Source: Clostridia bacterium
GTDB taxonomy: Bacteria; Bacillota; Clostridia; Oscillospirales; CAG-272
NCBI GenBank assembly: GCA_017547755.1
Contig: JAFYOX010000009.1
Coordinates: 5,949-69,948, forward strand
DNA length: 64,000 nt
Direction: 5' to 3'
In this document: positions 1 through 64,000 of the stretch, piece by piece
How the letters are laid out: every line of letters begins with the position of its first letter
How positions within the stretch are numbered: the first letter of the stretch is position 1
Made by a program: the position numbers and the translations under genes
The notes under the pieces: generated by a model
What the model saw: only the letters and a program-made list of their open reading frames with translations
Told to the model about the DNA's origin: nothing
Databases searched by the model: none

Positions 1-1207
1 ACGTTTCACCCTTGACGATATCCTCCGCAAACGCCATGCAGGTCGGTGCGCCGCAGGAGCCGCAGTCGAGCTTCGGAAGACCTTCCGTAATGGACTCGAT
101 ATCGGCCATCATACGGAGAGCCGTCTGACGGTCTTCGGAGAGGAGATTGTAGGGATTGTATTCCACTTCGTTTTCATCGTAATATTCGTCCGGGATATAT
201 TCGCTGACCGGGCGATTCGGCGAAACCGGAAGATACCGCTTGAGGATCTGGAGTCTCGCCTGAGCAATGTACGGATTTGCAACCGTCATCGCGCCGCCGA
301 CGCAGCCGCCGGAGCAGGCGTTGAGTTCCACAAAATCAAGGCTGGTGATATCTTCGTTGTCGATCTGATCGAGAACGCGAATGCAGTTCTCGATGCCGGA
401 TGCGGCGAGATACCGTTCGTTGAAGATCGCCGTGGATTCCCCGCCGGTCGATGCCCAGCCGATCCCGACCATGCCGGATTCGGTGGACTCCAGGGGTTCG
501 TCCTGACGCCGCTTCATTTTATCGATGAGTTCAAAGTACACGTCGCGCACCGAAATGGTGGCATCGATATAATTCCGCTCACCGGCGAAATCGTTCTTCA
601 CGTAGCTGACCTTTGCGGGACAGGGGGAGATGAAGAAGATGCCGATATCCTCATCGCTCAGTTCCGGATGTTCCCTCTTGGCCTTTTCGCGCGCAAGATG
701 CGCTGCGATATCGACCGGCGGCAGGATCGGCATGATGTTCTCACAAAGCATCGGATAGTTCATGCTGATCAGGCGCGTGATTGCGGGGCAGGCAGAGCTG
801 ATCACGGGTTTGGGGATATTCTTCCGTTTTATGTACAGCCGTGTGTACGCGGAAACAAGTTCGGCGGCACAGGCGACCTCAAAGACATCGTCGAAGCCCA
901 TATCGCGGAGACCGCGGATAATGTAGCCGATATTGTCCATGTTGTCGAACTGACCGTACAGAGACGGAGCGGGAAGCGCAACGGTATATTTGTAATCGTT
1001 TATGCACGACAGGGGGTCATGCGTAGCTTTTTTTGCTTTGTACGGACAGACTTTGATACACTCTCCGCAGTCGATACAGCGAGCGGAAGAGATCACAGCA
1101 TGTCCGTCGCGTATACGAATCGCTTCGGTCGGGCAGCGCTTCAGGCAGGTAGTACAGCCCTTGCACTTGCTCACATCCAGCGAGACCGAATGTTTGTAAT
1201 CCTTCAT
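1..1207 (-). CDS. [FeFe]-hydrogenase-like Fe-S protein of the sensory (HydS-like) type; C-terminus runs off the window
   Basis: Absent from the ORF track because it leaves the window. Minus-strand ATG at 1207-1205 is preceded by GGAGGA (complement of 1211-1216). My translation starts MKDYKHSVSLDVSKCKGCTTCLKRCPTEAIRIRDGHAVISSARCIDCGECIKVCP, which carries two 4Fe-4S ferredoxin motifs. It continues with H-cluster-like motifs ISSACPA, ISPCPAK and ELNACSGGCVGG, then a distal CGSCGAPTC motif. The canonical TSCCP cysteine is Ala, as in sensory hydrogenases. Confidence 0.7.
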   Translation of the reverse strand, partial: MKDYKHSVSLDVSKCKGCTTCLKRCPTEAIRIRDGHAVISSARCIDCGECIKVCPYKAKKATHDPLSCINDYKYTVALPAPSLYGQFDNMDNIGYIIRGLRDMGFDDVFEVACAAELVSAYTRLYIKRKNIPKPVISSACPAITRLISMNYPMLCENIMPILPPVDIAAHLAREKAKREHPELSDEDIGIFFISPCPAKVSYVKNDFAGERNYIDATISVRDVYFELIDKMKRRQDEPLESTESGMVGIGWASTGGESTAIFNERYLAASGIENCIRVLDQIDNEDITSLDFVELNACSGGCVGGAMTVANPYIAQARLQILKRYLPVSPNRPVSEYIPDEYYDENEVEYNPYNLLSEDRQTALRMMADIESITEGLPKLDCGSCGAPTCMAFAEDIVKGET

Positions 1208-1308
1208 AAGTCCTCCGTGCTGAGATTGAGATTTTTTTCCAAACCCTTTCCAAAAACCTTTTAATCAGGGAATTGGACTGAGTTCGGCTGACACCGTCGG
1301 CTTTTCTC

Positions 1309-1737
1309 TCAGCTGTTCAGCGCGATTTTCATGGTGATCGTCGTACCGACGCCCACCGTGGTGTCAATTTCCATGGAATCGGTGTATTTTTTCATGTTCG
1401 GAAGTCCCATGCCGGCGCCGAATCCGAGTGCGCGGATACTTTCTCTCGCAGTGGAGTAGCCTTCCTGCATCGCCAGACTTACATCCGGGATGCCGGGGCC
1501 GGTATCCTTGAGCACGATCGTGATAAAGTCGTCGTCCACAGTTACATCCGCATCTCCGCCGTTGGCATGGATGACCATATTGATTTCCCCTTCGTACATG
1601 GCAATGGAAACGCGGCGGATGACATCGGGGGGAAATCCGAGCTGGCGGAGCTTTTTCTTTACGACCACGGACGCTTCGCCCGCGGAAGAAAAGTTCTCTC
1701 CGTCTACGTCGAAATGAAAATTAATGGGTTCAGACAT
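1309..1737 (-). CDS. HATPase_c-type ATP-binding protein (anti-sigma-factor-like Ser/Thr kinase)
   Basis: The ORF 1309..1800 contains DTGPGIP and GFGAGMGLPNMKKY, the G1/G2 boxes of the GHKL ATPase fold. The start is placed at the internal ATG 1737 because GGGGGA lies 5 nt upstream; this gives an 8-nt overlap with the upstream gene. Confidence 0.75.
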   Translation of the reverse strand: MSEPINFHFDVDGENFSSAGEASVVVKKKLRQLGFPPDVIRRVSIAMYEGEINMVIHANGGDADVTVDDDFITIVLKDTGPGIPDVSLAMQEGYSTARESIRALGFGAGMGLPNMKKYTDSMEIDTTVGVGTTITMKIALNS

Positions 1738-2089
1738 GAGCATCCCCCAGTTTTCCGCCGAGACCGCCTTCATACAGACGTCCGCAGGCTTCAAAAGCAC
1801 GCAGAGACGAACGCATGACTACGAGACCGAAGTCTCTTGCAAGCTCGAGCATGGCTTCGCTCGGTTCCTTGTTGCGGACGAATACGATGCAGACCATATC
1901 CATCATGTTGGCAGTACGGATGACCTGCGGGTTGACAAGCCCGGTCAGAAGCACCCCCTGATCCTTGACGTAAGCCAGTACATCGCTCATCATATCGCTG
2001 CAGCAGGCGGACGCGACATCATGTTCCATGAGTTCTTCGCCGCACAGCACTTCAGCACCGAGCAAATCTTTAATTTCACATATTTTCAT
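1730..2089 (-). CDS. DRTGG-domain protein
   Basis: The ORF 1730..2113 reads MKICEIKDLLGAEVLCGEE...VLLTGLVNPQVIRTA, which is DRTGG-like. The start is placed at ATG 2089, behind GGTGGG. Confidence 0.65.
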   Translation of the reverse strand: MKICEIKDLLGAEVLCGEELMEHDVASACCSDMMSDVLAYVKDQGVLLTGLVNPQVIRTANMMDMVCIVFVRNKEPSEAMLELARDFGLVVMRSSLRAFEACGRLYEGGLGGKLGDAHV

Positions 2090-2159
2090 ATTACCCACCA
2101 ATCTGCCGCACATACGGCAGGAAAATCATGTTTGAACGTGAGTGATCCGTATATCTGAA

Positions 2160-2654
2160 TTACTGATACTTCTTGAGAATGCCTTCGAGCATGTTGGGTT
2201 CAAGACGGCCGTAAACGTCTTCGCCGATGGTCAGTACGGGAGCAAGACCGCACGCACCGATACATCTGGTTGCGTCAAGGCTGAACTTGAGGTCTTCGGT
2301 GATACCGCCGTTGCCGATGCCGAGAAGAGTTTCGAGCTTTTCCATAAGGATACCGGAGCCCTTAACGTAGCAGGCAGTACCAAGACATACAGCTACCGGA
2401 TGAGCACCCTTCGGATTGAGAAGGAACTGTGCATAGAAGGTAACTACGCCGAATACTTCGGAGTACGGAACATCCAGACCTGCAGCGATGTGACGCTGTA
2501 CTTCTTCCGGAAGGTAACCGTAAATGTCCTGTGCCTTCTGCAGAACAGGCATGAGAGCGCCGGGCTGTCCCTTGTATTCAGCAATCAGTGCATCAAGAGC
2601 AGCGAGCTGTTCCGCTGTACCGTTGAAAGCAACGGTGGTCAGTGCTTTTTTCAT
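2160..2654 (-). CDS. NuoE/HydC-type [2Fe-2S] thioredoxin-like ferredoxin
   Basis: Cluster-binding motifs CLGTACYVKG and CIGACGLAPV are present. AGGAGG RBS. Confidence 0.85.
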   Translation of the reverse strand: MKKALTTVAFNGTAEQLAALDALIAEYKGQPGALMPVLQKAQDIYGYLPEEVQRHIAAGLDVPYSEVFGVVTFYAQFLLNPKGAHPVAVCLGTACYVKGSGILMEKLETLLGIGNGGITEDLKFSLDATRCIGACGLAPVLTIGEDVYGRLEPNMLEGILKKYQ

Positions 2655-2762
2655 AGAGCAAATGTCCTCCTGAGAGTTTTGTTGTATTTAAAAATTTTGC
2701 CAGCAAATTTACGGGATGGTTCTTCCGCGGAAAGATTTCCGCGGAAGTTTTCACCCAAAAAA

Positions 2763-3602
2763 TCATTCCTCGCAGAACTTTACGACAGCGTCTGCCGCAC
2801 CTTCGAGGTAGTCGTTTTCCATCAGTTCGATCACGCCGTGGTCGATGAGGGAAGCGAGGCGTTCGTCGATCGGCATTCTCGCAAGAAGCGGGATATCGTA
2901 CTTCGCACACACTTCTTCCGCCTTGGACTTGCCGAATACATGGAGTTCGCGGCCGCAGTCGGGACACTTCACATAAGACATGTTTTCAACAAGACCGATG
3001 ACCGGGATGTTCATGAGGTTTGCCATGTTGACCGCCTTGCCGACGATCATGGAAACGAGATCCTGAGGAGTGGTGACAATTACAATACCATCCAGCTTGA
3101 TGGACTGGAATACCGTCAGCGGAACGTCGCCGGTTCCCGGAGGCATATCGATGAACATATAGTCCACATCGCCCCAGACAACATCGGTCCAGAACTGCTT
3201 TACGGTTCCCGCGATAACGGGACCTCTCCATACAACGGGACGGGTTTCTTCTTCAAGAAGAAGGTTGACCGAGATCATCTTGATGCCGGTCTTGGTTTCC
3301 AGGGGCATCAGACCGTCGCCGGTCGAGAGAATATCTCCCTTGGTGCCGAATGCCTTCGGAATGGACGGACCGGTCACGTCAGCATCCAGGATCGCGCACT
3401 TGTAGTCACGTCTCTGCATAACGGTCGTGAGCATGGAAGTCACGATGGACTTACCAACGCCGCCCTTACCGGAAACAATCCCTATGACGTGCTTCACGTG
3501 AGAATCCTTGTGGGGAGCTTCGAACGTAGGACCGCTCTTGCGGGAAGAACAGTTCGACGAGCACGTGGAACAGTCATGGGTGCATTCTTTGTTTTCAGCC
3601 AT
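2763..3602 (-). CDS. Mrp/NBP35/ApbC-family Fe-S cluster carrier ATPase
   Basis: Deviant Walker A GKGGVGKS is followed by the CPDCG motif. The N-terminus is Cys-rich (CTHDCSTCSSNC). Confidence 0.9.
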   Translation of the reverse strand: MAENKECTHDCSTCSSNCSSRKSGPTFEAPHKDSHVKHVIGIVSGKGGVGKSIVTSMLTTVMQRRDYKCAILDADVTGPSIPKAFGTKGDILSTGDGLMPLETKTGIKMISVNLLLEEETRPVVWRGPVIAGTVKQFWTDVVWGDVDYMFIDMPPGTGDVPLTVFQSIKLDGIVIVTTPQDLVSMIVGKAVNMANLMNIPVIGLVENMSYVKCPDCGRELHVFGKSKAEEVCAKYDIPLLARMPIDERLASLIDHGVIELMENDYLEGAADAVVKFCEE

Positions 3603-3839
3603 AACAATCTATATCCTTTCTGAATATCTTAACGCCTCAGAGCGGTATTCCGCACAGAATATATAATTTTGGTAATATATATTATTTTTGGTCGGGGTAT
3701 TCGCCTTTGGGTATCACAAATATTATATAACAAATTGCTTCAAATTACAATACCTAAGGCCGAGAATAATACTTCATTCGCCGCATTTTTTTCACAAAAA
3801 TGCAGCAGACGCCAAAAAATCCGCCATTGGCACAAAAAT

Positions 3840-3866
3840 ACGGGCAGGTAAATCTTACCTGCCCGT
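3840..3866 (-). terminator. Intrinsic terminator downstream of the P-type ATPase-like gene
   Basis: Hairpin ACGGGCAGGTA-aatct-TACCTGCCCGT is followed on the minus strand by ATTTTTGTG. Confidence 0.7.
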
Positions 3867-3873
3867 ACCGGGT

Positions 3874-6651
3874 TCAATCTTTTTTTGCTTTTTTATCCGT
3901 ACGCTTTTTTCTTCCGGCTGCCTTGGAAATCTCCCAGACCGCAAGCATCAGCACCGCCGGGATCAGCGCGAACAGACTGTAGATCCCGCACGGTTTTCCG
4001 CCGACCCACGCCGCACCGAACGGCGTCAGCAGGATCACGGGAACCAGGATCACGGTCATCAGCGCAAAGCCGAAAAATGCGTAGTTGATCCGCACATGAC
4101 GGAACAGACTGCCGCGCTTCATGCACTCGCTCGCCATGATCAGCCCGCCGAGAAGCAGCGTACCGGCGAGAAGGGTGATGTCCTGTCCCGCGGCAAAACG
4201 CAGATGGAAGTACGGCTTTACCAGCTTCAGCACAAGCACCAGCGCCGGTGCGGAAAGACCCCATCCGAGCCCAGCGCCGAGCGCTTTCCGGATGCTGATC
4301 GGAATGAATTTTCCCGTTTTTTCCGTAAGTTCCCGCGGAACATCGTCGTCGTGCTCGAACGCCATCACAAGGACCGCCGCAAAGTCAAACAGCAGTCCCC
4401 AGACAAGGATCGACACTTCGTCGAGCAGGGGAACCTGCGGCAGAAGCACCGCCGCAAGGATAACCGCCAGACGCGCGATCTGCGCGGACGTCATATAGAA
4501 CGCCGACGTTTTGATGCTGCGCACCGCCTGTCTGGAGATCCGGAACGAACGCAGGATGCCGCTGAGTCCGCCGCGTCCGGTTCTGGACGCGGAACGTACC
4601 ACAGCCGCCGCATTCCGCGACAGCGGTTCCGGTACGGAACGGTATGCCGACGCGGCGGATGCAAATCCCACGTCTGCCTGCCGCAGAACGTCAAGATCGC
4701 TGACTTCCCGTCCGACGGCGGCGGTCACGGGACGGTTTTCCGCATCCGCCGTCATGATCTTCTTCATCACGTCGGATTTCATGGACGCGGGGATCCCGTA
4801 TTTCATTTCGGGGAACGAAACGATCATGCCGTTCTCCGTCAGATCCCGGACATCGCTTTCCTGAAGTTCGCTGTACGGAACCACTCTGGTCTTTTTGTTC
4901 ATCAGTCCGATATCATGGCAGTAGTACAGGTCGCGTTCCGGCTCGGAAGAAAGCAGGATCGGAACGATGCCGTTCTCACGCATATACGCAAGACTTTCCT
5001 TCATTCCGGCTTCCGCCTGTTCCGACACCGCAAAGAATCCGACGAACGTCATATCCTGTATGATCACCGCCAGGCGGCTGAGCGTGGTGTATTCCGAAGA
5101 AACCTTCGCCACGGCAACGATCTTCGCGCCGATATATTCCAGTTTCGCACATTCCGTAAAAATTTTCCGGCGCATTGCCGGATCCAGAGGAACCACACCG
5201 TGTTCTCCCTGACAGGACGTGCAGACCCTCAGAACCTCCGCGATCCCGCCGCACGAAACGGCAAGAACGCCGTTTCCGTACGCGATCAGCGAGGTATCGA
5301 GTCCCGCCGCAAAAACATTGGCGGAATCCACATGGTCGAGCACGGGATATTCCCGGTAAACGTTTTTTCCGTCCGATTTCCGCGAACGGATCTCGGCGGC
5401 AGTCCGTACCACGCGGGCACGGTCGCTGATCTTTTCCGCGATGCCGCTCGACAGGGAACGTCCGGACGCATCGGCGGAAGCCGCGGGAATCGCCAGAGCG
5501 ATCATTTCATCAAGTCCCTGATCGTCTGCGATCTCCGAAGCACGGTCGTAATAGGAACCGTCTGCACGGTAGGCATGGATCTCCGCACTGCCCGATTCGA
5601 AAAACGAGCTGCCGCAGAAAACGATCCGTCCGACATGGGCAAGCGATTCGATCGCCGCCGGACGGCGGATCTGTGTACGGACCGCAGAGGCATCCTTCTG
5701 CGCTTCTTCGTTTCCCGCACAGCGGTAAACGGAGGCGGCGATGATGATATGTCCGATGACCGTCAGATATTCGCTCATCGCGGCAACGGACATGGCAAGT
5801 GTCGTCAGGAAAATTTCCGGAAGCGTGAATCCGTCGCGGCAGAACAGCGACAGCACGGTGATCCCCATCACGCAGGCAAGCATGACAAGGCTTGTGAACC
5901 GGCACCAGCCCTCCAGCTTTTCGATCAGCGGCAGACGTCCGGACGGCTCGATCTCAATGCCGTCCTGCTTCATGGAGATCAGGGAATACATCCCGCATGA
6001 CGTCGCGGCGATACGCAGATTCCCCGAGAGGACCACCGATCCCGCAAAAAGCATATTCGAGCGGTATTCACACGGGACTTCCCCGCTCTTTGCGGAGGTG
6101 TCGATCACTGTGTCGAATTTATGTACCGGGGTATTGTTTTCCGTGATCCCGCGTTCGCTGACCACGGAGTCTTCCCCTGCCAGAATACGTCCGTCACACG
6201 GCACCGTGCTTCCGGCTTCCAGAAACAGAATATCTCCGGGAACGATCTCCCGTGCCGACAGCAGTTTCATCTGCCCGTCCCGGATCACCGTCGCGACAGG
6301 AATAAAGCCTTCCGCCATCTTCTCGAGAATGCGGTTTGCGCGGATATAGACGATCGAGCGCAGGATCCCGCCGAGAACGAGAATGACCGTGACCGCCAGC
6401 GCCGCACCGCTCTGGTCAAACAGAGCCGCAGCCGCCGCACTGACGATCAGAAGAAGCGTCGCGATATCGAACAGGGATTCGCTGACCGCCGTGAACGCAG
6501 ACATCCTCTTCACGTGCCAGATGTTGTTGGCACCGTATTTTTTCCGGCGTCTCGCGGCTTCCTTTCCGGTCAGACCCTTGTACATATCGGTTCCGAGCGC
6601 CGCGGTCACGTCGGCATTCTTCATAAGATGCCAGTCGTTTCGGTATTTCAT
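3874..6651 (-). CDS. P-type (type II, Ca2+-ATPase-like) ATPase homologue with degenerate catalytic motifs
   Basis: 925 aa. It has a Cation_ATPase_N-like N-terminus (GLTGKEAARRRKKYGANN) and about 10 predicted TM segments. DKTGT is replaced by FCGSSFFESG, TGES by ITENN, DPPR by SEQA, GDGVND by GREVSD, and the M4 PEGLP by SEYLT. Confidence 0.85.
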   Translation of the reverse strand: MKYRNDWHLMKNADVTAALGTDMYKGLTGKEAARRRKKYGANNIWHVKRMSAFTAVSESLFDIATLLLIVSAAAAALFDQSGAALAVTVILVLGGILRSIVYIRANRILEKMAEGFIPVATVIRDGQMKLLSAREIVPGDILFLEAGSTVPCDGRILAGEDSVVSERGITENNTPVHKFDTVIDTSAKSGEVPCEYRSNMLFAGSVVLSGNLRIAATSCGMYSLISMKQDGIEIEPSGRLPLIEKLEGWCRFTSLVMLACVMGITVLSLFCRDGFTLPEIFLTTLAMSVAAMSEYLTVIGHIIIAASVYRCAGNEEAQKDASAVRTQIRRPAAIESLAHVGRIVFCGSSFFESGSAEIHAYRADGSYYDRASEIADDQGLDEMIALAIPAASADASGRSLSSGIAEKISDRARVVRTAAEIRSRKSDGKNVYREYPVLDHVDSANVFAAGLDTSLIAYGNGVLAVSCGGIAEVLRVCTSCQGEHGVVPLDPAMRRKIFTECAKLEYIGAKIVAVAKVSSEYTTLSRLAVIIQDMTFVGFFAVSEQAEAGMKESLAYMRENGIVPILLSSEPERDLYYCHDIGLMNKKTRVVPYSELQESDVRDLTENGMIVSFPEMKYGIPASMKSDVMKKIMTADAENRPVTAAVGREVSDLDVLRQADVGFASAASAYRSVPEPLSRNAAAVVRSASRTGRGGLSGILRSFRISRQAVRSIKTSAFYMTSAQIARLAVILAAVLLPQVPLLDEVSILVWGLLFDFAAVLVMAFEHDDDVPRELTEKTGKFIPISIRKALGAGLGWGLSAPALVLVLKLVKPYFHLRFAAGQDITLLAGTLLLGGLIMASECMKRGSLFRHVRINYAFFGFALMTVILVPVILLTPFGAAWVGGKPCGIYSLFALIPAVLMLAVWEISKAAGRKKRTDKKAKKD

Positions 6652-6667
6652 AATCTTCCGCTCTCTC

Positions 6668-8980
6668 TTACAGGGCAGTCACACGGATGCCGTTTTCATC
6701 GCTGTCCACGGTGATCTCGGAGATCATTCCGCGTGCGGCGATCAGTTCGGCGGCGATCTTGTCTTCGATCTCCATCTGGATGAAGCGGCGCATATTTCTC
6801 GCGCCGTACTTCGCGGAATAGGATTTGTCGGCAATGTATGCGATGCACGCCTCGGTAAAGACGGCGTCCATTCCCTTGTCGTAGAGCAGTTTCGTAAGAT
6901 CGCCGGTCATGATGCGGGCGATATTGATGAAGTTTTCGCGGGACAGGGCGTTGAAGGTGATGATCTCGTCCACGCGGTTGATGAATTCGGGACGCAGGAA
7001 CTCTTCGAGCGCCTTTCTCGTCTTGTCTTCGGTGCGCGCGGTGTCCGCGAGATCGGAGAAGCCAGCCTTCGCCGTCGCGTAGGTACTGCCGGCGTTGGTC
7101 GTCATGACGATGATGGTGTTGCAGAAGTCCACCTGCTTGCCGTGCGAGTCGGTGATGATGCCGTCGTCGAGGATCTGGAGCAGGATGTTCATGACATCCG
7201 GATGCGCCTTTTCGATCTCGTCGAACAGGACCACCGAGTACGGACGGCGGCGGATCTTTTCGGTGAGCTGTCCGGCGTCGTCATAGCCGACGTATCCCGG
7301 AGGCGAACCGACGATGCGCGATACGGAGAATTTGTCCATGAATTCGCTCATGTCCAGACGGATCAGCGTATCCGGCGAGGAGAACAGATCCGCTGCGAGG
7401 ACCTTGACCAGTTCCGTCTTACCGACCCCGGTCGGGCCCGCAAAAATGAACGAAACGGGCTTGCGCTTGTAGGATACTCCGGCACGGTTCCGGCGTACGG
7501 CGCGCGACACGGCATCGACAGCGGCATCCTGACCGACGATGCGTTCCTTCAGGCGGCTGTCCAGCTGTTCGAGCTTTTCGTATTCGCTTTCCGCGATGGT
7601 GGACGCGGGAATGCCCGTCCAGATCTCGATGACGTCCGCGAGGTCGGATTCGCGCATCCGCACCTTTCCGCAGATCTCGTCGAGTTCATCGAGACGGTCT
7701 TCGATCCGCATTTCTTCCGCCTTCAGTTCGGAGAGCTTCTGATATTTTTCCTCGATCTTTCCGTCCGCATTCGGGTTGTCGCCGTTGCTGATGGCATTTT
7801 CGAGTTCTTCATATTCCTTTTTCACCACTTCCCTGCGGTCGGCAAGTTCGTGGCGTTCGTTGATTTCCGGCGTATGGACGGAAATATGGGACGCCGCTTC
7901 GTCGATGAGGTCGATCGCCTTATCGGGGAGATAACGGTCGGTGATATAACGTTCGGACAGGGTCGCGGCAGACGCGAGAATTTCGTTCGCGATCTTCACG
8001 CCGTGATAGTCTTCGTAATATCCCTTGATACCCTTGAGGATCTCCACGGTATCCGCCACCGACGGTTCGTTGACCATGACGGGCTGGAAACGGCGTTCGA
8101 GCGCAGTATCCTTTTCGATATACTTGCGGTATTCGGTCAGCGTGGTCGCGCCGATGACCTGGATCTCCCCTCTCGACAGCGCGGGCTTCATGATGTTCGC
8201 GGCATTCATGCTTCCTTCCGCATCGCCAACGCCGACGAGGTTGTGGACTTCGTCGATGACGAGGATCACCTTGCCGTGCGCCTTCACATCGCCGAGCAGA
8301 CCGAGCACGCGGGATTCAAACTGTCCGCGGAACTGGGTTCCGGCAACGAGCGCGGTCAGGTCGAGCAGGCAGACGTCGTGATCCTTCAGCTTATAGGGAA
8401 CATCGTTTGCCGCGATCTTTTGCGCGAGCGCTTCCGCAATGGCAGTCTTGCCGACGCCGGGTTCCCCGATGAGGCAGGGATTGTTTTTCTGACGGCGGCA
8501 GAGGATCTGGATCACGCGTTCGAGTTCGCGGTCACGTCCGACGATCCGGTCGAGCTTGCCTTCTTTCGCTTTCGCGGTCAGATTGGTCGTATAGTTTTTG
8601 AGGAACTTCATTTCCGGTTCGGCATCTGCGTCTTTTTTCGCGTCACCGTTCTTGTCGTTCGCTTTTTTCTTGCTGTTATCACGGTCACGGGCATTCTTCG
8701 CACCTTCGCCCATGAGTTTGGAGAAATTGAAGAGAGGCGCGCTGCCGGTCGTTTCGCCGGGAACGATCTCGCCGCTCTCGAACAGCGCTTCCATATCGCT
8801 GTTCATCCTCTCGATGGTGTCGTCATCCAGTCCGGTCTGCGCGATGATATCGTCGATCGGCTTGATACCGAGTTCTTTCGCACATTTGATGCACAGACCC
8901 TCCTGCTTGCTTTCTCCGTTTTCCAGTTTGGTGATAAACACCACTGCCACACGTTTGCGGCATCTTGTACACATCGTCAT
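6668..8980 (-). CDS. Clp/Hsp100 double-AAA+ ATPase (ClpC/ClpB-like) with an N-terminal CxxC...CxxC module
   Basis: Walker A motifs GEPGVGKT (D1) and GPTGVGKT (D2) are present, with a coiled-coil middle region. The N-terminus [11 protein letters not shown]...[11 protein letters not shown] replaces the Clp_N repeats. Confidence 0.9.
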
Positions 8981-9052
8981 ATGGATATTCCTGTTTCTGT
9001 AGTAATAGACTTTTTCACGGGAAAGGACTTTCGGAAAGTTTCCCCTGAAAAC

Positions 9053-9799
9053 TTATAATTTCCATCCGAGCGCATGGATCATGCGGTCGAGGAGGTTATG
9101 TTCAAGAACAAATTTACAGATGATGGTATCTTCCACAACATCCGGTCCGAAGAGACCGGGATCCACTGCGCCGAGCGCAGAGGAAAGAACGGACATCACA
9201 GTCGCAAGAAGGCAGGCAATGAACGCCGCTTCCGCGATCCCGAGAAGGAAGCCGAGGAAGACATTGGCACTGTGCAGGACCGGAAGGCTGAAGATCAGAT
9301 CAAGCAGACCGGTCAGCAGGGACAGTACGATCACAAAGAGGAGAAAAAGAACGGTAAATGCGGCTGCGGACGCGATCACGGTTGTGGTCGGTGCAGCGAT
9401 CTGTGCGGCAAACGCATCGACCACCGCCTCATCGCAGGCGGTCAGACCGCGGAGCTGTCCGATGAACGCTTCAATGTCAATGCTGTAGCGTTCGAGAATG
9501 GCCGTGAACGGCTCGGGCAGATCCGCCGCAAGACGGTCGAGGTTGTAGAGATCGGTTTCCGTATCGAGCGCGAGAGAACGCAGGGTCTCCGCGATCCCGT
9601 TCGTGATATTTTCGATCAGATAATTTTTCCGGATATATTCCGACAGAACGGGCGTGTAGGCATATGCGGCAATCGTCGATGCGATCCCCGTCACCAGCCC
9701 CATGACGGACCGGATAAATCCTCTTCGTGCTCCAAGCCAGATGATAAGAATCGCCGAAAACAGAATAACGGCATCAAGCGCCAGACTCAAAATTTCCAC
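9053..9799 (-). CDS. CvpA-family membrane protein
   Basis: Multi-TM protein with the CvpA-like N-terminus LDAVILFSAILIIWLGARRGFIRSV. The ORF-track start is a GTG directly abutting GGAGG, so a TTG at 9790 has better RBS spacing. Confidence 0.7.
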   Translation of the reverse strand: MEILSLALDAVILFSAILIIWLGARRGFIRSVMGLVTGIASTIAAYAYTPVLSEYIRKNYLIENITNGIAETLRSLALDTETDLYNLDRLAADLPEPFTAILERYSIDIEAFIGQLRGLTACDEAVVDAFAAQIAAPTTTVIASAAAFTVLFLLFVIVLSLLTGLLDLIFSLPVLHSANVFLGFLLGIAEAAFIACLLATVMSVLSSALGAVDPGLFGPDVVEDTIICKFVLEHNLLDRMIHALGWKL

Positions 9800-9828
9800 C
9801 TCCGATGTTTATGATGAAAAAGATTCCC

Positions 9829-9890
9829 GGGGGAAACCTTTTTTAAGGAAAGGGTTTCCCCCGAACCCCTTTCCAGAACCTTTTTATACC
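9829..9890 (-). repeat. GGGGAAAC-palindrome plus conserved flank (family member); likely terminator of the 9922..11166 gene
   Basis: Minus strand reads TATAAAAAGGTTCTGGAAAGGGGTTC followed by GGGGGAAACCCTTTCCTTAAAAAAGGTTTCCCCC. Confidence 0.8.
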
Positions 9891-9921
9891 GGATATTTCT
9901 TGAATTTTGTGCAAATTTATA

Positions 9922-11166
9922 TTATTCCGCAAACGCGGCATATGCACTGGATTTTGTGCAGATGATCGCGCCCTTCTTTACAGGAACCACGCCGATGATA
10001 TCGGCTTCTCCCGCCGCATACGGCGTCCGGGTTCCGTCCGGTGCGATCTGCAGGACGCCTTCCGGCGTTTCCAGATATACCAGTGCCTTTTCGGGATTCT
10101 GCGATGCTTCCACACCCGTGACGCGGGTATCCTGCAGAACGGTGTCCAGAAGCACTTCGCCGTCCGGTGCGAAGACCAGAACGCGGCTTTCCGTGCCGAG
10201 CGTATTCATGCTGCCCACCACGGCTGCCGAAGCATCGGTCATATCCGCATAGCGCAGTGCGCTTCCGGCAAGGCTGACGCTCGTCTGCAGATTCCCGTCA
10301 AAATCATAGAAAAACATGCCCGTATCGCAGAGAAGAAGGAATCCCTCTTCCGCCGCGTAAACTTCCAGCGGCATGGTGTGGCTGTAGACCACGGTATTCA
10401 CCGCGTCCGCCTGTCCCGCGCGGCATACCGCCACTTCGCAGGAGAAGTCCGTGTCCGCAGGGATCGCGGATGCGATCATGACCCGGCTTCCGTCGGGAGA
10501 GATCGCCGCACCGAGGACATAGTTTTCCTTGTAGATGCTCATTGTATGCTGGAACGCGGCGTTATAGACTTCCACCACATACCGCGTCTCCCGCGACCGG
10601 GTGACAAGAACAAAATCCCCCGCGTCGCTCATATCGCCGGTAAGGATCCGGTGCCCGGTATCCCGCCGGATAATGCGGGTCAGCTGGTTGTAGATCGAAT
10701 ATCCCGTTCCGCCGAGGTCGTACATCAGCAGATATTTGTCCGCAGGAACGAGAACGGGTTCGGAACATCCGGAATCCTCTTCGATCATGCGGATCCCCGT
10801 CGGGTCAAAGTAGAGATATTTGTCACCGCTTGCGGCGGCAAGACCGTTCTTGAACGATTCGAATTTCATGCTCGCCGAACCGTTGTAGACCACGGTCGAA
10901 AAACCGTCGGTTTCGGAGGAGATCATCGTACCGAAGTCCCGTACCAGATAACGCATATTCTCGTAGGTCATGGAGTCCCCGAAAAACATCGTCACCGCGA
11001 GGAAGAACAGCGCGAATACAAGGAGAAGCACAATGGCAAAGCCCTTGTAGACCTTCGAAACTTTTTTATAGTACCGGTTCACCTGCGGCGGGATCTTTCC
11101 CGCGACGCGCAGAGCTTTTTTCGGCGGATCCGCCGGCCCCGGTGAGGGTGTACTTACATTCGCCAT
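9922..11166 (-). CDS. Hypothetical membrane-anchored protein (single N-terminal TM, large extracytoplasmic domain)
   Basis: 414-aa ORF with an AAGGAG RBS and a TM segment at FAIVLLLVFALFFLAVTMFF. I recognise no catalytic motif; it may be a beta-propeller-like DUF. Confidence 0.7.
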   Translation of the reverse strand: MANVSTPSPGPADPPKKALRVAGKIPPQVNRYYKKVSKVYKGFAIVLLLVFALFFLAVTMFFGDSMTYENMRYLVRDFGTMISSETDGFSTVVYNGSASMKFESFKNGLAAASGDKYLYFDPTGIRMIEEDSGCSEPVLVPADKYLLMYDLGGTGYSIYNQLTRIIRRDTGHRILTGDMSDAGDFVLVTRSRETRYVVEVYNAAFQHTMSIYKENYVLGAAISPDGSRVMIASAIPADTDFSCEVAVCRAGQADAVNTVVYSHTMPLEVYAAEEGFLLLCDTGMFFYDFDGNLQTSVSLAGSALRYADMTDASAAVVGSMNTLGTESRVLVFAPDGEVLLDTVLQDTRVTGVEASQNPEKALVYLETPEGVLQIAPDGTRTPYAAGEADIIGVVPVKKGAIICTKSSAYAAFAE

Positions 11167-11188
11167 GTCGGCTCCTTATGGTTTGTCA

Positions 11189-11971
11189 CTAAAAAATTTT
11201 CCAATCGATTTCCCGGTCATACCATACCTGCGCGAGGTAGAGACCGTGCGGCGGAGCGGTTTTTCCGGCCTTCGACCGGTCTTTCGCCGCGAGAACTGCC
11301 CCGATATCGCCGGGTTCGAACACCCCGTACGCACAGTCGGTCAGGGTTCCCGTGATGATGCGCACCATGTTGTACAGAAATCCGTCCGCGGAAATGCGCA
11401 GATCGAGAAATGTCCCATTCCTCTCGACATTCAGGGTATATACGGTCCGGTGCGCGTCGACAATCTTCGATCCCGCCGCCATGAACGAGGTGAAATCGTG
11501 ATGTCCGACGATCTGCGCCGCCGCAAGATTCATCCGCGCCAGCCCTTCGTCCGTCACCGGATGCTTCAGGTGCCATGCACGGGTCGTCTGGAAGGGGTCG
11601 TCATACACGGTATCGTACATCCGGTAAAGGTATTCCTTGCGCACAACGGAATAGCGCGGATGAAAGTCATCCGGAACCTCCGCCTCCCCGCAGATGGAAA
11701 TATCCGCCGGAAGAAACCGCCGCAGAGCGCGGTGAACGCGTCCCGTCGGGATCGTGATGCGGTTCTGCGGATCGGCCGGTTCGACTGCCGCACAGAACCC
11801 GAGCGCGTGAACGCCCGAATCCGTCCGGCTGCATCCCGTGACCGTGCACGGAAAGCCGAAACAGTCCGAGACGGCGTCCGTCAGAGCACGCTGAATCGAC
11901 GGCTTGTCCGGCTGCGCCTGATAGCCGCAGTAGGCCGTGCCGTCGTACAGAATTCTGAAAAGTAATTTCAT
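11189..11971 (-). CDS. truA: tRNA pseudouridine(38-40) synthase
   Basis: The protein starts MKLLFRILYDGTAYCGYQ and contains the catalytic-Asp motif RTDSGVHA. It sits downstream of ecfT, as in many Firmicutes. Confidence 0.9.
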   Translation of the reverse strand: MKLLFRILYDGTAYCGYQAQPDKPSIQRALTDAVSDCFGFPCTVTGCSRTDSGVHALGFCAAVEPADPQNRITIPTGRVHRALRRFLPADISICGEAEVPDDFHPRYSVVRKEYLYRMYDTVYDDPFQTTRAWHLKHPVTDEGLARMNLAAAQIVGHHDFTSFMAAGSKIVDAHRTVYTLNVERNGTFLDLRISADGFLYNMVRIITGTLTDCAYGVFEPGDIGAVLAAKDRSKAGKTAPPHGLYLAQVWYDREIDWKIF

Positions 11972-11978
11972 TGTTTTC

Positions 11979-12806
11979 TTATAAAGTCAGCCCGTACAGC
12001 GGGAAATAGGTGTTCAGCAGAACGATTGCCGTGCCGAGAAGAAGGATCGCCAGCAAAAAAAGCCAGTCCTTTGCCGTGGAACGCAGAACGTTCATCCGGG
12101 TACGTCCCTCTCCGCCGGTATAGCAGCGGCATTCCATCGCCGTCGCCAGTTCATCCGCACGGCGGAACGCCGAGATGAACAGCGGGATCAGGATCGGAAT
12201 CAGCGCTTTCGCTCTCTGCAGCAGACTTCCTGTGGAAAAGTCCGCACCGCGCGCCTTCTGCGCGTTCATGATCTTCTGCGTTTCATCGATCAGGGTCGGG
12301 ATGAAGCGCAGGGCGATGGTCATCATCATCGAGAATTCATGCACGGGAACGTGCAGTTTCTTCAGCGGGGACAGGAGCTGTTCCAGCCCGTCCGTCAGCG
12401 CAAGCGGCGTGGTCGTATACGTCAGGAATACCGACGTCGCAACGATCAGCAGAACGATGCGCACCACGATCAGTATGGCGTTGATGATGCCCTCGAGGTA
12501 AATCTTGACCGGTCCGAGCTGAACGAGCAGTACGTCTCCCGTCATCCAGAATATGTTGATGACGGCAGTAAATACGATAATAAAGAGCAGCGGACGCATT
12601 CCGCGCAGGATCATTGCCGGCGAAAGTCCGGTCAGTCCGACCAGAAGAACGGCGGAAAGGATCAGCAGTGCGAACGAGGTCACGCCTTTCGCCAGGAAAA
12701 TGGCGACAATGTAGAGAATCGAGAGGACGATCTTCATCCGCGGGTCAAGGCGGTGGATCAGGGAGTTCCCCTCACAGTATTGTCCGAAAGTAATGTCAGC
12801 TTTCAT
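11979..12806 (-). CDS. ecfT: Energy-coupling-factor transporter transmembrane subunit
   Basis: Multi-TM protein with the coupling-helix ARG motif (AQKARGADF). It lies next to two ECF ATPase genes. Confidence 0.9.
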   Translation of the reverse strand: MKADITFGQYCEGNSLIHRLDPRMKIVLSILYIVAIFLAKGVTSFALLILSAVLLVGLTGLSPAMILRGMRPLLFIIVFTAVINIFWMTGDVLLVQLGPVKIYLEGIINAILIVVRIVLLIVATSVFLTYTTTPLALTDGLEQLLSPLKKLHVPVHEFSMMMTIALRFIPTLIDETQKIMNAQKARGADFSTGSLLQRAKALIPILIPLFISAFRRADELATAMECRCYTGGEGRTRMNVLRSTAKDWLFLLAILLLGTAIVLLNTYFPLYGLTL

Positions 12807-12821
12807 GCAGGTCCCTCCTCA

Positions 12822-13673
12822 TTACAGCTTTTTGAGAAGCTGCTTCACCGCGTAGTCCACGGTATAGATGTCCGCGCCGATATCCGCGCCGTTTTCCGCC
12901 AGAGCCGCCGCAATGCGCGTGATCTGCGGAACGTCCAGCCCGACGGAGATCAGTTCCTGATATTCGGAGAATACCTCCGCACAGGTCCGGTGCATGAGGA
13001 CTTTTGCGTCCGCCATCACGACGAGCTTGTCGCAGTACATCGCCATGTCTTCCATGCTGTGGCTGACGATGATGACCGTCGTGCTGCTTTCGCCCGCGTA
13101 CTGCCGGATACCGCCGAGAATATCGCGCCGTCCGACGGGATCGAGCCCTGCCGCCGGTTCATCAAGAATGAGGATCTTCGGCTGCATCGCCATAACGCCT
13201 GCCAGTGCCGCGCGGCGTTTCTGACCGCCGGACAGTTCAAACGGGGATTTGTCGAGAAGTTCCGGCGCAAGTCCGGAGAATTTTGCCGCTTCCAGAACGC
13301 GCGTATTAAGTTCGTCCCCGGTCAGTCCCATGTTTTTCGGACCGAACGCGATGTCCTCGCGCACGGTTTCCGCGAAAAGCTGGTATTCCGGGTACTGCAT
13401 GACCAGCCCAGCCTTGAAGCGGACGTCGCGGATCTTTTTCGGCTCCGCCCAGATGTCCGTGCCGTCGAGGATGACCTGCCCTTCGTCAGGCTTCAGAAGA
13501 CCGTTGAGCATCTGCACGAGCGTGGATTTGCCGCTGCCCGTGTGACCGATCAGTCCCGTGATGCCGTCCGCCGCGCCGTCGATCTTCAGGGAAACATGAT
13601 CGAGCGCACAGACCGCCGACGGTGTGTTTTTGTTATAAGTAAAGGTGATATTTTTCAGTTCAATGACAGCCAT
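12822..13673 (-). CDS. ecfA2: Energy-coupling-factor transporter ATPase
   Basis: Walker A GHTGSGKS, signature LSGGQKRR and Walker B ILILDEP. The start is placed at the internal ATG 13673, behind GGGGAGGAA. Confidence 0.9.
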   Translation of the reverse strand: MAVIELKNITFTYNKNTPSAVCALDHVSLKIDGAADGITGLIGHTGSGKSTLVQMLNGLLKPDEGQVILDGTDIWAEPKKIRDVRFKAGLVMQYPEYQLFAETVREDIAFGPKNMGLTGDELNTRVLEAAKFSGLAPELLDKSPFELSGGQKRRAALAGVMAMQPKILILDEPAAGLDPVGRRDILGGIRQYAGESSTTVIIVSHSMEDMAMYCDKLVVMADAKVLMHRTCAEVFSEYQELISVGLDVPQITRIAAALAENGADIGADIYTVDYAVKQLLKKL

Positions 13674-13677
13674 GACG

Positions 13678-14559
13678 TCATTTTCCTCCCCGCGCCCGTT
13701 TGATTGCCCGTGCGATTTCCGCCGCACAGTCGTTTACGTCAAAAAGATCGAGCCGTACGTCAAGCCCGGCCTGCCGCATTTTGTAGAGAAGTTCCGTCGT
13801 CTGGGGAACGTCCAGTCCGGCGTCCCACATGGCTTCGGGATCGGAGAAAACTTCGGACGGCGTGCCGTCGCGCAGGATCTTCCCGTGATCCATGACGATG
13901 ATCCGGTCGGCAAGCGCGGCTTCGCTCATGTAGTGCGTGATGAGGATGACCGTGATGCCGTCCTCGCGGTTGAGCTTCATGGCGGTGTTCATGACGTCCT
14001 GCCGTCCGAGCGGGTCGAGCATCGCCGTGGATTCGTCGAAAATAACGCATTTGCGCTTCATGGCAATGACGCCGGCGATAGCAATGCGCTGTTTCTGACC
14101 GCCGGACAGATTGTGCGGCGAGCTGCGCGCATGCTTGGTCATGCCGACCTGTTCGAGCGCCTGATCGACGCGCTTACGGATCTCCGCGGACGGAATTCCG
14201 AGATTTTCGCATCCGAACGCAACGTCTTCCTCCACAATGGAGGCAACGATCTGGTTGTCCGGATTCTGGAAGACCATGCCGATGTCGCGTCTGGCGGCAA
14301 GGATATCCTCGTCGGTCACATCGGGATCGGTAAGATCCTTTCCGCAGAGAAAAAGCTTCCCGGAATCCGGATAATTGACCATGCAGAGCAGTTTTGCCAG
14401 CGTGGATTTGCCGCTGCCGTTGTGTCCGAGGATCGCGGTGAACGAACCTTCCTCGATCTCAAAGGAAACGTCGTCGAGCGCACGTACGGGCTTCGATTCG
14501 CTGTCTCCCGGATAGGAAAAGGTCAGATGTTCGGCTTTGATGATGGGATTTTTCTGCAT
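13678..14559 (-). CDS. ecfA1: Energy-coupling-factor transporter ATPase
   Basis: Walker A GHNGSGKS, signature LSGGQKQR and Walker B VIFDEST. Confidence 0.9.
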   Translation of the reverse strand: MQKNPIIKAEHLTFSYPGDSESKPVRALDDVSFEIEEGSFTAILGHNGSGKSTLAKLLCMVNYPDSGKLFLCGKDLTDPDVTDEDILAARRDIGMVFQNPDNQIVASIVEEDVAFGCENLGIPSAEIRKRVDQALEQVGMTKHARSSPHNLSGGQKQRIAIAGVIAMKRKCVIFDESTAMLDPLGRQDVMNTAMKLNREDGITVILITHYMSEAALADRIIVMDHGKILRDGTPSEVFSDPEAMWDAGLDVPQTTELLYKMRQAGLDVRLDLFDVNDCAAEIARAIKRARGGK

Positions 14560-14589
14560 AACTTACGATACCTCCCTGGTTCCGGAGAA

Positions 14590-15483
14590 TCAGAACCGGA
14601 ATTCACAGCGCACCGACGCGCCGCTCGGCAGAATCAGACCGGAATCGGTCACGGGGATCCCCGTTTCGCCGAATTCCACGTGCGCCGCCTTGCGCAGATT
14701 TGCGGGAAGCGCGGTCTGAAGGATGTATGCCATCGTTGCCGGGGAAAGCCCGGTCGTATACGAATTGATGAGGAAGAACGCGGGACGGTCGGAAAGCACC
14801 TTCGCGGTCAGCGCCACGAGATCGGCGGCACATTCCTCGAGCTTCCAGACTTCGCCGTTCGGACCTCTGCCGTAGGACGGCGGGTCCATGATGATGCCGT
14901 CGTAACGGACGCCGCGGCGGATCTCACGTTCCACGAATTTCCGGCAGTCGTCCACGATGTAGCGGCACGGTGCATCGCCGAGTCCGGACAGCTGCATATT
15001 TTCCTTTGCGGCGTTGGTCATCCCCTTGGATGCGTCCACGTGACAGAGTGCGGCGCCCGCCATGGAGCAGGCAACGGTCGCACCGCCGGTGTAGGCAAAC
15101 AGATTCAGCACCTTCGGACGTTCCGCACCGTCGCCGTTTTCGGCGATACGGCGGCGGATCACACCGTCCGCCCAGTCCCAGTTGGTCGCCTGTTCGGGGA
15201 AGAGGCCCGTGTGCTTGAATCCCATCGGACGCAGACGGAACTGATACTTTCCGTAGGAAATGCACCAGTTTTCAGGCATATTGTTGACGACCCAGGAGCC
15301 GCCGCCGCCCTGTCTGCGGTAAACGCCGTGCGCTTCACGCCACAGCGGATTTTTCCGTTTTCCGTTCCAGATGACCTGCGGGTCGGGACGGATGAGGATG
15401 TACTTTCCCCAACGTTCCAGACGTTCTCCGCCTTCGCAGTCGATCAGTTCATAATCTTTCCATTTATCTGCAGCCCACATAAT
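14590..15483 (-). CDS. Class I SAM-dependent methyltransferase (RlmI/RlmK-like)
   Basis: Contains VLNLFAYTGGATV (motif I) and IIMDPPSYG (motif IV). The start is placed at ATG 15483, behind AGGAG. Confidence 0.8.
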   Translation of the reverse strand: MMWAADKWKDYELIDCEGGERLERWGKYILIRPDPQVIWNGKRKNPLWREAHGVYRRQGGGGSWVVNNMPENWCISYGKYQFRLRPMGFKHTGLFPEQATNWDWADGVIRRRIAENGDGAERPKVLNLFAYTGGATVACSMAGAALCHVDASKGMTNAAKENMQLSGLGDAPCRYIVDDCRKFVEREIRRGVRYDGIIMDPPSYGRGPNGEVWKLEECAADLVALTAKVLSDRPAFFLINSYTTGLSPATMAYILQTALPANLRKAAHVEFGETGIPVTDSGLILPSGASVRCEFRF

Positions 15484-15496
15484 AACTCCTTTTTGG

Positions 15497-15600
15497 CTAA
15501 GGACTAATGGTGAAGGGTGAATGACTATTCCCATTCATTCCTTCTGTCCGCCGACGGACAAATCCGGAACAGTCATTCACCATTAGTTCTTAGTCCTTAG
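15497..15600. repeat. About 104-bp imperfect inverted repeat between ruvC and the methyltransferase gene
   Basis: The left arm CTAAGGACTAATGGTGAAGGGTGAATGACT (15497-15526) pairs with the right arm AGTCATTCACCATTAGTTCTTAGTCCTTAG (15571-15600). An inner GTCCG/CGGAC hairpin lies at 15546-15559. Confidence 0.8.
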
Positions 15601-15603
15601 TTT

Positions 15604-16134
15604 TTATTTTATCTTCCCCGCCATGGAAGTCGGTTTGTTGTAGTATTCGGCAAGCCTTGACGTCCCCGAATGCGCGTGGCAGATCGCGGCGGCAAGGGCG
15701 TCGGCGGTATCGTCCGGCTTCGGAGGCTTGGCAAGCCCGAGAAGCATCGTCACCATTTCGATGATCTGATGCTTGTCCGCACGGCCGTAGCCGACGACGG
15801 CCTGCTTGATCTGAAGCGGGGTATATTCATAGATCGGGAGACCCGCCTGCCGGCAGGCGAGAAGCAGAACTCCCCGCGCTTCCGCAACGATGATCCCCGT
15901 TTTCTGGTTGGTGTTGAAGAAAAGTTCCTCGATCGCGGCACATTCCGGCTTGTATTTTGCGATGATCGCCGTCAGTTCTTCGTACACATGAAGGATGCGG
16001 TCTTCGGTTTTCTGTCCCGAATCCGTCGTGATCGCTCCGCATGCAATCGGGCGGATCTTCGTACCGAATCCGGAATAGTCGACGATCCCCCATCCGACAA
16101 TGGCGATGCCGGGGTCGATTCCGAGAATAATCAT
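15604..16134 (-). CDS. ruvC: Crossover junction endodeoxyribonuclease RuvC
   Basis: The protein starts MIILGIDPG and has the RNase-H-fold acidic residues of the RuvC family. Confidence 0.9.
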   Translation of the reverse strand: MIILGIDPGIAIVGWGIVDYSGFGTKIRPIACGAITTDSGQKTEDRILHVYEELTAIIAKYKPECAAIEELFFNTNQKTGIIVAEARGVLLLACRQAGLPIYEYTPLQIKQAVVGYGRADKHQIIEMVTMLLGLAKPPKPDDTADALAAAICHAHSGTSRLAEYYNKPTSMAGKIK

Positions 16135-16282
16135 AAAATCCCAGTATTTCTCCGATTATAATATTGTAATGATATATTATAGCATAGAATGAAGCATATG
16201 TCAAAAGTCTTTATGGAATTTTTGGTGAACAAAGTATAACTTTTTCCTTCTGCGTATTTTTTGATAATTTTCACACTTACTC

Positions 16283-16311
16283 TTGACAAATTCGCCCATA
16301 TGCGGTACAAT
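16283..16311 (+). promoter_or_regulatory. Sigma-A type promoter of the T-box leader
   Basis: TTGACA (16283-16288), a 17-nt spacer, then TACAAT (16306-16311). Confidence 0.8.
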
Positions 16312-16317
16312 GTACCC

Positions 16318-16600
16318 AATAGCGATGACGGAGAGCGTACAGGCGGAAGATCCCCAGAGAAAGCGGCACCGGAAAAATCCGGAAACGGTGCGAGCCGCTG
16401 ATCCAATTCCCGATACGGTAGCTCCCAAGCTGAAAGAAAGAAAGCGGTTTTCCGTGAGTAGAATCTTTCCGTAACTGCCCCGTAAACGGCATAGAACTTG
16501 TCAGAGTTCGAGAGAGGCAGCCTATCTTTTGCGGCTGCAATTTGAGTGGTACCGCGGACATTCCTGTTCGTCTCAAAGATTTCTTTGGGGCGTTTTTTTA
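16318..16600 (+). promoter_or_regulatory. T-box riboswitch leader (tRNA-sensing transcription attenuator)
   Basis: Stem I elements are present: GCGATGA (K-turn side), CAGAGAAAGCGGC (AG box) and GGTGCGAGCCGC (distal loop). The T-box sequence AATTTGAGTGGTACCGCGG lies at 16539-16557. An antiterminator GAG/UGGUACC-bulge/GCGGAC...GUUCGU/CUC competes with the terminator CGTCTCAAAG-attt-CTTTGGGGCG (16569-16592), which is followed by TTTTTTTATTT. Confidence 0.85.
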
Positions 16601-16651
16601 TTTCATAAAATTACGTTCCGACAAAATCTCTATATAGATCTGGAGTTTATA

Positions 16652-18955
16652 ATGAAAAGCAATATTACCGCGCTGGAATTCAAAATCCACGAAATGGCCG
16701 CCCGTATTGCGGAACTTCGTGAAATCGAAGGATTCAGCACTGCCGAAATGGCTGCTAAGACCGGTATTACCGAAGCAGAATACATCGAATGCGAAAGCGG
16801 ACGCCTGAATCTGACCTTCGCGTTCATCTATCGCTGCGCGCTGGCGTTCAACGTCGATGTCACCGACATCATCGAAGGGAAAAGCCCGACGCTTGCCGGA
16901 TACACCGTTACCCGTGCCGGAAACGGTCAGAAGATCGAACAGGCGCACGGTCTGACCTACTTCAACCTCGCTTCTTCCTTCAAAAACCGTATTGCCGAAC
17001 CGCTGTATGTCGTTGCCGAATACAACGAGACCGCGGAACGCTCCGACATTGAACTGACCACCCACGACGGTCAGGAATGCGACATCGTCATTTCCGGGAC
17101 CCTGAAGGTACAGGTCGGTGAACACAGCGAGATCCTGAAGCCGGGCGACAGCATCTACTACGACAGCTCGATCCCGCACGGCATGGTCGCCGTCGAAGGT
17201 GCGGACTGTCTCTTCTACGCGATCGTTCTCAATCCCGCCGGAGAAGCGGAAGACGAACGTGAAGTCGAAGTTACGGCGGCAAGACCCTCCATCGTTGCAA
17301 CCACGGACAAATCGAAATATCTCTACAAGAAATACATCGAGACCAAAAAGGATGCCAACGGCACTCCCGTTGAAATCAAGATCACCGGCGAAGACAAATT
17401 CAACTTTGCCTTTGACATCATCGACGTGCTCGGCACCGAAAAACCGGATAAGCTCGCCATGCTCCATGTTGCGAACGACGGCGTGACCGAAAAGCGCATC
17501 ACCTTCCACGATCTCAAGCGTGCGTCCGCACAGTGCGCGAACTACTTCAAGTCGCTCGGCATCAGGAAAGGCGACCGCGTCATGCTCATCCTGAAGCGTC
17601 ACTACCAGTACTGGTTCGCCATGCTCGGTCTGAACAAGCTGGGCGCGATCGCGATCCCCGCACCGAACCAGCTCCTCGTGCATGACCTTGAATACCGCTT
17701 CAACTCCGCCGGCGTTTCCGCGATCCTCTGCACCGCGGACGGCGACACCGCGCATCAGGTCGACATGGCTGCCGAAAAGTGTGACTGCCTCAGGACGAAG
17801 ATCATCGTAAACGGCGAACGCGAAGGCTGGCGCAGCTTCGACGAAGAATACAACCTCTTCAGCGGCAAGTTCGAACGCACCGACGACAGCCCGTGCGGCA
17901 ATGATCCGCTTCTCATGTTCTTCACCTCCGGTACGACCGGTTACCCGAAGATCGCAATGCACAACCACAAGTATCCGCTCGGCCACTTCCATACCGCGAA
18001 GTATTGGCACTGCGTGGATTCCTCCGACACCGGTCTGCACTTCACCATTTCCGATACCGGCTGGGCGAAGTCCATGTGGGGCAAGATGTACGGTCAGTGG
18101 ATCTGCGAAGCGGCGATCTTTGTCTACGACTTCGACCGCTTCGACGCGGCAAAGATCCTGCCGATGATCGGCAAGCACCGGATCACGACGTTCTGCGCAC
18201 CGCCGACCATGTATCGTATGCTCATCAAGGAAGACCTGTCGAAGTACGACTTCTCCTCCCTCAAGCACGCGACCACCGCAGGCGAAGCGCTCAACCCGGA
18301 AGTTTACCGAAAATTCGAAGAAATCACGGGACTCCAGATCATGGAAGGCTTCGGTCAGTCCGAAACGACCTGCATGATCGGCAACCTGACCGGCGCGCCG
18401 CATAAGCTCGGCTCCATGGGCAGACCGTGTCCTCTCTATGATATCCACCTCATCGACGCGGACGGCAACGAAACCGCCGACGGTGAAACCGGCGAAATCG
18501 TGGTCAACGTTGCTGACGGCGCACCGTGCGGCCTCTTCACCGGCTACTACAACGACGAAGCGAAGACCGCCGAAGTATGGCACGACGGCTACTACCACAC
18601 CGGCGACACCGCATGGCGTGACGAAGACGGCTTCCTTTGGTACGTCGGCCGCGTAGACGACGTCATCAAGTCCTCCGGCTACCGCATCGGGCCGTTCGAA
18701 ATCGAAAACGTCATCATGGAACTCCCCTACGTTGTGGAATGCGGCGTTTCCCCGGAACCGGACGAAATCCGCGGACAGGTCGTCAAGGCTTCCATCGTCC
18801 TCACCAAGGGCACCGAACCGACCGAAGAACTCAAAAAGAAAATCCAGAACTACGTCAAGCAGAACACCGCTCCCTACAAATATCCGAGAATCATCGTCTT
18901 CCGCGATGAACTCCCGAAAACCACCAGCGGCAAGATCATGCGCAACAAGTTATAA
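16652..18955 (+). CDS. Fusion protein: XRE-family HTH plus cupin domain fused to an AMP-forming (medium/short-chain) acyl-CoA synthetase
   Basis: ATG 16652 lies behind GGAG. The N-terminus has an HTH (FSTAEMAAKTGITEAEYIECESG) and a cupin (GDSIYYDSSIPHGM). The C-terminal part has adenylation motifs FFTSGTTGYPK, YHTGD, SSGYRIGPFEIE and PKTTSGKIMR. Confidence 0.9.
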   Translation: MKSNITALEFKIHEMAARIAELREIEGFSTAEMAAKTGITEAEYIECESGRLNLTFAFIYRCALAFNVDVTDIIEGKSPTLAGYTVTRAGNGQKIEQAHGLTYFNLASSFKNRIAEPLYVVAEYNETAERSDIELTTHDGQECDIVISGTLKVQVGEHSEILKPGDSIYYDSSIPHGMVAVEGADCLFYAIVLNPAGEAEDEREVEVTAARPSIVATTDKSKYLYKKYIETKKDANGTPVEIKITGEDKFNFAFDIIDVLGTEKPDKLAMLHVANDGVTEKRITFHDLKRASAQCANYFKSLGIRKGDRVMLILKRHYQYWFAMLGLNKLGAIAIPAPNQLLVHDLEYRFNSAGVSAILCTADGDTAHQVDMAAEKCDCLRTKIIVNGEREGWRSFDEEYNLFSGKFERTDDSPCGNDPLLMFFTSGTTGYPKIAMHNHKYPLGHFHTAKYWHCVDSSDTGLHFTISDTGWAKSMWGKMYGQWICEAAIFVYDFDRFDAAKILPMIGKHRITTFCAPPTMYRMLIKEDLSKYDFSSLKHATTAGEALNPEVYRKFEEITGLQIMEGFGQSETTCMIGNLTGAPHKLGSMGRPCPLYDIHLIDADGNETADGETGEIVVNVADGAPCGLFTGYYNDEAKTAEVWHDGYYHTGDTAWRDEDGFLWYVGRVDDVIKSSGYRIGPFEIENVIMELPYVVECGVSPEPDEIRGQVVKASIVLTKGTEPTEELKKKIQNYVKQNTAPYKYPRIIVFRDELPKTTSGKIMRNKL

Positions 18956-18966
18956 AATATGCTTTT

Positions 18967-19191
18967 GCGGGGAAAAACTTTTTGAAAAAAGTTTTTCCCC
19001 GCACTCCTTTTCAAAAACTTTTATACTATATGGGCAGACAAAAAAAGTGCAGATTTGAAGGAATAAAACGGCTGTAAGCCTTACAGAAATTTTATTCCTT
19101 CAAATCTGCACTTTCTATGTATATTCTTTTCGTTTAAAAGTTTTTGAAGAGGGGTCCGGGGAGGAACTTTTTTCAAAAAGTTCCTCCCCGG
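18967..19191. repeat. Composite nested palindromic element, copy 1, between convergent genes
   Basis: Palindrome A is at 18967-19002 (GCGGGGAAAAACTTTTT/AAAAAGTTTTTCCCCGC), followed by the flank CCTTTTCAAAAACTTTTA. The central hairpin has arms 19044-19068 and 19090-19114 (25 bp, AAAGTGCAGATTTGAAGGAATAAAA) with an inner CTGTAA/TTACAG pair. The inverted flank TAAAAGTTTTTGAAGAGGGG follows, then palindrome C at 19156-19191. Confidence 0.9.
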
Positions 19192-19206
19192 GAAATACTA
19201 TTCTCA

Positions 19207-20775
19207 TCAATCAAAATTCACGCCGTAGTCGATGGATTTGCCGTCGGGGCCGGTGACGGTGTAGTAGAGGACGTTGCCGGTTGCGTTTACGCGGATGCCT
19301 TCGAGCTGACCGATGTAGATCGTCTGGGCATTGCCGTTCTGGAAGATCATGACAAGACGGTAGTCCGAAGCGCTGCCGCCGTACAGACCTTTTCCGTAGA
19401 GGATGGTGCAGCGTTCCGCTTCATAGTTATAGAGAATTTCCGCGCCCGCTTTCGCGTCGCTGACTGCGGTACTGTATGCGCTGTTCGTTCCCGCAGAAGC
19501 GGCCGGCGAAGTATAGATCGGAACGGACGTGCTCTTGTTGAGGTTCGAGAGTTCCGTCAGACCGCTGGCTTCCAGGATCACGGAATCCTGCATACCCGCA
19601 AGGAATTTCACGTCGTATATGGAAGAGAGATCGATTTTTTCATCAAAATAGAACGCATAAGTGGTGTATTCATCGCCGGAAGCATCCGTGTGTTCCGCAT
19701 ACCAGAGCTGCGTGACCGGGATCCGGTTTCCGTTGATGTAAAGGTATGCCAGACTGTTGATCGCGTAATATTTATCCGCAATGTCGTTGACTGCCTTGCC
19801 GTTGATGCCGACTGCCGCATTGTCCAGCCAGCCGCGCGCGATGCTGAGGGATTCATAGCCGCATCCCTTGTAGAGACGGAAGGACAGGCAGTTCGATTCC
19901 AGTTCTACATTGGTCGCCAGACTGAGCATGCACGCACTGTCGACCGTTACGCTGCCGTTCGCAACCGTAAAGTCTGCGCCGATACCGCTGATGCCGGTGA
20001 TGTTCTGTGCCTTTTTCGAACCGGGATAGAGGCTGAGCTTATTGGAAGAAGTCTGCGCGGTGATATTTCCGACGACGGTGGAAGAAGACGTATTTCCGGT
20101 CGAAGAAGGCGCGGAAGAAGGCTGCTGAACCGCTCCTGCCTTGACTCGCACCGACGGATCGATCATGCGCATGACCACCGCGGAGATTTCACTCCGCTTT
20201 ACCGCGGATTCCGGCTGAATATTTTTGTGTTCGTCGCCGGTCATCAGTCCCCAGCGGTACATCCGGTAAACCGCTCCGGCATACCACGCCTCCGTGTTCA
20301 CATCCGGCAGAACGCCGAACGCCGCCGTGTTGATCTCATCCATATTCCCTTTCGCGGAAATGAGCGCACGGGAGAAAAGAACCGCTACCTGTCCGCGCGT
20401 CGCCGGTGCATTGTAGTCCGGATACACTTCGGTTGCAATGCCGTTGGTGGTCGCGTAATCCACATAACCGTCGTACCAGTTGGACGTGGAGGACGGGATA
20501 TTGGACGCCGCGCCGGTGGAGATCAGCTGATGGCAGGATGCCGCCAGTTTGATCGTCTGGGCAATGGTCAGAGTCGCGTCGGGTTCAAAAGAAGAGGCAC
20601 TCGTTCCGCTGATCAGTCCGAGCGAATATGCGGACGCCACTTCGTCGTAATACCACGCGTTCGCCGCTACATCCGAAAATTCACCGTTGTACGAACGCTG
20701 TGCCGTATATGCTCCCGCCGGCGTCACAAGGAAAAGCGCAGCCAGCGCGGAGGCAAGAATTTTTCTGCATTTCAT
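19207..20775 (-). CDS. SLH-domain cell-surface protein
   Basis: A signal peptide (MKCRKILASALAALFLVTPAGA) is followed by SLH-like repeats (FSDVAANAWYYDEVASAYSLGLISGTS..., and EAWYAGAVYRMYRWGLMTGD). Confidence 0.8.
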   Translation of the reverse strand: MKCRKILASALAALFLVTPAGAYTAQRSYNGEFSDVAANAWYYDEVASAYSLGLISGTSASSFEPDATLTIAQTIKLAASCHQLISTGAASNIPSSTSNWYDGYVDYATTNGIATEVYPDYNAPATRGQVAVLFSRALISAKGNMDEINTAAFGVLPDVNTEAWYAGAVYRMYRWGLMTGDEHKNIQPESAVKRSEISAVVMRMIDPSVRVKAGAVQQPSSAPSSTGNTSSSTVVGNITAQTSSNKLSLYPGSKKAQNITGISGIGADFTVANGSVTVDSACMLSLATNVELESNCLSFRLYKGCGYESLSIARGWLDNAAVGINGKAVNDIADKYYAINSLAYLYINGNRIPVTQLWYAEHTDASGDEYTTYAFYFDEKIDLSSIYDVKFLAGMQDSVILEASGLTELSNLNKSTSVPIYTSPAASAGTNSAYSTAVSDAKAGAEILYNYEAERCTILYGKGLYGGSASDYRLVMIFQNGNAQTIYIGQLEGIRVNATGNVLYYTVTGPDGKSIDYGVNFD

Positions 20776-20921
20776 AGGGATAACTCCGTTTTCATCGATT
20801 CTGCTTTTATTATACCATACAGAATCCGGGAATTCAACAGGTTTTTCTTAAGATTCAACACTCTCTTTTTCCGCCGAATCCCCGCACTTCCTGCACAATT
20901 TTTCATATAGAATATAAAAAA

Positions 20922-20947
20922 GCAGCCGCACATCGCTGTACGGCTGC
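20922..20947 (-). terminator. Intrinsic terminator of the 20979..21851 gene
   Basis: The GCAGCCG...CGGCTGC hairpin is followed on the minus strand by TTTTTTATATT. Confidence 0.7.
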
Positions 20948-20978
20948 CGGGATTCCCTCAGGAATAACGATTATGAAA

Positions 20979-21851
20979 TTAACCGCGGAAGGTGAAGGGG
21001 CTGAGGAGCTTGGTGAAGATGCTGAAGGTGGGGATTTCTTCAAGGATCACAGGATACTTGGAAACTTCTTCTTCAACGATTTCTTCTTCAACTTCTTCAA
21101 CAACTTCTTCTTCGATAGCTGCAGCTTCTTCAACTACTACTTCTTCAGCGATTTCTTCAACTGCTTCTTCAACAACTTCTTCTTCAACTACTTCGTAGTT
21201 AGCAAGAAGATAATCGAGGATTTCCATAGCAACTGCATAGAAGCCTGCTTCGTCGATCGGGAAACCTGCTGCGTTGAGGAGTTCAACCATGAATGCAACG
21301 TCAAGGAGACCTGCTTCTTCAGCAACTGCGAATGCTTCAGCAACGCCTTCTTCGAGGGTTACGTTCAGGCTCTGGCAAACGAGAAGAGCGAAGCCAGCGG
21401 AGAATTCGGTGATTTCGTACTTTTCGATGGGAGCAGCAACTGCATATACAGCAGCAACAACTTCTTCTTCGGTAGTGGTTACGCCGAGTGCAGCGAGAAC
21501 AGCAACAACGGAAGCGGGGGTGATTTCGTTTTCACCGAAGAGAGCAGCAACTTCTTCAGCGGTAACGGTAAGACCCTGCGCAGCAGCAACAGCAGCGATG
21601 TGAGCAGGGGTAACGTCGATCGTCTTATCCATAACAACGATGTCGATTACCTGTTCTTCAGCAACTGCTTCTTCTTCAGCAGCTTCTTCAACGATCTGAC
21701 CTTCTTCTTCGGAAATAAGCATGATGCCTGCATCGTCTGCAGCGATTTCTTCGATTACCGCATCAACGGGAGCAGCTTCTTCCGCAAAAACAGCGGGAGT
21801 CATTGCAGCGCACATAAGAGCTGCAAGAACAAGAGAAATGATCTTTTTCAT
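20979..21851 (-). CDS. Secreted hyper-acidic E/V/A-rich protein (paralogue 1)
   Basis: Signal peptide MKKIISLVLAALMCAAMTPAVFAEEA, long EEVV/EEAV low-complexity tracts, and internal GLTVTAEEVAAL-type repeats. GGAGGA RBS. Confidence 0.8.
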   Translation of the reverse strand: MKKIISLVLAALMCAAMTPAVFAEEAAPVDAVIEEIAADDAGIMLISEEEGQIVEEAAEEEAVAEEQVIDIVVMDKTIDVTPAHIAAVAAAQGLTVTAEEVAALFGENEITPASVVAVLAALGVTTTEEEVVAAVYAVAAPIEKYEITEFSAGFALLVCQSLNVTLEEGVAEAFAVAEEAGLLDVAFMVELLNAAGFPIDEAGFYAVAMEILDYLLANYEVVEEEVVEEAVEEIAEEVVVEEAAAIEEEVVEEVEEEIVEEEVSKYPVILEEIPTFSIFTKLLSPFTFRG

Positions 21852-22020
21852 TTGTAAATATCCTCCATAAGTAAGATTGGGTACATTATATCACAAAATT
21901 TCGGAATTGTCACCACTTCCCGAATTTTTCTTTTTTTAATAAATGACAAAAATTGCATCCGAAATCTCCTGCGGAACAGCAAACTTCCCTATTGCTTCCT
22001 GCCGCATAAGTTTTTTCAAA

Positions 22021-22054
22021 AAAATCCCCTGCATACTGTATGCAGGGGATTTTT
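22021..22054 (-). terminator. Intrinsic terminator of the 22078..22692 gene
   Basis: AAAATCCCCTGCATA-ctg-TATGCAGGGGATTTT forms a hairpin with flanking A and T runs. Confidence 0.75.
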
Positions 22055-22077
22055 ACGTTTGAATTTTATTCAAAAAC

Positions 22078-22692
22078 TTATGCCTTGAGAGCAGCAGTAA
22101 GAGAACCGCCGTTGTTGTCGATAACTTCTGCAACAACATTCTTAACGGTCTTACGAACAGGAGCAAGGAAGGGGTCGTTAACGAGAGTAATTTCAACAGC
22201 TTCTTCAGCAGCAACTTCTTCAACTACTACTTCTTCAGCAACAGCTTCTTCAACTGCTACTTCTTCAGCAACAGCTTCTTCAACTGCTACTTCTTCAGCA
22301 ACAACTTCTTCAACTACTTCTTCAGTAGCCGGAGCGGGAACGAGAAGAGCGAGAACTGCAACAACAGCTTCGTCGGAAAGTTCAACGCCGTAAACCAGAG
22401 CAGCTGCCTTGAGAGTATCTGCGGTGATTTCAACGCCGGAAGCGAGGATTGCGGTTACCATTTCGGGAGTAAGGGTGATGCCGTATTCAGCAGCGAGAGC
22501 AACAACTGCTTCAACGTCAACAACTGCAGTTTCAACAACTGCTTCTTCAACAGCTGCTTCTTCAGCGGTTTCAGCGATTGCAACAACAGCTTCTTCAGCA
22601 ACGGTTTCAACAACTGCTTCGTCAGCGAAAACGGCAGGAGTCATAGCAGCGCACATAAGAGCTGCGAGGATGAGAGAAAGAGTCTTCTTCAT
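22078..22692 (-). CDS. Secreted hyper-acidic E/V/A-rich protein (paralogue 2)
   Basis: The start is placed at ATG 22692, behind GGAGGA. The signal peptide MKKTLSLILAALMCAAMTPAVFADEA is almost identical to that of paralogue 1. The protein also has GITLTPEMVTAIL-type repeats and AEEVAVEEAV tracts. Confidence 0.8.
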   Translation of the reverse strand: MKKTLSLILAALMCAAMTPAVFADEAVVETVAEEAVVAIAETAEEAAVEEAVVETAVVDVEAVVALAAEYGITLTPEMVTAILASGVEITADTLKAAALVYGVELSDEAVVAVLALLVPAPATEEVVEEVVAEEVAVEEAVAEEVAVEEAVAEEVVVEEVAAEEAVEITLVNDPFLAPVRKTVKNVVAEVIDNNGGSLTAALKA

Positions 22693-22855
22693 ATCGGATA
22701 ATCCTCCATATATAAGATTGAATTGAAATTCGGATGTATTATACCACAAACCTTTCCGTTTGTCACTATTTTCCGCCATTTTTCTTTTAGATATTCCTCA
22801 CAAAGTTTTTTGTAAAAAATCACCAAAAACCTTTCAATCTCCATCATATTGGAAA

Positions 22856-25237
22856 TTACGCCTTGTTTTCCGCACAGAATTTGAGAATTTCGGACAGATT
22901 CCGGTACAGCCGGACGGTTCCGTCCGCCGCGACGGCGAGCGTCGGTGCCTGCGTGATTCCGAGATCGGTGCAGAGCTGTGCGTTGTCTTCCGCATAGAGC
23001 TTTTCATATGCAATTCCCGCAGCCGTCAGCTTCGCTTCGGCAACACGGCAGTTCGGACAGGTCTGCGTTGCGATCAGATAAATGCCGTCGGTCAGAACGG
23101 GAGCCGTTTCCGCCGCTTCTTCCGTCTTTACCGCGGGTTCCTTCGCGGAGCCTGCATCGGAAGCATAATCGATTTCATACAGACGGCGGTCCTTGAATTC
23201 CTGCGCCTTGCCGCTGTTCCAGTTCTGTACCGGACGGTAATAACCGGTGATACGGCTGTAAACTTCGGTCTTTTCGCCGCATTCGGGGCATTCGTAGTGT
23301 TCCCCTGCGATATAGCCATGGTTCTTGCAGATCGAGTAGGTCGGGCTCATCGTGTAGTACGGGAGCTTGTAGTTTTCCGCAATCTTCCGGACAAGGGTCG
23401 CCGCCGCCTTCCAGTCGGGCAGCTTTTCGCCGAGGAATGCGTGGAAGACCGTACCGGAGGTATACAGGGTCTGGAGTTCATCCTGGATATCGAGCGCTTC
23501 AAAGATGTCCGCAGTATGACCGACGGGGAGGTGCGAAGAGTTCGTGTAGTACGGAGTACCGTTTTCGTTGGCGGTGATGATGTCCGGATACGCTTCCTTG
23601 TCGTGCTTTGCAAGACGGTAGCTGGTGGATTCCGCCGGGGTTGCTTCGAGGTTGTAGAGGTCGCCGTATTCTTCCTGATAGTCGGAGAGACGTTCGCGCA
23701 TGTGGTTGAGGACATCCTTCGCAAACTGCAGGGACTTTTCTTCCGCGATGATGCCGCCGAGCCACTTCGCGTTGAGGCAGGCTTCGTTCATGCCGACCAG
23801 ACCGATGGTGGAGAAATGGCTGTCAAAATTGCCGAGGTAACGCTTGGTGTACGGATACAGCCCCTTGTCCATGAGATCGGCGATGACTTCGCGCTTGATC
23901 TTGAGGGAACGTGCCGCGATGTCCATGAGGCGGTCGAGTCTCTTGTAGAAGTCCGCTTCGTTTTCCGCGAGGTATGCGATTCTCGGGAGGTTGATGGTGA
24001 CAACGCCAATGGAACCGGTGGATTCGCCGCTTCCGAAGAAACCGCCGGACTTGCGGCGCAGTTCGCGCAGGTCGAGACGCAGACGGCAGCACATACTGCG
24101 GACGTCGCTCGGTTCCATGTCGGAATTGATGTAATTGGAGAAGTAGGGCGTACCGTACTTCGCGGTCATTTCAAAGAGGAGCTTGTTGTTTTCGGTTTCG
24201 GACCAGTCGAAATCGCTGGTGATAGAGTAGGTCGGGATCGGATACTGGAAGCCGCGTCCGTTGGCGTCACCTTCGATCATGAGTTCCATGAACGCGCGGT
24301 TGACCATATCCATTTCCTTTTTGCAGTCCTTGTAGCAGAAGTCCTGTTCCACGCCGCCGACGATCGCCGGGAGTTCCGCGAGGTCCGCCGGAACCGTCCA
24401 GTCGAGGGTAACGTTCGAGAACGGTGCCTGCGTACCCCATCTGGACGGGGTATTCACGCCGAAAATGAAGGACTGGAGGCACTTCTTGACTTCGTAATAG
24501 GTGAGGTTATCCTTCTTGACGAACGGTGCGAGGTAGGTGTCAAACGAGGAGAACGCCTGCGCGCCTGCCCATTCGTTCTGCATGATGCCGAGGAAGTTGA
24601 CCATCTGGTTGCAGAGGGTGGAGAGATGCTTTGCCGGACGGGAGGTGATCTTGCCCGTCACGCCGCCGAGACCTTCCAGAATGAGCTGCTTGAGCGACCA
24701 TCCCGCGCAGTAGCCGGTGAGCATGCCGAGGTCATGGATGTGCATTGCCGCGGACTGATGCGCTTCGGCGATCTCCTTGTCATACATTTCGGAAAGCCAG
24801 TAGTTCGCCGTGATCGCGCCGCTGTTGGAGAGGATCAGACCGCCGACGGAATAGGTGACGGTGGAGTTTTCCTTGACGCGCCAGTCGAGGTTTCCGAGGT
24901 AGCCGTCCACGAGCTTTTTGTAGTCGAGCAGGGTCTTTTCGGTGTTGCGGAGCTTTTCGCGCTGCTTGCGGTAGAGGATGTAGGACTTTGCCACATCCGC
25001 ATAGCCGGTTTCGCTGAGGACACGTTCCACGCTGTCCTGGATGGTTTCCACGCCGACGGTATTGTTCTGCACCTGCGGTGCGAAATCCGCCGTTGCGCGG
25101 AGTGCGAGAAGTTCGATCACGCTGCCGTCGTGCGGAATACCGCACGCGTCAAATGCCTTGGTGATGGCGGCAGCGATCTTGCTGATATCGAAGCGTACGG
25201 AGGAACCGTCGCGCTTGATCACGTTATAGTATGTCAT
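22856..25237 (-). CDS. nrdD: Anaerobic ribonucleoside-triphosphate reductase (class III) with a fused C-terminal glutaredoxin/NrdH-like domain
   Basis: ATP-cone (VIKRDGSSVRFDISKI), Zn ribbon (CPECGEKTEV) and the glycyl-radical motif SRITGYYRP. About 100 extra C-terminal residues end in IATQTCPNCRVAEAKL...GITQAPTL. The start is ATG 25237, behind GGAGAA. Confidence 0.9.
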   Translation of the reverse strand: MTYYNVIKRDGSSVRFDISKIAAAITKAFDACGIPHDGSVIELLALRATADFAPQVQNNTVGVETIQDSVERVLSETGYADVAKSYILYRKQREKLRNTEKTLLDYKKLVDGYLGNLDWRVKENSTVTYSVGGLILSNSGAITANYWLSEMYDKEIAEAHQSAAMHIHDLGMLTGYCAGWSLKQLILEGLGGVTGKITSRPAKHLSTLCNQMVNFLGIMQNEWAGAQAFSSFDTYLAPFVKKDNLTYYEVKKCLQSFIFGVNTPSRWGTQAPFSNVTLDWTVPADLAELPAIVGGVEQDFCYKDCKKEMDMVNRAFMELMIEGDANGRGFQYPIPTYSITSDFDWSETENNKLLFEMTAKYGTPYFSNYINSDMEPSDVRSMCCRLRLDLRELRRKSGGFFGSGESTGSIGVVTINLPRIAYLAENEADFYKRLDRLMDIAARSLKIKREVIADLMDKGLYPYTKRYLGNFDSHFSTIGLVGMNEACLNAKWLGGIIAEEKSLQFAKDVLNHMRERLSDYQEEYGDLYNLEATPAESTSYRLAKHDKEAYPDIITANENGTPYYTNSSHLPVGHTADIFEALDIQDELQTLYTSGTVFHAFLGEKLPDWKAAATLVRKIAENYKLPYYTMSPTYSICKNHGYIAGEHYECPECGEKTEVYSRITGYYRPVQNWNSGKAQEFKDRRLYEIDYASDAGSAKEPAVKTEEAAETAPVLTDGIYLIATQTCPNCRVAEAKLTAAGIAYEKLYAEDNAQLCTDLGITQAPTLAVAADGTVRLYRNLSEILKFCAENKA

Positions 25238-25308
25238 ATATTCTCCGTTTCTGTCATATACCGGTTCTTGAATTCGAGTGCGCTTATTATACCATATGCC
25301 TCTCCCGT

Positions 25309-25324
25309 TGTCAATATCTTGTGT
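25309..25324 (-). promoter_or_regulatory. NrdR box (proximal)
   Basis: The minus strand reads ACACAAGATATTGACA, which resembles the NrdR 16-bp palindrome. Confidence 0.6.
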
Positions 25325-25340
25325 CAACAAAATTTATGTA

Positions 25341-25356
25341 CCACAATATATAGTGT
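25341..25356 (-). promoter_or_regulatory. NrdR box (distal)
   Basis: The minus strand reads ACACTATATATTGTGG, a near-perfect NrdR-type palindrome. Its centre is 32 bp from the proximal box, about 3 helical turns. Confidence 0.75.
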
Positions 25357-25375
25357 TTTGTAGTGCAAGAGCACA

Positions 25376-25402
25376 AAAAGGCACGGCAGAGCCGTGCCTT
25401 TT
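25376..25402 (-). terminator. Intrinsic terminator after the anti-sigma gene
   Basis: AAAAGGCACGG-cagag-CCGTGCCTTTT. Confidence 0.8.
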
Positions 25403-25420
25403 GGCAGAGTTACACAGAAA

Positions 25421-26992
25421 TCAGTCATTGAATTCTCTGCCGCTTCGGATAATTTCTCCGGTCACGGCATCGATGTCATAATCGTGTTCATAATTCATGG
25501 ATTCGAAATCGATCTCGTAAACCGCGCGACCGCCCTCATGTTCGAGTTCGCATTCGTAACCGAAGACGTTGGATGCCGCGACACCCGCATGGGAGAGTGC
25601 GATTTCCTTCGCCTTATCCGCGGAGATATATTCGGTGCTTCCGTCGGGTGAAGTGGTGCTGAGACCGTTTTCGATCAGGTTTTCGGGGTCACTCTTCTTG
25701 TTGCTCTTGATGATTTCGCCCGTCACCGCGTCAATGTCGTAATCGTAGTCGTATTCGCCGGATTCAAAATCGATTTCGTATTCGGCACGGCCGTTGTCGT
25801 AGTCAAATTCGCTTTCGAAATCGAAAACCATCGCCGCATCAACGCCCGCGTGTTCGAACGCGATCTTCTTTACGTCTTCAAGAGTCAGGTAATCTTCCGA
25901 GGTTCCCTGTGCCTTCTGAACGAGAGCCTGTTCGTTCTGAAGCCGTTCATTATCCCGGAATTCCTTTACGAGGTTCTGTTCGACCTTGCCGAACCAGGCG
26001 TCATCGTCGTATTCCCGGTCATTCTTCACGATTTCGCCGTTTTCCGCGTTGATGTCGTAATCGTATTCATATGCGTCCGCGTAGAATTCCACTTCATAGA
26101 CCATTACGCCGCGTTCGTAGTCCATTTCCACCTGGATTCCGACAACGTCCGCCGCCGTGAATCCCGCGTGTTCGAGTGCGATTTCCTTTGCACGATTGGA
26201 ACCGATGTACGCCTTGTCGCTCGCCTGACCGACGGATTCCGCCGTGGTCGAGACGGTCGTGCCGGTGCTGAGAAGATTGAGTTCGTTGATGGAGAGCGGC
26301 GCGAGTTCTTCGAACGTATGCGTCGGATTGCCTGCCACGATCTCATTCACGAGCTGTGCCTTGCCGGCCGTAATGCCGTATTCGTCGGCGAGCGTATGAA
26401 CACCGCTGTCCTTCACGACGGTCTGGCTGAGGACCGCACCGTCGAACGCGTTGGTCTGAAGGATCGCGCTGACATCGTCGGCGAGCTTCTTCTGGAGTGC
26501 GGCACCGTGGACGGCGTCTGCGTCTTCCACACTGATGAGGATGGAGTTGGCAAGATCGGTGAGGTAGCCTTCACGGAGCATGGAGCCGATGAGGGCGTTG
26601 ACGGTCACGTCGATGCTGCTGCCGGAGAAATCCATATCGCCGATGATCCGGCGTCCGTCATCGTTGAGCGCGATGACGGTGAGAACGTCTTCCTTCTTGT
26701 TGGCATTGATCTGTACACTGGGGTTGACGTCGAGGGAAATGGTCGACGCTACTTTGTAATTGCTGCTGTATACGGCATAGCCTGCGGTTCCGCCGATCAC
26801 AAGGACGGCAGCGGCTGCGATTGCGGTCAGATTGCGGATCGTATTTTTCATAGTCTTCTGTCCTCCCATGACAAGTATTGTTTTGGTCTGATCGTTCCCG
26901 GATGCGATATCAGAGAGCACGGTATCGAGAACGTCCGGGGCGGCATGTTCGAATGCGGTCTTGATCTTTTTCTGCATGTCTTCGTTTCTCAT
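25421..26992 (-). CDS. Membrane anti-sigma factor with three extracytoplasmic PepSY repeats
   Basis: The start ATG 26992 overlaps the sigma gene stop (ATGA). A TM segment lies at LTAIAAAAVLVIGGTAGYAVY. There are three repeats of the form AKEIALxHAGxxAxxV...YEIDF...YDYDIDAVTGEII. Confidence 0.8.
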   Translation of the reverse strand: MRNEDMQKKIKTAFEHAAPDVLDTVLSDIASGNDQTKTILVMGGQKTMKNTIRNLTAIAAAAVLVIGGTAGYAVYSSNYKVASTISLDVNPSVQINANKKEDVLTVIALNDDGRRIIGDMDFSGSSIDVTVNALIGSMLREGYLTDLANSILISVEDADAVHGAALQKKLADDVSAILQTNAFDGAVLSQTVVKDSGVHTLADEYGITAGKAQLVNEIVAGNPTHTFEELAPLSINELNLLSTGTTVSTTAESVGQASDKAYIGSNRAKEIALEHAGFTAADVVGIQVEMDYERGVMVYEVEFYADAYEYDYDINAENGEIVKNDREYDDDAWFGKVEQNLVKEFRDNERLQNEQALVQKAQGTSEDYLTLEDVKKIAFEHAGVDAAMVFDFESEFDYDNGRAEYEIDFESGEYDYDYDIDAVTGEIIKSNKKSDPENLIENGLSTTSPDGSTEYISADKAKEIALSHAGVAASNVFGYECELEHEGGRAVYEIDFESMNYEHDYDIDAVTGEIIRSGREFND

Positions 26993-27591
26993 TCTTCCCG
27001 TTCTCCTTTCGAAAGTGAAGTTTTCAGCTTTTTCAGTGCGCGGTGGTATTTGGAAAGTACGGTGGGGAGTGCCATATTTAAGAAGGATGCGATTTCCCGG
27101 TGTTTGAATCCGGAAACCACATGGAGCACGACGATCTGCCGTTCCTCGTCGGAGAGTTCGCTCATACATTCGTTCAGGATGAACATGTCCTCCGGGGTCA
27201 GCCGTGAATCTTCGTTGTACTGTGCGTTGATGAAGAAATCTTCGTCTTCGACCTCCGCTTTTTTCTTACGTTCGCGGAGCTTCATGAGACAGAGGTTCTT
27301 CGCGATCGTGATGATCCATGCCATCGGTTTTCCGGACGAGCTGTAGTTTGCCGCCGCGCTGTGCACCGCGAGGTAACAGTCATGCAGCACATCCTCCGCG
27401 TCATGGACATTTTTCAGTACCGAGATCACGTACGCATACACGGAAGTATGCGTTTCATGGTACAGATTTTCGAGTGCTCTGGTATCTCCTGCCGCGATCC
27501 GGCGGATATACGTGTCCAGCGCCGACGGATCAAGTTCTTCGCGAAGTCCGTCGAGTTCCGCCAAGTGAAGAAGAATCACGGTTTCCACCAC
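26989..27591 (-). CDS. ECF-type sigma-70 family RNA polymerase sigma factor
   Basis: Region 2 (DAEDVLHDCYLAV...AWIITIAKN) and region 4 (VLHVVSGFKHREIASFLNMALPTVLSKYHRALKKL) are recognisable. The track start is a GTG; an in-frame GTG at 27579 has better RBS spacing. Confidence 0.85.
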   Translation of the reverse strand: MVETVILLHLAELDGLREELDPSALDTYIRRIAAGDTRALENLYHETHTSVYAYVISVLKNVHDAEDVLHDCYLAVHSAAANYSSSGKPMAWIITIAKNLCLMKLRERKKKAEVEDEDFFINAQYNEDSRLTPEDMFILNECMSELSDEERQIVVLHVVSGFKHREIASFLNMALPTVLSKYHRALKKLKTSLSKGEREE

Positions 27592-27668
27592 CTTTCATCA
27601 TATTAATGCACGACAAAGCTGTTTTATTGCATGGGAGAAAAATTTTTTTATTTTTTTGAAATATTTTT

Positions 27669-27704
27669 TCGGGGAAAACTTTTTTTCAAAAAAGTTTTCC
27701 CCGA
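27669..27704. repeat. GGGGAAAC-family palindrome; likely terminator of the 27720..28772 gene
   Basis: TCGGGGAAAACTTTTTTT/AAAAAAGTTTTCCCCGA. Confidence 0.8.
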
Positions 27705-27719
27705 TGCTCTTCTTCTTTC

Positions 27720-28772
27720 TCAGATAAACGGTCTCCGGTCGAGGACGAGCTTCAGTGGACGTCCGGTGATGATTTCGCCGGGAAGCGCGCGCTGGAGTTC
27801 CGCGAGAACGCAGACGGTGCCGAAGAGGGCGTGCAGGTCGTTCATGCCTTCGTCGGCAGCGGGATCGAGTCCGTTCAGATAGGTCAGATGTTCGTCCGCG
27901 AATTCGCGCAGGCAGCGGCGGATGTCGTCAAACCGATACGCCGTCTGTCGGGATGCACGGTTGATCGCAAACACCCAGTCGATTTCCATAAAGCCGACTT
28001 CATGCGCGAAACGATCCGTCAGTCCGCGGTTGTCCCAGAGATGGATGCACGTGTCGATCAGCTTTTCCGGATACCGGAGCGGACGCTTCGCGTGTTCCAT
28101 ATTGAACATATAGTGGAACCATCCGTACAGGTGATGGCAGACCGGCGCGGCACTTTCAAAAATCTCCCGTTCAAACCGGTTTCCGCGGTCGTCGGCACGG
28201 TGTCCGATCGTTCCCGCCTTGCTCATGCCGTATTCGTCGTCCGTGTGTTCCCACAGCCAATCGAAATACCAGTCCTGCCATTCGAGGTCCGCCGCACCCG
28301 TCAGGAGCATCGCCGCATACACGCCAGCCCCCTGATGGGACTGCGGCCACGGATTTTCCACCCACAGCAGGGAGTCGAGTAAGGCATACAGCCCTTCCTT
28401 CGTCCGGTAGGGTGCCAGAAATTCGCACGGTTTCTCCGACTGCGGGACGGCGTCGAACAGTTCCAGTGCCGCAATGCAGTGCGCGGTCGTGTGGATCGGA
28501 TGGTGCGTCCGTTCGCGGAAACTGCCGTCCGGATGGCGGAGTCCGAGAATGGAGTTCATCAGTTCATCTCTGGCGGGGTCGCCGTACGCCGGAAAACGGC
28601 CGATGGTGTACAGGATATTCGCCGCGTCCGCACAGCCGTATTCGTTGATGCCGAGCTGACGGGAGCCGTTTTTGTCCCACAGCCAGCGGCAGTAACCTCC
28701 GTCCGCAAGGCGATGGCTTTCCACAACGCCGTAAATTTTTCCGACAAGTTCGTCAATGTGGTGGATCTTCAT
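27720..28772 (-). CDS. Hypothetical protein, possibly an alpha/alpha-toroid (prenyltransferase/terpene-cyclase-like repeat) fold
   Basis: The start ATG 28772 lies behind AAGGAGGA, which overlaps the stop of the upstream activase. Repeat-like motifs ADGGYCRW, YGCADAANILYTIG, HPDGSFRE and HTTAHCIAALELF are present. The fold assignment is tentative. Confidence 0.6.
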   Translation of the reverse strand: MKIHHIDELVGKIYGVVESHRLADGGYCRWLWDKNGSRQLGINEYGCADAANILYTIGRFPAYGDPARDELMNSILGLRHPDGSFRERTHHPIHTTAHCIAALELFDAVPQSEKPCEFLAPYRTKEGLYALLDSLLWVENPWPQSHQGAGVYAAMLLTGAADLEWQDWYFDWLWEHTDDEYGMSKAGTIGHRADDRGNRFEREIFESAAPVCHHLYGWFHYMFNMEHAKRPLRYPEKLIDTCIHLWDNRGLTDRFAHEVGFMEIDWVFAINRASRQTAYRFDDIRRCLREFADEHLTYLNGLDPAADEGMNDLHALFGTVCVLAELQRALPGEIITGRPLKLVLDRRPFI

Positions 28773-28786
28773 GGATCTGTCCTCCT

Positions 28787-29617
28787 TTATCTGATCACAG
28801 CATGGCTGAAAAAGTTCAGGATTCGTTCGTCCGCGCGGTATTCGTCCGCGGACAGCGGGTATGTCTTCCCGACCGACGCGTATTTCGCGCCGGCCATGGC
28901 ATTGTACGGCAGAAGTTCCGTCTCCGCATCTCCGACAAATTCCCCGATCGCCGCAAGATTTTCGTCCGTGTCGGTGATGCCCGGGATCAGCGGTACGCGG
29001 ATAATGCACTTTTTGCCGGATTCATCAAGAAGCCAGCGCAGATTCTTTTTGATATTGTCGTTCGGCACGCCGGTGTAACGGATATGATCTTCCCTGTCAG
29101 ACAGTTTCATATCCGCGAACACCAGGGAAACGTGCTCCAGCGTCTTCCGGTATACGTCATGTGCGGCAAACGACGAGGTCTCCATCGCCGTGTGGATCCC
29201 CTCTCCGGCCAAAATTCCGAGCACTTCCCCGACAAATGCGTGCTGCATCAGCGGTTCGCCGCCGGAAAAAGTCACGCCGCCGCCCGACATTTCGTAAACA
29301 TCCCGGTCGCGCAGCAGACGCTTTGCCAGTTCCGCGGACGTCATCACACTGCCGCAGACGGACAGCGCGCCGTTCGGGCAGACGTGCAGACAGCGTCCGT
29401 ACGGCTGACAGTCTTCGTGACTGCACGAAGCCGCACATTTTCCGCAGCGCGTACATTTCCCCTGTTTTACATAAAGTTCCGGTTCGGGAGACAGCCCTTC
29501 CGGATTATGGCACCACAGGCACCGCAGCGGACAGCCTTTCATGAAGACCGTCGTCCGGATGCCGGGGCCGTCGTTCAGCGCAAAGCCTTTGATATCGAAA
29601 ATAGTTCCGTTATACAT
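28787..29617 (-). CDS. Glycyl-radical-enzyme activating protein (radical SAM, PFL-AE family with a ferredoxin-like insert)
   Basis: Contains GPGIRTTVFMKGCPLRCLWCHNPE (CX3CX2C), an extra Cys cluster CTRCGKCAASC...CLHVCPNGAL, and GGVTFSGGEP. The start is placed at the internal ATG 29617. Confidence 0.85.
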   Translation of the reverse strand: MYNGTIFDIKGFALNDGPGIRTTVFMKGCPLRCLWCHNPEGLSPEPELYVKQGKCTRCGKCAASCSHEDCQPYGRCLHVCPNGALSVCGSVMTSAELAKRLLRDRDVYEMSGGGVTFSGGEPLMQHAFVGEVLGILAGEGIHTAMETSSFAAHDVYRKTLEHVSLVFADMKLSDREDHIRYTGVPNDNIKKNLRWLLDESGKKCIIRVPLIPGITDTDENLAAIGEFVGDAETELLPYNAMAGAKYASVGKTYPLSADEYRADERILNFFSHAVIR

Positions 29618-29780
29618 AAATCCCCATCCATTTTTTCTTGATTTCAGTATATACCATCCCGCGCCGTCCGTCAAGTGGTTAAGCGGCAGAAAAATTTCGC
29701 AGAAAGTTTTCCGTCCTCCCACTTGATTTGTCACGCGGCGCACATTATAATATAGGTACAATATCCACGGAGGCTCTGTG

Positions 29781-31013
29781 ATGAAACCTGAATTTCATAC
29801 CAATAACCGATATAAAATGATGAATGCCCTGCCGGACGGTGCGCTCGTCGTTCTTTTCTCCGGCTATGCTCCCCGCAAGCGTGCGGACGAAGATTATCCC
29901 TTCTTCGCCGACCGCAATTTCGTCTATCTCACCGGCATCACCCGCGACGCCGGACTGATCTATATGGCAAAGAAAACCGGCGCTTCCTTTGAGGAGATCC
30001 TCTTCCTCCTGCCGCCGGATATGCTGAAGGAACGCTGGACCGGCCGCCGTACCAAAGCGGACGAAGCGTCCGCCCTTTCCGGCATCACATCCATCGCCTA
30101 CACGGACGATTTTATGCCGAAATTCTCCGCATGGGCGCGTGACTGCTCCGCCGTGTACCTCGACATCGACGGTACCCGCGAAGAACGCGACTTCACCGAA
30201 GCCAACCGCTTCGCCGCAAACGTGCTCGCACACGGGCAGAACGTTGCGAACGTCCGTCCCATCCTCGCCGGACTGCGCACGATCAAGGAACCGTGCGAGA
30301 TCGCCGCGATGCGCGAAGCTGTCCGCATCACGGGAGACGGCATCCGCGCCATGATGCTGGGTGTCCGCGACGGCATGAAGGAATACGAGATCAAGCAGCT
30401 CTACGACGCCGCACTCATCAAAAACGGCTGTCTCGAACCCGGATTCCCGTCGATCATCTCCGCCGGGGACAACAATTTCTGCATCCACTATTACTCCTAC
30501 ACCGGCACCGCGCACGACGGCGATATGGTTCTTGTGGATGTCGGCGCGTGCTATGACAACGTCGGCTGTGACATCTCGCGCGGCTTCCCCGTCAACGGAA
30601 AGTTCACCGACCGTCAGCGTGCTCTGTACGAATGTGCGTACGAAACCAGCGCGCACCTGTTTGATATCATAGGGCCCGGCTATCCGATGGCAGAAGTCGA
30701 CGGCGAAGTCCGCCGGTACTGTGCGCAGAAACTCTGCGACATCGGCGTGCTGAAAAATGTCGATGAAGCAGGCCGCGTCATGTGGCACGGCGGCGCACAC
30801 CACGTCGGCTATGACACCCACGACATCGTGGTCCGTCCGGACGTTGTCGCGCCCGGCATGGTCTTCTGCGTGGACGTCGGCATCTACAACGAAGACTGGG
30901 GCATCGGCTTCCGTCTCGAGGACAACTGCCTCGTCACCGAAACCGGATGCGAAAACCTCGGCGTGAACGTGCCGAGAACGATCGATGAGATCGAAGAAAT
31001 CATGAAGAGATAA
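29781..31013 (+). CDS. Xaa-Pro aminopeptidase (M24B family)
   Basis: A creatinase-like N-terminal domain (FFADRNFVYLTGI) precedes an M24 core with metal ligands (DVGACY, DISR, HHVGY, EDN). ATG 29781 lies 7 nt after ACGGAGG. Confidence 0.85.
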   Translation: MKPEFHTNNRYKMMNALPDGALVVLFSGYAPRKRADEDYPFFADRNFVYLTGITRDAGLIYMAKKTGASFEEILFLLPPDMLKERWTGRRTKADEASALSGITSIAYTDDFMPKFSAWARDCSAVYLDIDGTREERDFTEANRFAANVLAHGQNVANVRPILAGLRTIKEPCEIAAMREAVRITGDGIRAMMLGVRDGMKEYEIKQLYDAALIKNGCLEPGFPSIISAGDNNFCIHYYSYTGTAHDGDMVLVDVGACYDNVGCDISRGFPVNGKFTDRQRALYECAYETSAHLFDIIGPGYPMAEVDGEVRRYCAQKLCDIGVLKNVDEAGRVMWHGGAHHVGYDTHDIVVRPDVVAPGMVFCVDVGIYNEDWGIGFRLEDNCLVTETGCENLGVNVPRTIDEIEEIMKR

Positions 31014-31032
31014 CGCAAGGAGAATAAAACCA

Positions 31033-31554
31033 ATGAAAAAAATCGTATGTACCCTGCTCTGCGCCCTGACCCTCGCGCTCACCGGCTGCGGCAAGGATAT
31101 CCCCGCGCTGAACGAATTCACCGTAGACAATTTCGAAACGCTTGAAACGGAACTGGCCGGCTGTGACCGCGACGACCTCATCAAGGCATGGGGAGAACCC
31201 ACACTTTCTTCGAGCGGTTTCTCCAGCGATATCTGGGATCTGAAAGGCGAACTCGAAACCCTTCTGAACGTCTACTACAACGGCGACGGAAGCTACAACA
31301 GCTCCCTTATTTCCTATATGCTCAAGTACACGGGTACCGTAACGGAGATCGGCGATAAGGTTTCCGAAGAAGCAACCACCTTCAAGGTCACCGTACAGCT
31401 CGACGACGGCTCCTCCGTCGTGATCGACACCGCCGTTGACACCGTCTATACCGGTGCGGAAGCGCTGGAAGTCGGTCAGCGTGCAAACTTCGTCTGCACC
31501 ACCATGACCGGTTCGAATTATGTATGGATCAAGACTGCGGAAATCATCGGCTGA
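31033..31554 (+). CDS. Small lipoprotein, function unknown
   Basis: Lipobox LALTGCG and an AAGGAG RBS. Confidence 0.7.
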   Translation: MKKIVCTLLCALTLALTGCGKDIPALNEFTVDNFETLETELAGCDRDDLIKAWGEPTLSSSGFSSDIWDLKGELETLLNVYYNGDGSYNSSLISYMLKYTGTVTEIGDKVSEEATTFKVTVQLDDGSSVVIDTAVDTVYTGAEALEVGQRANFVCTTMTGSNYVWIKTAEIIG

Positions 31555-31575
31555 ACGAACAAATTTGCATAAAAA

Positions 31576-31600
31576 ATGACAGGACACAAAATCCTGTCAT
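31576..31600. terminator. Bidirectional intrinsic terminator
   Basis: ATGACAGGA-cacaaaa-TCCTGTCAT is flanked by an A run and a T run, between convergent genes. Confidence 0.8.
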
Positions 31601-31617
31601 TTTTCTTTATTTCAACT

Positions 31618-32574
31618 TTACGCCTTCTTCACAGCTGCTGCGTACCAGCCGTTTTCGCGGCGGTCGTCAACGACCTTGTAGCCGTTTGCGGTCAGTGCGT
31701 CGGTGACTTCGTTCGCACGTTCTTCGATGATGCCGGAAACGATGAACACACCGTCATCCGCAAGGTATGCGCCAACGTCCGGTGCGAGACGGATGATGAT
31801 GTCCGCGACAATATTCGCAACGACGACGTTGTAGCCGCCGTCCACCTTTTCCACCTGACGGAGCAGGTCGGAAACCGCGCACTTGACGTTCGGGGTTTCG
31901 TTCAGTTCGGTGTTTTCCACAGCAACGCGGACCGCAACGGGGTCGATGTCACACGCAAAGCAGGAGTCCGCACCTACCTTGGATGCCGCGATCGCAAGAA
32001 TACCGGAGCCGCATCCGACGTCGAGAACGGTGCAGGCGCCCTTGTCCGCCTTGTATTCGGTCGTGTACTTTTCAACGAAGCCCGCGCAGAGACGGGTCGT
32101 TTCGTGCGTACCGGTACCGAACGCCATGCCGGGATCCATCAGAACGATGACTTCGCCTTCTTCGGGCGTATAGTCTTCCCATTCCCATACCGGAACGATG
32201 ACGAGACGGTCGCCGGTCTTGATCGGCTTGTAATACTGCTTCCAGGAATCCGCCCAGTCTTCTTCACGGATGCCTTCGTGAACGATCTCGAACTTCACGC
32301 CGAGCTGTTCGAGACGGTTCTTGATGTAGAGTTCGCTTTCCGCAGGGGATTTCATTTCGGAAATAAATACCGAAACCGCCGCCGCGTTCCGGTCGGCATT
32401 GAGGATGGATTCGTCGATCAGATCGCCGTATACGCCGTCGAGAACGAGGTCAACGTCGGAAAAGTCTTCGATCATCAGACCGTTGTCGACCATTCCCATA
32501 ACGCTCGAAACCGTATCGATGTCCTTTGCGTCGCATTTTACCTTGATCTGTACCCAGCTCTTGTTGTCGTCCAT
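31618..32574 (-). CDS. prmA: Ribosomal protein L11 methyltransferase
   Basis: Contains DPGMAFGTGTHETT and VLDVGCGSGILAI. It sits downstream of dnaJ. Confidence 0.9.
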   Translation of the reverse strand: MDDNKSWVQIKVKCDAKDIDTVSSVMGMVDNGLMIEDFSDVDLVLDGVYGDLIDESILNADRNAAAVSVFISEMKSPAESELYIKNRLEQLGVKFEIVHEGIREEDWADSWKQYYKPIKTGDRLVIVPVWEWEDYTPEEGEVIVLMDPGMAFGTGTHETTRLCAGFVEKYTTEYKADKGACTVLDVGCGSGILAIAASKVGADSCFACDIDPVAVRVAVENTELNETPNVKCAVSDLLRQVEKVDGGYNVVVANIVADIIIRLAPDVGAYLADDGVFIVSGIIEERANEVTDALTANGYKVVDDRRENGWYAAAVKKA

Positions 32575-32588
32575 GCTGCTTCTCCTTG

Positions 32589-33746
32589 TCAGTTGTCTTT
32601 ATTGAAGAATTTCTTCAGGCTCGAGAGGAATTTCGTTCTTTTGTTGTAGTTCGATTCGCCGCAGGATGCCGCGAACTTTTCAAGCAGTGCCTTCTGTTCG
32701 GAATTCAGATTCTTCGGCACTTCCACGACTACGGTGATGTACAGGTTGCCGCGTACCTTGGAGTTGACGCGGGTCACACCCTTGCCGCGGAGCGTGAAGG
32801 TCGTGCCGGTCTGGGTTCCTTCGGGAATTTCGTACTTCTGGTTGCCTTCCAGGGTCGGGATGTCGATTTCCGCACCGAGGGTCGCTTCCGCGTAAGTGAT
32901 CGGAACTTCGCAGTAGAGGTCATCGCCGTCGCGTTCAAAAACGGAATGCGGACGGACGCTGATGATGATGTTGAGGTCGCCGGGCTGACCGCCGTTCATG
33001 CCGTCGCTGCCCTGTGCGCGCAGTGCGATCTGCTGACCGTCGTCGATGCCGGCGGGAATGTTGACTTCCAGTTTCTTCGAAACGCGGACAAATCCCGTTC
33101 CGCGGCACTTGTCACACTTGTTTTCGATGATCTTACCGGTACCGCGGCAGGTTTCGCAGGACTTCATGGTCTGGATCATGCCGAACGGGGAACGCTGCTG
33201 AACACGTACCTGACCGGTACCGCGGCAGGCGTCACAGGTCTTCGGGGTCGTACCCTTTGCCGCGCCGGAGCCTTCACAGTCCGCACACTTCTGGACCTTC
33301 TGGTATGTGATTTCCTTTTTGCAGCCGAATACAGCTTCTTCAAAAGTCAGCGTCAGACGCACGGTGATGTTGTCACCGCGGATCGGACCGTTTCTTCTGG
33401 ACGATCCGCCGCCGCCACCGCCGAAGAAGCTCGAGAAGATATCGCTGATGTCGCCGAAACCGTCGAATCCGCCGAAACCGCCGAATCCGCCGCCGCCCAT
33501 ACCGGAGGACGGATCGAATGCCGCATGACCATACTGGTCATACTTCGCCTTCTTGTCGGGGTCGGAGAGAACGTCATACGCTTCGTTGACTTCCTTGAAT
33601 TTTGCTTCCGCTTCGCTGTCGCCCGGATTCATGTCCGGGTGATACTTCTTCGCCAGCTGACGGTACGCCTTCTTTATTGTATTTTCATCCGATTCCTTGG
33701 TTACACCAAGGACCTCGTAGTAGTCTCTCTTGGTAGAGTCTGCCAT
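32589..33746 (-). CDS. dnaJ: Molecular chaperone DnaJ
   Basis: J domain (DYYEVLGV...HPD), a G/F-rich region and four CxxCxGxG zinc motifs. The start is ATG 33746, behind GGAGGA. Confidence 0.95.
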
Positions 33747-33803
33747 ATATCCTCCAAGCAAGTGAAGAACATACGCTCTGCACTCACCTTGTATCTACAA
33801 TAG

Positions 33804-33881
33804 TATAAAGTTTTTTGGAAATGGGGTTCCGACTTGTGTAGCAAGTCGGGGAAAACCTTTTGTTCACAAAAGGTTTTCCCC
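33804..33881 (+). repeat. GGGGAAAC-family element (flank, extra hairpin, palindrome) inside the dnaK-dnaJ spacer
   Basis: The flank TATAAAGTTTTTTGGAAATGGGGTTC is followed by the hairpin CGACTTG-tgtag-CAAGTCG and then the palindrome GGGGAAAACCTTTTG/CAAAAGGTTTTCCCC. Confidence 0.8.
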
Positions 33882-33899
33882 AAGAACACTTATTTTCAA

Positions 33900-35792
<1,893 letters not shown>

Positions 35793-35912
35793 TTAAATTT
35801 GCGGGTTGGCTTTTTTTAATGCGGGGACGCTTGCGCTTTCAGTGGAGAATACCTCCTTTATTCAGATGAAGCTGAACGGTGGAGCGATCCCCTGTTTGTG
35901 TCCAGAGAATTT

Positions 35913-35991
35913 CGCCGTCTGCGGACGGCGACAAGGGACTCTGTCCCTTGACCCTGCGACCTTTTAAAAAAGGTCGATCAAAACTTTTAAT
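35913..35991. repeat. Three consecutive hairpins plus a family-like flank in the grpE-dnaK spacer
   Basis: CGCCGTC/GACGGCG at 35913-35930, AAGGGAC/GTCCCTT at 35933-35949 and CGACCTTTT/AAAAGGTCG at 35957-35976 are followed by ATCAAAACTTTTAAT. Confidence 0.7.
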
Positions 35992-36014
35992 CTGACAATG
36001 TTGGGTGCGAGGGG

Positions 36015-36629
36015 TTAGTTTGCTACTCTTACCATTGCGTAACGGAGAACCTTTTCACCGTACATATATCCGCACTGAAGTACGTCGGTGATTTCGCCTT
36101 CGCCGTAGCTGTCGTCGTCAACATGCATGACCGCGTTGTGGATTTCCGGATTGAAGGTTTCCCCTGCTTCGCCGAACGCCTTGATGTTCAGCTTTTCCAG
36201 CGTTTCCGGCAGCTTGCCGAGGATCAGCTTTACGCCTTCGACAAACTTTTCCGCGTCGCCGTCCGTGAACTTCGCCGCATACTGCAGATTATCGAGGATC
36301 GGCAGCAGACCGCTCAGCGTATCGGATACCGCTTCACCGTATACGGTTTCGCGTTCCTTTGCAGAACGTCTGCGGAAATTATCATATTCCGCCGCGGTAC
36401 GGAGGTACTTGTCATTCAGCTCATCCGCGCGCTTCTTTTCGGCTTCGAGCTTCTTTTCCAGTTCCGCAAGTTCATTCTTCAGCTTCTTATCGGACTTTTT
36501 GTCCGCCTTTTCTTCCTTTACGGTTTCCGCGGTTTCTTCCGCTTCCGCCGCAGGTTCCGCTTCGATGGGATCGTCTTCCTCAATGTAAGGCGGATTCCGC
36601 TTCGGATCCTGATTCATCATTTCTGCCAT
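36015..36629 (-). CDS. grpE: Nucleotide exchange factor GrpE
   Basis: An acidic/coiled-coil N-terminus is followed by a GrpE C-terminal domain (FNPEIHNAVMHV). The ATG at 36629 behind GGAG is preferred over the TTG at 36641. Confidence 0.9.
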   Translation of the reverse strand: MAEMMNQDPKRNPPYIEEDDPIEAEPAAEAEETAETVKEEKADKKSDKKLKNELAELEKKLEAEKKRADELNDKYLRTAAEYDNFRRRSAKERETVYGEAVSDTLSGLLPILDNLQYAAKFTDGDAEKFVEGVKLILGKLPETLEKLNIKAFGEAGETFNPEIHNAVMHVDDDSYGEGEITDVLQCGYMYGEKVLRYAMVRVAN

Positions 36630-36650
36630 TTCTATCTCCAAATTTTATTT

Positions 36651-37730
36651 TTAACTGTTTTTTCCGTCGTCTGCCGGACCGCTCGGGTCGCCGAGAACTT
36701 CCGAAACACCGCGCGTCAGCTGATCGATGGTTGCGATCACGCGGCGGTAATCCATGCGGGTCGGGCCGATGATGCCGATGGCACCGACGGTCTTGCCGTG
36801 GTCACGCACCGCCTTGAAGATCAGCGTGGAATTGTCCATCACCTTGACAATGTTTTCACGTCCGATGTAGACCTGTACCCGGTCATCCGCCGTATGCTTG
36901 GTCTCTTCGGAGAGGACTTCGAGAAGGTCGTCCTTTTTCTCGAACAGCGCCAGCATATCGCGGAGACGGTCCATATCGTAGAATTCCGGGTAGGCGAGCA
37001 GACGGTTGATTCCTTCAAACCGGAGTTCGCCGCCGTCAAACACGGAGATCGTTTCGCATACGGCTTTGATCACGGGAGAGACGAGGTATTCGTATTCGCC
37101 CATGACGCGTTCCATTTCCATCATCATCGGAAGGGTGATCTCCGCCGCCGTGATGCCGGTGACGTACTTGTTCAGTACTGCGGACAGGCACGCGGCCGCT
37201 TCGTTCGGGATGGGACGGTTCGAATGGACGTATTTTGTCTTGACAATGCCGCCGATGACCATGATCAGGATCAGCGTCATTTCGTTGAGCCGCAGGAGCT
37301 CGTATCTGGCGACGGTAATGCGCGGCTGACGGGGTTTGATCGCCAGCGCGGTATAGTTGGTCAGCTTGGCAGCCAGCGCAACGGCTGTCTGCATGATCGA
37401 GTCCAGTTCGGACTGCTTCTGATTGAGCGTATGCCGGAGTTCGTCCATCTCGCCCTGCGTGAAGTTGTACCGGTCGATCAGCCAGTCCACATAGAAGCGG
37501 TAGCCGGCTTCGGACGGGATCCGTCCGGCGGAAGTATGCGGCTGTTCGAGGAAGCCCATTTCTTCAAGTTCCGCCATTTCGTTCCGGATGGTAGCAGAGG
37601 AGCAGGATATTTGCTTATGTCCGGTCAGGTATTTGCTGCCGACCGGCTCGCCGTTTTCGATGTGTGCGTCAATAATCGCTTTCAGTATGATCTTTTTGCG
37701 TTCACTCAGGTCTTTTTTTCGGTCTTCCAA
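36651..37730 (-). CDS. hrcA: Heat-inducible transcription repressor HrcA
   Basis: The N-terminal winged helix reads LSERKKIILKAIIDAHIENGEPVGSKYL. TTG start. The CIRCE element lies upstream. Confidence 0.9.
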   Translation of the reverse strand: MEDRKKDLSERKKIILKAIIDAHIENGEPVGSKYLTGHKQISCSSATIRNEMAELEEMGFLEQPHTSAGRIPSEAGYRFYVDWLIDRYNFTQGEMDELRHTLNQKQSELDSIMQTAVALAAKLTNYTALAIKPRQPRITVARYELLRLNEMTLILIMVIGGIVKTKYVHSNRPIPNEAAACLSAVLNKYVTGITAAEITLPMMMEMERVMGEYEYLVSPVIKAVCETISVFDGGELRFEGINRLLAYPEFYDMDRLRDMLALFEKKDDLLEVLSEETKHTADDRVQVYIGRENIVKVMDNSTLIFKAVRDHGKTVGAIGIIGPTRMDYRRVIATIDQLTRGVSEVLGDPSGPADDGKNS

Positions 37731-37790
37731 ACATCAACACCTCCCCGGAAAACGGAAAAACCCGTGAAGGGGATTTCTTTTCTCTGAAGT

Positions 37791-37817
37791 TTAGCACTTC
37801 AAAACCGCGAGTGCTAA
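37791..37817. promoter_or_regulatory. CIRCE operator (HrcA binding site)
   Basis: TTAGCACTT-N9-GAGTGCTAA. Confidence 0.95.
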
Positions 37818-37971
37818 ACCGTGATATAAATTTACCATTTTGCGCGCTTCTTTTCAATAACAATATGCGGATTATTTGTTAATTATCTATGAATGAACGC
37901 AGAAAGGCAGAACGCCGTTAGCATTCTGCCCTTTATTTTGTAAAGTTTCCCGGAGATAAACGATCCTCCGC

Positions 37972-38997
37972 TCACACGCCGCAGTCTCCGGCCGGCAGCG
38001 GATAGTATACATCCTTTGCGACCGGCATACCGATGTGCGGGAAGCCCGTTTCGTCGAAGTATACCCGCTGACAGTGGCAGTGGCGCACCATTCCCGTCAC
38101 CGACGGATTGTGGCCGTGCAGACAGTGGTGCGAGATCCAGAGTTCGCTTCCGTCCGGCGAGAAGAAGAACGTCGCGTGACCGGGGCCGTAGTTGCCGTTG
38201 CCCTTGGTCATCACCGGTTCGTCATCCTTCAGCCATGCGGACGCATCCAGCGGATCGTCCCCGACCAGTTCGATGATGCCGAGAATATAGTCGTCGCTCC
38301 AGCAGCCGTTGCCGGAATAAATGATGAACAGACGTCCGTCGCGTTCCACGAAGAACGCGCCTTCGTTGATCGGCGAACCGCCCTTATGATACGGCGGTAC
38401 CAGTTCCCAGTCGTAATCCGCCTGCGCCATGATCGTGTAATCGCCTTCCACTTCGGTCGCGGACTTCATCTTCTGGACTGCCAGCTTCTGCTGACCGTCC
38501 GTGACGATGGAGAAGCAGATGTACCACTGCCCCTTCCAGCAGTGAACCGTCGGGTCAATGGCATATACGTCGTGATTGATGTGACCGCCGAGTTTGAATC
38601 CGTCAAACGGGTCGTCCGTCTTCGCCGCCAGAACGATCACGTGCTTGAAGCCCTTATTTTCCGCCGTCTGGTGCGTGCTGGTGTAGATGTACCAGTGTCC
38701 GTCCACGTAATGCAGCTCCGGCGCCCACAGATAACCGTAGGTGTCGTCCGCCGCATTGGCTTCGTAGATCACTTTCGACTCACCCGCGCGGAACAGTTCC
38801 GCCATCGAGCGTGCGCGGAACAGCGTCAGCGTCGTGTTCCCCGTGGAAATGCCGTAGTAGTATCCGGTTTCCGCACACCAGACCACACGGGGGTCGGCGT
38901 TGTCACGGTTCGGATCCAGCGGATTGTGAAAGCCCATTCCTTCCGCGGGAACCTCCGGTTCCGGAATCACAAATTGACTGTTTTTTCTCAGAAGCAT
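37972..38997 (-). CDS. Glycoside hydrolase family 43-like (arabinofuranosidase/xylosidase fold)
   Basis: The start ATG 38997 lies behind AAGGAG. GH43-like blocks are present: DPRVVW, LWAPELHYVDGHWYIY, AIDPT and INEGAFF. Confidence 0.75.
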   Translation of the reverse strand: MLLRKNSQFVIPEPEVPAEGMGFHNPLDPNRDNADPRVVWCAETGYYYGISTGNTTLTLFRARSMAELFRAGESKVIYEANAADDTYGYLWAPELHYVDGHWYIYTSTHQTAENKGFKHVIVLAAKTDDPFDGFKLGGHINHDVYAIDPTVHCWKGQWYICFSIVTDGQQKLAVQKMKSATEVEGDYTIMAQADYDWELVPPYHKGGSPINEGAFFVERDGRLFIIYSGNGCWSDDYILGIIELVGDDPLDASAWLKDDEPVMTKGNGNYGPGHATFFFSPDGSELWISHHCLHGHNPSVTGMVRHCHCQRVYFDETGFPHIGMPVAKDVYYPLPAGDCGV

Positions 38998-38998
38998 G

Positions 38999-39892
38999 TC
39001 AGATTCTCCTTTTCCTTCGTCTGAAAAGTCCCATAGCGGCTGCGGCAAAAAACACAGCGTATGGGACTGAAGTTTCTCCGGTTTCCGGGGAACATACCGG
39101 TGCTGCAGCCAGCGTATCCACCGCAGCCGTATCCGTTTCCGGAACATCGATCACCGGATCCGGACACATCACCGTATCGGTCTTCGGCACGGTAACATCC
39201 GCCGCATAGGATGCGGAAGCGTACGCACCGGTCTTTTCCGTATATCCGACCCCGTTCACAAGATAAATTCCGCCGATGCGGACACTCGCGTTGCGCACGA
39301 CAAAGCCGCGGCCGCCGTCGTCAAGAACTTTCACGTTCTCACGTTCGAGCACATAGGTCTTTCCGTCCGCCGTCAGCTCGATCTTATGCAGGACGTCTTT
39401 TTCCACCGGGATTTTCACGTGGATCGTTCCGCCGTCCGCGATCGCCTTCTTCAGAACGGCATCCGGCTCATCAAACTCGTCGATCGTTCCGTTCGCACGG
39501 ATCACAAGCGCCGTCACATTCGTCGGCTCGGTTCCGCGGCAGGTCAGAAGGAATCCGACATAACCGTTTTCACTCCGGATCTCCGCAAAGGAAAAATCAA
39601 ATTCGATCGTATAGGAATCCGCCGCCATGGATGCCGGAAGGAGCGCGTACACCCGGTCGTTATCGTATGTATTCAGCTCCAGCACATCGCCGGTACAGGT
39701 GATCTTCGAATTATCCGAACTGGACGTTCCGCGCACGATCCCGGATTTTTCGATCTCCGAGAGCACCGAGAAATCCTGATGATACAGCACTTCTCCGGTC
39801 TTCACGTCTCCCGCAAGAACCGGAACGTTCAGGCAGAGGAAACAGACCGAAAAAAGAACAAGGGCAGTCAAAAGAATGCAGAACTGCTTCAT
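38999..39892 (-). CDS. Cell-wall-anchored surface protein with an SPETG sortase signal
   Basis: It has a signal peptide and the C-terminus SPETGETSVPYAVFFAAAAMGLFRRRKRRI, i.e. an (S/P)PXTG motif, a hydrophobic segment and a basic tail. Confidence 0.75.
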   Translation of the reverse strand: MKQFCILLTALVLFSVCFLCLNVPVLAGDVKTGEVLYHQDFSVLSEIEKSGIVRGTSSSDNSKITCTGDVLELNTYDNDRVYALLPASMAADSYTIEFDFSFAEIRSENGYVGFLLTCRGTEPTNVTALVIRANGTIDEFDEPDAVLKKAIADGGTIHVKIPVEKDVLHKIELTADGKTYVLERENVKVLDDGGRGFVVRNASVRIGGIYLVNGVGYTEKTGAYASASYAADVTVPKTDTVMCPDPVIDVPETDTAAVDTLAAAPVCSPETGETSVPYAVFFAAAAMGLFRRRKRRI

Positions 39893-40076
39893 ACCGCCTC
39901 CGAACATAATATCAAAATAAAATTATGTACATATTATATATCGTTTTTGAGGACCCGTCAAGTATTTATTCACATTTTTTCGATATTTTATCCGATTTTT
40001 TGATACGTTTTGTTCAATAAACCAAAAGATCCGGAACAGGATTTCCATGGATTTCCCGTTCCGGATTTTTCTTCTT

Positions 40077-41498
40077 TTATTCTACCGTCACCGTACCGAC
40101 CGGGTAGAAGCCGTCTTCGCCGTTCTTCATTCCCAGTTCGATCGGACGTTCGTTTTCAAACAGGCCGACATACAGCATAAATTCACCCTGCATGGCGCGT
40201 ACCGGATGGATCGTCAGCGGAACCGCCGTAATCTCACCTGCCGCCCATGCCCGGTTGTCGCATTCGACTTCCTGATTGAAGCAGCCGCGGTCGCCCACCA
40301 TTCTGATCTTCATACTGTACTTGTGGTATGCCTTCGCGAAGCCGCGGTTTTCCACGTACAGCGTCACTTTGTTCGGGCATCCGCCGGTCATGACGCGCGG
40401 CACATCCGCACCGTCGAGGAAATACCAGTAGCCGAGGCGGTTAGCCGCATATTCGGTCAGATAGGGTTCGCGTTCCAGCCACGGAACGGGATATCCGTGG
40501 AATCCGGCGAATGTACAGCCGGTGCGCTGCATGGCGTCGACAAACGGGAAGCCTCCCTTGAAAATTTCGGGAGCCACGCCTGCGTAATGCTCGAATTCCA
40601 GAACAACGGGCGCGTTGTCGTAGAATTTGTCGAACAGCCACGGCGAACGCAGCGTATTGTAGCCGCAGTTTTCCGCGTAATACCGGACGCAGACGGAGTC
40701 GTCTTCCAGACCCATGCCACGGGCCGCCGCATATTCGATGAGATCCATGTTTTCATCCCAGCCGCGCGCCCAGCGGTGATTGATATGGTCGTCGTTGAGG
40801 ATGAGGAAGGTATCCGGGAAATAGCGGCGCGACAGATCGATGTGCTTCTTGATAACGTCCGCCGGGTAGATGATGTCACTGCCGTTGCCGGTGTGTCCTT
40901 CGCCCCAGGTTCCGAATGTGCCGAGGTCGATCAGCTCGATCAGCGGATGGCCGTTGAAGCGGCGTCCGGCTTCTTCAAGGAAGCGTTCGAGGTGTTCGAG
41001 GAAGATCGGGTCGCCGTAATCCGGTTCCAGACGTCCGCCGGGCAGACGGTAGCCGCGTGCACCTTCCTTAAAGACATATTCGGGCGTTGCAAACGGGATC
41101 GATCCGTCGCCTTCGTAGGTCACGAAGCGCATCGCAAAGCGGTAATCATACTCGCTCCACTCGTTGAGGATCTGATAGATGTACGACCAGTCGTATACGC
41201 CCTTTTCCTTTTCAATATCCCCCCAGTCAAAGCGGAGATAGAGGTGATTCAGCCCCGGGAACCGTTCGAGATGGTCAGCGTGGTCATGGCGTACGCGGTA
41301 ATTGTCGCGGAGATAGCCGTTGTCAATGTAATGCCAGTACCAGCCTTTGTGCGGGTTTCGCAGGATCCGGCGGTCGTCCTGGAACGGACGCAGATCGCGG
41401 AAATCCGGAGAAACACGGCGGCGGTCAAACTGAGCGAAGCCGATGGCATTGGCGCTCGCCGGTTCGGGCTTGTCGCAGACGTTCGGGTAATCGAACAT
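40077..41498 (-). CDS. Putative TIM-barrel glycoside hydrolase (DUF4832/GH42-like); function uncertain
   Basis: 473-aa ORF with an AAGGAGG RBS. Motifs NPHKGWYWHY, LRFDWGDIEKEKGVYDW and GTFGTWGEGH are present. Confidence 0.6.
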   Translation of the reverse strand: MFDYPNVCDKPEPASANAIGFAQFDRRRVSPDFRDLRPFQDDRRILRNPHKGWYWHYIDNGYLRDNYRVRHDHADHLERFPGLNHLYLRFDWGDIEKEKGVYDWSYIYQILNEWSEYDYRFAMRFVTYEGDGSIPFATPEYVFKEGARGYRLPGGRLEPDYGDPIFLEHLERFLEEAGRRFNGHPLIELIDLGTFGTWGEGHTGNGSDIIYPADVIKKHIDLSRRYFPDTFLILNDDHINHRWARGWDENMDLIEYAAARGMGLEDDSVCVRYYAENCGYNTLRSPWLFDKFYDNAPVVLEFEHYAGVAPEIFKGGFPFVDAMQRTGCTFAGFHGYPVPWLEREPYLTEYAANRLGYWYFLDGADVPRVMTGGCPNKVTLYVENRGFAKAYHKYSMKIRMVGDRGCFNQEVECDNRAWAAGEITAVPLTIHPVRAMQGEFMLYVGLFENERPIELGMKNGEDGFYPVGTVTVE

Positions 41499-41511
41499 GC
41501 CAGTACCTCCT

Positions 41512-42027
41512 TTACTTGAGCTTCTTGCTCATCCAGAGGTTCAGATCGTCGTCGTTTTCGCACGGTTCGTACTCACCCAGCGGCTTGTCGTTCCACCATA
41601 CGCCGCTTCCGTCGAAATTGTAGCCGCGCGTCACGTACAGACGCTGTGCCGCACCGTAGCCGCTGTGACAGCCGACCGCAAGGCAGACAGTGTCGGACAT
41701 TTTTGCCGCTTCCGCTTCCAGAATGTCGAGCAGACGGGATGCAATGCCGTGCTTCTGGAATGCAAAGAACACTCTGAGGTCGGAAACCAGCGGGAGCCCC
41801 GGGAACGGACCGCTTTTCGCCGCATCGAACAGCGAAACGTGACCGGCAACTTCGCCTTCATATTCCGCAACAAAGGTGGTACGGCCCTTTCCCTGTTCCG
41901 CGAAATAATTCTGATAGGTTTCAAGATTCGGATACCAGCCGTAGGACAGATACGTATCGTAAATGACCTGCGCGTCCGATTCGATCATCGAGCGGATGGT
42001 AAGTTTTTCGTCTTTGTAATAGATCAT
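41512..42027 (-). CDS. GNAT-family N-acetyltransferase
   Basis: Contains FQKHGIASRLLDILE, a Q/RxxGxA-type acetyl-CoA-binding motif. Confidence 0.8.
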   Translation of the reverse strand: MIYYKDEKLTIRSMIESDAQVIYDTYLSYGWYPNLETYQNYFAEQGKGRTTFVAEYEGEVAGHVSLFDAAKSGPFPGLPLVSDLRVFFAFQKHGIASRLLDILEAEAAKMSDTVCLAVGCHSGYGAAQRLYVTRGYNFDGSGVWWNDKPLGEYEPCENDDDLNLWMSKKLK

Positions 42028-42058
42028 ATGTTATCCTCCGAAGAAATTTTCTGTATTT

Positions 42059-42589
42059 TCAGATACTTTTCCGGTCGCCGCGCATCAGTTTCCCGACGAT
42101 CGTACGATCCCAGAGAAGGACGCCCGTCTTTTTCGCCAGTTCCTTTGCGTGCGGCGTGAAGGTGGAGTTCGTCATGACCACGCCGTATTTGCAGTTATAG
42201 AACGCCTTGCCGGTATAGACTTCCTGCACCGGCTTGTTGCCGAGCGGCGACGCATACCGCTTGCACTGGATCGCGTAGCGCGAGGTTCCCCGGACGGCGA
42301 TGATATCCACGCCCTGGTCACCGGAACGCGGCGTGACCTTCACCTTGCGGAAACCGTTTTTCCGCAGAAGCTCGGCGCAGAAATGCTCGAATTCCTGACC
42401 TTTCATGGCGTCGACTTCCGCCATCGACGGAGATTTGAAAGATATTTTCTTTTGGGGTATCGCTTTTTTGTCCGTTTTCTTCTTCGGCGTGAAAATTTTC
42501 CGGATCCTTTTCCCGATCAGAAAGGCAAGAAGAAAGAGAACGGTCAGAAAAACGACGTAAATAATGTAAGTCTTGTATTGGAGCAGCAT
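42059..42589 (-). CDS. Membrane-anchored Mrr-cat restriction-endonuclease-like protein
   Basis: An N-terminal TM segment (IIYVVFLTVLFLLAFLIG) precedes GQEFEHFCAELLRKNGF...GDQGVDIIA...IQCKRY, which matches the D-(D/E)xK core. Confidence 0.75.
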   Translation of the reverse strand: MLLQYKTYIIYVVFLTVLFLLAFLIGKRIRKIFTPKKKTDKKAIPQKKISFKSPSMAEVDAMKGQEFEHFCAELLRKNGFRKVKVTPRSGDQGVDIIAVRGTSRYAIQCKRYASPLGNKPVQEVYTGKAFYNCKYGVVMTNSTFTPHAKELAKKTGVLLWDRTIVGKLMRGDRKSI

Positions 42590-42676
42590 GTTTCGTGTTT
42601 TCTCCGCAGATTCCGCGGGATATTACCAAAAGAACCGCCTCCGGAAAGGAAGCGGTTCTGAAGTTCGAAGTGAGAA

Positions 42677-43789
<1,113 letters not shown>

Positions 43790-44035
43790 TAATAAATCCT
43801 CCTTGGATGTTTCTATCCATAGTTATTTAAGCAGCGGACATATCGTCCGCTGAGGACGTACAAATGTCCATGTACTATTTACCGTGGTATATTGTATCAA
43901 ATCACGCCAGTTTTTTAAAGAGTTTTTTTTACCGAAAATTGATTTATTCCTTTGTATATTCTGTACATTTTTTCTTCCGCCTCTCCGGGGGTCCGGACGG
44001 ATGACAAAGGATGCTTTTCTAATTTTATTAGAAGC

Positions 44036-46201
44036 TCAGAAATCCGCCTTTTCTTCCTTCCGCATGGTCAGTGCGATGCGCTTTTTCCGGACATCCACAG
44101 ACTTGATCCGCACGGTCACAACATCCCCTACGGCGAGGACTTCGGAAGGATGCTTTATGTACCGGTCGGCGATCTCGCTGATGTGGACGAGCCCGTCCTG
44201 ATGCACGCCGATGTCCACAAACGCACCGAAGTCGATGACGTTGCGCACCGTACCGGTCATGGTCATGCCGGGTTCGAGGTCTTCAATGGAAAGCACGCGG
44301 TCGCGCAGCACCGGCGGCGGCAGATTGTCGCGGATATCGCGTCCCGGCTTTTCGATTTCGGCAAGGATATCCGCAAGGGTCGGTTCGCCGCAGCCGAGAG
44401 CTTCCGCCAGCTTCTTCATTCCGCCGTATTTCTTCACGTCGTCCCGGAGGTTCAGACCGCCGCGCACGTCCGCGAGGGTACGTCCGAAAGTCTCCAGAAG
44501 CTTCTTCGTGACCGCATAGGATTCCGGATGCACACCCGTATTGTCGAGGATCTCGTCGCCGTCCGGGATGCGCAGGAAGCCTGCCGCCTGCTGGAACGCC
44601 TTCGCGCCGAACCGCGGCACCTTCAGAATCTCTTTGCGCGTGCGGAATTCGCCGTTTTCCTCGCGGTATTTCACGATATTCTTCGCGGAGGTCATGTTGA
44701 TCCCCGCGATGTAGGACAGAAGCGAGTACGACGCGGTATTGACGTCTACGCCGACGGAGTTGACCGCGTCTTCGACCACGCCGGTCAGGGCTTCGTCAAG
44801 GCGTGCGGGCTTCATGTCGTGCTGATACTGCCCGACGCCGATGGATTTCGGGTCGATCTTCACCAGTTCCGCCAGAGGGTCCTGCAGACGTCTGGCAATG
44901 GAGACCGCACTGCGTTCGGTCACGTCGAAATCCGGGAATTCCTCCGCGCCGAGTTCGGATGCCGAGTATACCGACGCTCCCGCTTCGGAAACAATGATGT
45001 ACTTCGTTTTTCCGCCGAGTTCGCCGAGCAGTTCCGCGATGAATTTTTCGGATTCGCCGGACGCCGTTCCGTTGCCGATGGCAACCACGTCCACGCCGTA
45101 CTTCTGAATCAGACGGGTGACGACTTTTTTCGATTCCGCGATGCGTTCGTGCGGCTTGGTCGGGTAGATCACCGCCGTTTCGACCACGGCACCCGTCTTC
45201 GTGACGATGGCAAGCTTACAGCCGGTGCGGTAGCCCGGGTCGTAGCCGAGGACGGTCTTCCCTTTCAGCGGCGACTGCAGAAGGAGATTTTTCAGATTCA
45301 TCGAGAACAGGGAGATCGCGCTTTCGCCGGCACGGTCGGTCATATCACTGCGGATCTCGCGTTCCACAGACGGCGCGATCAGACGGTCGTAGCTGTCGCA
45401 GACCGCCGCGGAAATATGTACGAACGCCGGGCTTTTCGGGTTCGTGACCACTTCGGAAAACAGATAATTCAGAATGATATCCCGTTCCACGCTGATGGAA
45501 ACGGACAGCGCGTCCTCCTTCTCGCCGCGGTTGACGGCAAGAACGCGGTGGGACGGCATCTTCGCCACGGGTTCGCTGTGTTCGAAATACTGCTCGTACA
45601 CCGCGGCGGCGTTTTCGAGTTTTTTCGTCGAGAGCGTTCCGTGGCGCTCGGTAAGAGAACGGATCTCGCGGCGGTATTCCGCGTTGTCGGAAACATTTTC
45701 CGCGATGATGTCACGCGCACCGGCAAGGGCGTCCTCCGCCGTGGCAACGGATTTTTCTTCATCGATATAGGCGGCAGCCGCTTCCTCGATCGTCGGACGG
45801 TAGGATTTCTCCTGCTTCATCAGAAGATCCGCCAGCGGCTCCAGACCGCGCTCACGCGCCGCAGAAGCGCGTGTACGGCGTTTCGGCCGGAAAGGACGAT
45901 AGATGTCGTCCACTTCGGTCACGGTCTCAGCGGCGGCGATCGCGGCGCTTACGGCGTCATCCAGCTTCCCCTGCGCGTCGATCAGCGCACGGACTTCGTC
46001 CTTGCGCTTTTCAAGATTGCGGAGATACGTCAGACGGTCGCAGAGCGTACGCAGGACGGTGTCGTCCAGACCGCCGGTCACTTCCTTGCGGTACCGCGCC
46101 ACAAAGGGGACGGTGTTTCCTTCGTCCAGCAGAGCCACGGTGGCACTCAGACGGTCGGGGTTGATGTTCAGTTCATGGGAAAGGCGTTCAAGAATATCCA
46201 T
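44036..46201 (-). CDS. Tex-like transcription accessory protein with a C-terminal S1 domain
   Basis: Contains LLDEGNTVPFVARYRKE, a YqgF-like centre and an S1 domain (GTVRNVIDFGAFVDIGVHQDGLVHISE). The start is ATG 46201, behind GGAGA. Confidence 0.9.
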   Translation of the reverse strand: MDILERLSHELNINPDRLSATVALLDEGNTVPFVARYRKEVTGGLDDTVLRTLCDRLTYLRNLEKRKDEVRALIDAQGKLDDAVSAAIAAAETVTEVDDIYRPFRPKRRTRASAARERGLEPLADLLMKQEKSYRPTIEEAAAAYIDEEKSVATAEDALAGARDIIAENVSDNAEYRREIRSLTERHGTLSTKKLENAAAVYEQYFEHSEPVAKMPSHRVLAVNRGEKEDALSVSISVERDIILNYLFSEVVTNPKSPAFVHISAAVCDSYDRLIAPSVEREIRSDMTDRAGESAISLFSMNLKNLLLQSPLKGKTVLGYDPGYRTGCKLAIVTKTGAVVETAVIYPTKPHERIAESKKVVTRLIQKYGVDVVAIGNGTASGESEKFIAELLGELGGKTKYIIVSEAGASVYSASELGAEEFPDFDVTERSAVSIARRLQDPLAELVKIDPKSIGVGQYQHDMKPARLDEALTGVVEDAVNSVGVDVNTASYSLLSYIAGINMTSAKNIVKYREENGEFRTRKEILKVPRFGAKAFQQAAGFLRIPDGDEILDNTGVHPESYAVTKKLLETFGRTLADVRGGLNLRDDVKKYGGMKKLAEALGCGEPTLADILAEIEKPGRDIRDNLPPPVLRDRVLSIEDLEPGMTMTGTVRNVIDFGAFVDIGVHQDGLVHISEIADRYIKHPSEVLAVGDVVTVRIKSVDVRKKRIALTMRKEEKADF

Positions 46202-46215
46202 AGAATCTCCGATGA

Positions 46216-46911
46216 TTATTTTGCAAGCAGAATATTGATCTCTTCTTCGGTCAGTTCGCGCCACTCGCCGCGCGCGAGCTTTTTGTCGAGCGTGAGTCCG
46301 GCGAAGGTCAGGCGTTCGAGGTAGGTGATCTCACTGCCGACCGCGTGGAACATCCGCTTGATCTGGTGGTACTTCCCTTCCGTGACGGTGATCCGTCCGT
46401 GGGTCGCGTCGTCGAGCTGGACCGTGCAGGGCTTGGACGTGAAGTCCGACAGCTCCACGCCGGCTTCCAGTTTCGCCTTCATTTCCAGCGTCAGCGGGAG
46501 GCATTCGAAGCCGTAGGTCTTTTCACGGTGATGCTTCGGCGAAAGAAGCTCGTGCGCTGTGGGGCCGTCGTTGGTCACGAGAAGGAGCCCGACGGTGTCG
46601 ATATCCAGACGTCCGCACGGAAACATACCGAGTCTTGTGAATTCCGGCGGAAGGAGCTTCATGACGGACTTCGGATCGTCGTCCGTGGTGCTGACATAAT
46701 CCGAAGGTTTGTTGAGCATGATATATTTGTACTTTGTCCAGCGCACCGTCTGACCGTCCACGGTCACGGCGGCGGCATTCTCGTCCACTTTGGCAGACGG
46801 ATCACGCACGGCGGCACCGTCCACGGCGACCCGCCCGCTTCGGACGGCGCGTCCGGCTTCACTGCGCGAGAAAACGCCGCTTTCGGCAAGATATTTATCC
46901 AGTCGTATCAT
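46216..46911 (-). CDS. Pseudouridine synthase, RsuA/RluB family
   Basis: An S4 domain (IRLDKYLAESGVFSRSEA) precedes the catalytic GRLDIDTVGLLL motif. Confidence 0.85.
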   Translation of the reverse strand: MIRLDKYLAESGVFSRSEAGRAVRSGRVAVDGAAVRDPSAKVDENAAAVTVDGQTVRWTKYKYIMLNKPSDYVSTTDDDPKSVMKLLPPEFTRLGMFPCGRLDIDTVGLLLVTNDGPTAHELLSPKHHREKTYGFECLPLTLEMKAKLEAGVELSDFTSKPCTVQLDDATHGRITVTEGKYHQIKRMFHAVGSEITYLERLTFAGLTLDKKLARGEWRELTEEEINILLAK

Positions 46912-46946
46912 AAAGACTTCCTCTTCCATAAAGTATATGCGGAGCG

Positions 46947-47069
46947 TTACAGGTAGATCCGGTACAGGATCAGTCCGGCGGCGGCTGCAGCGGTCAGGAT
47001 CGCACCGGCGGAACAGAATCCGATCAAAAAGCTCCGCAGGAATTTCATTATAAAATAATAAGCACGCAT
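46947..47069 (-). CDS. Possible 40-aa hydrophobic peptide
   Basis: ATG 47069 lies 7 nt after GGAGG. The peptide reads MRAYYFIMKFLRSFLIGFCSAGAILTAAAAAGLILYRIYL. There is no other support. Confidence 0.3.
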   Translation of the reverse strand: MRAYYFIMKFLRSFLIGFCSAGAILTAAAAAGLILYRIYL

Positions 47070-47209
47070 ATCAGTACCTCCTCTGCGGGATACCGATAGG
47101 ATTGCCTCTATGATACCATATTTATTCCGCATTTTCAAGGGGCAGAAAACCCCTTCGGAAGGGCTCTGAAAAAAACTTAAAAAAATTTCAAAAAACTTTG
47201 AAAAAGGTA

Positions 47210-47238
47210 TTGACAAATCAAAACGAGTCTGATATAAT
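47210..47238 (+). promoter_or_regulatory. Consensus sigma-A promoter of tRNA-Gln
   Basis: TTGACA, a 17-nt spacer, then TATAAT. Confidence 0.8.
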
Positions 47239-47289
47239 ATACAACGTCAGCGAGAGAGAACAAAAAACTCTCCGAAAGATAAAGCTGAT

Positions 47290-47360
47290 AGCGGTATTGT
47301 GTAAAGGTAGCACAGCAGACTCTGACTCTGTATGTTGGGGTTCGAATCCCTATACCGCTG
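47290..47360 (+). tRNA. tRNA-Gln (anticodon CUG)
   Basis: A hand-folded cloverleaf has acceptor AGCGGTA/TACCGCT, D-stem GTGT/GCAC, anticodon stem GCAGA/TCTGT with loop CTCTGAC, T-arm TGGGG-TTCGAAT-CCCTA and discriminator G. Confidence 0.8.
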
Positions 47361-47371
47361 TTAAAAAGAAT

Positions 47372-47410
47372 GACCGCTTGGACAATCGTCCGGGCGGTTT
47401 TCTTTTTGTT
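47372..47410 (+). terminator. Intrinsic terminator after tRNA-Gln
   Basis: ACCGC-tt-GGAC-aatc-GTCC-gg-GCGGT is followed by TTTTCTTTTT. Confidence 0.65.
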
Positions 47411-47600
47411 GATTCTGACAGGGCTTCCCCCGTTTTTTCCGTCATGTCCGACAATCCGGCCGCTCCTTATCCGCGTTTTCCGAAAAAAGTTTGGGCAACA
47501 TTGCCGTTTGCATTTTACATACCGTCTGTGCTATCATTATAATGTAGGGAATATCGGACTTTGAGACCGGAATTTTTCCGGACACAGGTATTGAATTGTT

Positions 47601-48116
47601 ATGAGGAAGTATCAGATCAACGACACGGTATTTTACGGAACCAACGGCGTCTGCCGTATCTCCGCCATCGAACAGCTCAGTTTCAGCGACGACCCGGACG
47701 ATTATTACATTCTGCGTCCGGTGTACAACGCAGCCTCCACGATTTATGTTCCGCTCGGCAACCCGACCCTCTGCGGACGGATGCGTCCGCTCATCACCGA
47801 AGACCGGCTCACGGAGCTTTTCCGCCGCATGACGGACGAGATCCCGGACTGGATCGAAGACAACAACCGCCGCCGCGCGGTCTACAGCGAGATCCTGCAG
47901 ACCGCGGAACCGGAGGAGGTCTTGGCCGTTCTGCGTACCCTGCGCAGCCGCAGCGAGACCCTCCGGATGAAGAAAAAACGCCTGCATATCTCCGACGAAA
48001 AACTCTTTCACGATGCGGAACGGATGCTGCACGAAGAGATCGCGTATGTCGCCGGAATCCGCATGGACGAAGTGAACAGTTATATTGCCCGAGAAGTCGA
48101 CAGGATCGGGCACTGA
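47601..48116 (+). CDS. CarD/CdnL-family RNA-polymerase-binding regulator
   Basis: The N-terminal Tudor-like domain reads INDTVFYGTNGVCRISAIEQ...YYILRPV. Confidence 0.8.
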   Translation: MRKYQINDTVFYGTNGVCRISAIEQLSFSDDPDDYYILRPVYNAASTIYVPLGNPTLCGRMRPLITEDRLTELFRRMTDEIPDWIEDNNRRRAVYSEILQTAEPEEVLAVLRTLRSRSETLRMKKKRLHISDEKLFHDAERMLHEEIAYVAGIRMDEVNSYIAREVDRIGH

Positions 48117-48128
48117 CCGCCGCTTCCG

Positions 48129-48161
48129 CATGAGGGGAACTTTCCGTAAAAGTTCCCCTCA
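48129..48161 (+). terminator. Palindrome of the GGGGAAC type acting as the carD-like gene terminator
   Basis: ATGAGGGGAACTTT-ccgt-AAAGTTCCCCTCAT is followed by AATTTTATTTT. Confidence 0.75.
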
Positions 48162-48181
48162 TAATTTTATTTTCCGGACTA

Positions 48182-48210
48182 TTGCAATTTTCCGGCGGAT
48201 ATGATATAAT
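48182..48210 (+). promoter_or_regulatory. Promoter of tRNA-Leu
   Basis: TTGCAA, a 17-nt spacer, then an extended -10 TGATATAAT. Confidence 0.75.
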
Positions 48211-48222
48211 GGTAAAAGACAG

Positions 48223-48306
48223 GCCGGTATGTTGGAATTGGCAGACGAGGCGGACTCAAAATCCGCTGCTGGCGACAGCGTGCGGGTTCGACCCCCGCTA
48301 CCGGCA
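48223..48306 (+). tRNA. tRNA-Leu (anticodon CAA)
   Basis: Acceptor GCCGGTA/TACCGGC, anticodon stem GCGGA/TCCGC with loop CTCAAAA, long variable arm GCTG-gcga-CAGC, T-arm GCGGG-TTCGACC-CCCGC and discriminator A. Confidence 0.9.
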
Positions 48307-48312
48307 ATAAAA

Positions 48313-48339
48313 AAAGACAGGTTTTTTCAACCTGTCTTT
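48313..48339. terminator. Bidirectional terminator (tRNA-Leu and the 48366..50972 gene)
   Basis: AAAGACAGGTT-ttttc-AACCTGTCTTT has A and T runs on both sides. Confidence 0.8.
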
Positions 48340-48365
48340 TTTGTTTTATCTCTTTGGGAGATTAC

Positions 48366-50972
48366 TTATCTCTTCTTGGAGAGAGCGTAGCCTGCTGCTG
48401 CGATTGCTGCTGCAACTGCTGCGATTACGCCGAAGTCGAAGGTTTCGGGAGCTTCTTCAACTACAGGAGCTTCTTCAACAACTTCTTCTTCAACTACTTC
48501 TTCAACAACTTCTTCTTCAACCGGAGCTTCTTCTGCAACTTCTTCAGCTGCAGGTTCTTCTGCGGGAGCTTCTTCAGCAACGGGAGCTTCTTCAACCGGA
48601 GCTTCTTCTGCTGCGGGAACTTCGGTGAGAACTTCAACTGCAACTGCGTTGGAGGAAGCAGCGAGAAGGAGGTCTTCTGCGGTTACGAGAGCAACTGCGC
48701 CGTTTACGCCGTCAAATGCCTTAGCAGCATCTTCGGTTTCGAAGAATGCAACGTATGCGATGTCGATAGCGGAATCGGGAAGAACAACTGCCGGGTCATC
48801 AGCAACGTTTGCTTCTGCGTCACGGTTGGATTCCATGGGGTCAAGACGGAAGCCGAGACCGAGGGAGTCCTTCCAGATGGAAGCAAGAGTGGTGGATTCG
48901 CTTACGGAAGTAAGGTCGATAACGATGGTTTCCCAGTTGCCGGTGTGGTTCCACTTAACGGGAATGTTCGGTTCAGCAGCGGGAGTGATGTAGATCTGAC
49001 CGGTGAGGGTGTTGCCAAGGCTGTCTTCCTTGGTGATGGTGCGGTACTTGATCTGTGCCCAGGTTACAACTTCGGGGTCGATGTCGATGAGGTTTTCGTA
49101 GTTGAGGTACGGGTCGTTGCCGCTTGCAACGTAGTGAGCGTAGTCGAATTCGCCTTCAACGGGAGCTGCTTCTGCCGCGGGAGCTTCAACTGCTGCCGGA
49201 GCTTCAGCAACTGCTGCTGCGCCGTAGGTCGGGTTGGAGCCGTCTACTGCCTTACCGTAAAGTTCAACTTCTGCAACGTCACCGTGGTTGGTGTAGTTGA
49301 TGTAACGGAAGTAACGGTAACCGGTGTTGTCAGAGGATTCGATTTCATCGGTTACGTCAAGGAAGGTAACTTCGCCTGCTTCTTCAACGCTGAGGAAGAG
49401 TGCAACTGCGTCGCTGAAGTCTTCTTCGTTCGCGCCTTCGATGGTACCGCCGTTGAAGCGTGCTGCCCAACCGTCACGAGGATGGATAACGATCTTGGTG
49501 AGGATCATTTCTTCACCTGCGTCGATACCAGCATAGCCGTCGCCGGTTCCGAGCGGGTCAAAGAAAGTAGTAACGTCGCCGTCGAATGCTGCGTCACGGC
49601 CTGCTGCTGCGTTGCCGCCCCAACCGGTTTCGTTACCGATACGGGTACCGTTGATGAGAACGGAGTCAGCGGGAACTTCAGTGCCGGATGCCGGGTATGC
49701 AGCGGGAGCGGTGTTTTCTACGGTGTCAGCTGCCTTACGAGCTACGATTTCCCAAATGGAGTTGCCCCATTCAGTGTTTCTCTTGGTGCAGTTGATCTTG
49801 ATGTAACGAGCGGTTGCGGGAGTCCATTCGTGAACTACAACACAGTCTTCGGACCAGGGAGAGGTACCTGCGGTGTTGCCGGTTACGGTAGCCTTAACAT
49901 CCCAGGAAGTGCCGTCGGAGCTGGTTTCGATGGTGTAGTCCTGAGCGCAAGCGGTTTCCCAGTGGATTTCTACGTAGCCGATCGGGAGAGGAGAAGAACC
50001 GATGTCGATAATAATGTGAGCGTCATCGGAGGTGTTGGAAGACCAACGGGTGGTGATGTCGCCGTCGATTGCCATGTCACCGGTGTTTGCGCCTTCGGTT
50101 TCAAGACCGGAAACTTCGGTAACGGTTGCGCCGAGGCAGAGGTTCTGGAGAGCCGGAGCGTCTGCAGCGGTGTCAGCAGCAGCTGCAGCGGGAGCTTCCG
50201 ATGCGCCGATGCTTGCGTCGTAGTCGAATGCCTTGTAGTCAGCTACGAATTCGAGGTTGTCGATGTAGAAAGGAGTTTCTGCTGCGGTTGCATCGTCGTA
50301 GTCCCAGAAGAGGTATACGCCTGCAACGTCAGCGGGGTTAGAGGGGGTCTTGTCGTCGTATGCTTCCCAGTTTGCGGAAGAACGGATGGTGAAGTCAGCT
50401 ACAGGGAAAGCGAACCAGCCCTTGAGACCGAGGACGTCGGATGCCTGAGCGGTACCGAAGCAGCCGTCGTCGCCGTGGAGCATTTCGGTCCAGGTTGCGC
50501 CGTCAGCGGAGTAGTAGAACTTACATTCCCATGCGTTGTCAACTTCGTCGGTGGAGAAGAGGGAGTAAGTGCTGTCCACTACGCCGAAGTTACCCTTACG
50601 GAGTGCTACTTCGGAGAAGTCCATCCATGCGCGGAGGTACTGTGCGCCGGTGTGGTCGGTAACGATGCCGTTGTCCGCGGTTGCAAAGAGGTATACACCT
50701 GCGTTTTCGTGACCGTTGGACTGGATCTTGACTGCCTTGGAGCCGTTGTAGCCGGCACCTTCAGCGATTTCTACGGTAACGGTGTCTGCGGTGGTGCCGC
50801 CGCCGTTCCATTCGCCTGCCCAGTAGTCGCCTGCGTCATCAAACGCGAAAACCGGGTTTCCGCCTGCTTCGAAGGACTTGTAGTTCTCGAAGTCAGTATA
50901 CATTGCAGCACTTGCAGCGGTAGCCAGGGAAGCTGCAAGAATTGCTGCGAGAGCAAAAGAGAGTTTCTTCAT
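48366..50972 (-). CDS. Large secreted discoidin (F5/8 type C)/carbohydrate-binding-module protein with an acidic linker and a C-terminal TM anchor
   Basis: The start is placed at MKKLSF (ATG 50972), behind GGAGGAA. An F5/8-C-like block reads AIDGDITTRWSS...IHWETACAQDYTIETSSDGTSW. The C-terminus has an EEAPVEE/EEVVEE linker followed by FDFGVIAAVAAAIAAAGYALSKKR. Confidence 0.8.
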   Translation of the reverse strand: MKKLSFALAAILAASLATAASAAMYTDFENYKSFEAGGNPVFAFDDAGDYWAGEWNGGGTTADTVTVEIAEGAGYNGSKAVKIQSNGHENAGVYLFATADNGIVTDHTGAQYLRAWMDFSEVALRKGNFGVVDSTYSLFSTDEVDNAWECKFYYSADGATWTEMLHGDDGCFGTAQASDVLGLKGWFAFPVADFTIRSSANWEAYDDKTPSNPADVAGVYLFWDYDDATAAETPFYIDNLEFVADYKAFDYDASIGASEAPAAAAADTAADAPALQNLCLGATVTEVSGLETEGANTGDMAIDGDITTRWSSNTSDDAHIIIDIGSSPLPIGYVEIHWETACAQDYTIETSSDGTSWDVKATVTGNTAGTSPWSEDCVVVHEWTPATARYIKINCTKRNTEWGNSIWEIVARKAADTVENTAPAAYPASGTEVPADSVLINGTRIGNETGWGGNAAAGRDAAFDGDVTTFFDPLGTGDGYAGIDAGEEMILTKIVIHPRDGWAARFNGGTIEGANEEDFSDAVALFLSVEEAGEVTFLDVTDEIESSDNTGYRYFRYINYTNHGDVAEVELYGKAVDGSNPTYGAAAVAEAPAAVEAPAAEAAPVEGEFDYAHYVASGNDPYLNYENLIDIDPEVVTWAQIKYRTITKEDSLGNTLTGQIYITPAAEPNIPVKWNHTGNWETIVIDLTSVSESTTLASIWKDSLGLGFRLDPMESNRDAEANVADDPAVVLPDSAIDIAYVAFFETEDAAKAFDGVNGAVALVTAEDLLLAASSNAVAVEVLTEVPAAEEAPVEEAPVAEEAPAEEPAAEEVAEEAPVEEEVVEEVVEEEVVEEAPVVEEAPETFDFGVIAAVAAAIAAAGYALSKKR

Positions 50973-51221
50973 GGTTTCCTCCATTTAAAGATTCTTTGCC
51001 CATATTACATAATATGGTACATTACATTATAGCACAACTGCTATGTCCTGTCAAGGAATCTGTGGATTTTACGTAAATTTCATATAACGTTTATTTAGTT
51101 TTTTCACACTCCTCTTGCACATTTGCCGGAAATATGTTATAATTGTTGACAGCAACGTAATTTTTAAAGTTCAATATCCCACAAAGACGAAGGGATATAT
51201 TTTTTAAGGAGATTTTATAAA

Positions 51222-52685
51222 ATGAACACAATGAAAAGACGTCTTTCGCTGATTCTGGCTCTTCTCATGATGCTTTCCGCGGCGTCCTGTTCCGAAAGCA
51301 CCGAAAACAGCGCGGCAGATACTTCGACCGCCAACACCGCTTCCGCAGAAGTGACCGTCAATACCGAAACGCCCGTGGAAGACGACGGCAAGACCCACTA
51401 CGCGGACGAGATCGCGGCTGTGGACTACGACGGCTGGACGCTCCACATCGCAAACGACGGTCTGAGCGCGGAATACTTCAGCGGATTCACCATGGAAGAA
51501 CTCACCGGTGACGCATTCAACGACGCGATCTACGACCGCAACGTGCGCGTTTCCGAAAAGTTCAACGTTACCATCGAAGAAAACAACGGCGGTTCCGTCA
51601 ACCTCATCAAGAACTCCGTTACCGCAGGTACCGGCGACGTCGGCTTCGGCTACGTTCTCTTCTACAGCTGCATGGGTCTGATCTCCCAGAATTACGCCAA
51701 GGCGGTCAGCGATATGCCGGTCTTTGACTTCTCCAAGCCCTACTGGGACCGCGGTTCCCAGGAAACCCTGACCATCGGCGGCAAGCTCTTCTACGGTCAC
51801 TGCGACATCAGCTTCGACCATTACGAAAGCATGGCTCTGCTCTTCTACAACGGCGACCTTCTCGCAGACAACAGCATCGCCGAAACTCCCTACGAACTGT
51901 ACACCTCCGGCAAGTGGACGCTCGACGCGATGTACGACATGATGACCAAGGTCGCACGCGACGAAAACGGTGACGGTATCATGGATGCCGCACACGACAC
52001 CTTCGGCTGGTCGGGCCGTGAATTTGAATATCTCCCGAGCCTTTACTCTTCCAACCTCCGCATCGTTCAGTACGACGCCGCTGCTGACACCTACAAGATG
52101 AACATCGTGGACGACGGCGTTATGGCAGTCGGCGATATGCTGAACAAGATCATCAACGACAAGTCCCTCTCTCTCCCCGGCAGAAACGACGAAACCCGTA
52201 ACCTCTTCAAGGAAGGCGGCGTACTCTTCTACAGCCGTCTGATGGGCGACTTCCGCAACCTCCGCGACAAGGAAGACGACTACGGTATCATCTGCTATCC
52301 GGCTCTCGAAGAAAATACCGACGGCATGGTCTACGTCCAGAACCCCTTCACCGTCATGATCCCGTCCGACTGTTCCGATGACGAACGTCTCGCGACCCTC
52401 ATCGAAGCGCTCGCAGCCGACACGTACGACAACGTCCTCGATATCTACATCGAAAAGGCCGTTATCGGTAAGGGCGCACGCGACATCGAAAGCGCAAACC
52501 TCCTCCGCGACTTCATCCAGAAGCGTGCATACGATATGTCCTACGCATTCGACGTCTTCGAAGCAATCAAGGCATACAACAACGCAATCCCCGGTGCGAA
52601 CTACGCATCCGCTTCTTCCCGTTCCGAAAAGGCATTCAACAAGAATGTAGAAAAAGCCCTCAAGGCTCTGGGTCTCGGCGAATAA
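51222..52685 (+). CDS. Extracellular solute-binding-type lipoprotein (function tentative)
   Basis: Lipobox LSAASCS and an AAGGAG RBS. It is a paralogue of the partial gene at 63059. Confidence 0.6.
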   Translation: MNTMKRRLSLILALLMMLSAASCSESTENSAADTSTANTASAEVTVNTETPVEDDGKTHYADEIAAVDYDGWTLHIANDGLSAEYFSGFTMEELTGDAFNDAIYDRNVRVSEKFNVTIEENNGGSVNLIKNSVTAGTGDVGFGYVLFYSCMGLISQNYAKAVSDMPVFDFSKPYWDRGSQETLTIGGKLFYGHCDISFDHYESMALLFYNGDLLADNSIAETPYELYTSGKWTLDAMYDMMTKVARDENGDGIMDAAHDTFGWSGREFEYLPSLYSSNLRIVQYDAAADTYKMNIVDDGVMAVGDMLNKIINDKSLSLPGRNDETRNLFKEGGVLFYSRLMGDFRNLRDKEDDYGIICYPALEENTDGMVYVQNPFTVMIPSDCSDDERLATLIEALAADTYDNVLDIYIEKAVIGKGARDIESANLLRDFIQKRAYDMSYAFDVFEAIKAYNNAIPGANYASASSRSEKAFNKNVEKALKALGLGE

Positions 52686-52710
52686 TCGAATAATATAAAA
52701 TGAATTTTCT

Positions 52711-52930
52711 TGGGGAACCCTTTTTTAAGGAAAAAGGGTTCCCCAAACCTCTCCTAAAAACCTTTTCAAACAAAAAGATAAATAAAGAAAGTGCAGATTT
52801 GGAATACCGAACCGTCCGTCCTCTTTACAGCGGTTTTGTACTCCAGATCTGCACTTTCTTTGTTATATGAATCGTTTAAAGTTTTTGGAAAGGGTTCGGG
52901 GAAACCTTTTTGCAAAAAGGTTTCCCCGAA
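52711..52930. repeat. Composite nested palindromic element, copy 2, between convergent genes
   Basis: Palindrome A is at 52711-52745 (TGGGGAACCCTTTTT/AAAAAGGGTTCCCCA), followed by the flank CTAAAAACCTTTTCAAAC. The central hairpin is at 52787-52858 (GAAAGTGCAGATTTGGAATAC...GTACTCCAGATCTGCACTTTC). The inverted flank TTTAAAGTTTTTGGAAAGGGTT follows, then palindrome C at 52895-52930. Confidence 0.9.
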
Positions 52931-52944
52931 AGAAAATATTCAAC

Positions 52945-55900
52945 TCATTTCCCCATAACCCGAATCTCGGTGATGGCTGCCCAGTCGCCGTTTGCGGTGG
53001 TGAAGTTGGAGAGTTTGACGGAGGAGGTTTCACGGCCGTTCAGGGGGAAGGTCATGAAATCTTCCGTTTTGTACATATCGATGTGTTCGACGGTGCCGTC
53101 GGAGAAGGTCACGTCGGCGCCGGTGAACCATGTGTCGTGCGGGAAGTCACAGCGGATGAGGATCTGCAGTTCGTCCGCACGAACAGTGCGTCCGAAATCG
53201 ATGGTGATCTCATTCTTCGCCGTCGTGGACTTTTCGGGACCCCACGACTGGTTCGGGAAGGTACCGTGCGATGTGTTCGACGTGAAGCCGTCGATCGCGC
53301 AGCGTGCTTCGTAGTGCGTCGCTTCGCCGTCCGCAACGCTGTTGGTCGATGCGTGCGGGTAGGACGTCGTGTTGCCCTTTAAGTCATACACGTTTTCCGC
53401 GAGGTTGCGGGGCTCAGAGAGTTCGTCCGCCGTCGGGATGCGCGCGCTGATCACGTTGTTGATGTAAACGGTGTTCTTCGAATCGTCAAGCGCCGTCGGG
53501 TAGATATTGCCCATCTTCGCCGGGAACTTGTATTCGAATACGCCTGTCGGACAGTACACGATGCTTTCACCGAGCTTCGACGACAGGCAGACTGCGACGT
53601 ATTTTTCCCCTTCGGGAAGTGTGATGCGTACGCCCTGCTTTGCCGCATAGATGTCCGGCACGTTCAGGATCGCATAGCCCTGTCCGGTCGCCTCAAGCGC
53701 CGTCTTGCCGTTTGCTTCGAGGAATTCGATCTTCACGTCGCCGGTATTTTTGTAATTGCCCGCCTTCGTGTCGATGACTGCCTTGTTCAGGTTGTCGTAG
53801 TATTCGCGCTTGTTGCCCTTTTCGTCGTATTCGCGCTGTTCGTTCGATCCCCAGGTGTTGTTTTCGTCGTACGAGCCGTACGCCGGAACCACAAGGTCGA
53901 TCCAGCATTCGATCGTGCGGATCTCTTCATCCGTCAGACCGCCGTGACCGGAACGGAGTTTTTCGATCAACAGGCTCTTCGACGAACCGAAGGTCTGCGG
54001 AGCAACGATCTCCGCACCGCTCATGGACGAGAGGAAGTTGACATAATCGCCGTCCGGCGTGCAGAGCCAGTTGTTTCCGCTCGGATAGGAACCGGTCAGA
54101 ACGAGGTAGGACAGCGGCCAGTACCGCTTCTGGCGGGAACCGACCACGTCGATGTTTTCAAGCGAGAACGCCGCCTCACGGGATGCGTCCAGAGGTTCGA
54201 TCTCTTCCGCGTCCGCTTCCTTTTCGTAGGAATAGAGGGTCATGTCGATCTGGCGGCCGCCTGCCGTGTTGCAGAGAGAAACGGCAAGGATATTTTCGCC
54301 GTCGACAAGGTATTCCGACGCGTCGGAGCAGAGTTCCAGTTCGACGTAGGTGTCCACCCAGTCGCGGTCATAGAACAGCTCGTGACCGTTGAGGTAGATG
54401 CGGATGCCGTCGTCGTAGGTGATATTCGTGCAGAGAGGAGAGCCCTTGAACGCTTCCGCGTCGTCCACGGTGAACGTGCGGCGGATGAAGATCGCGTTCT
54501 GTGCGCCGCTCCAGTCGGTCTTCCAGTTGATGCCGTCAATATTACGGTCGCCGAACGGGGTCTGTCCGGTCTTCCACTTGGTCGAATCGTCCTCACCGGT
54601 CGTCCAGCCGTCGGGAGCCTTGGAGAGATCCGTCGCCTTGATGTATTCCCACTGGGCGTACTGACGGATGAACGTCTTCTTTTCGCCCTGTGCCGCACCT
54701 GCCGCAGAGGTCAGACCGAGGGTGAAGTAGGTTCCTTCCACATCCGCGGTCAGCGTATTCTTTCCGAAAACGAACGCCTTGCGCATTTCGTTGGTCACGG
54801 GGATATAGATTTCTTCGGAAGTCGGGTGGTCAAGCTCGGCGATGACGGTGCCGTTGAGGGAAATCTTCGCCTTGCCGCAGAGCTGACCGGTGAAGGTCAG
54901 ACCGCATTCGTTGAGGTCATAGTTGGTGCCGGTGAACGTCGTCTGTGCCAGCAGTCTGCCGGACGTCCAGACGGTGTTGTGTTCCTTCGGCGCGGTTTTT
55001 CCGTCGGCAAACGGAGCGTGTGCGCTCTTTTCGAAGGAGCTGTCTCCTGCGAGAAGCTTGTTCACCCTCGTTTCGTCGGCTTCGTATGTCCATACCGCGT
55101 CTTCCGCGAGGATCACGTCCGCCGGATCGGTGTCATAGCCTGCCGCCGCACGTGCGCTGACCATCTGATAGGATTCCTGCGTATCGGAATGGCAGACGAT
55201 GCAGCTTTCGTCGAGGATCGGCTGGACTTCCCTGAGGAACGAGAAGCCGGACGCGTCGGTGTAGGGGTCATATTCTTCCGCATCGGTCATCCAGAGGTCG
55301 GGTCCGATGGTCGTTACGCCCTTCTTCATCGCCATGGTGGTCGTACCGGAGACAGTCGGCGCGATGTTCTTGTCTTCGTGACAGCCGACGCAGGAGAAGG
55401 TCTCGTTCGGCATCAGCGTCGTCCAGGAACGCATGGTCTGGATAACACATCCGTTCTCGTCGAGAAGCTGGAAGTACAGCGCCGTATTTGCGGGAGCCGT
55501 GAAGAGTGCGCTGCCGTCTTCTTCGACCGGAACCACGCCGAGGACGCGCTTGATGTCCCATGCGCCGTTGCCGGTGGAGATCGGGGTGAACGGGTCGGAC
55601 GAACCGGAACCGCGTGCCACGGTCGCGCCGATGGCGGAGGTACGGAATTCAAGCTCCACCACGCGGAGGTACTTCACGGAACCTGCCTTCACGCCTTCCA
55701 TGGAAGGACCTTCGTAGACGTTGGAAACGTAGAACGTACCGGTTTCCGACGCATAGTTGACCATGCTCGGACGGGTGAAGAGATCGCGGGCATAGACCGG
55801 AACGATCTGGGATGCCCCGGTGCCGCGGGTCGCTTCGACGAATTCGACTTCGGTGTCGGTCGTCACGTCGTATGCGTAGATCGAAAATTCCGCGTTCACG

Positions 55901-57018
55901 CCGCTGTAATGCTTGACGGCGGAGTAGAGGAAGAGGTTTTCCGAGAACGCATAGGGATACTTGTACTGCTTGCCGTCCTGACCGAAGGTGTCCACGCCGG
56001 ACTGCTTTCTCGTGCCGTCCTGGAACACAAAGTCGACGGGAGCGTCGCCGTTGCGTCCTTCGGAGATGTCGATCCAGACGAGCTTGCCGTGCTGATAGAC
56101 ATGGTGTCCGGATGCGATGGACAGGTATTTGCCGACGGTACCGGGAATTTCCCGGGTGTGCATCAGCGTGGTCGGGAAGTCGGAGTTGTTGCCGTAGAGT
56201 TCGGTCTGGTTCGTACCGTCCTCAAACATCTGGAACACCGCCTGCACCCACATCTGCGTGCGGTCGTTGTAGTCCCAGCGGGTGTAGATCACACGTCCGT
56301 CGGAGGTGACGGTCGGGTAGGTCGTATGCACCTGATCGTAGCCGAGACGGAGGATCTCCGAACCGTCGGCATTGCACTTGTACATATTGGAGACGGGGGT
56401 CTTCCAGCAGTCCACCACCTGAATGTCACGGGTGGAATTGAAGAGGATCGATCCGTCGGAGAGGTATTTCGGTTCGATGTCCGCGACACCCGAGCCGAAG
56501 GTCAGCTGCTTCAGTTCGCGGGTCGCCAGAGTCATTTCGTAGAGGTGATAATCGTCCGTCGAGGACTGCTTCCACGAGAAGAGCACGCGCGTACCGTCCG
56601 CGGAAACGTCCGGGTCACGGAGCACGCCCTTTTTGGATTCGAGAAGAACGTCCTCATAGGTCACGTAATTCCCGCCGTCCTTCACGATGGTGACGAGGAT
56701 CATTTCGGATCCCGGATTGAAGATCGCTTCGCGGCCTTCCGGGTCGCGGTTGTCGCTGCCGAGGTCTTCCGCCAGCGCTTCCGTGTACGCATAATGCGAC
56801 GCGCCGAGCTGTTTGTGGCGGATAACGATGTAATACGGCGTTTCTTCGTAAATCCGGGCGATGACGTCCGTTTTTTTATTGCCCGCTTCGTAGGTCATGA
56901 CCTGTTCTGCGTCTCCGGAAAGAGAAAGCGTGATGCCTTCCGATGCGAAAATGACGACCGCGCCGCAGACCATGGTGAGAACGAGCATGAGAGACAGGAT
57001 TTTGACAAATTTCTTCAT
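52945..57018 (-). CDS. 1357-aa secreted multidomain protein: TolB/PD40-like propeller region, two CXXCH motifs (HzsA-related-like), C-terminal discoidin-like domain
   Basis: It has a signal/anchor sequence (MKKFVKILSLMLVLTMVCGAVVIFA) and the haem-c motifs SCVGCHEDKN and SCIVCHSDTQ. The C-terminus reads AIDGFTSN...WAAITEIRVMGK. Confidence 0.8.
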   Translation of the reverse strand: MKKFVKILSLMLVLTMVCGAVVIFASEGITLSLSGDAEQVMTYEAGNKKTDVIARIYEETPYYIVIRHKQLGASHYAYTEALAEDLGSDNRDPEGREAIFNPGSEMILVTIVKDGGNYVTYEDVLLESKKGVLRDPDVSADGTRVLFSWKQSSTDDYHLYEMTLATRELKQLTFGSGVADIEPKYLSDGSILFNSTRDIQVVDCWKTPVSNMYKCNADGSEILRLGYDQVHTTYPTVTSDGRVIYTRWDYNDRTQMWVQAVFQMFEDGTNQTELYGNNSDFPTTLMHTREIPGTVGKYLSIASGHHVYQHGKLVWIDISEGRNGDAPVDFVFQDGTRKQSGVDTFGQDGKQYKYPYAFSENLFLYSAVKHYSGVNAEFSIYAYDVTTDTEVEFVEATRGTGASQIVPVYARDLFTRPSMVNYASETGTFYVSNVYEGPSMEGVKAGSVKYLRVVELEFRTSAIGATVARGSGSSDPFTPISTGNGAWDIKRVLGVVPVEEDGSALFTAPANTALYFQLLDENGCVIQTMRSWTTLMPNETFSCVGCHEDKNIAPTVSGTTTMAMKKGVTTIGPDLWMTDAEEYDPYTDASGFSFLREVQPILDESCIVCHSDTQESYQMVSARAAAGYDTDPADVILAEDAVWTYEADETRVNKLLAGDSSFEKSAHAPFADGKTAPKEHNTVWTSGRLLAQTTFTGTNYDLNECGLTFTGQLCGKAKISLNGTVIAELDHPTSEEIYIPVTNEMRKAFVFGKNTLTADVEGTYFTLGLTSAAGAAQGEKKTFIRQYAQWEYIKATDLSKAPDGWTTGEDDSTKWKTGQTPFGDRNIDGINWKTDWSGAQNAIFIRRTFTVDDAEAFKGSPLCTNITYDDGIRIYLNGHELFYDRDWVDTYVELELCSDASEYLVDGENILAVSLCNTAGGRQIDMTLYSYEKEADAEEIEPLDASREAAFSLENIDVVGSRQKRYWPLSYLVLTGSYPSGNNWLCTPDGDYVNFLSSMSGAEIVAPQTFGSSKSLLIEKLRSGHGGLTDEEIRTIECWIDLVVPAYGSYDENNTWGSNEQREYDEKGNKREYYDNLNKAVIDTKAGNYKNTGDVKIEFLEANGKTALEATGQGYAILNVPDIYAAKQGVRITLPEGEKYVAVCLSSKLGESIVYCPTGVFEYKFPAKMGNIYPTALDDSKNTVYINNVISARIPTADELSEPRNLAENVYDLKGNTTSYPHASTNSVADGEATHYEARCAIDGFTSNTSHGTFPNQSWGPEKSTTAKNEITIDFGRTVRADELQILIRCDFPHDTWFTGADVTFSDGTVEHIDMYKTEDFMTFPLNGRETSSVKLSNFTTANGDWAAITEIRVMGK

Positions 57019-57043
57019 ATTATTATACAGGTACGCTCCTTTC

Positions 57044-59194
57044 TCAGTTTTCCTTCACGGTCAGAACATACGGGGAAGCGAGAGGATTTCCCTTTTTGTC
57101 GGCAAAATTGATCTCCAGACCCCAGCGTCCGTCACGCATATACAGGCTTTCCGCCGACAGATCGACGTATGCCGCCGTATTGTACGCCATTTCGCCGAGG
57201 GAATAGCGGCAGGTGATCCGTCCGTCGTCGGTGATGAGCGTGACATCCGCATACGCCGGTACGGCATTTTCCGCCTGACAGCGCACGGTGAATCCGGTAA
57301 GAGTCGAGCCGGCAGCCGGTCTTCCCTGTCCTTCGGTTCCGTCTTCACCCGTCCAGAAGACCTGTTCCACGCCGTAATCTTCGCCTTCGGTGCCGATCGA
57401 ACGGACGAATTCGGAGATCTTTGCTACGTCATCGTCGGAGGTTCCTTCCGGAACAAAGTGACGGACGGCGTCCTCGATGGTCTTCGCGGAGCCGTTGTAC
57501 ATATACGGCGCGCTTCTCCAGACTTCCACGAGCGTGGGAGTCGCAAAATCACGGTTTTCCCAGCCGCCGTCCTTCCCGAGGATCGGAGAGGTGTGGTGCT
57601 TCAGGTCGGTGTACAGCGGTGCCGGATGGCACTGTACACAGCCGTACTGTTCGAAAAGTTCCTTCCCTTCCGCCGCCGTTTCGGTCAGCGTGCCGCCGAG
57701 TTCGAGCGCAGGCGATTCTTCGGGAAGCATGGATTTGAGGTATTCGTCGATCGCCCTGTTCGATTCCTCGTCGATCGTGTTGAACTGGATGAACTTCATC
57801 CCGGCACGGACCGCCGTGCCCGCGTCGGCGCGGATGCCGGTGATCATGACGGGCGGACAGCGGAACGTGTACATCATGGACACCGCCGATTTCGGATTGC
57901 CGAGACCGTCGTTGAGGTTGTCCCAGTTGAAGCCGTCCACACGTCCGTCGGGATGACAGGATGCGCAGGCTTCCCAGTTCTGATAGCACTTCGTCGCGTC
58001 GTACCACAGCGTTTCGCCGAGACGTACGATGTCCGCTTCCGGCTGTTCGCCGAGCGACAGGGTGGAAATGCTGAGATCGGAGGTATTCAGCACGGCGATG
58101 TCGCCGGTGAAATATTCGGTGCAGTAGAGTTTTCCGTCACGGAGCATGATGTCGCGGACACCTTCACCGGGAAGCTGGGTTCTTGTGCGGACAGCACTCA
58201 GGAGTCCGATCTCGTCGGCAAGTTCCCTGCCCGCTTTCATGGCGGCATCCAGCTTGTTCATCGGGAACGAGATGATCTCTCCCGTACCGGACGCCGCAAA
58301 GTAGGCGTTTTCCTCGTCAAAGGCGATGCCCCACGGGGATGCCGCGCCGAGGGTCACGTCGTCGAGCAGGATCGTGTTGACGTAGGAGTCGGTCGCCGCG
58401 TCGATGATGGCGAAACCATTCGAGTTGATCCACGCACCGTCGAGCTGGGTCGTGGGATACTGATAACGTGCGATCACGGCGGAAACGAACAGACGGCTTC
58501 CGTCGGGTGTGGCTTCGATGTCCTTCACGCCGCCGGTACCGTTGACGAGTTCGATGACTCCATCATATCGTACTGTCCGGACATCTTCCAGATCATGGAA
58601 TACATGAACAGATGCGCTGACGACGTCTTCATTTGCCGCGTCATCCGGAAGATGGCAGGCTACATAGAGTTTTCCGTTTGCAATTGCCGCCGCGATGGGT
58701 TCACGACTGACATTGAATGTCGAGGTATCACCATCGGTGGTCAGGTCAATCGCCGTCACCGTATCGGAAAACCGATTCGTGACATAAGCGATATTGCCCG
58801 CGAATTCCACATCGGTCGGGGTATGACCGACGGGGTATTCCTTTTCGATCTTGAGATCGGCACTCAGCACGGTCAGCGTGCCGTCGAGGCCGCCGCGGGT
58901 GACATAGACCTTGCCGTCATGCACCTTCACGCAGTGCGCGCCGCCTTCAAGATCGATCTGCGCCGCGATGCTGCCGTCGGCACCGAGCCGGATGACCCGT
59001 CCGCCGGTTTCGTCCGCCGCGTAGACCGTGCCGTCCTCAGCCGCGTACACGGACGAGGGCGATATGTAATTTTCCGCCGCGATCCGTGTCTCCGGCGTGG
59101 GAGTCACGTTATCCGAAGCGGGTTCCGCCTTGCCGCAGGAAGCGCACGCAAGCAGAAGAGCCGCCGCGAACAGCAGGGTAAATTTTGTTTTCAT
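57044..59194 (-). CDS. Lipoprotein fusing a YncE-like beta-propeller to a di-haem cytochrome c peroxidase (CCP/MauG-family) domain
   Basis: Lipobox LLLACASCG, propeller repeats (YVTNRFSDTVTAIDL, LYVACHLPDD), haem motifs CASCHPDG and CVQCHPAP, and the CCP signature TPTLVEVWRSAPYMYNGS. Confidence 0.8.
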   Translation of the reverse strand: MKTKFTLLFAAALLLACASCGKAEPASDNVTPTPETRIAAENYISPSSVYAAEDGTVYAADETGGRVIRLGADGSIAAQIDLEGGAHCVKVHDGKVYVTRGGLDGTLTVLSADLKIEKEYPVGHTPTDVEFAGNIAYVTNRFSDTVTAIDLTTDGDTSTFNVSREPIAAAIANGKLYVACHLPDDAANEDVVSASVHVFHDLEDVRTVRYDGVIELVNGTGGVKDIEATPDGSRLFVSAVIARYQYPTTQLDGAWINSNGFAIIDAATDSYVNTILLDDVTLGAASPWGIAFDEENAYFAASGTGEIISFPMNKLDAAMKAGRELADEIGLLSAVRTRTQLPGEGVRDIMLRDGKLYCTEYFTGDIAVLNTSDLSISTLSLGEQPEADIVRLGETLWYDATKCYQNWEACASCHPDGRVDGFNWDNLNDGLGNPKSAVSMMYTFRCPPVMITGIRADAGTAVRAGMKFIQFNTIDEESNRAIDEYLKSMLPEESPALELGGTLTETAAEGKELFEQYGCVQCHPAPLYTDLKHHTSPILGKDGGWENRDFATPTLVEVWRSAPYMYNGSAKTIEDAVRHFVPEGTSDDDVAKISEFVRSIGTEGEDYGVEQVFWTGEDGTEGQGRPAAGSTLTGFTVRCQAENAVPAYADVTLITDDGRITCRYSLGEMAYNTAAYVDLSAESLYMRDGRWGLEINFADKKGNPLASPYVLTVKEN

Positions 59195-59206
59195 AGATTT
59201 TCTCCA

Positions 59207-60004
59207 TTAATTATAAGTGTGCATCGACATTTCCGCCGCGTTCATGCCGTTCACGAAGAAGAACGTGACGATCACGCAGACAAATCCGGCGATCAGCAGG
59301 AGGTCGCGGAATTTCGAAAGTCCCGGCGTACGCCGGAAGTGCAGCCACGTCATGAACATCAGCCACGTGACGAGCGCCCAGCATTCCTTGATGTCCCAGC
59401 TCCAGAACGCGCCCCAGACTTCGTTTGCCCAGACCGCGCCGAGAAGCATCCCCGCCGTCATGCAGGGGAACAGGACGCATACGCAGTCGTAAATGCCGCC
59501 GTCCAGCTGCTTCACGCGGAGTCTGTCGCCGCGCACGAAGAATTTCGTCACCGTCATGGCAAATGCCGCTGCCGCCATGATGTACGCGATCACGTACACC
59601 AGGATATGCGGCAGGAACCACGGCGAACGGAGCGCCGGAGGAAACTGCCAGACCGCCGCGATGTCCATGAAGCACAGTCCGACCGACACCGTCAGTGAAC
59701 ATCCGATGAAATACGGAGCCGTCCAATGGAATTCCTTACGGACTTCCGCGTCACGGAAATACGCGATATAGAGGTACACCGCGCCGAACAGTGCCGCGGA
59801 AAACGTCAGGATCTGGTACATGCTCACGAACGGGACGTAGCCGTTCACGAGAAAATTGTGGATGACCAGCGTGACCGAGGCGGTTTCGGCAAGGAGCCAG
59901 AAGACCCTGCCGGGTCTCGTTTTTTTCAGAAGATACAGGACAAACGCCGCGCCGAAGCAGACCGTCTGCACGAAAATGAGGAGCCGGAGAAGGGAATCAG
60001 TCAT
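59207..60004 (-). CDS. ccsA: Cytochrome c biogenesis protein CcsA/ResC (System II haem handling)
   Basis: The Trp-rich WWD motif VWGAFWSWDIKECWALVTWL is present, with flanking His residues and multiple TM segments. ATG 60004 lies behind GGAGGA and gives an 8-nt overlap with the upstream gene. Confidence 0.8.
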   Translation of the reverse strand: MTDSLLRLLIFVQTVCFGAAFVLYLLKKTRPGRVFWLLAETASVTLVIHNFLVNGYVPFVSMYQILTFSAALFGAVYLYIAYFRDAEVRKEFHWTAPYFIGCSLTVSVGLCFMDIAAVWQFPPALRSPWFLPHILVYVIAYIMAAAAFAMTVTKFFVRGDRLRVKQLDGGIYDCVCVLFPCMTAGMLLGAVWANEVWGAFWSWDIKECWALVTWLMFMTWLHFRRTPGLSKFRDLLLIAGFVCVIVTFFFVNGMNAAEMSMHTYN

Positions 60005-60713
60005 GGCCGTCCTCCTTCTTTGTCGTCGATTTCGTCCGCACGGCATTGCCGATCAGAAGTTCGAGCACCGTTCCGGCGATCAGCAGGACCACGCCCGCTT
60101 TTACGGCGTATTCGCCGGGGTCACGGCGCAGGATGAGGTTGACGTAATCGGGAGCCGGAGTACCGTCTGCGGCGTAGGTAAAGCTCATGAGGTAGATCTT
60201 CCAGCCGTTTCTGCGGACGGGATGATTGACGGACAGGGTCTCGCCGTCGATCTTCAGCGTGACCGGATCGGCAAAGGAAAGATCGGCGTAATACTGCGTC
60301 TCGTACCCGGTCTCATCGTACTCGATCAGCCGGCTGTCCGCACGGAAGTGGAAGCCGAGATCGCAGATCTCGCCGTTTTCGCGCTGGATGTTCGAATAAA
60401 AGGTCTCGCCGCCGACCGGAACCGCCGCTGTGACGCTGTCGCCGGCAAATTCAAACAGGGCAAATCCCGCAAGAAGCAGGACGATCCCCGCGTGGGTCAG
60501 GTAAAAACCGCATTTTTTCGGCAGATTTCCCGACGGTTTTGCGAACACAAGGGACGCACCGGTGAAAAGACCGCCGACGGCGAGCACAGCCGAAACAGCC
60601 GTGCCGCGGAAGTCGGCGGAAGATCCTGTGGAAAAACCCACGGTAAGGATGAGGAAAAAGAGGGTGATCCCGAGCAGTCCGAGACTGACCGCGCCGGAGA
60701 TGCGGTTCCTCAC
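59997..60713 (-). CDS. Short ResB/CcsB-like cytochrome c biogenesis protein (238 aa)
   Basis: TM His motif YLTHAGIVLLLAG, then LSVNHPVRRNGWKIYL and RRDPGEYAVKAGVVLLIAG, as at ResB C-termini. The GTG start overlaps the HD gene stop (GTGA). Confidence 0.65.
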   Translation of the reverse strand: MRNRISGAVSLGLLGITLFFLILTVGFSTGSSADFRGTAVSAVLAVGGLFTGASLVFAKPSGNLPKKCGFYLTHAGIVLLLAGFALFEFAGDSVTAAVPVGGETFYSNIQRENGEICDLGFHFRADSRLIEYDETGYETQYYADLSFADPVTLKIDGETLSVNHPVRRNGWKIYLMSFTYAADGTPAPDYVNLILRRDPGEYAVKAGVVLLIAGTVLELLIGNAVRTKSTTKKEDGHD

Positions 60714-61282
60714 AGGTCGAAGCCGCCGCCGAACACTTCTTCGATCATCCGGCGGTATTCCTTGTAGATGAATTCGTCTTCGAGGTCAGTGAGCGCTTCT
60801 TCGAGAGCGGAACGGTGATACCAGTCGTGCGCGTACTTGTCAAGATTGTTGAAGGATTCCCAGATGGCATCGCCGTACTTGTGGAAGTGTGCGGCTACGG
60901 AACGCATATTGGAAAGCTTTGCGGAAAGAAGGACGATCTGCGCTTCTCTGGGAGCGATCTTCGTGCGTTCGTTGAAGGCAACCTTGCGTTCCTGCCAGGT
61001 TTCGTGTGCCGGACGTTCGCGCATCTTGTCTTCGCTGCACCACAGAACGATGTTGGTGATATTATCGCCGAATTCCGCACGGAGAATTTCTTCGGTAGCG
61101 GAAGTTTCTTCCAGAGTATCGTGCAGCATTGCCGCCGCGAGGACGTCTTCGTCTTCCGTGACCAGAGCGGCATTCGCTACGGTTTCGTACAGATGAATCA
61201 TACGGGGTTCGCCGCCGAGCTTACGGGTCTGACCTGCGTGATATTTTGCGGCAAATGCCGCCGCCTTTTCGAGAACAGTCAT
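60710..61282 (-). CDS. HD-domain phosphohydrolase (RelA/SpoT-hydrolase-like, HD_4 type)
   Basis: Contains KYHAGQTRKLGGEPRMIHLYETV and AAMLHDTLEET, which supply the H...HD metal ligands. GGAGGA RBS. Confidence 0.75.
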   Translation of the reverse strand: MTVLEKAAAFAAKYHAGQTRKLGGEPRMIHLYETVANAALVTEDEDVLAAAMLHDTLEETSATEEILRAEFGDNITNIVLWCSEDKMRERPAHETWQERKVAFNERTKIAPREAQIVLLSAKLSNMRSVAAHFHKYGDAIWESFNNLDKYAHDWYHRSALEEALTDLEDEFIYKEYRRMIEEVFGGGFDL

Positions 61283-61336
61283 GATATATTCCTCCGATAG
61301 TTTGATTTGAAATTTGAATACAGTTCTTCATTTTCC

Positions 61337-61345
61337 ATTATATCA
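61337..61345 (-). promoter_or_regulatory. Candidate extended -10 (TGATATAAT) for the HD-ccsBA-cytochrome operon
   Basis: The minus strand reads TGATATAAT, with a weak -35 (TTGTGC) 17 nt upstream. Confidence 0.5.
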
Positions 61346-61401
61346 CGAAAGAAACGGATGCACAAGATGATTTTTTCATTATCCCTGCGCTTTACAAAAA
61401 A

Positions 61402-61430
61402 TTGACATTTCTGCGGAAGTATAGTATACT
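61402..61430 (+). promoter_or_regulatory. Promoter of the sigma-TPR gene
   Basis: TTGACA, a 17-nt spacer, then TATACT. Confidence 0.7.
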
Positions 61431-61530
61431 GAAAAAAACGAAATTTCCCGAAAAATTTTCTCATTCCCGTAAAGAAATCCCGTTCTCCGGCGACTGTATA
61501 TACGAACCCGCTCTTCACGGAGGAAATACC

Positions 61531-62919
61531 ATGACCGAATATTATCCCTACCTGTACGGCTACATCGCCAGCCGCATCTCCTCACTCGCCGACACCGAGG
61601 ACATTCTGCAGGAAACCTACCTTGCCGCCGTCGTCTCCCGGACAACGCTGTCCGACGAAACCAAGCTGAAAGCATGGCTGCGCGGCATCGCGGACAACAA
61701 GATCAAACAGCATTACCGCCGTCAGGCGATCTACCGTACCCGTCACACCGGCGATTCATGGGACGACGCAGACGAAGCGCTCCCCGTTCCCGATACCGCC
61801 GCCGACCGGATGACCGCCGAAGCCGCGCTTGCCCGTCTGCAGGAGGAGGTCTCCCGTCTGCCGGACATTTTCCGGGGATGCGCGGTCGTTTCGCTGATGT
61901 GCGGACTTTCCGGCGCGGACGCCGCCGAAATCCTGAACGTTCCGGTGCAGACCGTGTACAACCGGGTTCACAAAACCAAGCTGATTCTGCGTGAAAAACT
62001 GGAGGACATTATGGAAATCTCTCTCGAAACCTTTGCCGCCCTGCTCGACGACGGAAAAACTCAGGTCGAGCGTACCTGCAAATATCTCCTGACCTTTTAC
62101 GACCTCAACGATGCGGAAAAATACGAGGACATCGCGGCTCTGCTTCTGACCGCGCCCGTGTTTGCCGCCGATTCCCCGATGGCGCACTACATCATCATGC
62201 AGTACTGCACGATGGCGATGCGGGTCATGCGCGGGCCGTCCCGCGATACGCTCCGTCCCGCACTGAAGCGGCTCGGGGAAGCGGAATTCCGGCTTGCGGA
62301 AAAGCTCGGACTGCGCGGCATCCTCGACGACGATACCGGCGAGGAGATCCCGGAAGCGCAGTTCTACAAATCCTTCGCGGATTTTTATTCGGCGATGGGA
62401 GACACCGAAGCGGCGCTTGCCGTCTGTCAGAAGATCCGGGAGCTCGGCGATCTGTCGGAAATGCAGTACGCGATGGTTCTGGAAGACGCCGGACAGTACC
62501 GGGAAGCCATCGAAATTTTCCGGAAGGAGATCGAAAAGATCGATCCGTCCAAGCCGTCCTACGACCGCTACATGGCGAACAACCGCATTTCGAACTGTCT
62601 GAAAGCGCTCGGCGAACACCGCGCACAGCTGGAATATCAGCTGAAAAATTACGACGCGGTCAAGCGCGGCATCATTTATGCCGATCCGAAAGCCAACGCG
62701 GAATTTCTCGGCGGCGAAGCGTACTATCTCGCCATGACCTATGCCTCCCTCGGGGAATTCGAAAATATGATGAAATATTTATCCGAAGCGGTCGCGGTCA
62801 ACAAAAACTACCGCGACTGGGCACGTGCGCAGGGTGCCTTTGCGAAGTATCTCAATAATGAGGAATTCATCCGGCTCTGCGGCACCGGCGAAGGAAGGCC
62901 GTACAGCATCCGCCGGTGA
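61531..62919 (+). CDS. ECF-like sigma-70 family factor with an approximately 290-aa C-terminal TPR-like extension
   Basis: ATG 61531 lies behind GGAGGA. Region 2 reads DILQETYLAAV...AWLRGIADNKI and the region 4 HTH reads LSGADAAEILNVPVQTVYNRVHKTK. Helical-repeat sequence follows (AMVLEDAGQYREAIEIFRKEIE, YYLAMTYASLGEFENMMKYLSEAV). Confidence 0.8.
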   Translation: MTEYYPYLYGYIASRISSLADTEDILQETYLAAVVSRTTLSDETKLKAWLRGIADNKIKQHYRRQAIYRTRHTGDSWDDADEALPVPDTAADRMTAEAALARLQEEVSRLPDIFRGCAVVSLMCGLSGADAAEILNVPVQTVYNRVHKTKLILREKLEDIMEISLETFAALLDDGKTQVERTCKYLLTFYDLNDAEKYEDIAALLLTAPVFAADSPMAHYIIMQYCTMAMRVMRGPSRDTLRPALKRLGEAEFRLAEKLGLRGILDDDTGEEIPEAQFYKSFADFYSAMGDTEAALAVCQKIRELGDLSEMQYAMVLEDAGQYREAIEIFRKEIEKIDPSKPSYDRYMANNRISNCLKALGEHRAQLEYQLKNYDAVKRGIIYADPKANAEFLGGEAYYLAMTYASLGEFENMMKYLSEAVAVNKNYRDWARAQGAFAKYLNNEEFIRLCGTGEGRPYSIRR

Positions 62920-62981
62920 GACGGAGAGCAGGGGAATCAGAAAACGTATTTATAATTATTGTATTTTCAATAAAAATCTTC

Positions 62982-63010
62982 TTGCAAAACGGGGCGGTTC
63001 CGTGTATAAT
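62982..63010 (+). promoter_or_regulatory. Promoter of the 63059 gene
   Basis: TTGCAA, a 17-nt spacer, then TATAAT. Confidence 0.7.
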
Positions 63011-63058
63011 GGACACAACACATTGTGAACGTTATATTTTCCGAAAGGAGTCTTTCCC

Positions 63059-64000
63059 ATGAAAAAATCCACACGTCTGACCGCCCTGTTTCTCGCGCTT
63101 CTGACCGGATGCTCCATGTTCGCCTCCTGCGCATCCGACAAGGCAGAGGAAAACGCCGCCTCCGCGGAAGTGACCGCAGAAGAACCGGCGGCCGCAGAAG
63201 AGATCGTACCGGAAGAAACCGAACCGGAGCTTGCAATGGATGACCTCGGCGAAGCCGACTTCGCCGGTGCGGAATATTTCATCGCAGGGCTCAGCAACCG
63301 TACTACGGACGCCGTTACGTCCGATGAGCTGAACGGCGAAGTCATCAACGACGCGCAGTACAATTCCGCCCGTACCGTCGAAGAACGCTTCAACGTCAAA
63401 ATCGGCTACGAAGACCTCGCAAACGCCGACGACCTGATGGAAACCGCGATCAAGGGCGTCGTTGCCAGCGGTGACGACAAATACTCCGTCGCGTTCGGCG
63501 TGGACACCCGTCAGATCACGCTCGGTCTCTCCGGACACTATTTCAACCTCAAGGACATCGCACAGTTCAATTTCGACCAGCCGTGGTGGATCGCGTCGAC
63601 CGACACCATCGCCATCGGGAACAAGGCGTACGTTGCGTCGTCCTATCTGTCCTACTACTGTCTGTACTACATGCGTACACTCGTCATGAACAAGGACCTC
63701 GCCGGAAACCTCGGCATCGAGATCCCGTACGACAAGGTCTTCGAAGGCGAATGGTACCTCGATGACCTGACCGAAATGGCGGCGATCGCCACGATCGACA
63801 CCGACGGCGACGGCAAGATGACGGATGCAGACCAGTACGGTCTCTCCTACGAAGTTCTCTACACGCTCCAGAGCTCGATGGGCATCAAGATCATCGAAAA
63901 GGATGAAAACAATATGCCCTATCTCGCGTTCGACCTTGACCGTGCGGCGACCTATCTCGCAAAGATCGAAAACCTCTGCAACAACTACGGCTTCTACGAA
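63059..64000 (+). CDS. Extracellular solute-binding-type lipoprotein, paralogue of 51222..52685; 3' end outside the window
   Basis: Absent from the ORF track because it is open at the window end. ATG 63059 lies behind AAAGGAG. My translation starts MKKSTRLTALFLALLTGCSMFASCAS, which contains a lipobox. The block ERFNVKIGYE parallels EKFNVTIEEN in the paralogue. Confidence 0.7.
   Translation, partial: MKKSTRLTALFLALLTGCSMFASCASDKAEENAASAEVTAEEPAAAEEIVPEETEPELAMDDLGEADFAGAEYFIAGLSNRTTDAVTSDELNGEVINDAQYNSARTVEERFNVKIGYEDLANADDLMETAIKGVVASGDDKYSVAFGVDTRQITLGLSGHYFNLKDIAQFNFDQPWWIASTDTIAIGNKAYVASSYLSYYCLYYMRTLVMNKDLAGNLGIEIPYDKVFEGEWYLDDLTEMAAIATIDTDGDGKMTDADQYGLSYEVLYTLQSSMGIKIIEKDENNMPYLAFDLDRAATYLAKIENLCNNYGFYE

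Follow-up and report, generated by a model that had tools for sequence, protein, structure and literature searches.

A predicted tRNA-Val-specific T-box upstream of an HTH–cupin–acyl-CoA synthetase fusion gene in a Clostridia bacterium

In a Clostridia bacterium, a tRNA-Val-specific attenuating T-box probably controls the gene for a short branched-chain acyl-CoA synthetase that carries an HTH–cupin module, and the enzyme is predicted to serve a route from isobutyrate to valine. In the stretch of 64,000 nt analyzed here (the window), 16283-16599 contains a promoter close to consensus and a T-box leader of full length with its terminator/antiterminator pair, followed by the synthetase gene, which is monocistronic and the sole gene downstream of the leader (Table 1). 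A sequence-only reading of the same DNA had recognized the consensus promoter, the T-box identity of the leader, the UGGU in its bulge, the mutually exclusive antiterminator and terminator, and the acyl-CoA synthetase fusion as the only downstream gene. All of these are borne out by the motifs at the coordinates of Table 1, the match to RF00230, homologous leaders with covariation, the domain matches, and the hairpin that ends the unit.

Table 1. Features of the T-box leader and synthetase gene (positions in the window)
Feature	Position	Strand	Basis and details
Sigma-70-type promoter	16283..16311	+	TTGACA (16283-16288), 17-nt spacer, TACAAT (16306-16311); 11/12 matches
T-box leader (Stem I, Stem II, IIA/B, Stem III, antiterminator)	16316..16578	+	RF00230, 50.5 bits, E 3.3e-10 (501-nt stretch), model positions 1-219 of 219
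Stem I	16321..16431	+	Model alignment, fold, sequence reading
Extra hairpin CCGG-AAAAAU-CCGG in Stem I distal loop	16369..16382	+	25 nt vs 10 in model
Specifier codon GUA (Val), then purine G16421	16418..16420	+	RF00230 model alignment
Stem II, GAAAGA (16432-16437)/UCUUUC (16464-16469), and inner hairpin	16432..16469	+	99.4% paired, compensatory change at 6/6 pairs
Stem III, GAACU/AGUUC	16494..16509	+	95.7% paired, compensatory change at 5/5 pairs
Antiterminator, UGAG[UGGUACC]GCGGA...UUCGUCUCA	16543..16575	+	-9.6 kcal/mol
Intrinsic terminator, CGUCUCAAAG/CUUUGGGGCG, 10-bp stem, loop AUUU, U7 tract	16569..16599	+	-12.6 kcal/mol, z = -5.2
RBS GGAG	16642..16645	+	6 nt before ATG; read from sequence
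Gene, 767-aa HTH–cupin–acyl-CoA synthetase fusion, predicted isobutyrate--CoA ligase, AMP-forming	16652..18955	+	ATG 16652, stop 18955; domain and family matches
N-terminal XRE-type HTH region (aa 17-77)	16700..16882	+	HTH_19 28.8 bits vs cut-off 30.2
Cupin_2 (aa 133-191)	17048..17224	+	43.1 bits vs cut-off 27.2; H138, E142, H176 invariant
AMP-binding and AMP-binding_C catalytic domains (aa 263-761)	17438..18934	+	Pfam
Terminator hairpin, end of monocistronic unit	18966..19003	+	17-bp stem

The T-box sequence AATTTGAGTGGTACCGCGG (= AAUUUGAGUGGUACCGCGG), 19 nt at 16539-16557, is invariant in all 79 orthologous leaders aligned, across which the promoter hexamers also align, and TGGTACCGCG is found 77-180 nt upstream of the gene in 79 of the 80 orthologous loci. 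A hand-drawn T-box structure is 89.7% paired on these 79 leaders, compared with 39-47% when the partners are slid, and compensatory changes occur at 39 of its 51 pairs; given this pairing and the near-universal presence of TGGTACCGCG, conservation of the T-box exceeds chance. In Stem I, the layout of a T-box is evident from GCGAUGA...GGAG/CUCC...AAGC, the GUA-G at 16418-16421, the AG bulge (AGAGA, 16356-16360), and the distal-loop motif (GGUGCGA, 16387-16393). In this stem, GC(16322-16323) pairs with GC(16429-16430), the specifier loop is closed by GGAG(16330-16333)/CUCC(16422-16425) (99.7% paired, compensatory changes at three of four pairs), and the distal helix, GCGGC(16363-16367)/GCCGC(16394-16398), is 98.4% paired. 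The middle of Stem I lacks alignment support, with helices 3-5 only 40-64% paired in the 79 leaders, and the stem as a whole is thermodynamically unexceptional (z = -0.67).

That RF00230 should score the leader had been put forward as a check on the sequence-only reading, and the outcome is mixed: the match is significant (E 3.3e-10, computed on a 501-nt stretch), but it falls below the curated threshold (50.5 bits against a gathering score of 93 bits, an operational and not a structural criterion), and the leader is absent from a scan of the whole window at that threshold. Homologous leaders of the synthetase gene score 35-98.8 bits, one of them (L008, 98.8) above the gathering score, and the leaders of a paralogue described below reach 106-110 bits; evidently, the Rfam gathering threshold misses genuine T-boxes in this lineage. 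One reason for the low score of the window leader is its extra distal-loop hairpin, an insertion confined in the leader alignment to the window, L001, L004, and L009, which sits in the loop docking the tRNA elbow. Since the leader scores well under the gathering score, the lowest scores (35-67 bits) belong to its closest relatives, and the extra hairpin is accompanied by a variant K-turn sequence (CAAGC on the 3' side in the window's sublineage, GAGC usually), the leader might be read as a decaying T-box that has lost its response to tRNA, leaving the gene constitutive at a low level or under its own HTH–cupin domain. This is very unlikely, because the AGAGA bulge, GGUGCGA, GUA with its purine, the 19-nt T-box sequence, UGGU, and a strong terminator with U7 are all intact, the insertion folds as a self-contained hairpin, and an invariant specifier and compensatory pairs are not expected to persist in a decaying element.

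The 3' part of the leader has the two alternative folds expected of an attenuator. The antiterminator consists of UGAG (16543-16546), the 7-nt bulge UGGUACC (16547-16553), GCGGA (16554-16558), a loop, UUCGU (16567-16571), and CUCA (16572-16575), and its two helices (12 and 13) are 100% and 99.7% paired in the 79 leaders; the UGGU of the bulge is the predicted pairing partner of the tRNA 3' ACCA. The terminator stem (16569-16592), 98.6% paired in the same leaders, is the default fold of 16541-16600. Because 16569-16575 is common to both structures, terminator and antiterminator exclude each other.

The codon that the leader reads had been left open among GUA (Val), AUA (Ile), UAC (Tyr), and ACG (Thr), with comparison of orthologous leaders suggested as the way to decide. 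Examination of 80 loci fixes it as GUA: the specifier column holds GUA in 78 of the 79 orthologous leaders and GUC in the remaining one. Counted from the 3' end of the specifier loop, GUA occupies the canonical 2-4 nt, ahead of a purine and the closing CUCC helix, and is unpaired in the MFE fold. The other three candidates are confined to the window and the relative closest to it. The rest of the loop is variable, TTTGTAG in most leaders and ACGGTAG only in the window and L001. The call is validated by neighboring leaders read with the same method, which gave CUC before leuA in 16 of 17 cases and GUC before valS. GUA is also the commonest Val specifier (61%), and GUA, AUC, and CUC are the most used specifiers for Val, Ile, and Leu, respectively (TBDB). 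A search for the cognate tRNA, expected to carry anticodon UAC and discriminator A73, found no tRNA-Val gene either in the window or among 60 related loci.

Given that UAC (Tyr), GGU (Gly), ACG (Thr), and AUA (Ile) are all present in the window's specifier loop, CGAUACGGUAG, the leader could in principle sense a non-Val tRNA through an overlapping frame, and the substrate of the enzyme would then be unrelated to valine. For a Gly T-box, matching discriminator U, the bulge should read UGGA, but here it reads UGGU. Alternative frames are documented in at least one T-box, but GGU, ACG, and AUA each account for no more than 2% of their classes (TBDB). UAC, at 5-7 nt from the end of the loop, is not in the canonical position, and GUA alone is kept among orthologues, the bases before it being free to vary, which leaves a non-Val frame with hardly any credibility. 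The Val specifier is further set in context by a tandem paralogue of the synthetase gene, present with its own T-box in 58 loci, the specifier of which is AUC (Ile) in all 58.

The fusion protein, orthologues of which occur in at least 591 species genomes, is annotated in public records only as 'AMP-binding protein', 'acetyl-CoA synthetase' or 'cupin domain-containing protein'. Its catalytic region matches AMP-binding at 223.6 bits (Pfam cut-off 29.9), AMP-binding_C at 73.7 (24.5), and has the ANL core motifs SGTTG (426), YHTGD (648), and SGKI (759). In EGFGQSE (aa 565-571), Gly568 stands at the position of the Acs pocket Trp, presumably aligning with the second Trp of the Acs WWQTE motif, and Ala472 follows the GW of TGWAK. 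Among PDB entries, 3ETC, 8BIQ, and ACSM2A come nearest, and every Acs entry ranks behind them. Replacement by Gly of the acetate-pocket Trp (Trp416 of AcsMt, Trp414 of AcsSe) is the rule for enzymes of the Macs/ACSM type (PMC10455477), and the presence of Gly568 suggests a medium/branched-chain synthetase of this type, not an acetate-specific one. The best NCBIfam match is MbcS (NF047394), at 431.5 bits; as the equivalog cut-off stands far higher, at 850, the protein is a relative of MbcS and not MbcS itself.

The N-terminal module is less clear-cut in family terms. In addition to the sub-threshold HTH_19 match, HTH_3 scores slightly under its cut-off (19.8 vs 23 bits), and the match of the region to PDB 1Y9Q is marginal (E 0.005). 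The module is nevertheless well conserved, with 44 of the first 200 positions of the protein at least 97% invariant among 138 proteins, and H138, E142, and H176 form a possible ligand or metal site. Between the Val and Ile classes, identity is 42% in the HTH, 54% in the cupin, and 74% in the catalytic domain, and within-class identity stays at 57-82%; residues 1-118 hold 10 of the 15 class-discriminating positions (P about 1e-5). In the catalytic domain, the residue next to the pocket at position 472 differs by class, the Val proteins having Ala and the Ile proteins Gly, which fits a smaller C4 acid in the former and a larger C5 acid in the latter. The conservation of the N-terminal module and its divergence between classes allow a tentative proposal, one that we hold to be possible but on balance doubtful, of a two-tier device: the T-box would read the charging of tRNA-Val, and the HTH–cupin module would read a metabolite (valine, 2-oxoisovalerate, or acyl-adenylate) and either exert feedback inhibition on the synthetase or repress transcription in a BirA-like manner, so that the N-terminal module more than the pocket would carry the Val/Ile identity.

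The gene neighborhood in related genomes points to the pathway. Directly after the Val-controlled synthetase gene, about 65 of the 80 loci have genes, spaced about 13 nt apart, for a CbiA/ParA-like protein, a ferredoxin, a four-subunit VorB-type 2-oxoisovalerate:ferredoxin oxidoreductase, including VorB-family alpha, beta, and gamma subunits, and IlvE (537 bits vs a cut-off of 399 for the VorB-family alpha subunit, 486 vs 307 for IlvE). The synthetase gene has no such companions in the window or in the relatives nearest to it, L001-L005, where it stands alone, and a homologue search found no oxidoreductase or IlvE anywhere in the 64 kb; we infer that these genes lie elsewhere in this genome. 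The earlier suggestion of a branched short-chain acid as the enzyme's substrate, activated so that it can be reductively carboxylated to a branched-chain amino acid, thus gains strong comparative support from the Ile T-box in 58 of 58 paralogues, the VorB/IlvE linkage, and the substrates of the nearest enzymes. By the same token, the contrast then drawn with genes for amino acids is misleading, for the synthetase gene would in effect be an amino-acid supply gene acting through an alternative route.

On this basis, the following course of events is proposed. Transcription would start at the promoter and, by default, stop where the leader folds into the terminator. On valine shortage, the uncharged tRNA-Val, with anticodon UAC, would pair with the GUA specifier in Stem I and, through its free 3' ACCA, with UGGU in the antiterminator bulge, stabilizing the antiterminator and allowing read-through into the synthetase gene. 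The synthetase would then convert isobutyrate, ATP, and CoA to isobutyryl-CoA, the VorB-type oxidoreductase would reductively carboxylate isobutyryl-CoA to 2-oxoisovalerate, and IlvE would transaminate the latter to valine. Ligases that form AMP and release pyrophosphate work in the assimilatory direction, and this direction is also the one to be expected since inducing a route that consumes an amino acid under starvation for that same amino acid would be senseless.

A Val-specific T-box could also serve membrane lipids, if isobutyryl-CoA were mainly a primer for iso-branched fatty acids: a shortage of valine removes the valine-derived primer, which external isobutyrate would replace. MbcS, the best curated family match, has a documented role in primer supply in S. 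aureus, and in the window lineage the gene is unlinked to oxidoreductase or IlvE, with nothing in the 64 kb tying it to amino-acid synthesis. Yet some 65 of 80 related loci string the orthologue together with exactly these two enzymes, needed for the amino acid and not for the primer; T-boxes report tRNA charging, a protein-synthesis signal, and no fatty-acid synthesis genes are adjacent. We therefore regard a mainly lipid role as improbable and retain conversion of isobutyrate to valine as the preferred reading. It should be noted that primer use and valine synthesis from isobutyryl-CoA can coexist.

Fiber-degrading Clostridia of the rumen and gut need or use 'isoacids' (isobutyrate and 2-methylbutyrate), which are fed to ruminants for that reason, and, to our knowledge, the genes and regulation for converting isoacids to valine and isoleucine are poorly assigned. 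The T-box mechanism at the RNA level is ordinary; the target gene, the pairing of Val and Ile paralogues, and the fusion architecture are undescribed in the literature searched. As a built-in label, the specifier marks valine-linked (GUA) and isoleucine-linked (AUC) synthetases in at least several hundred uncultured species and ties them to the VorB-type oxidoreductase and IlvE. In this way, old isoacid physiology may be turned into testable gene-level predictions, metabolic models of amino-acid cross-feeding in gut communities may be improved, and the known T-box regulon would extend to the salvage of fermentation acids.

Among known systems, T-boxes for valine and the other branched-chain amino acids (RF00230; valS, ileS, leuS, ilv-leu operons, and branched-chain amino-acid transporters) share with the window leader the architecture, the presumed mechanism, and the response logic, in which uncharged tRNA induces supply of the cognate amino acid. 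Those leaders act on genes for tRNA synthetases, de novo biosynthesis, or transport, whereas the target here is an acyl-CoA synthetase fusion; the window leader differs further in its additional distal-loop hairpin and its score below the Rfam threshold. No acyl-CoA synthetase fusion is listed as a T-box target in Wels 2008, the supplements of Sun 2013, or TBDB. MbcS, the methylbutyryl-CoA synthetase of S. aureus, selectively activates 2-methylbutyrate and isobutyrate (PMC10026030). It is likewise AMP-forming and does not activate isovalerate, which parallels the occurrence of only Val and Ile T-boxes before the window-type paralogues; in contrast, it lacks the HTH–cupin extension, has no T-box reported in the literature compared, and supplies fatty-acid primers instead of amino-acid synthesis. 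The closest solved structure is that of Macs (MA4008 of Methanosarcina acetivorans, PDB 3ETC), matched at 620 bits over the whole catalytic region, an enzyme that prefers 2-methylbutyrate and, as in the window protein, has Gly where Acs has its pocket Trp (PMC10455477). Macs, however, is archaeal, single-domain, and without a riboswitch, whereas the window protein is a fusion behind a T-box.

Rumen anaerobes, according to what Allison and co-workers reportedly found, reductively carboxylate isobutyrate, 2-methylbutyrate, and isovalerate to Val, Ile, and Leu. Both in the predicted route, which runs from acid via acyl-CoA and 2-oxoacid to amino acid, and in habitat, with Clostridia MAGs from rumen and gut, the present system agrees with that work, which concerned physiology and enzymology; the present analysis is at the level of genes and regulation, with dedicated synthetases for Val and Ile only, and Leu appears to be served by a leuA gene with a Leu T-box. 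In the literature searched, no paper was found that assigns these synthetase genes or their T-box control to isoacid carboxylation. As for the fusion itself, the layout of the N-terminal 200 residues is the HTH_3-plus-cupin layout of XRE regulators of the 1Y9Q type. BirA is an adenylate-forming enzyme fused to a DNA-binding domain, and the window protein, by analogy only, likewise joins a DNA-binding-type fold to an adenylating enzyme.

A Val-specific, transcription-terminating T-box precedes the gene for an HTH-cupin fusion of an AMP-forming acyl-CoA synthetase of the branched/short-chain type. The 517-nt intergenic region concerned lies between ruvC (15604-16134, minus strand, divergent) and the synthetase gene (16652-18955), and its leader at 16316-16599 carries all the T-box hallmarks that the sequence-only reading had named, including the competing antiterminator and terminator with a U-run, for which a shared strand (16569-16575) and a U7 tract were located. 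In a fold of the entire 3' region the terminator prevails, as would be expected of the default 'off' state of a T-box. The synthetase fusion had also been said to be the only gene downstream, which holds: given that a 17-bp hairpin follows the stop codon and that the next gene, for an SLH-domain protein, is on the opposite strand, this is a single-gene unit. A 12/12 sigma-70 promoter with an extended -10 TG (16176-16204, minus strand) faces ruvC, back-to-back with the T-box promoter. The intergenic region between the two convergent genes (18956-19206) holds near-identical palindromes, GGGGARRAACTTTTT..AAAAAGTTYYTCCCC, at 18966-19003 and 19155-19192, the only copies in the window and probably bidirectional terminators, with a third long hairpin between them (~19044-19108). 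It should be noted that a mechanical ORF list begins this frame at a TTG inside the antiterminator (16529-18955, 808 aa); the true start is the ATG at 16652, with its GGAG ribosome-binding site, and database entries for related proteins, such as P0004 (795 aa) and P0021 (786 aa), may be over-extended likewise.

Features of the synthetase gene, its leader and its product (nucleotide positions in the window; aa, residues of the product)
Feature	Position	Strand	Remarks
Promoter TTGACA-17-TACAAT	16283-16311	+	11/12 consensus matches
T-box leader	16316-16578	+	RF00230 alignment, 219/219 model positions
Stem I base, GA-type GCGAUGA		+	from sequence
Helix GGAG/CUCC	16330-16333/16422-16425	+	closes large internal (specifier) loop
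AG bulge AGAGA	16356-16360	+	
Distal-loop motif GGUGCGA	16387-16393	+	
Stem II, IIA/B, Stem III		+	all found in leader
19-nt T-box sequence AAUUUGAGUGGUACCGCGG	16539-16557	+	
Antiterminator UGAG[UGGUACC]GCGGA...UUCGUCUCA	16543-16575	+	-9.6 kcal/mol
Terminator CGUCUCAAAG-AUUU-CUUUGGGGCG, then U7	16569-16599	+	-12.6 kcal/mol, z = -5.2
Ribosome-binding site GGAG	16642-16645	+	5' of ATG 16652
Terminator hairpin, 17-bp stem	18966-19003	+	3' of stop codon
SLH-domain protein gene	19207-20775	minus	next after hairpin
XRE-type HTH (HTH_19)	aa 17-77		Pfam 28.8, cut-off 30.2
Cupin_2	aa 133-191		Pfam 43.1, cut-off 27.2
AMP-binding	aa 263-633		Pfam 223.6, cut-off 29.9
AMP-binding_C	aa 683-761		Pfam 73.7, cut-off 24.5

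The Rfam T-box model RF00230, against which the sequence-only reading had proposed to check the leader, gives a significant full-length match (50.5 bits, E 3.3e-10, on a 501-nt stretch with permissive filters) that nevertheless stays under the gathering score, 93 in the Rfam release used; a scan of the whole window at the gathering threshold consequently returns two tRNAs only and not the T-box. Leaders of the homologous genes score 35-98.8 bits, that of locus L008 exceeding the gathering score, and the window belongs to a low-scoring sublineage with insertions (L001-L005 and L009), these lineage-specific insertions accounting for the score. In structure, the RNA qualifies as a class I transcriptional T-box and fails Rfam's operational score threshold only. 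The T-box structure, set by hand on an alignment of 79 leaders, is 89.7% paired, versus 39-47% for slid controls, with compensatory changes at 39 of 51 pairs, and the observed values were reached by none of 500 shuffles. Stems II and III and the distal helix of Stem I covary at almost all of their pairs. Pairing reaches 99.7% in the helix that closes the specifier loop, where 22 sequences show A-U in exchange for G-C, and 98.6% in the terminator. The central part of Stem I varies in length and gained no confirmation by covariation in the 79 leaders; a pairing derived there from the window, GGAAGAUC with GAUC..UUCC, was dropped, being only 40-64% paired across orthologues. Two RNAalifold proposals were likewise replaced by hand-set pairs, namely a pairing of the AGAGA bulge with the 3' strand of the antiterminator, judged mis-paired, and a spurious 2-bp hairpin at the base of Stem I. 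Because the folding stability of Stem I is unexceptional (z = -0.67), it was left out of the evidence. A decayed T-box, which the low RF00230 score and the insertion might suggest, is very improbable, given that its motifs are intact, its specifier is invariant and its pairs show compensatory changes.

Comparison of the orthologous leaders also fixes the specifier, for which GUA (Val), AUA, UAC and ACG had all been considered. In aligned columns, from which the specifiers of all leaders were resolved (a structure-based heuristic resolved only ~70%), the triplet directly 5' of the closing helix is GTA in 78 of 79 leaders and GTC in the remaining one; the base after it is G or A, and the loop bases before it vary freely. 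The RF00230 alignment places GUA at the codon position of the window leader, and the MFE fold of its Stem I leaves exactly GUAG unpaired. In TBDB, GUA is the specifier used most often for Val (61%), AUC predominates for Ile (99%) and CUC for Leu (77%), and the specifier position is given as 2-4 nt from the loop's 3' end. GUA is thus upheld, whereas UAC, ACG and AUA are confined to the window and L001 and lie outside the canonical position; none of the alternatives UAC, GGU, ACG and AUA is conserved, and a specifier in another frame, contradicted by both conservation and position, is hardly conceivable. Seventeen loci have, on the other strand, a further T-box that reads CTC (Leu) in 16 cases, before a LeuA-like gene, and GTC in one, before a valyl-tRNA synthetase gene. 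Given that the same reading of the specifier loop is right for two canonical T-box genes and agrees with TBDB, the valine call is secure, and the window leader is almost certainly a Val T-box. A tRNA-Val gene, sought for its anticodon and discriminator, was found neither in the window nor in 60 related loci; the tRNA genes of the window are tRNA-Gln(CUG) at 47289-47361 and tRNA-Leu(CAA) at 48223-48306.

Relatives of the fusion protein are encoded at no fewer than 591 loci when each species is represented by a single genome, the best 80 of which (69-96% identity) all come from gut or rumen Clostridia MAGs assigned to Acutalibacteraceae, Oscillospiraceae and 'Eubacteriales'. In 79 of these 80 loci the T-box core TGGTACCGCG precedes the orthologue by 77-180 nt, and no core was seen in L029, the sole exception, where two paralogues abut (3971 to 4001) directly downstream of an AP_endonuc-AMP-binding-like gene, so that the three may form one longer operon. 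Of the 80 loci, 58 carry the fusion twice, the additional copy, 60-65% identical to the window protein, lying directly upstream at ~2.7 kb; this tandem paralogue has its own T-box, with ATC (Ile) in 58/58 and leaders scoring 106-110 bits on RF00230, and was seen within L006-L080; the window and its closest relatives lack it.

The product of 16652-18955 is a 767-aa protein with four Pfam regions (table). Its best curated family is MbcS, the methylbutyryl-CoA synthetase of Staphylococcus aureus, of which it is not an equivalog (431 bits against a cut-off of 850), and among solved structures it comes closest to 3ETC, the Macs protein of Methanosarcina acetivorans (620 bits, E 2e-185); a 4-hydroxybutyrate-CoA ligase and human ACSM2A rank behind it in the PDB, and acetyl-CoA synthetases far behind. 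MbcS activates 2-methylbutyrate and isobutyrate selectively, isovalerate and butyrate being poor substrates and acetate inactive (PMC10026030), while Macs prefers 2-methylbutyrate and has Gly in place of the pocket Trp of Acs (PMC10455477). This Gly is also present in the window protein, in an EGFGQSE motif; together with Macs and ACSM as the closest PDB matches, it speaks against an acetate-specific Acs. The Val/Ile pair of paralogues mirrors the two acids that MbcS favours, isobutyrate and 2-methylbutyrate but not isovalerate. One pocket-adjacent position differs consistently between the two classes: residue 472, which follows directly on the GW of TGWAK, is Ala in Val-class proteins and Gly in those of the Ile class, a difference that would fit a C4 versus a C5 acid. 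We take position 472 to be the counterpart of the Acs pocket Val/Ile.

The neighbourhood of the orthologues points to the metabolic context. At L081, a further stretch of the contig that carries L012, the following genes succeed one another on one strand with gaps of ~13 nt: the Ile-T-box paralogue (7383-9650), the Val-T-box orthologue, a CbiA/ParA-like gene, and genes for a 68-aa 4Fe-4S ferredoxin, a POR_N/PFOR_II subunit, a TPP_enzyme_C subunit, a POR gamma subunit and an Aminotran_4 protein. In NCBIfam, the alpha subunit matches '3-methyl-2-oxobutanoate dehydrogenase subunit VorB' (537 bits, cut-off 399) and the product of the last gene a branched-chain amino acid aminotransferase (486 bits, cut-off 307). 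Within reach of a 4-kb flank, this synthetase-VOR-IlvE arrangement recurs in ~65 of the 80 loci, of which 39 have the full set up to IlvE in the standard order, and in 3 IlvE comes before the CbiA-like gene. The orthologue stands alone in 12 loci, including L001-L005, the window's closest relatives; it is likewise solitary in the window, whose 64 kb hold no VOR or IlvE homologue. The conserved CbiA/ParA-like P-loop gene (220 aa, 12305-12967 in L081), lying between the Val-controlled synthetase and the ferredoxin-VOR genes in ~65 loci, has no NCBIfam match and may encode a maturation or accessory factor. Elsewhere in L081 (17937-22169), a LeuA-like gene lies behind a third T-box, whose core TGGTACCGCG is at 18198 and whose specifier region contains CUC; this gene is followed by one for an 836-aa AP_endonuc_2 and AMP-binding fusion and by an Amidohydro_2 gene, and the fusion is apparently an adenylate-forming enzyme under a Leu T-box and might be the isovalerate/leucine counterpart.

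It is therefore proposed that uncharged tRNA-Val(UAC) would base-pair at two sites, at GUA and, by its ACCA end, at UGGU, and that this would stabilise the antiterminator and switch the gene on. The fusion enzyme would then convert isobutyrate to isobutyryl-CoA, which a VorB-type oxidoreductase could reductively carboxylate to 2-oxoisovalerate, for IlvE to yield valine. AMP-forming ligases are effectively irreversible towards the thioester and valine catabolism under valine starvation would be counter-productive, both of which favour the anabolic direction. Leucine would be supplied instead via the Leu-T-box leuA, drawing on 2-oxoisovalerate. We regard this whole chain, from Val T-box through isobutyrate to valine, as likely. 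Isobutyryl-CoA might alternatively supply fatty-acid primers, as with MbcS, above all for the stand-alone gene of the window genome; the linkage to VOR and IlvE in most relatives favours amino-acid synthesis and makes primer supply an improbable main role, though the two uses may coexist.

The N-terminal module is less readily assigned, the sole structure match of aa 1-226 being a marginal one (E 0.005) to the HTH_3-plus-cupin regulator 1Y9Q. Between the Val and Ile classes, identity is 74% in the catalytic domain (78-82% within classes), 42% in the HTH (57-69%) and 54% in the cupin (73-74%), and 10 of 15 class-discriminating residues fall in aa 12-118 (binomial P about 1e-5). Across 138 proteins, 44 of the first 200 residues are at least 97% invariant, including H138, E142 and H176 in the cupin motifs. 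This divergence between classes, along with the invariant positions, indicates that the module is under selection and class-specific; judged from sequence, it may serve in feedback sensing, DNA binding or oligomerisation.

The isoacid-to-amino-acid route of rumen and gut anaerobes has long been known, and the specifiers provide testable gene-level assignments for it. Public records give the protein generic names only, and its carriers are MAGs throughout. A literature search, with Vitreschak 2008 outside its reach and an earlier mention there possible, returned no paper in which a T-box is linked with acyl-CoA synthetases, VOR or isobutyrate, and such targets are not mentioned in the Wels 2008 survey, the supplements of the Sun 2013 regulon study or the TBDB paper. 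A T-box specialist is not expected to be astonished: compared with known T-boxes, the RNA mechanism is ordinary, and what is new is the regulon member, the pairing of Val and Ile paralogues, and the HTH-cupin-synthetase architecture.

Follow-up and report, generated by a model that had tools for sequence, protein, structure and literature searches.

The window, i.e., the whole stretch of 64 kb of Clostridia DNA that was analysed, contains between an acyl-CoA-synthetase gene (16529–18955, + strand) and an SLH gene (19207–20775, − strand) a spacer of ~225 bp (18966–19191) that is symmetric over its entire length and is here called copy 1. Its left end is a palindromic unit (PU; 18966–19003, +) with 18-bp perfect arms, in which the purine 5′ arm GGGGAAAAACTTTTT is joined by the loop GA to the 3′ arm AAAAAGTTTTTCCCC; the PU starts 11 nt past the stop codon of the acyl-CoA-synthetase gene and is followed by a tail, CTCCTTTTCAAAAACTTTT (19004–19022, +), that is the mirror of the PU 3′ arm. 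An A-type linker (ATACTATATGGGCAG; 19023–19037, +) leads into the central hairpin (19038–19120, not assigned to either strand), whose perfect 25-bp stem (19044–19068 paired with 19090–19114) is flanked by an A-rich run on the 5′ side and by a pyrimidine-rich run on the 3′ side and whose apex (19069–19089) consists of an asymmetric internal loop and a mini-hairpin, CTGTAAGCCTTACAG (CTGTAAG-CC-TTACAG). There follow a B-type linker (19121–19135, +), that reads AAACGAAAAGAATAT on the − strand, a right tail (19136–19154, −; AAAAGTTTTTGAAGAGGGG, which on the − strand is CCCCTCTTCAAAAACTTTT) mirroring the 3′ arm of the right PU and, finally, this right PU, of the GGGGAGGAAC type (19156–19191, −), that has 17-bp perfect arms and ends 15 nt short of the SLH stop codon.

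Taken as a whole, copy 1 forms an inverted repeat of 123 nt that is 80% complementary, with a predicted folding energy of −126.8 kcal/mol for the + strand and of −122.4 kcal/mol for the − strand, to be compared with approximately −50 for shuffled sequences (z = −16 and −17.6, respectively). The parts listed in a preliminary description of this DNA, namely the palindromes, their flanks, the 25-bp central stem and the mini-hairpin in its loop, were all found, in the order stated, and the second copy with identical part order reported there was confirmed at 52710–52930, with 82% identity to copy 1. In copy 2 the left PU, of the GGGGAACCC type (52710–52746, +), lies downstream of a gene at 51222–52685 (+) and is followed by the tail CCTCTCCTAAAAACCTTTT (52748–52766, +) and by a central hairpin (52781–52864, strand likewise left unassigned) in which the conserved stem base is formed by 52788–52801 and 52844–52857, the upper stem being unlike that of copy 1 in sequence with its pairing retained. 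The right tail (52878–52894, −; CCCTTTCCAAAAACTTT on the − strand) and the right PU, of the GGGGAAACC type (52895–52930, −), complete the element 14 nt from the stop of a gene at 52945–57018 (−). Within the window the motif AAAGTGCAGATYTG is confined to the four arms of copies 1 and 2.

Three additional elements had been missed by the preliminary description. The first is a partial element between dnaK and dnaJ (33777–33890, −), that comprises, in this order, a PU (33848–33881), a mini-hairpin inserted in the linker (33831–33847), a tail (~33807–33830), an A-type linker and a remnant of the central hairpin, after which comes the dnaJ ribosome-binding site. The second is a single unit (9829–9885, +), made of a PU (9829–9862) and a degenerate tail, that sits between a DUF5711 gene and cvpA (both −), the PU adjoining the cvpA ribosome-binding site. 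The third is a lone palindrome of a family type (27671–27702, no strand assigned) with no recognizable tail, located 17 nt past the stop of a gene at 27720–29009 (−). The census of the 64 kb is thus two full and three partial elements; the large convergent gaps at 3624–3873, 15508–15603 and 43781–44035 hold ordinary or unrelated hairpins and no further composite.

The search for copies in relatives that the preliminary description had recommended yielded many of them, across loci and genomes, and not just the two of the window. Gut and rumen metagenome contigs, three Clostridia MAGs and the window together gave 23 copies having the same architecture, the order of the parts being constant at nine loci in the 3 MAGs and in ~12 metagenome contigs. 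Carriers of the element include the MAGs Clostridia RGIG1778 (JAFQFS01), Eubacteriales fecal_MAG_213 (JBGVOJ01) and Oscillospiraceae SIG618 (SVQN01); exact matches number 2–4 per MAG, and a pattern scan of metagenomes gave 101 matches, most of which are unrelated palindromes sharing AAGTGCAGAT by chance. In every full copy two hairpin-plus-tail units are inverted with respect to each other, tail-to-tail, and are joined via short A/T-rich linkers and the central hairpin, and from these full forms the family grades into shortened and partial ones, such as lone units and pairs with a shortened centre. The palindrome types AAAAAC, AGGAAC, AAACC, AAGAAAC and AGGGAC recur across unrelated loci and different genomes, where identical 32-nt palindromes are found together with matching tails. 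The unit, ~60 nt long, consists of a 15-bp hairpin, a 3-nt linker and the tail and has sharp borders, the contig matches ending sharply at ~18964, ~19022, ~19132 and ~19190. Gut-metagenome contig depth is ~870–3060 on positions 18964–19010 and 19152–19198 as against 6–16 on the flanking gene, and the unit is 60–200 times deeper than flanking single-copy DNA in samples that are mixtures of species. At the Rfam gathering threshold a search of the window returned two tRNAs only and left the repeat without a family, while a permissive search of the copy 1 region returned only sub-threshold long-hairpin microRNA models; a full-text literature search with six characteristic sequence strings retrieved no matching paper. 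The spacer belongs to an intergenic repeat family of uncultured gut and rumen Clostridia that had not been described before.

Comparison of orthologous junctions offers a view of the turnover of the element. At the 3′ end of the SLH gene a composite is present in the window and in the relatives L104 (96% nucleotide identity), L227 (79% amino acid identity) and L005 (78% nucleotide identity), and in L227 the central segment aligns better when inverted (0.79 vs. 0.74 identity). At the same position L232 has one unit followed by a canonical terminator, whereas L228, L230 and L233 have canonical terminators only, as does L231 (76% protein identity) at the same SLH/acyl-CoA-synthetase junction. Furthermore, at one junction L104 has a centre-less pair where the window, from a strain 96% identical to it, has an unrelated 95-nt hairpin. 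The element is shown to be retained at an orthologous junction, yet gain or loss and inversion are also seen among relatives.

All full composites for which both flanks are available are located between gene ends, 8–25 nt from the stop codons, and are not accompanied by another terminator, whereas single units have an ordinary terminator behind them (L001 at 5424, L008 at 5267 and L232). The outer hairpins run into GNA-CCCC... without an adjacent U-tract, and the left one is accepted by the terminator scan only because of CTCCTTTTCA. The central hairpin, on the other hand, is preceded by A-rich sequence and followed by CUUUCUUUGU, its stem being unusually long for an intrinsic terminator. That the structure exceeds what a bidirectional terminator needs, as had been remarked from the outset, was judged right. 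In L008 a composite (540–735) has a T-box terminator on one side and the start codon of serS on the other, which means that the composite cannot be an absolute terminator. It might nevertheless be supposed that the spacer is a bidirectional terminator complex that arose in place and was never mobile, the likeness between copies amounting to a terminator style shared by the lineage. The location close to the stop codons, the A-rich 5′ and U-rich 3′ flanks of the central hairpin and the fact that composites stand where relatives have canonical terminators all speak for this possibility, which is made unlikely, however, by the identical 32-nt palindromes and matching tails at unrelated loci and in different genomes, by the sharp borders and the 60- to 200-fold excess of the unit over its flanks, by the one junction that is wholly different between strains 96% identical, by the occurrence of units upstream of ribosome-binding sites and within a 5′ UTR, and by the lack of a U-tract adjoining the outer hairpins. 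Judging from the sequence, it would seem that at junctions which have a composite this takes the place of the ordinary terminators.

The base of the central hairpin, ACAAAG-AAAGTGCAGATYTG, is conserved, while the upper stem varies and still pairs, and both this upper stem and a mini-hairpin at the apex are retained in every copy in spite of their differing sequence. The B-type linker resembles a mirror of the 3′ base of this stem, but co-variation, such as would mark a mirror tail of the central hairpin, was not found. These features bear on the proposal, contained in the preliminary description, of a structured sRNA locus, which in its explicit form would be a stand-alone gene for a stable sRNA of ~75–90 nt having a promoter in the A/T-rich linker and a U-rich 3′ end of its own, with the outer palindromes acting as terminators of the neighbouring genes. 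A stem base conserved in sequence below a variable yet paired upper stem is what such a gene might display, as is the asymmetric apex; in 16 of 22 copies the better fold is that of the strand whose 3′ side carries ACAGCCGTTTTG, thanks to G·U pairs at positions where its complement has C·A mismatches, although this preference has little weight because the orientation of several copies is ambiguous. The A-type linker, too, often holds TATACT or TATAAT-like hexamers, but neither in the tail nor in the linker does a conserved −35/−10 pair occur at a fixed distance, the scan giving one weak 9/12 match that lies inside the hairpin. In four metatranscriptome assemblies the contig depth is zero on 19048–19103 and 40–400 on the outer units, a weak argument in itself because hairpins assemble poorly; in addition, L227 has the centre in the opposite orientation with respect to the neighbouring genes, other members of the family have a shorter centre or none, and no Rfam family is reached at threshold. 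With no conserved promoter, no central metatranscriptome depth and a centre that can be inverted or deleted, the sRNA proposal is not supported and is considered distinctly improbable. In unstranded Logan contigs the outer units are present in transcripts and the contigs continue past the tail. An ECF-like GAAC...CG promoter in the tail or linker was discarded for inconsistent spacing, and a small peptide encoded by a 15-codon ORF entering the copy 1 hairpin (ATGGGCAGA...) was rejected since the other copies do not have it.

A property of the flanks that the preliminary description had not seen concerns their relationship to the adjacent palindrome: besides partnering the opposite flank, each of them mirrors the 3′ arm of the palindrome that it adjoins. 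The 5′ arm of the unit hairpin is purine-rich at its base and contains a GGGG-R-core, and the tail, CCCC-Y-core-C-A5-C-TTT, is the mirror of the 3′ arm, as exemplified by GGGGAGGAA ... TTCCTCCCC-GGA-CCCCTCTTC. Approximately 17 arm types exist, each with its matching mirror tail, and the rule extends to distant units (AGGTAC/TCCGC and AGGGTG/TCCCC). When arms and tails were permuted, none of 20000 permutations reached the observed parallel score (6.48, against 0.32 for the antiparallel control), a p-value that overstates independence because the arm–tail types are related by descent. Parallel arm–tail co-variation amounts to 0.502, compared with 0.377 ± 0.041 for shuffles, 1 out of 500 of which is as high, and slid controls are lower; at the parallel column pair 8/45, A-U is found in 12 sequences and G-C in 10. 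Here the common descent of the types has again to be borne in mind, as has the fact that G runs of an arm have compressed counterparts in its tail. Four units carry an extra mini-hairpin placed exactly within the 3-nt linker and retain the matching tail, and the hairpins show compensatory changes, 5 of the 11 predicted pairs in the stem of the outer hairpin having changed on both sides. Pairing of the tail with the 5′ arm in antiparallel orientation was rejected, as it fits some types only and is the arrangement for which the score of 0.32 was obtained. What is new in this analysis is that the tail mirrors the 3′ arm of the hairpin and co-varies with the arm.

The blocks follow one another as purine-pyrimidine-pyrimidine on one strand and as purine-purine-pyrimidine on the other, both layouts allowing an intrastrand triplex, of class III on this strand and of class I on the other (classes from PMC4666352). 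A purine arm, a pyrimidine arm and a mirror third block, the three blocks that define a triplex motif, are all present, and in the family the third block co-varies with the duplex as would be expected if the base triples were kept. No match was found to the TM_ECO consensus CCCTCNCCC-N3-6-GGGNGAGGG-N3-GGGNGAGGG, the first “loop” being here a paired A5/T5 extension of the stem. The left tail of copy 1, CTCCTTTTCAAAAACTTTT, is a candidate Hoogsteen third strand: on the gene-sense strand the unit could adopt a pyrimidine-motif triplex, in RNA or in single-stranded DNA, and on the opposite DNA strand a purine-motif one. Since within the hairpin a purine tract gives way to a T5 tract, a triplex running its full length would need to alternate strands. 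Four consecutive C+·G-C triples are unfavorable at neutral pH. It is possible, though in our judgement rather less likely than not, that the tail has been selected for folding into the major groove of the hairpin as an intramolecular triple helix. Should it be so, the family would provide comparative co-variation evidence that a triple helix is under selection in a bacterial repeat element, and the triplex could be the structure recognized during copying of the element or could lock the 3′ ends of mRNAs. MALAT1 and PAN RNA have a 3′ end protected by a triple helix, and the latter function would be the bacterial counterpart of this protection.

A further explanation, which would take in the protein-binding site suggested in the preliminary description, places the function at the level of DNA, the element being a site for a protein or for recombination, such as the target of a site-specific invertase in an inverton-like switch, a site for a nucleoid or topology protein, or a segment forming non-B DNA (H-DNA or a cruciform) that would act on replication or supercoiling at convergent junctions. 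Each unit does contain a homopyrimidine mirror repeat (e.g., TTCCTCCCC-GGA-CCCCTCTTC), a classical H-DNA motif (PMC4666352); moreover, the sequence of the 14-bp stem base is conserved, the A5/T5 tracts recur in phase and the central segment is found in opposite orientations at orthologous loci. Occasional inversion, however, could result from homologous recombination, for which the long inverted repeats suffice, and neither is a recombinase gene found beside any of the copies examined nor are the 43 bp between the conserved arms long enough for a conventional invertible segment. Convergent junctions gather positive supercoiling, which disfavors the extrusion of cruciforms and H-DNA, and a fold of single-stranded nucleic acid is indicated by the fact that the three segments of the triplex all lie on the same strand. 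Overall, we regard a DNA site as highly improbable.

As for mobility, the suggestion of a MITE-like element made in the preliminary description holds insofar as a mobile repeat is concerned, in view of the many copies, the recurring palindrome types, the presence that varies among close relatives and the forms that grade into one another, but REP doublets (REPIN/BIME) and the BoxC/PIT triplex repeats are a nearer match than a classical MITE, the two ends usually being unlike, no target-site duplication having been found and no transposase being linked. Of what characterizes a MITE (terminal inverted repeats, target-site duplication and an autonomous IS) only long inverted arms are found: no direct repeat flanks the composite or the central hairpin in the copies examined, no transposase or RAYT-like gene was found in the 64-kb window (46 ORFs, i.e., most of the long ones, compared with Pfam), and we know of no autonomous IS related to the repeat. 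The left and right units of one element usually differ in type, as do AAAAAC and AGGAAC in copy 1. The reading that we favor, and consider fairly probable, is that of a REPIN/BIME-like, non-autonomous, mosaic intergenic repeat of uncultured Clostridia that took the place of terminators at gene ends. An enzyme provided in trans, for instance one of the RAYT/IS200-like type, would copy the doublet in the form of single-stranded DNA, or would have done so in the past, and single units and centre-less pairs would be the products of the doublet's decay. By filling the junction, the doublet may have taken over the role of the terminator; the central hairpin, with an A-rich run 5′ and a U-rich run 3′ of it, would halt or weaken transcription arriving from either side, and protection of both mRNA 3′ ends would fall to the outer hairpins, which their tails may lock.

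Repeats of the REP, REPIN and BoxC kind are, to our knowledge, well studied in Proteobacteria, barely so in Firmicutes and undescribed in uncultured Clostridia, organisms that dominate rumen and gut communities. The many arm variants with matched tails constitute a natural test of triplex selection in vivo, a question that is open for BoxC/PIT of E. coli. Furthermore, composites that fill whole gene junctions probably shape 3′-end formation and mRNA stability; they also interrupt the assembly of metagenomes and give rise to fold-back artefacts (L004 being an example), and closely related strains could be told apart by whether the element is there and which way it is oriented.

Several known systems lend themselves to comparison. 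Correia elements of Neisseria, ERIC and RUP are short non-coding repeats of the MITE type that form a long RNA hairpin and can provide terminator activity; the Clostridia repeat shares with them the long inverted arms folding into a long hairpin, but has unlike terminal units and no target-site duplication. BIMEs and RIP/RIB of E. coli are mosaics of REP units with conserved linkers located at gene 3′ ends and convergent junctions. Here, too, palindromic units of discrete types alternate in orientation in a mosaic with conserved inter-unit motifs, but there is no sequence similarity and a long central hairpin occupies the place of the IHF site found in E. coli.

REPINs and REP singlets of Pseudomonas and Enterobacteria are mobilized by RAYT transposases; their copies run to tens or hundreds in the extragenic space of a genome, and the repeats flank a cognate single-copy RAYT (Y1 transposase) gene. 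A REPIN consists of two inverted REPs separated by a spacer that is variable but always forms a hairpin; REPINs are extragenic, have long been inherited vertically, leave singlets as remnants and in some cases have been co-opted as terminators (PMC3337134). The Clostridia element resembles them in its inverted palindromic units with flanks, its variable hairpin spacer, the fold-back of the whole element, its extragenic location and the long vertical inheritance, and probably also in the singlets as remnants and the co-option as terminator. It differs in its length (~225 bp vs. ~90–110 bp), in the conserved 14–20 bp base of the spacer stem, in the mirror tail of each unit and in its Clostridia host, where no RAYT was found or linked within the 64-kb window; moreover, it mixes unit types within a doublet, whereas both REPs of a Pseudomonas doublet come from the same REP group (PMC3337134).

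Finally, the unit has the same build, arm, arm, 3-nt loop and mirror of the second arm, as the BoxC/PIT/TM_ECO repeats. These intrastrand-triplex repeats were reportedly described by Hoyne and Maher in 2000 and 2002. Their sequences are unrelated to ours, and the Clostridia hairpin is longer (15 bp) and passes from a purine to a T5 tract, its pairs enclosing linkers and a large central hairpin and its units abutting gene ends. BoxC/PIT/TM_ECO repeats are intergenic in Proteobacteria, E. coli among them (Holder et al. 2015, PMC4666352), where each stands alone or in an inverted pair, the two members of a pair always being of different types, and where their loci are rearranged between close strains (PMC4666352). 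The Clostridia family likewise consists of singles or of inverted pairs, usually of two types, at loci rearranged between close strains, and for it, too, triplexes of the purine motif and of the pyrimidine motif, one on each strand, are predicted from sequence.

The window covers part of the core chromosome of a Clostridia genome (~55% G+C); it encodes an RsgI-like anti-sigma factor, SLH proteins, hrcA-grpE-dnaK-dnaJ, nrdD, ruvC and tex, and its sequence was located by sequencing-run look-ups in ruminant and other gut metagenomes. The junction between the acyl-CoA-synthetase gene (+) and the SLH gene (−) is occupied by copy 1 of the element, in which every part listed in the preliminary description was found: a left palindrome with 18-bp perfect arms (18966–19003), its flank or tail CTCCTTTTCAAAAACTTTT (19004–19022), a central hairpin whose 25-bp stem is perfect (19044–19068 paired with 19090–19114) and whose apex bears the small hairpin CTGTAAG-CC-TTACAG, the right tail AAAAGTTTTTGAAGAGGGG (19136–19154) and the right palindrome (19156–19191). 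Folding yields a near-continuous hairpin on either strand, the energies of the two strands being −126.8 and −122.4 kcal/mol as compared to ~−50 for shuffled sequences (z = −16 and −17.6). The second copy said to have its parts in the same order was likewise recovered at 52710–52930, being 82% identical to the first, and within the window AAAGTGCAGATYTG is present only in the four arms of these two copies.

Two other features of the region may be recorded here. A 15-nt periodic repeat, CTTCTTCAACAACTTC, extends over long stretches at 20979–22779 and 48366–48650 and, if the − strand ORFs are real, codes for acidic E/V/A-rich low-complexity segments; the proteins having these segments show no Pfam match, the largest possessing an F5/8 type C domain. 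Furthermore, the − strand stretch 52945–60046 begins, next to copy 2, with the gene of a large protein combining a hydrazine-synthase-alpha middle domain with a PD40 repeat, followed by genes of proteins with cytochrome c/MauG-like and cytochrome c assembly domains, a set that is unusual for a gut Clostridia genome.

A search with a palindromic pattern derived from the conserved stem base gave 9 loci in three MAGs (Eubacteriales fecal_MAG_213, Clostridia RGIG1778 from goat caecum and Oscillospiraceae SIG618), while a looser pattern gave about a dozen further true members on metagenome contigs, its other matches being mostly unrelated palindromes. The element belongs to a family with constant architecture, the order of the parts being identical in 23 of 23 copies: a gene stop codon, 8–25 nt, the outer palindrome and 3 nt are followed by the CCCC-Y-core-C-A5-C-TTT tail, an A/T-rich linker of ~20 nt, ACAAAG-AAAGTGCAGATYTG, a variable upper stem and the apex, after which all parts recur in mirror image on the other side. 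In all copies with both flanks available, a gene end lies just outside each outer palindrome. No Rfam family matches the element, and a full-text search of the literature found no paper containing the characteristic sequences of the family. One MAG contig (L004, 1–330) opens with 174 nt that repeat, in reverse complement, what lies to the right of the element; the assembly is folded back on itself here, with the palindrome at the centre of the artefact. A G+C-rich family of palindromic repeats without relation to this one, of the form AAGTGCAGATCCCTCG...GCTCGGGATGAC...GTCATCCCGAGC...CGAGGGATCTGCACTT, found mostly on soil-type metagenome contigs (loci L012, L014, L017–L019, L027, L028, L030, L032, L035, L069, L071, L076, L079, L086, L091, L099 and L105), has only the outer AAGTGCAGAT in common with the Clostridia element.

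When metagenome and metatranscriptome contigs were aligned onto copy 1, the depth on 18964–19022 and 19132–19190 was 60–200× that of the flanking genes, the matches ending sharply at these borders and continuing into unrelated sequence. The depth on the central hairpin was only ~3× that of the flanks in DNA runs and zero in four RNA assemblies, the latter being weak evidence in view of the poor assembly of hairpins and the lack of strand information in the contigs. The ~60-nt unit thus delimited is also found in other arrangements, namely in the window as a partial element in the dnaK–dnaJ spacer (33777–33890, −), as a single unit (9829–9885) and as a lone palindrome (27671), and in related loci as pairs having a 10-bp mini central hairpin (L008, 540–735) or only a remnant of the centre (L104, 3854–4004) and as single units with a canonical terminator after them (L001, 5424; L008, 5267; L232). 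A small set of palindrome types is shared by unrelated loci and by different genomes, which is the signature of copying and not of independent terminator evolution at each site.

The orthologues of the SLH gene were traced into their contigs and the state at the 3′ end of this gene was read. A full composite is present in L104 (96% nt identity) and in L227 (79% aa), where the acyl-CoA-synthetase neighbour is kept and the central segment is inverted; L226 (86% aa) has at least one unit on a contig that ends there, and L005 (RGIG1778; 78% nt over 2.2 kb) has a composite with both palindromes and swapped linkers, the locus ending inside the far palindrome. A canonical terminator only is found in L230 (77% aa) and L228 (75% aa), ordinary terminators only, at the same junction as in the window, in L231 (76% aa), a single unit plus a canonical terminator in L232 (74% aa), and neither unit nor composite in L233 (64% aa), whose spacer contains a T-box leader for the next gene. 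A further public metagenome contig (L229) carries an Illumina adapter, AGATCGGAAGAGC, at 3049–3110, shortly after the SLH gene, and is chimeric from there on.

The central segment of L227 (linkers and hairpin) has an identity of 0.79 when inverted vs 0.74 when direct, and the asymmetric apex and both linker types agree with the inversion; the linker swap of L005 is similar, if less clear. An invertase or DNA-binding site is an unlikely explanation; there is no recombinase nearby, and long inverted repeats suffice to explain rare inversion. Also disfavoured is the structured sRNA locus initially proposed, a dedicated sRNA gene being at odds with the lack of a conserved promoter, the zero depth on the centre in the four RNA assemblies and the fact that this centre can be inverted or deleted.

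The window and L104, although 96% identical, differ at the ruvC–methyltransferase junction as well. In the window the spacer (15510–15603) is an unrelated unique hairpin of ~95 nt (−45.5 kcal/mol, z = −6.2); in L104 (3846–4013) a centre-less pair of units takes the place of precisely this spacer, the flanks matching as far as AAATAAA on one side and from AAAGGAG onward on the other. Elements are kept in both members of the orthologous pairs L004/L009 (83%) and L008/L063 (86%). Overall, the elements are retained vertically over long periods and are now and then gained, lost, degraded or inverted.

The composite would act at gene ends. Full composites fill the whole junction, with no other terminator present, whereas single units have a canonical terminator after them; relatives without the element have canonical terminators, and the flanks of the central hairpin are A-rich 5′ and U-rich 3′. 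In L008 (480–780) a composite with the 10-bp mini central hairpin is located inside a 5′ UTR, between a T-box leader terminator and the RBS/ATG of a gene starting MLDIKFLRDNPDV, probably serS; from this position between terminator and start codon it follows that the composite cannot be an absolute block to transcription. That these structures are terminators evolved purely in place is quite unlikely, for this would leave unexplained the recurrent identical units with their sharp borders, the high abundance and the strain-level replacement.

The flank, present as first described but regarded then as the partner of the opposite flank, was found in an alignment of 40 units to track its own palindrome. 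Arm cores AAC, AAAC, AAAAAC and AAAAAAC are accompanied by tail cores TTC, TTTC, TTTTC and TTTTTC, AAACC and AAAAACC by TT(T)CC and TTTTCC, and AGGAAC, AAGAAAC and AGGTAC by TCTTC, ATCTTC and TCCGC, respectively. With both read 5′ to 3′, an A of the 5′ arm is matched by a T of the tail and a G by a C; in other words, the tail mirrors the 3′ arm. Repeats made by templated copying are direct or inverted, not mirror repeats. In a permutation test on 25 distinct arm/tail pairs, whose types are related by descent, the observed score was 6.48, the shuffled mean being 3.8 with 0 of 20000 shuffles as high, and the reversed (antiparallel) control scored 0.32. An internal C occurs in the tail of 9 of 9 arms with an internal G vs 1 of 16 arms without. 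By pair counting, the parallel column pair 8/45 is A-U in 12 sequences and G-C in 10, its co-variation being 0.502 vs 0.377 ± 0.041 in shuffles (1 of 500 as high) and all slid controls being lower. Compensatory changes are seen in 5 of the 11 predicted pairs of the outer hairpin stem, and the tail has no Watson–Crick partner within the unit. Four units contain an extra mini-hairpin placed precisely within the 3-nt linker, yet their tails remain of the matching type, as expected if the linker is a loop. The unit runs from a purine arm through a pyrimidine arm and a 3-nt loop to a mirror pyrimidine strand, which is how a textbook intrastrand triplex of the pyrimidine motif is laid out, and the complementary strand offers the purine-motif version. 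Selection of the mirror tails for triple-helix formation might tentatively be considered, bearing in mind that the types share descent, that G runs of the arm have a compressed counterpart in the tail and that four C+.G-C triples in a row are disfavoured at neutral pH; the abundant natural arm/tail variants make this reading directly testable.

The B-type linker, i.e., the A/T-rich stretch after the central hairpin (19115–19135 and the equivalent spot in other copies, e.g., CTTTCTTTGT|CTGTTTTTTTCG), resembles a pyrimidine mirror of the 3′ base of the central stem. The central hairpin may have the same hairpin-plus-mirror-tail design as the outer units; co-variation of this linker with the 3′ base of the stem was looked for and none was found. 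More G+C-rich relatives of the unit, exemplified by GGGGAGGATGTTTTT..AAAAACACCCTCCCC-GGA-CCCCTCCCCAAAAAC, occur on IMG/VR contigs filed as viral, namely L189 (2301, 4056 and 7610, three units on this contig alone), L224 (2259) and L185.

The MITE-like mobile element of the preliminary description holds as a repeat element, in keeping with the recurrent units and sharp borders, but a classical MITE gives way to an element of REPIN/BoxC style. Its spread would involve a trans-acting enzyme acting on single-stranded DNA; no transposase was found within the 64-kb window. REPINs consist of two inverted REPs with a spacer that differs between copies and always forms a hairpin, REP singlets being remnants and some REPINs having been co-opted as terminators (PMC3337134). 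The BoxC, PIT and TM_ECO sequences of E. coli are intergenic intrastrand-triplex repeats for which triplex formation was shown in vitro; inverted pairs of them, always of two different types, are found too, and the repeats are linked with locus rearrangement (PMC4666352). Because the Clostridia family unites these two designs, whose accounts are the closest in the literature, the element is probably a REPIN/BIME-like non-autonomous repeat with units that are potential intrastrand triplexes; unlike this family, Pseudomonas REPINs do not mix unit types inside one element.
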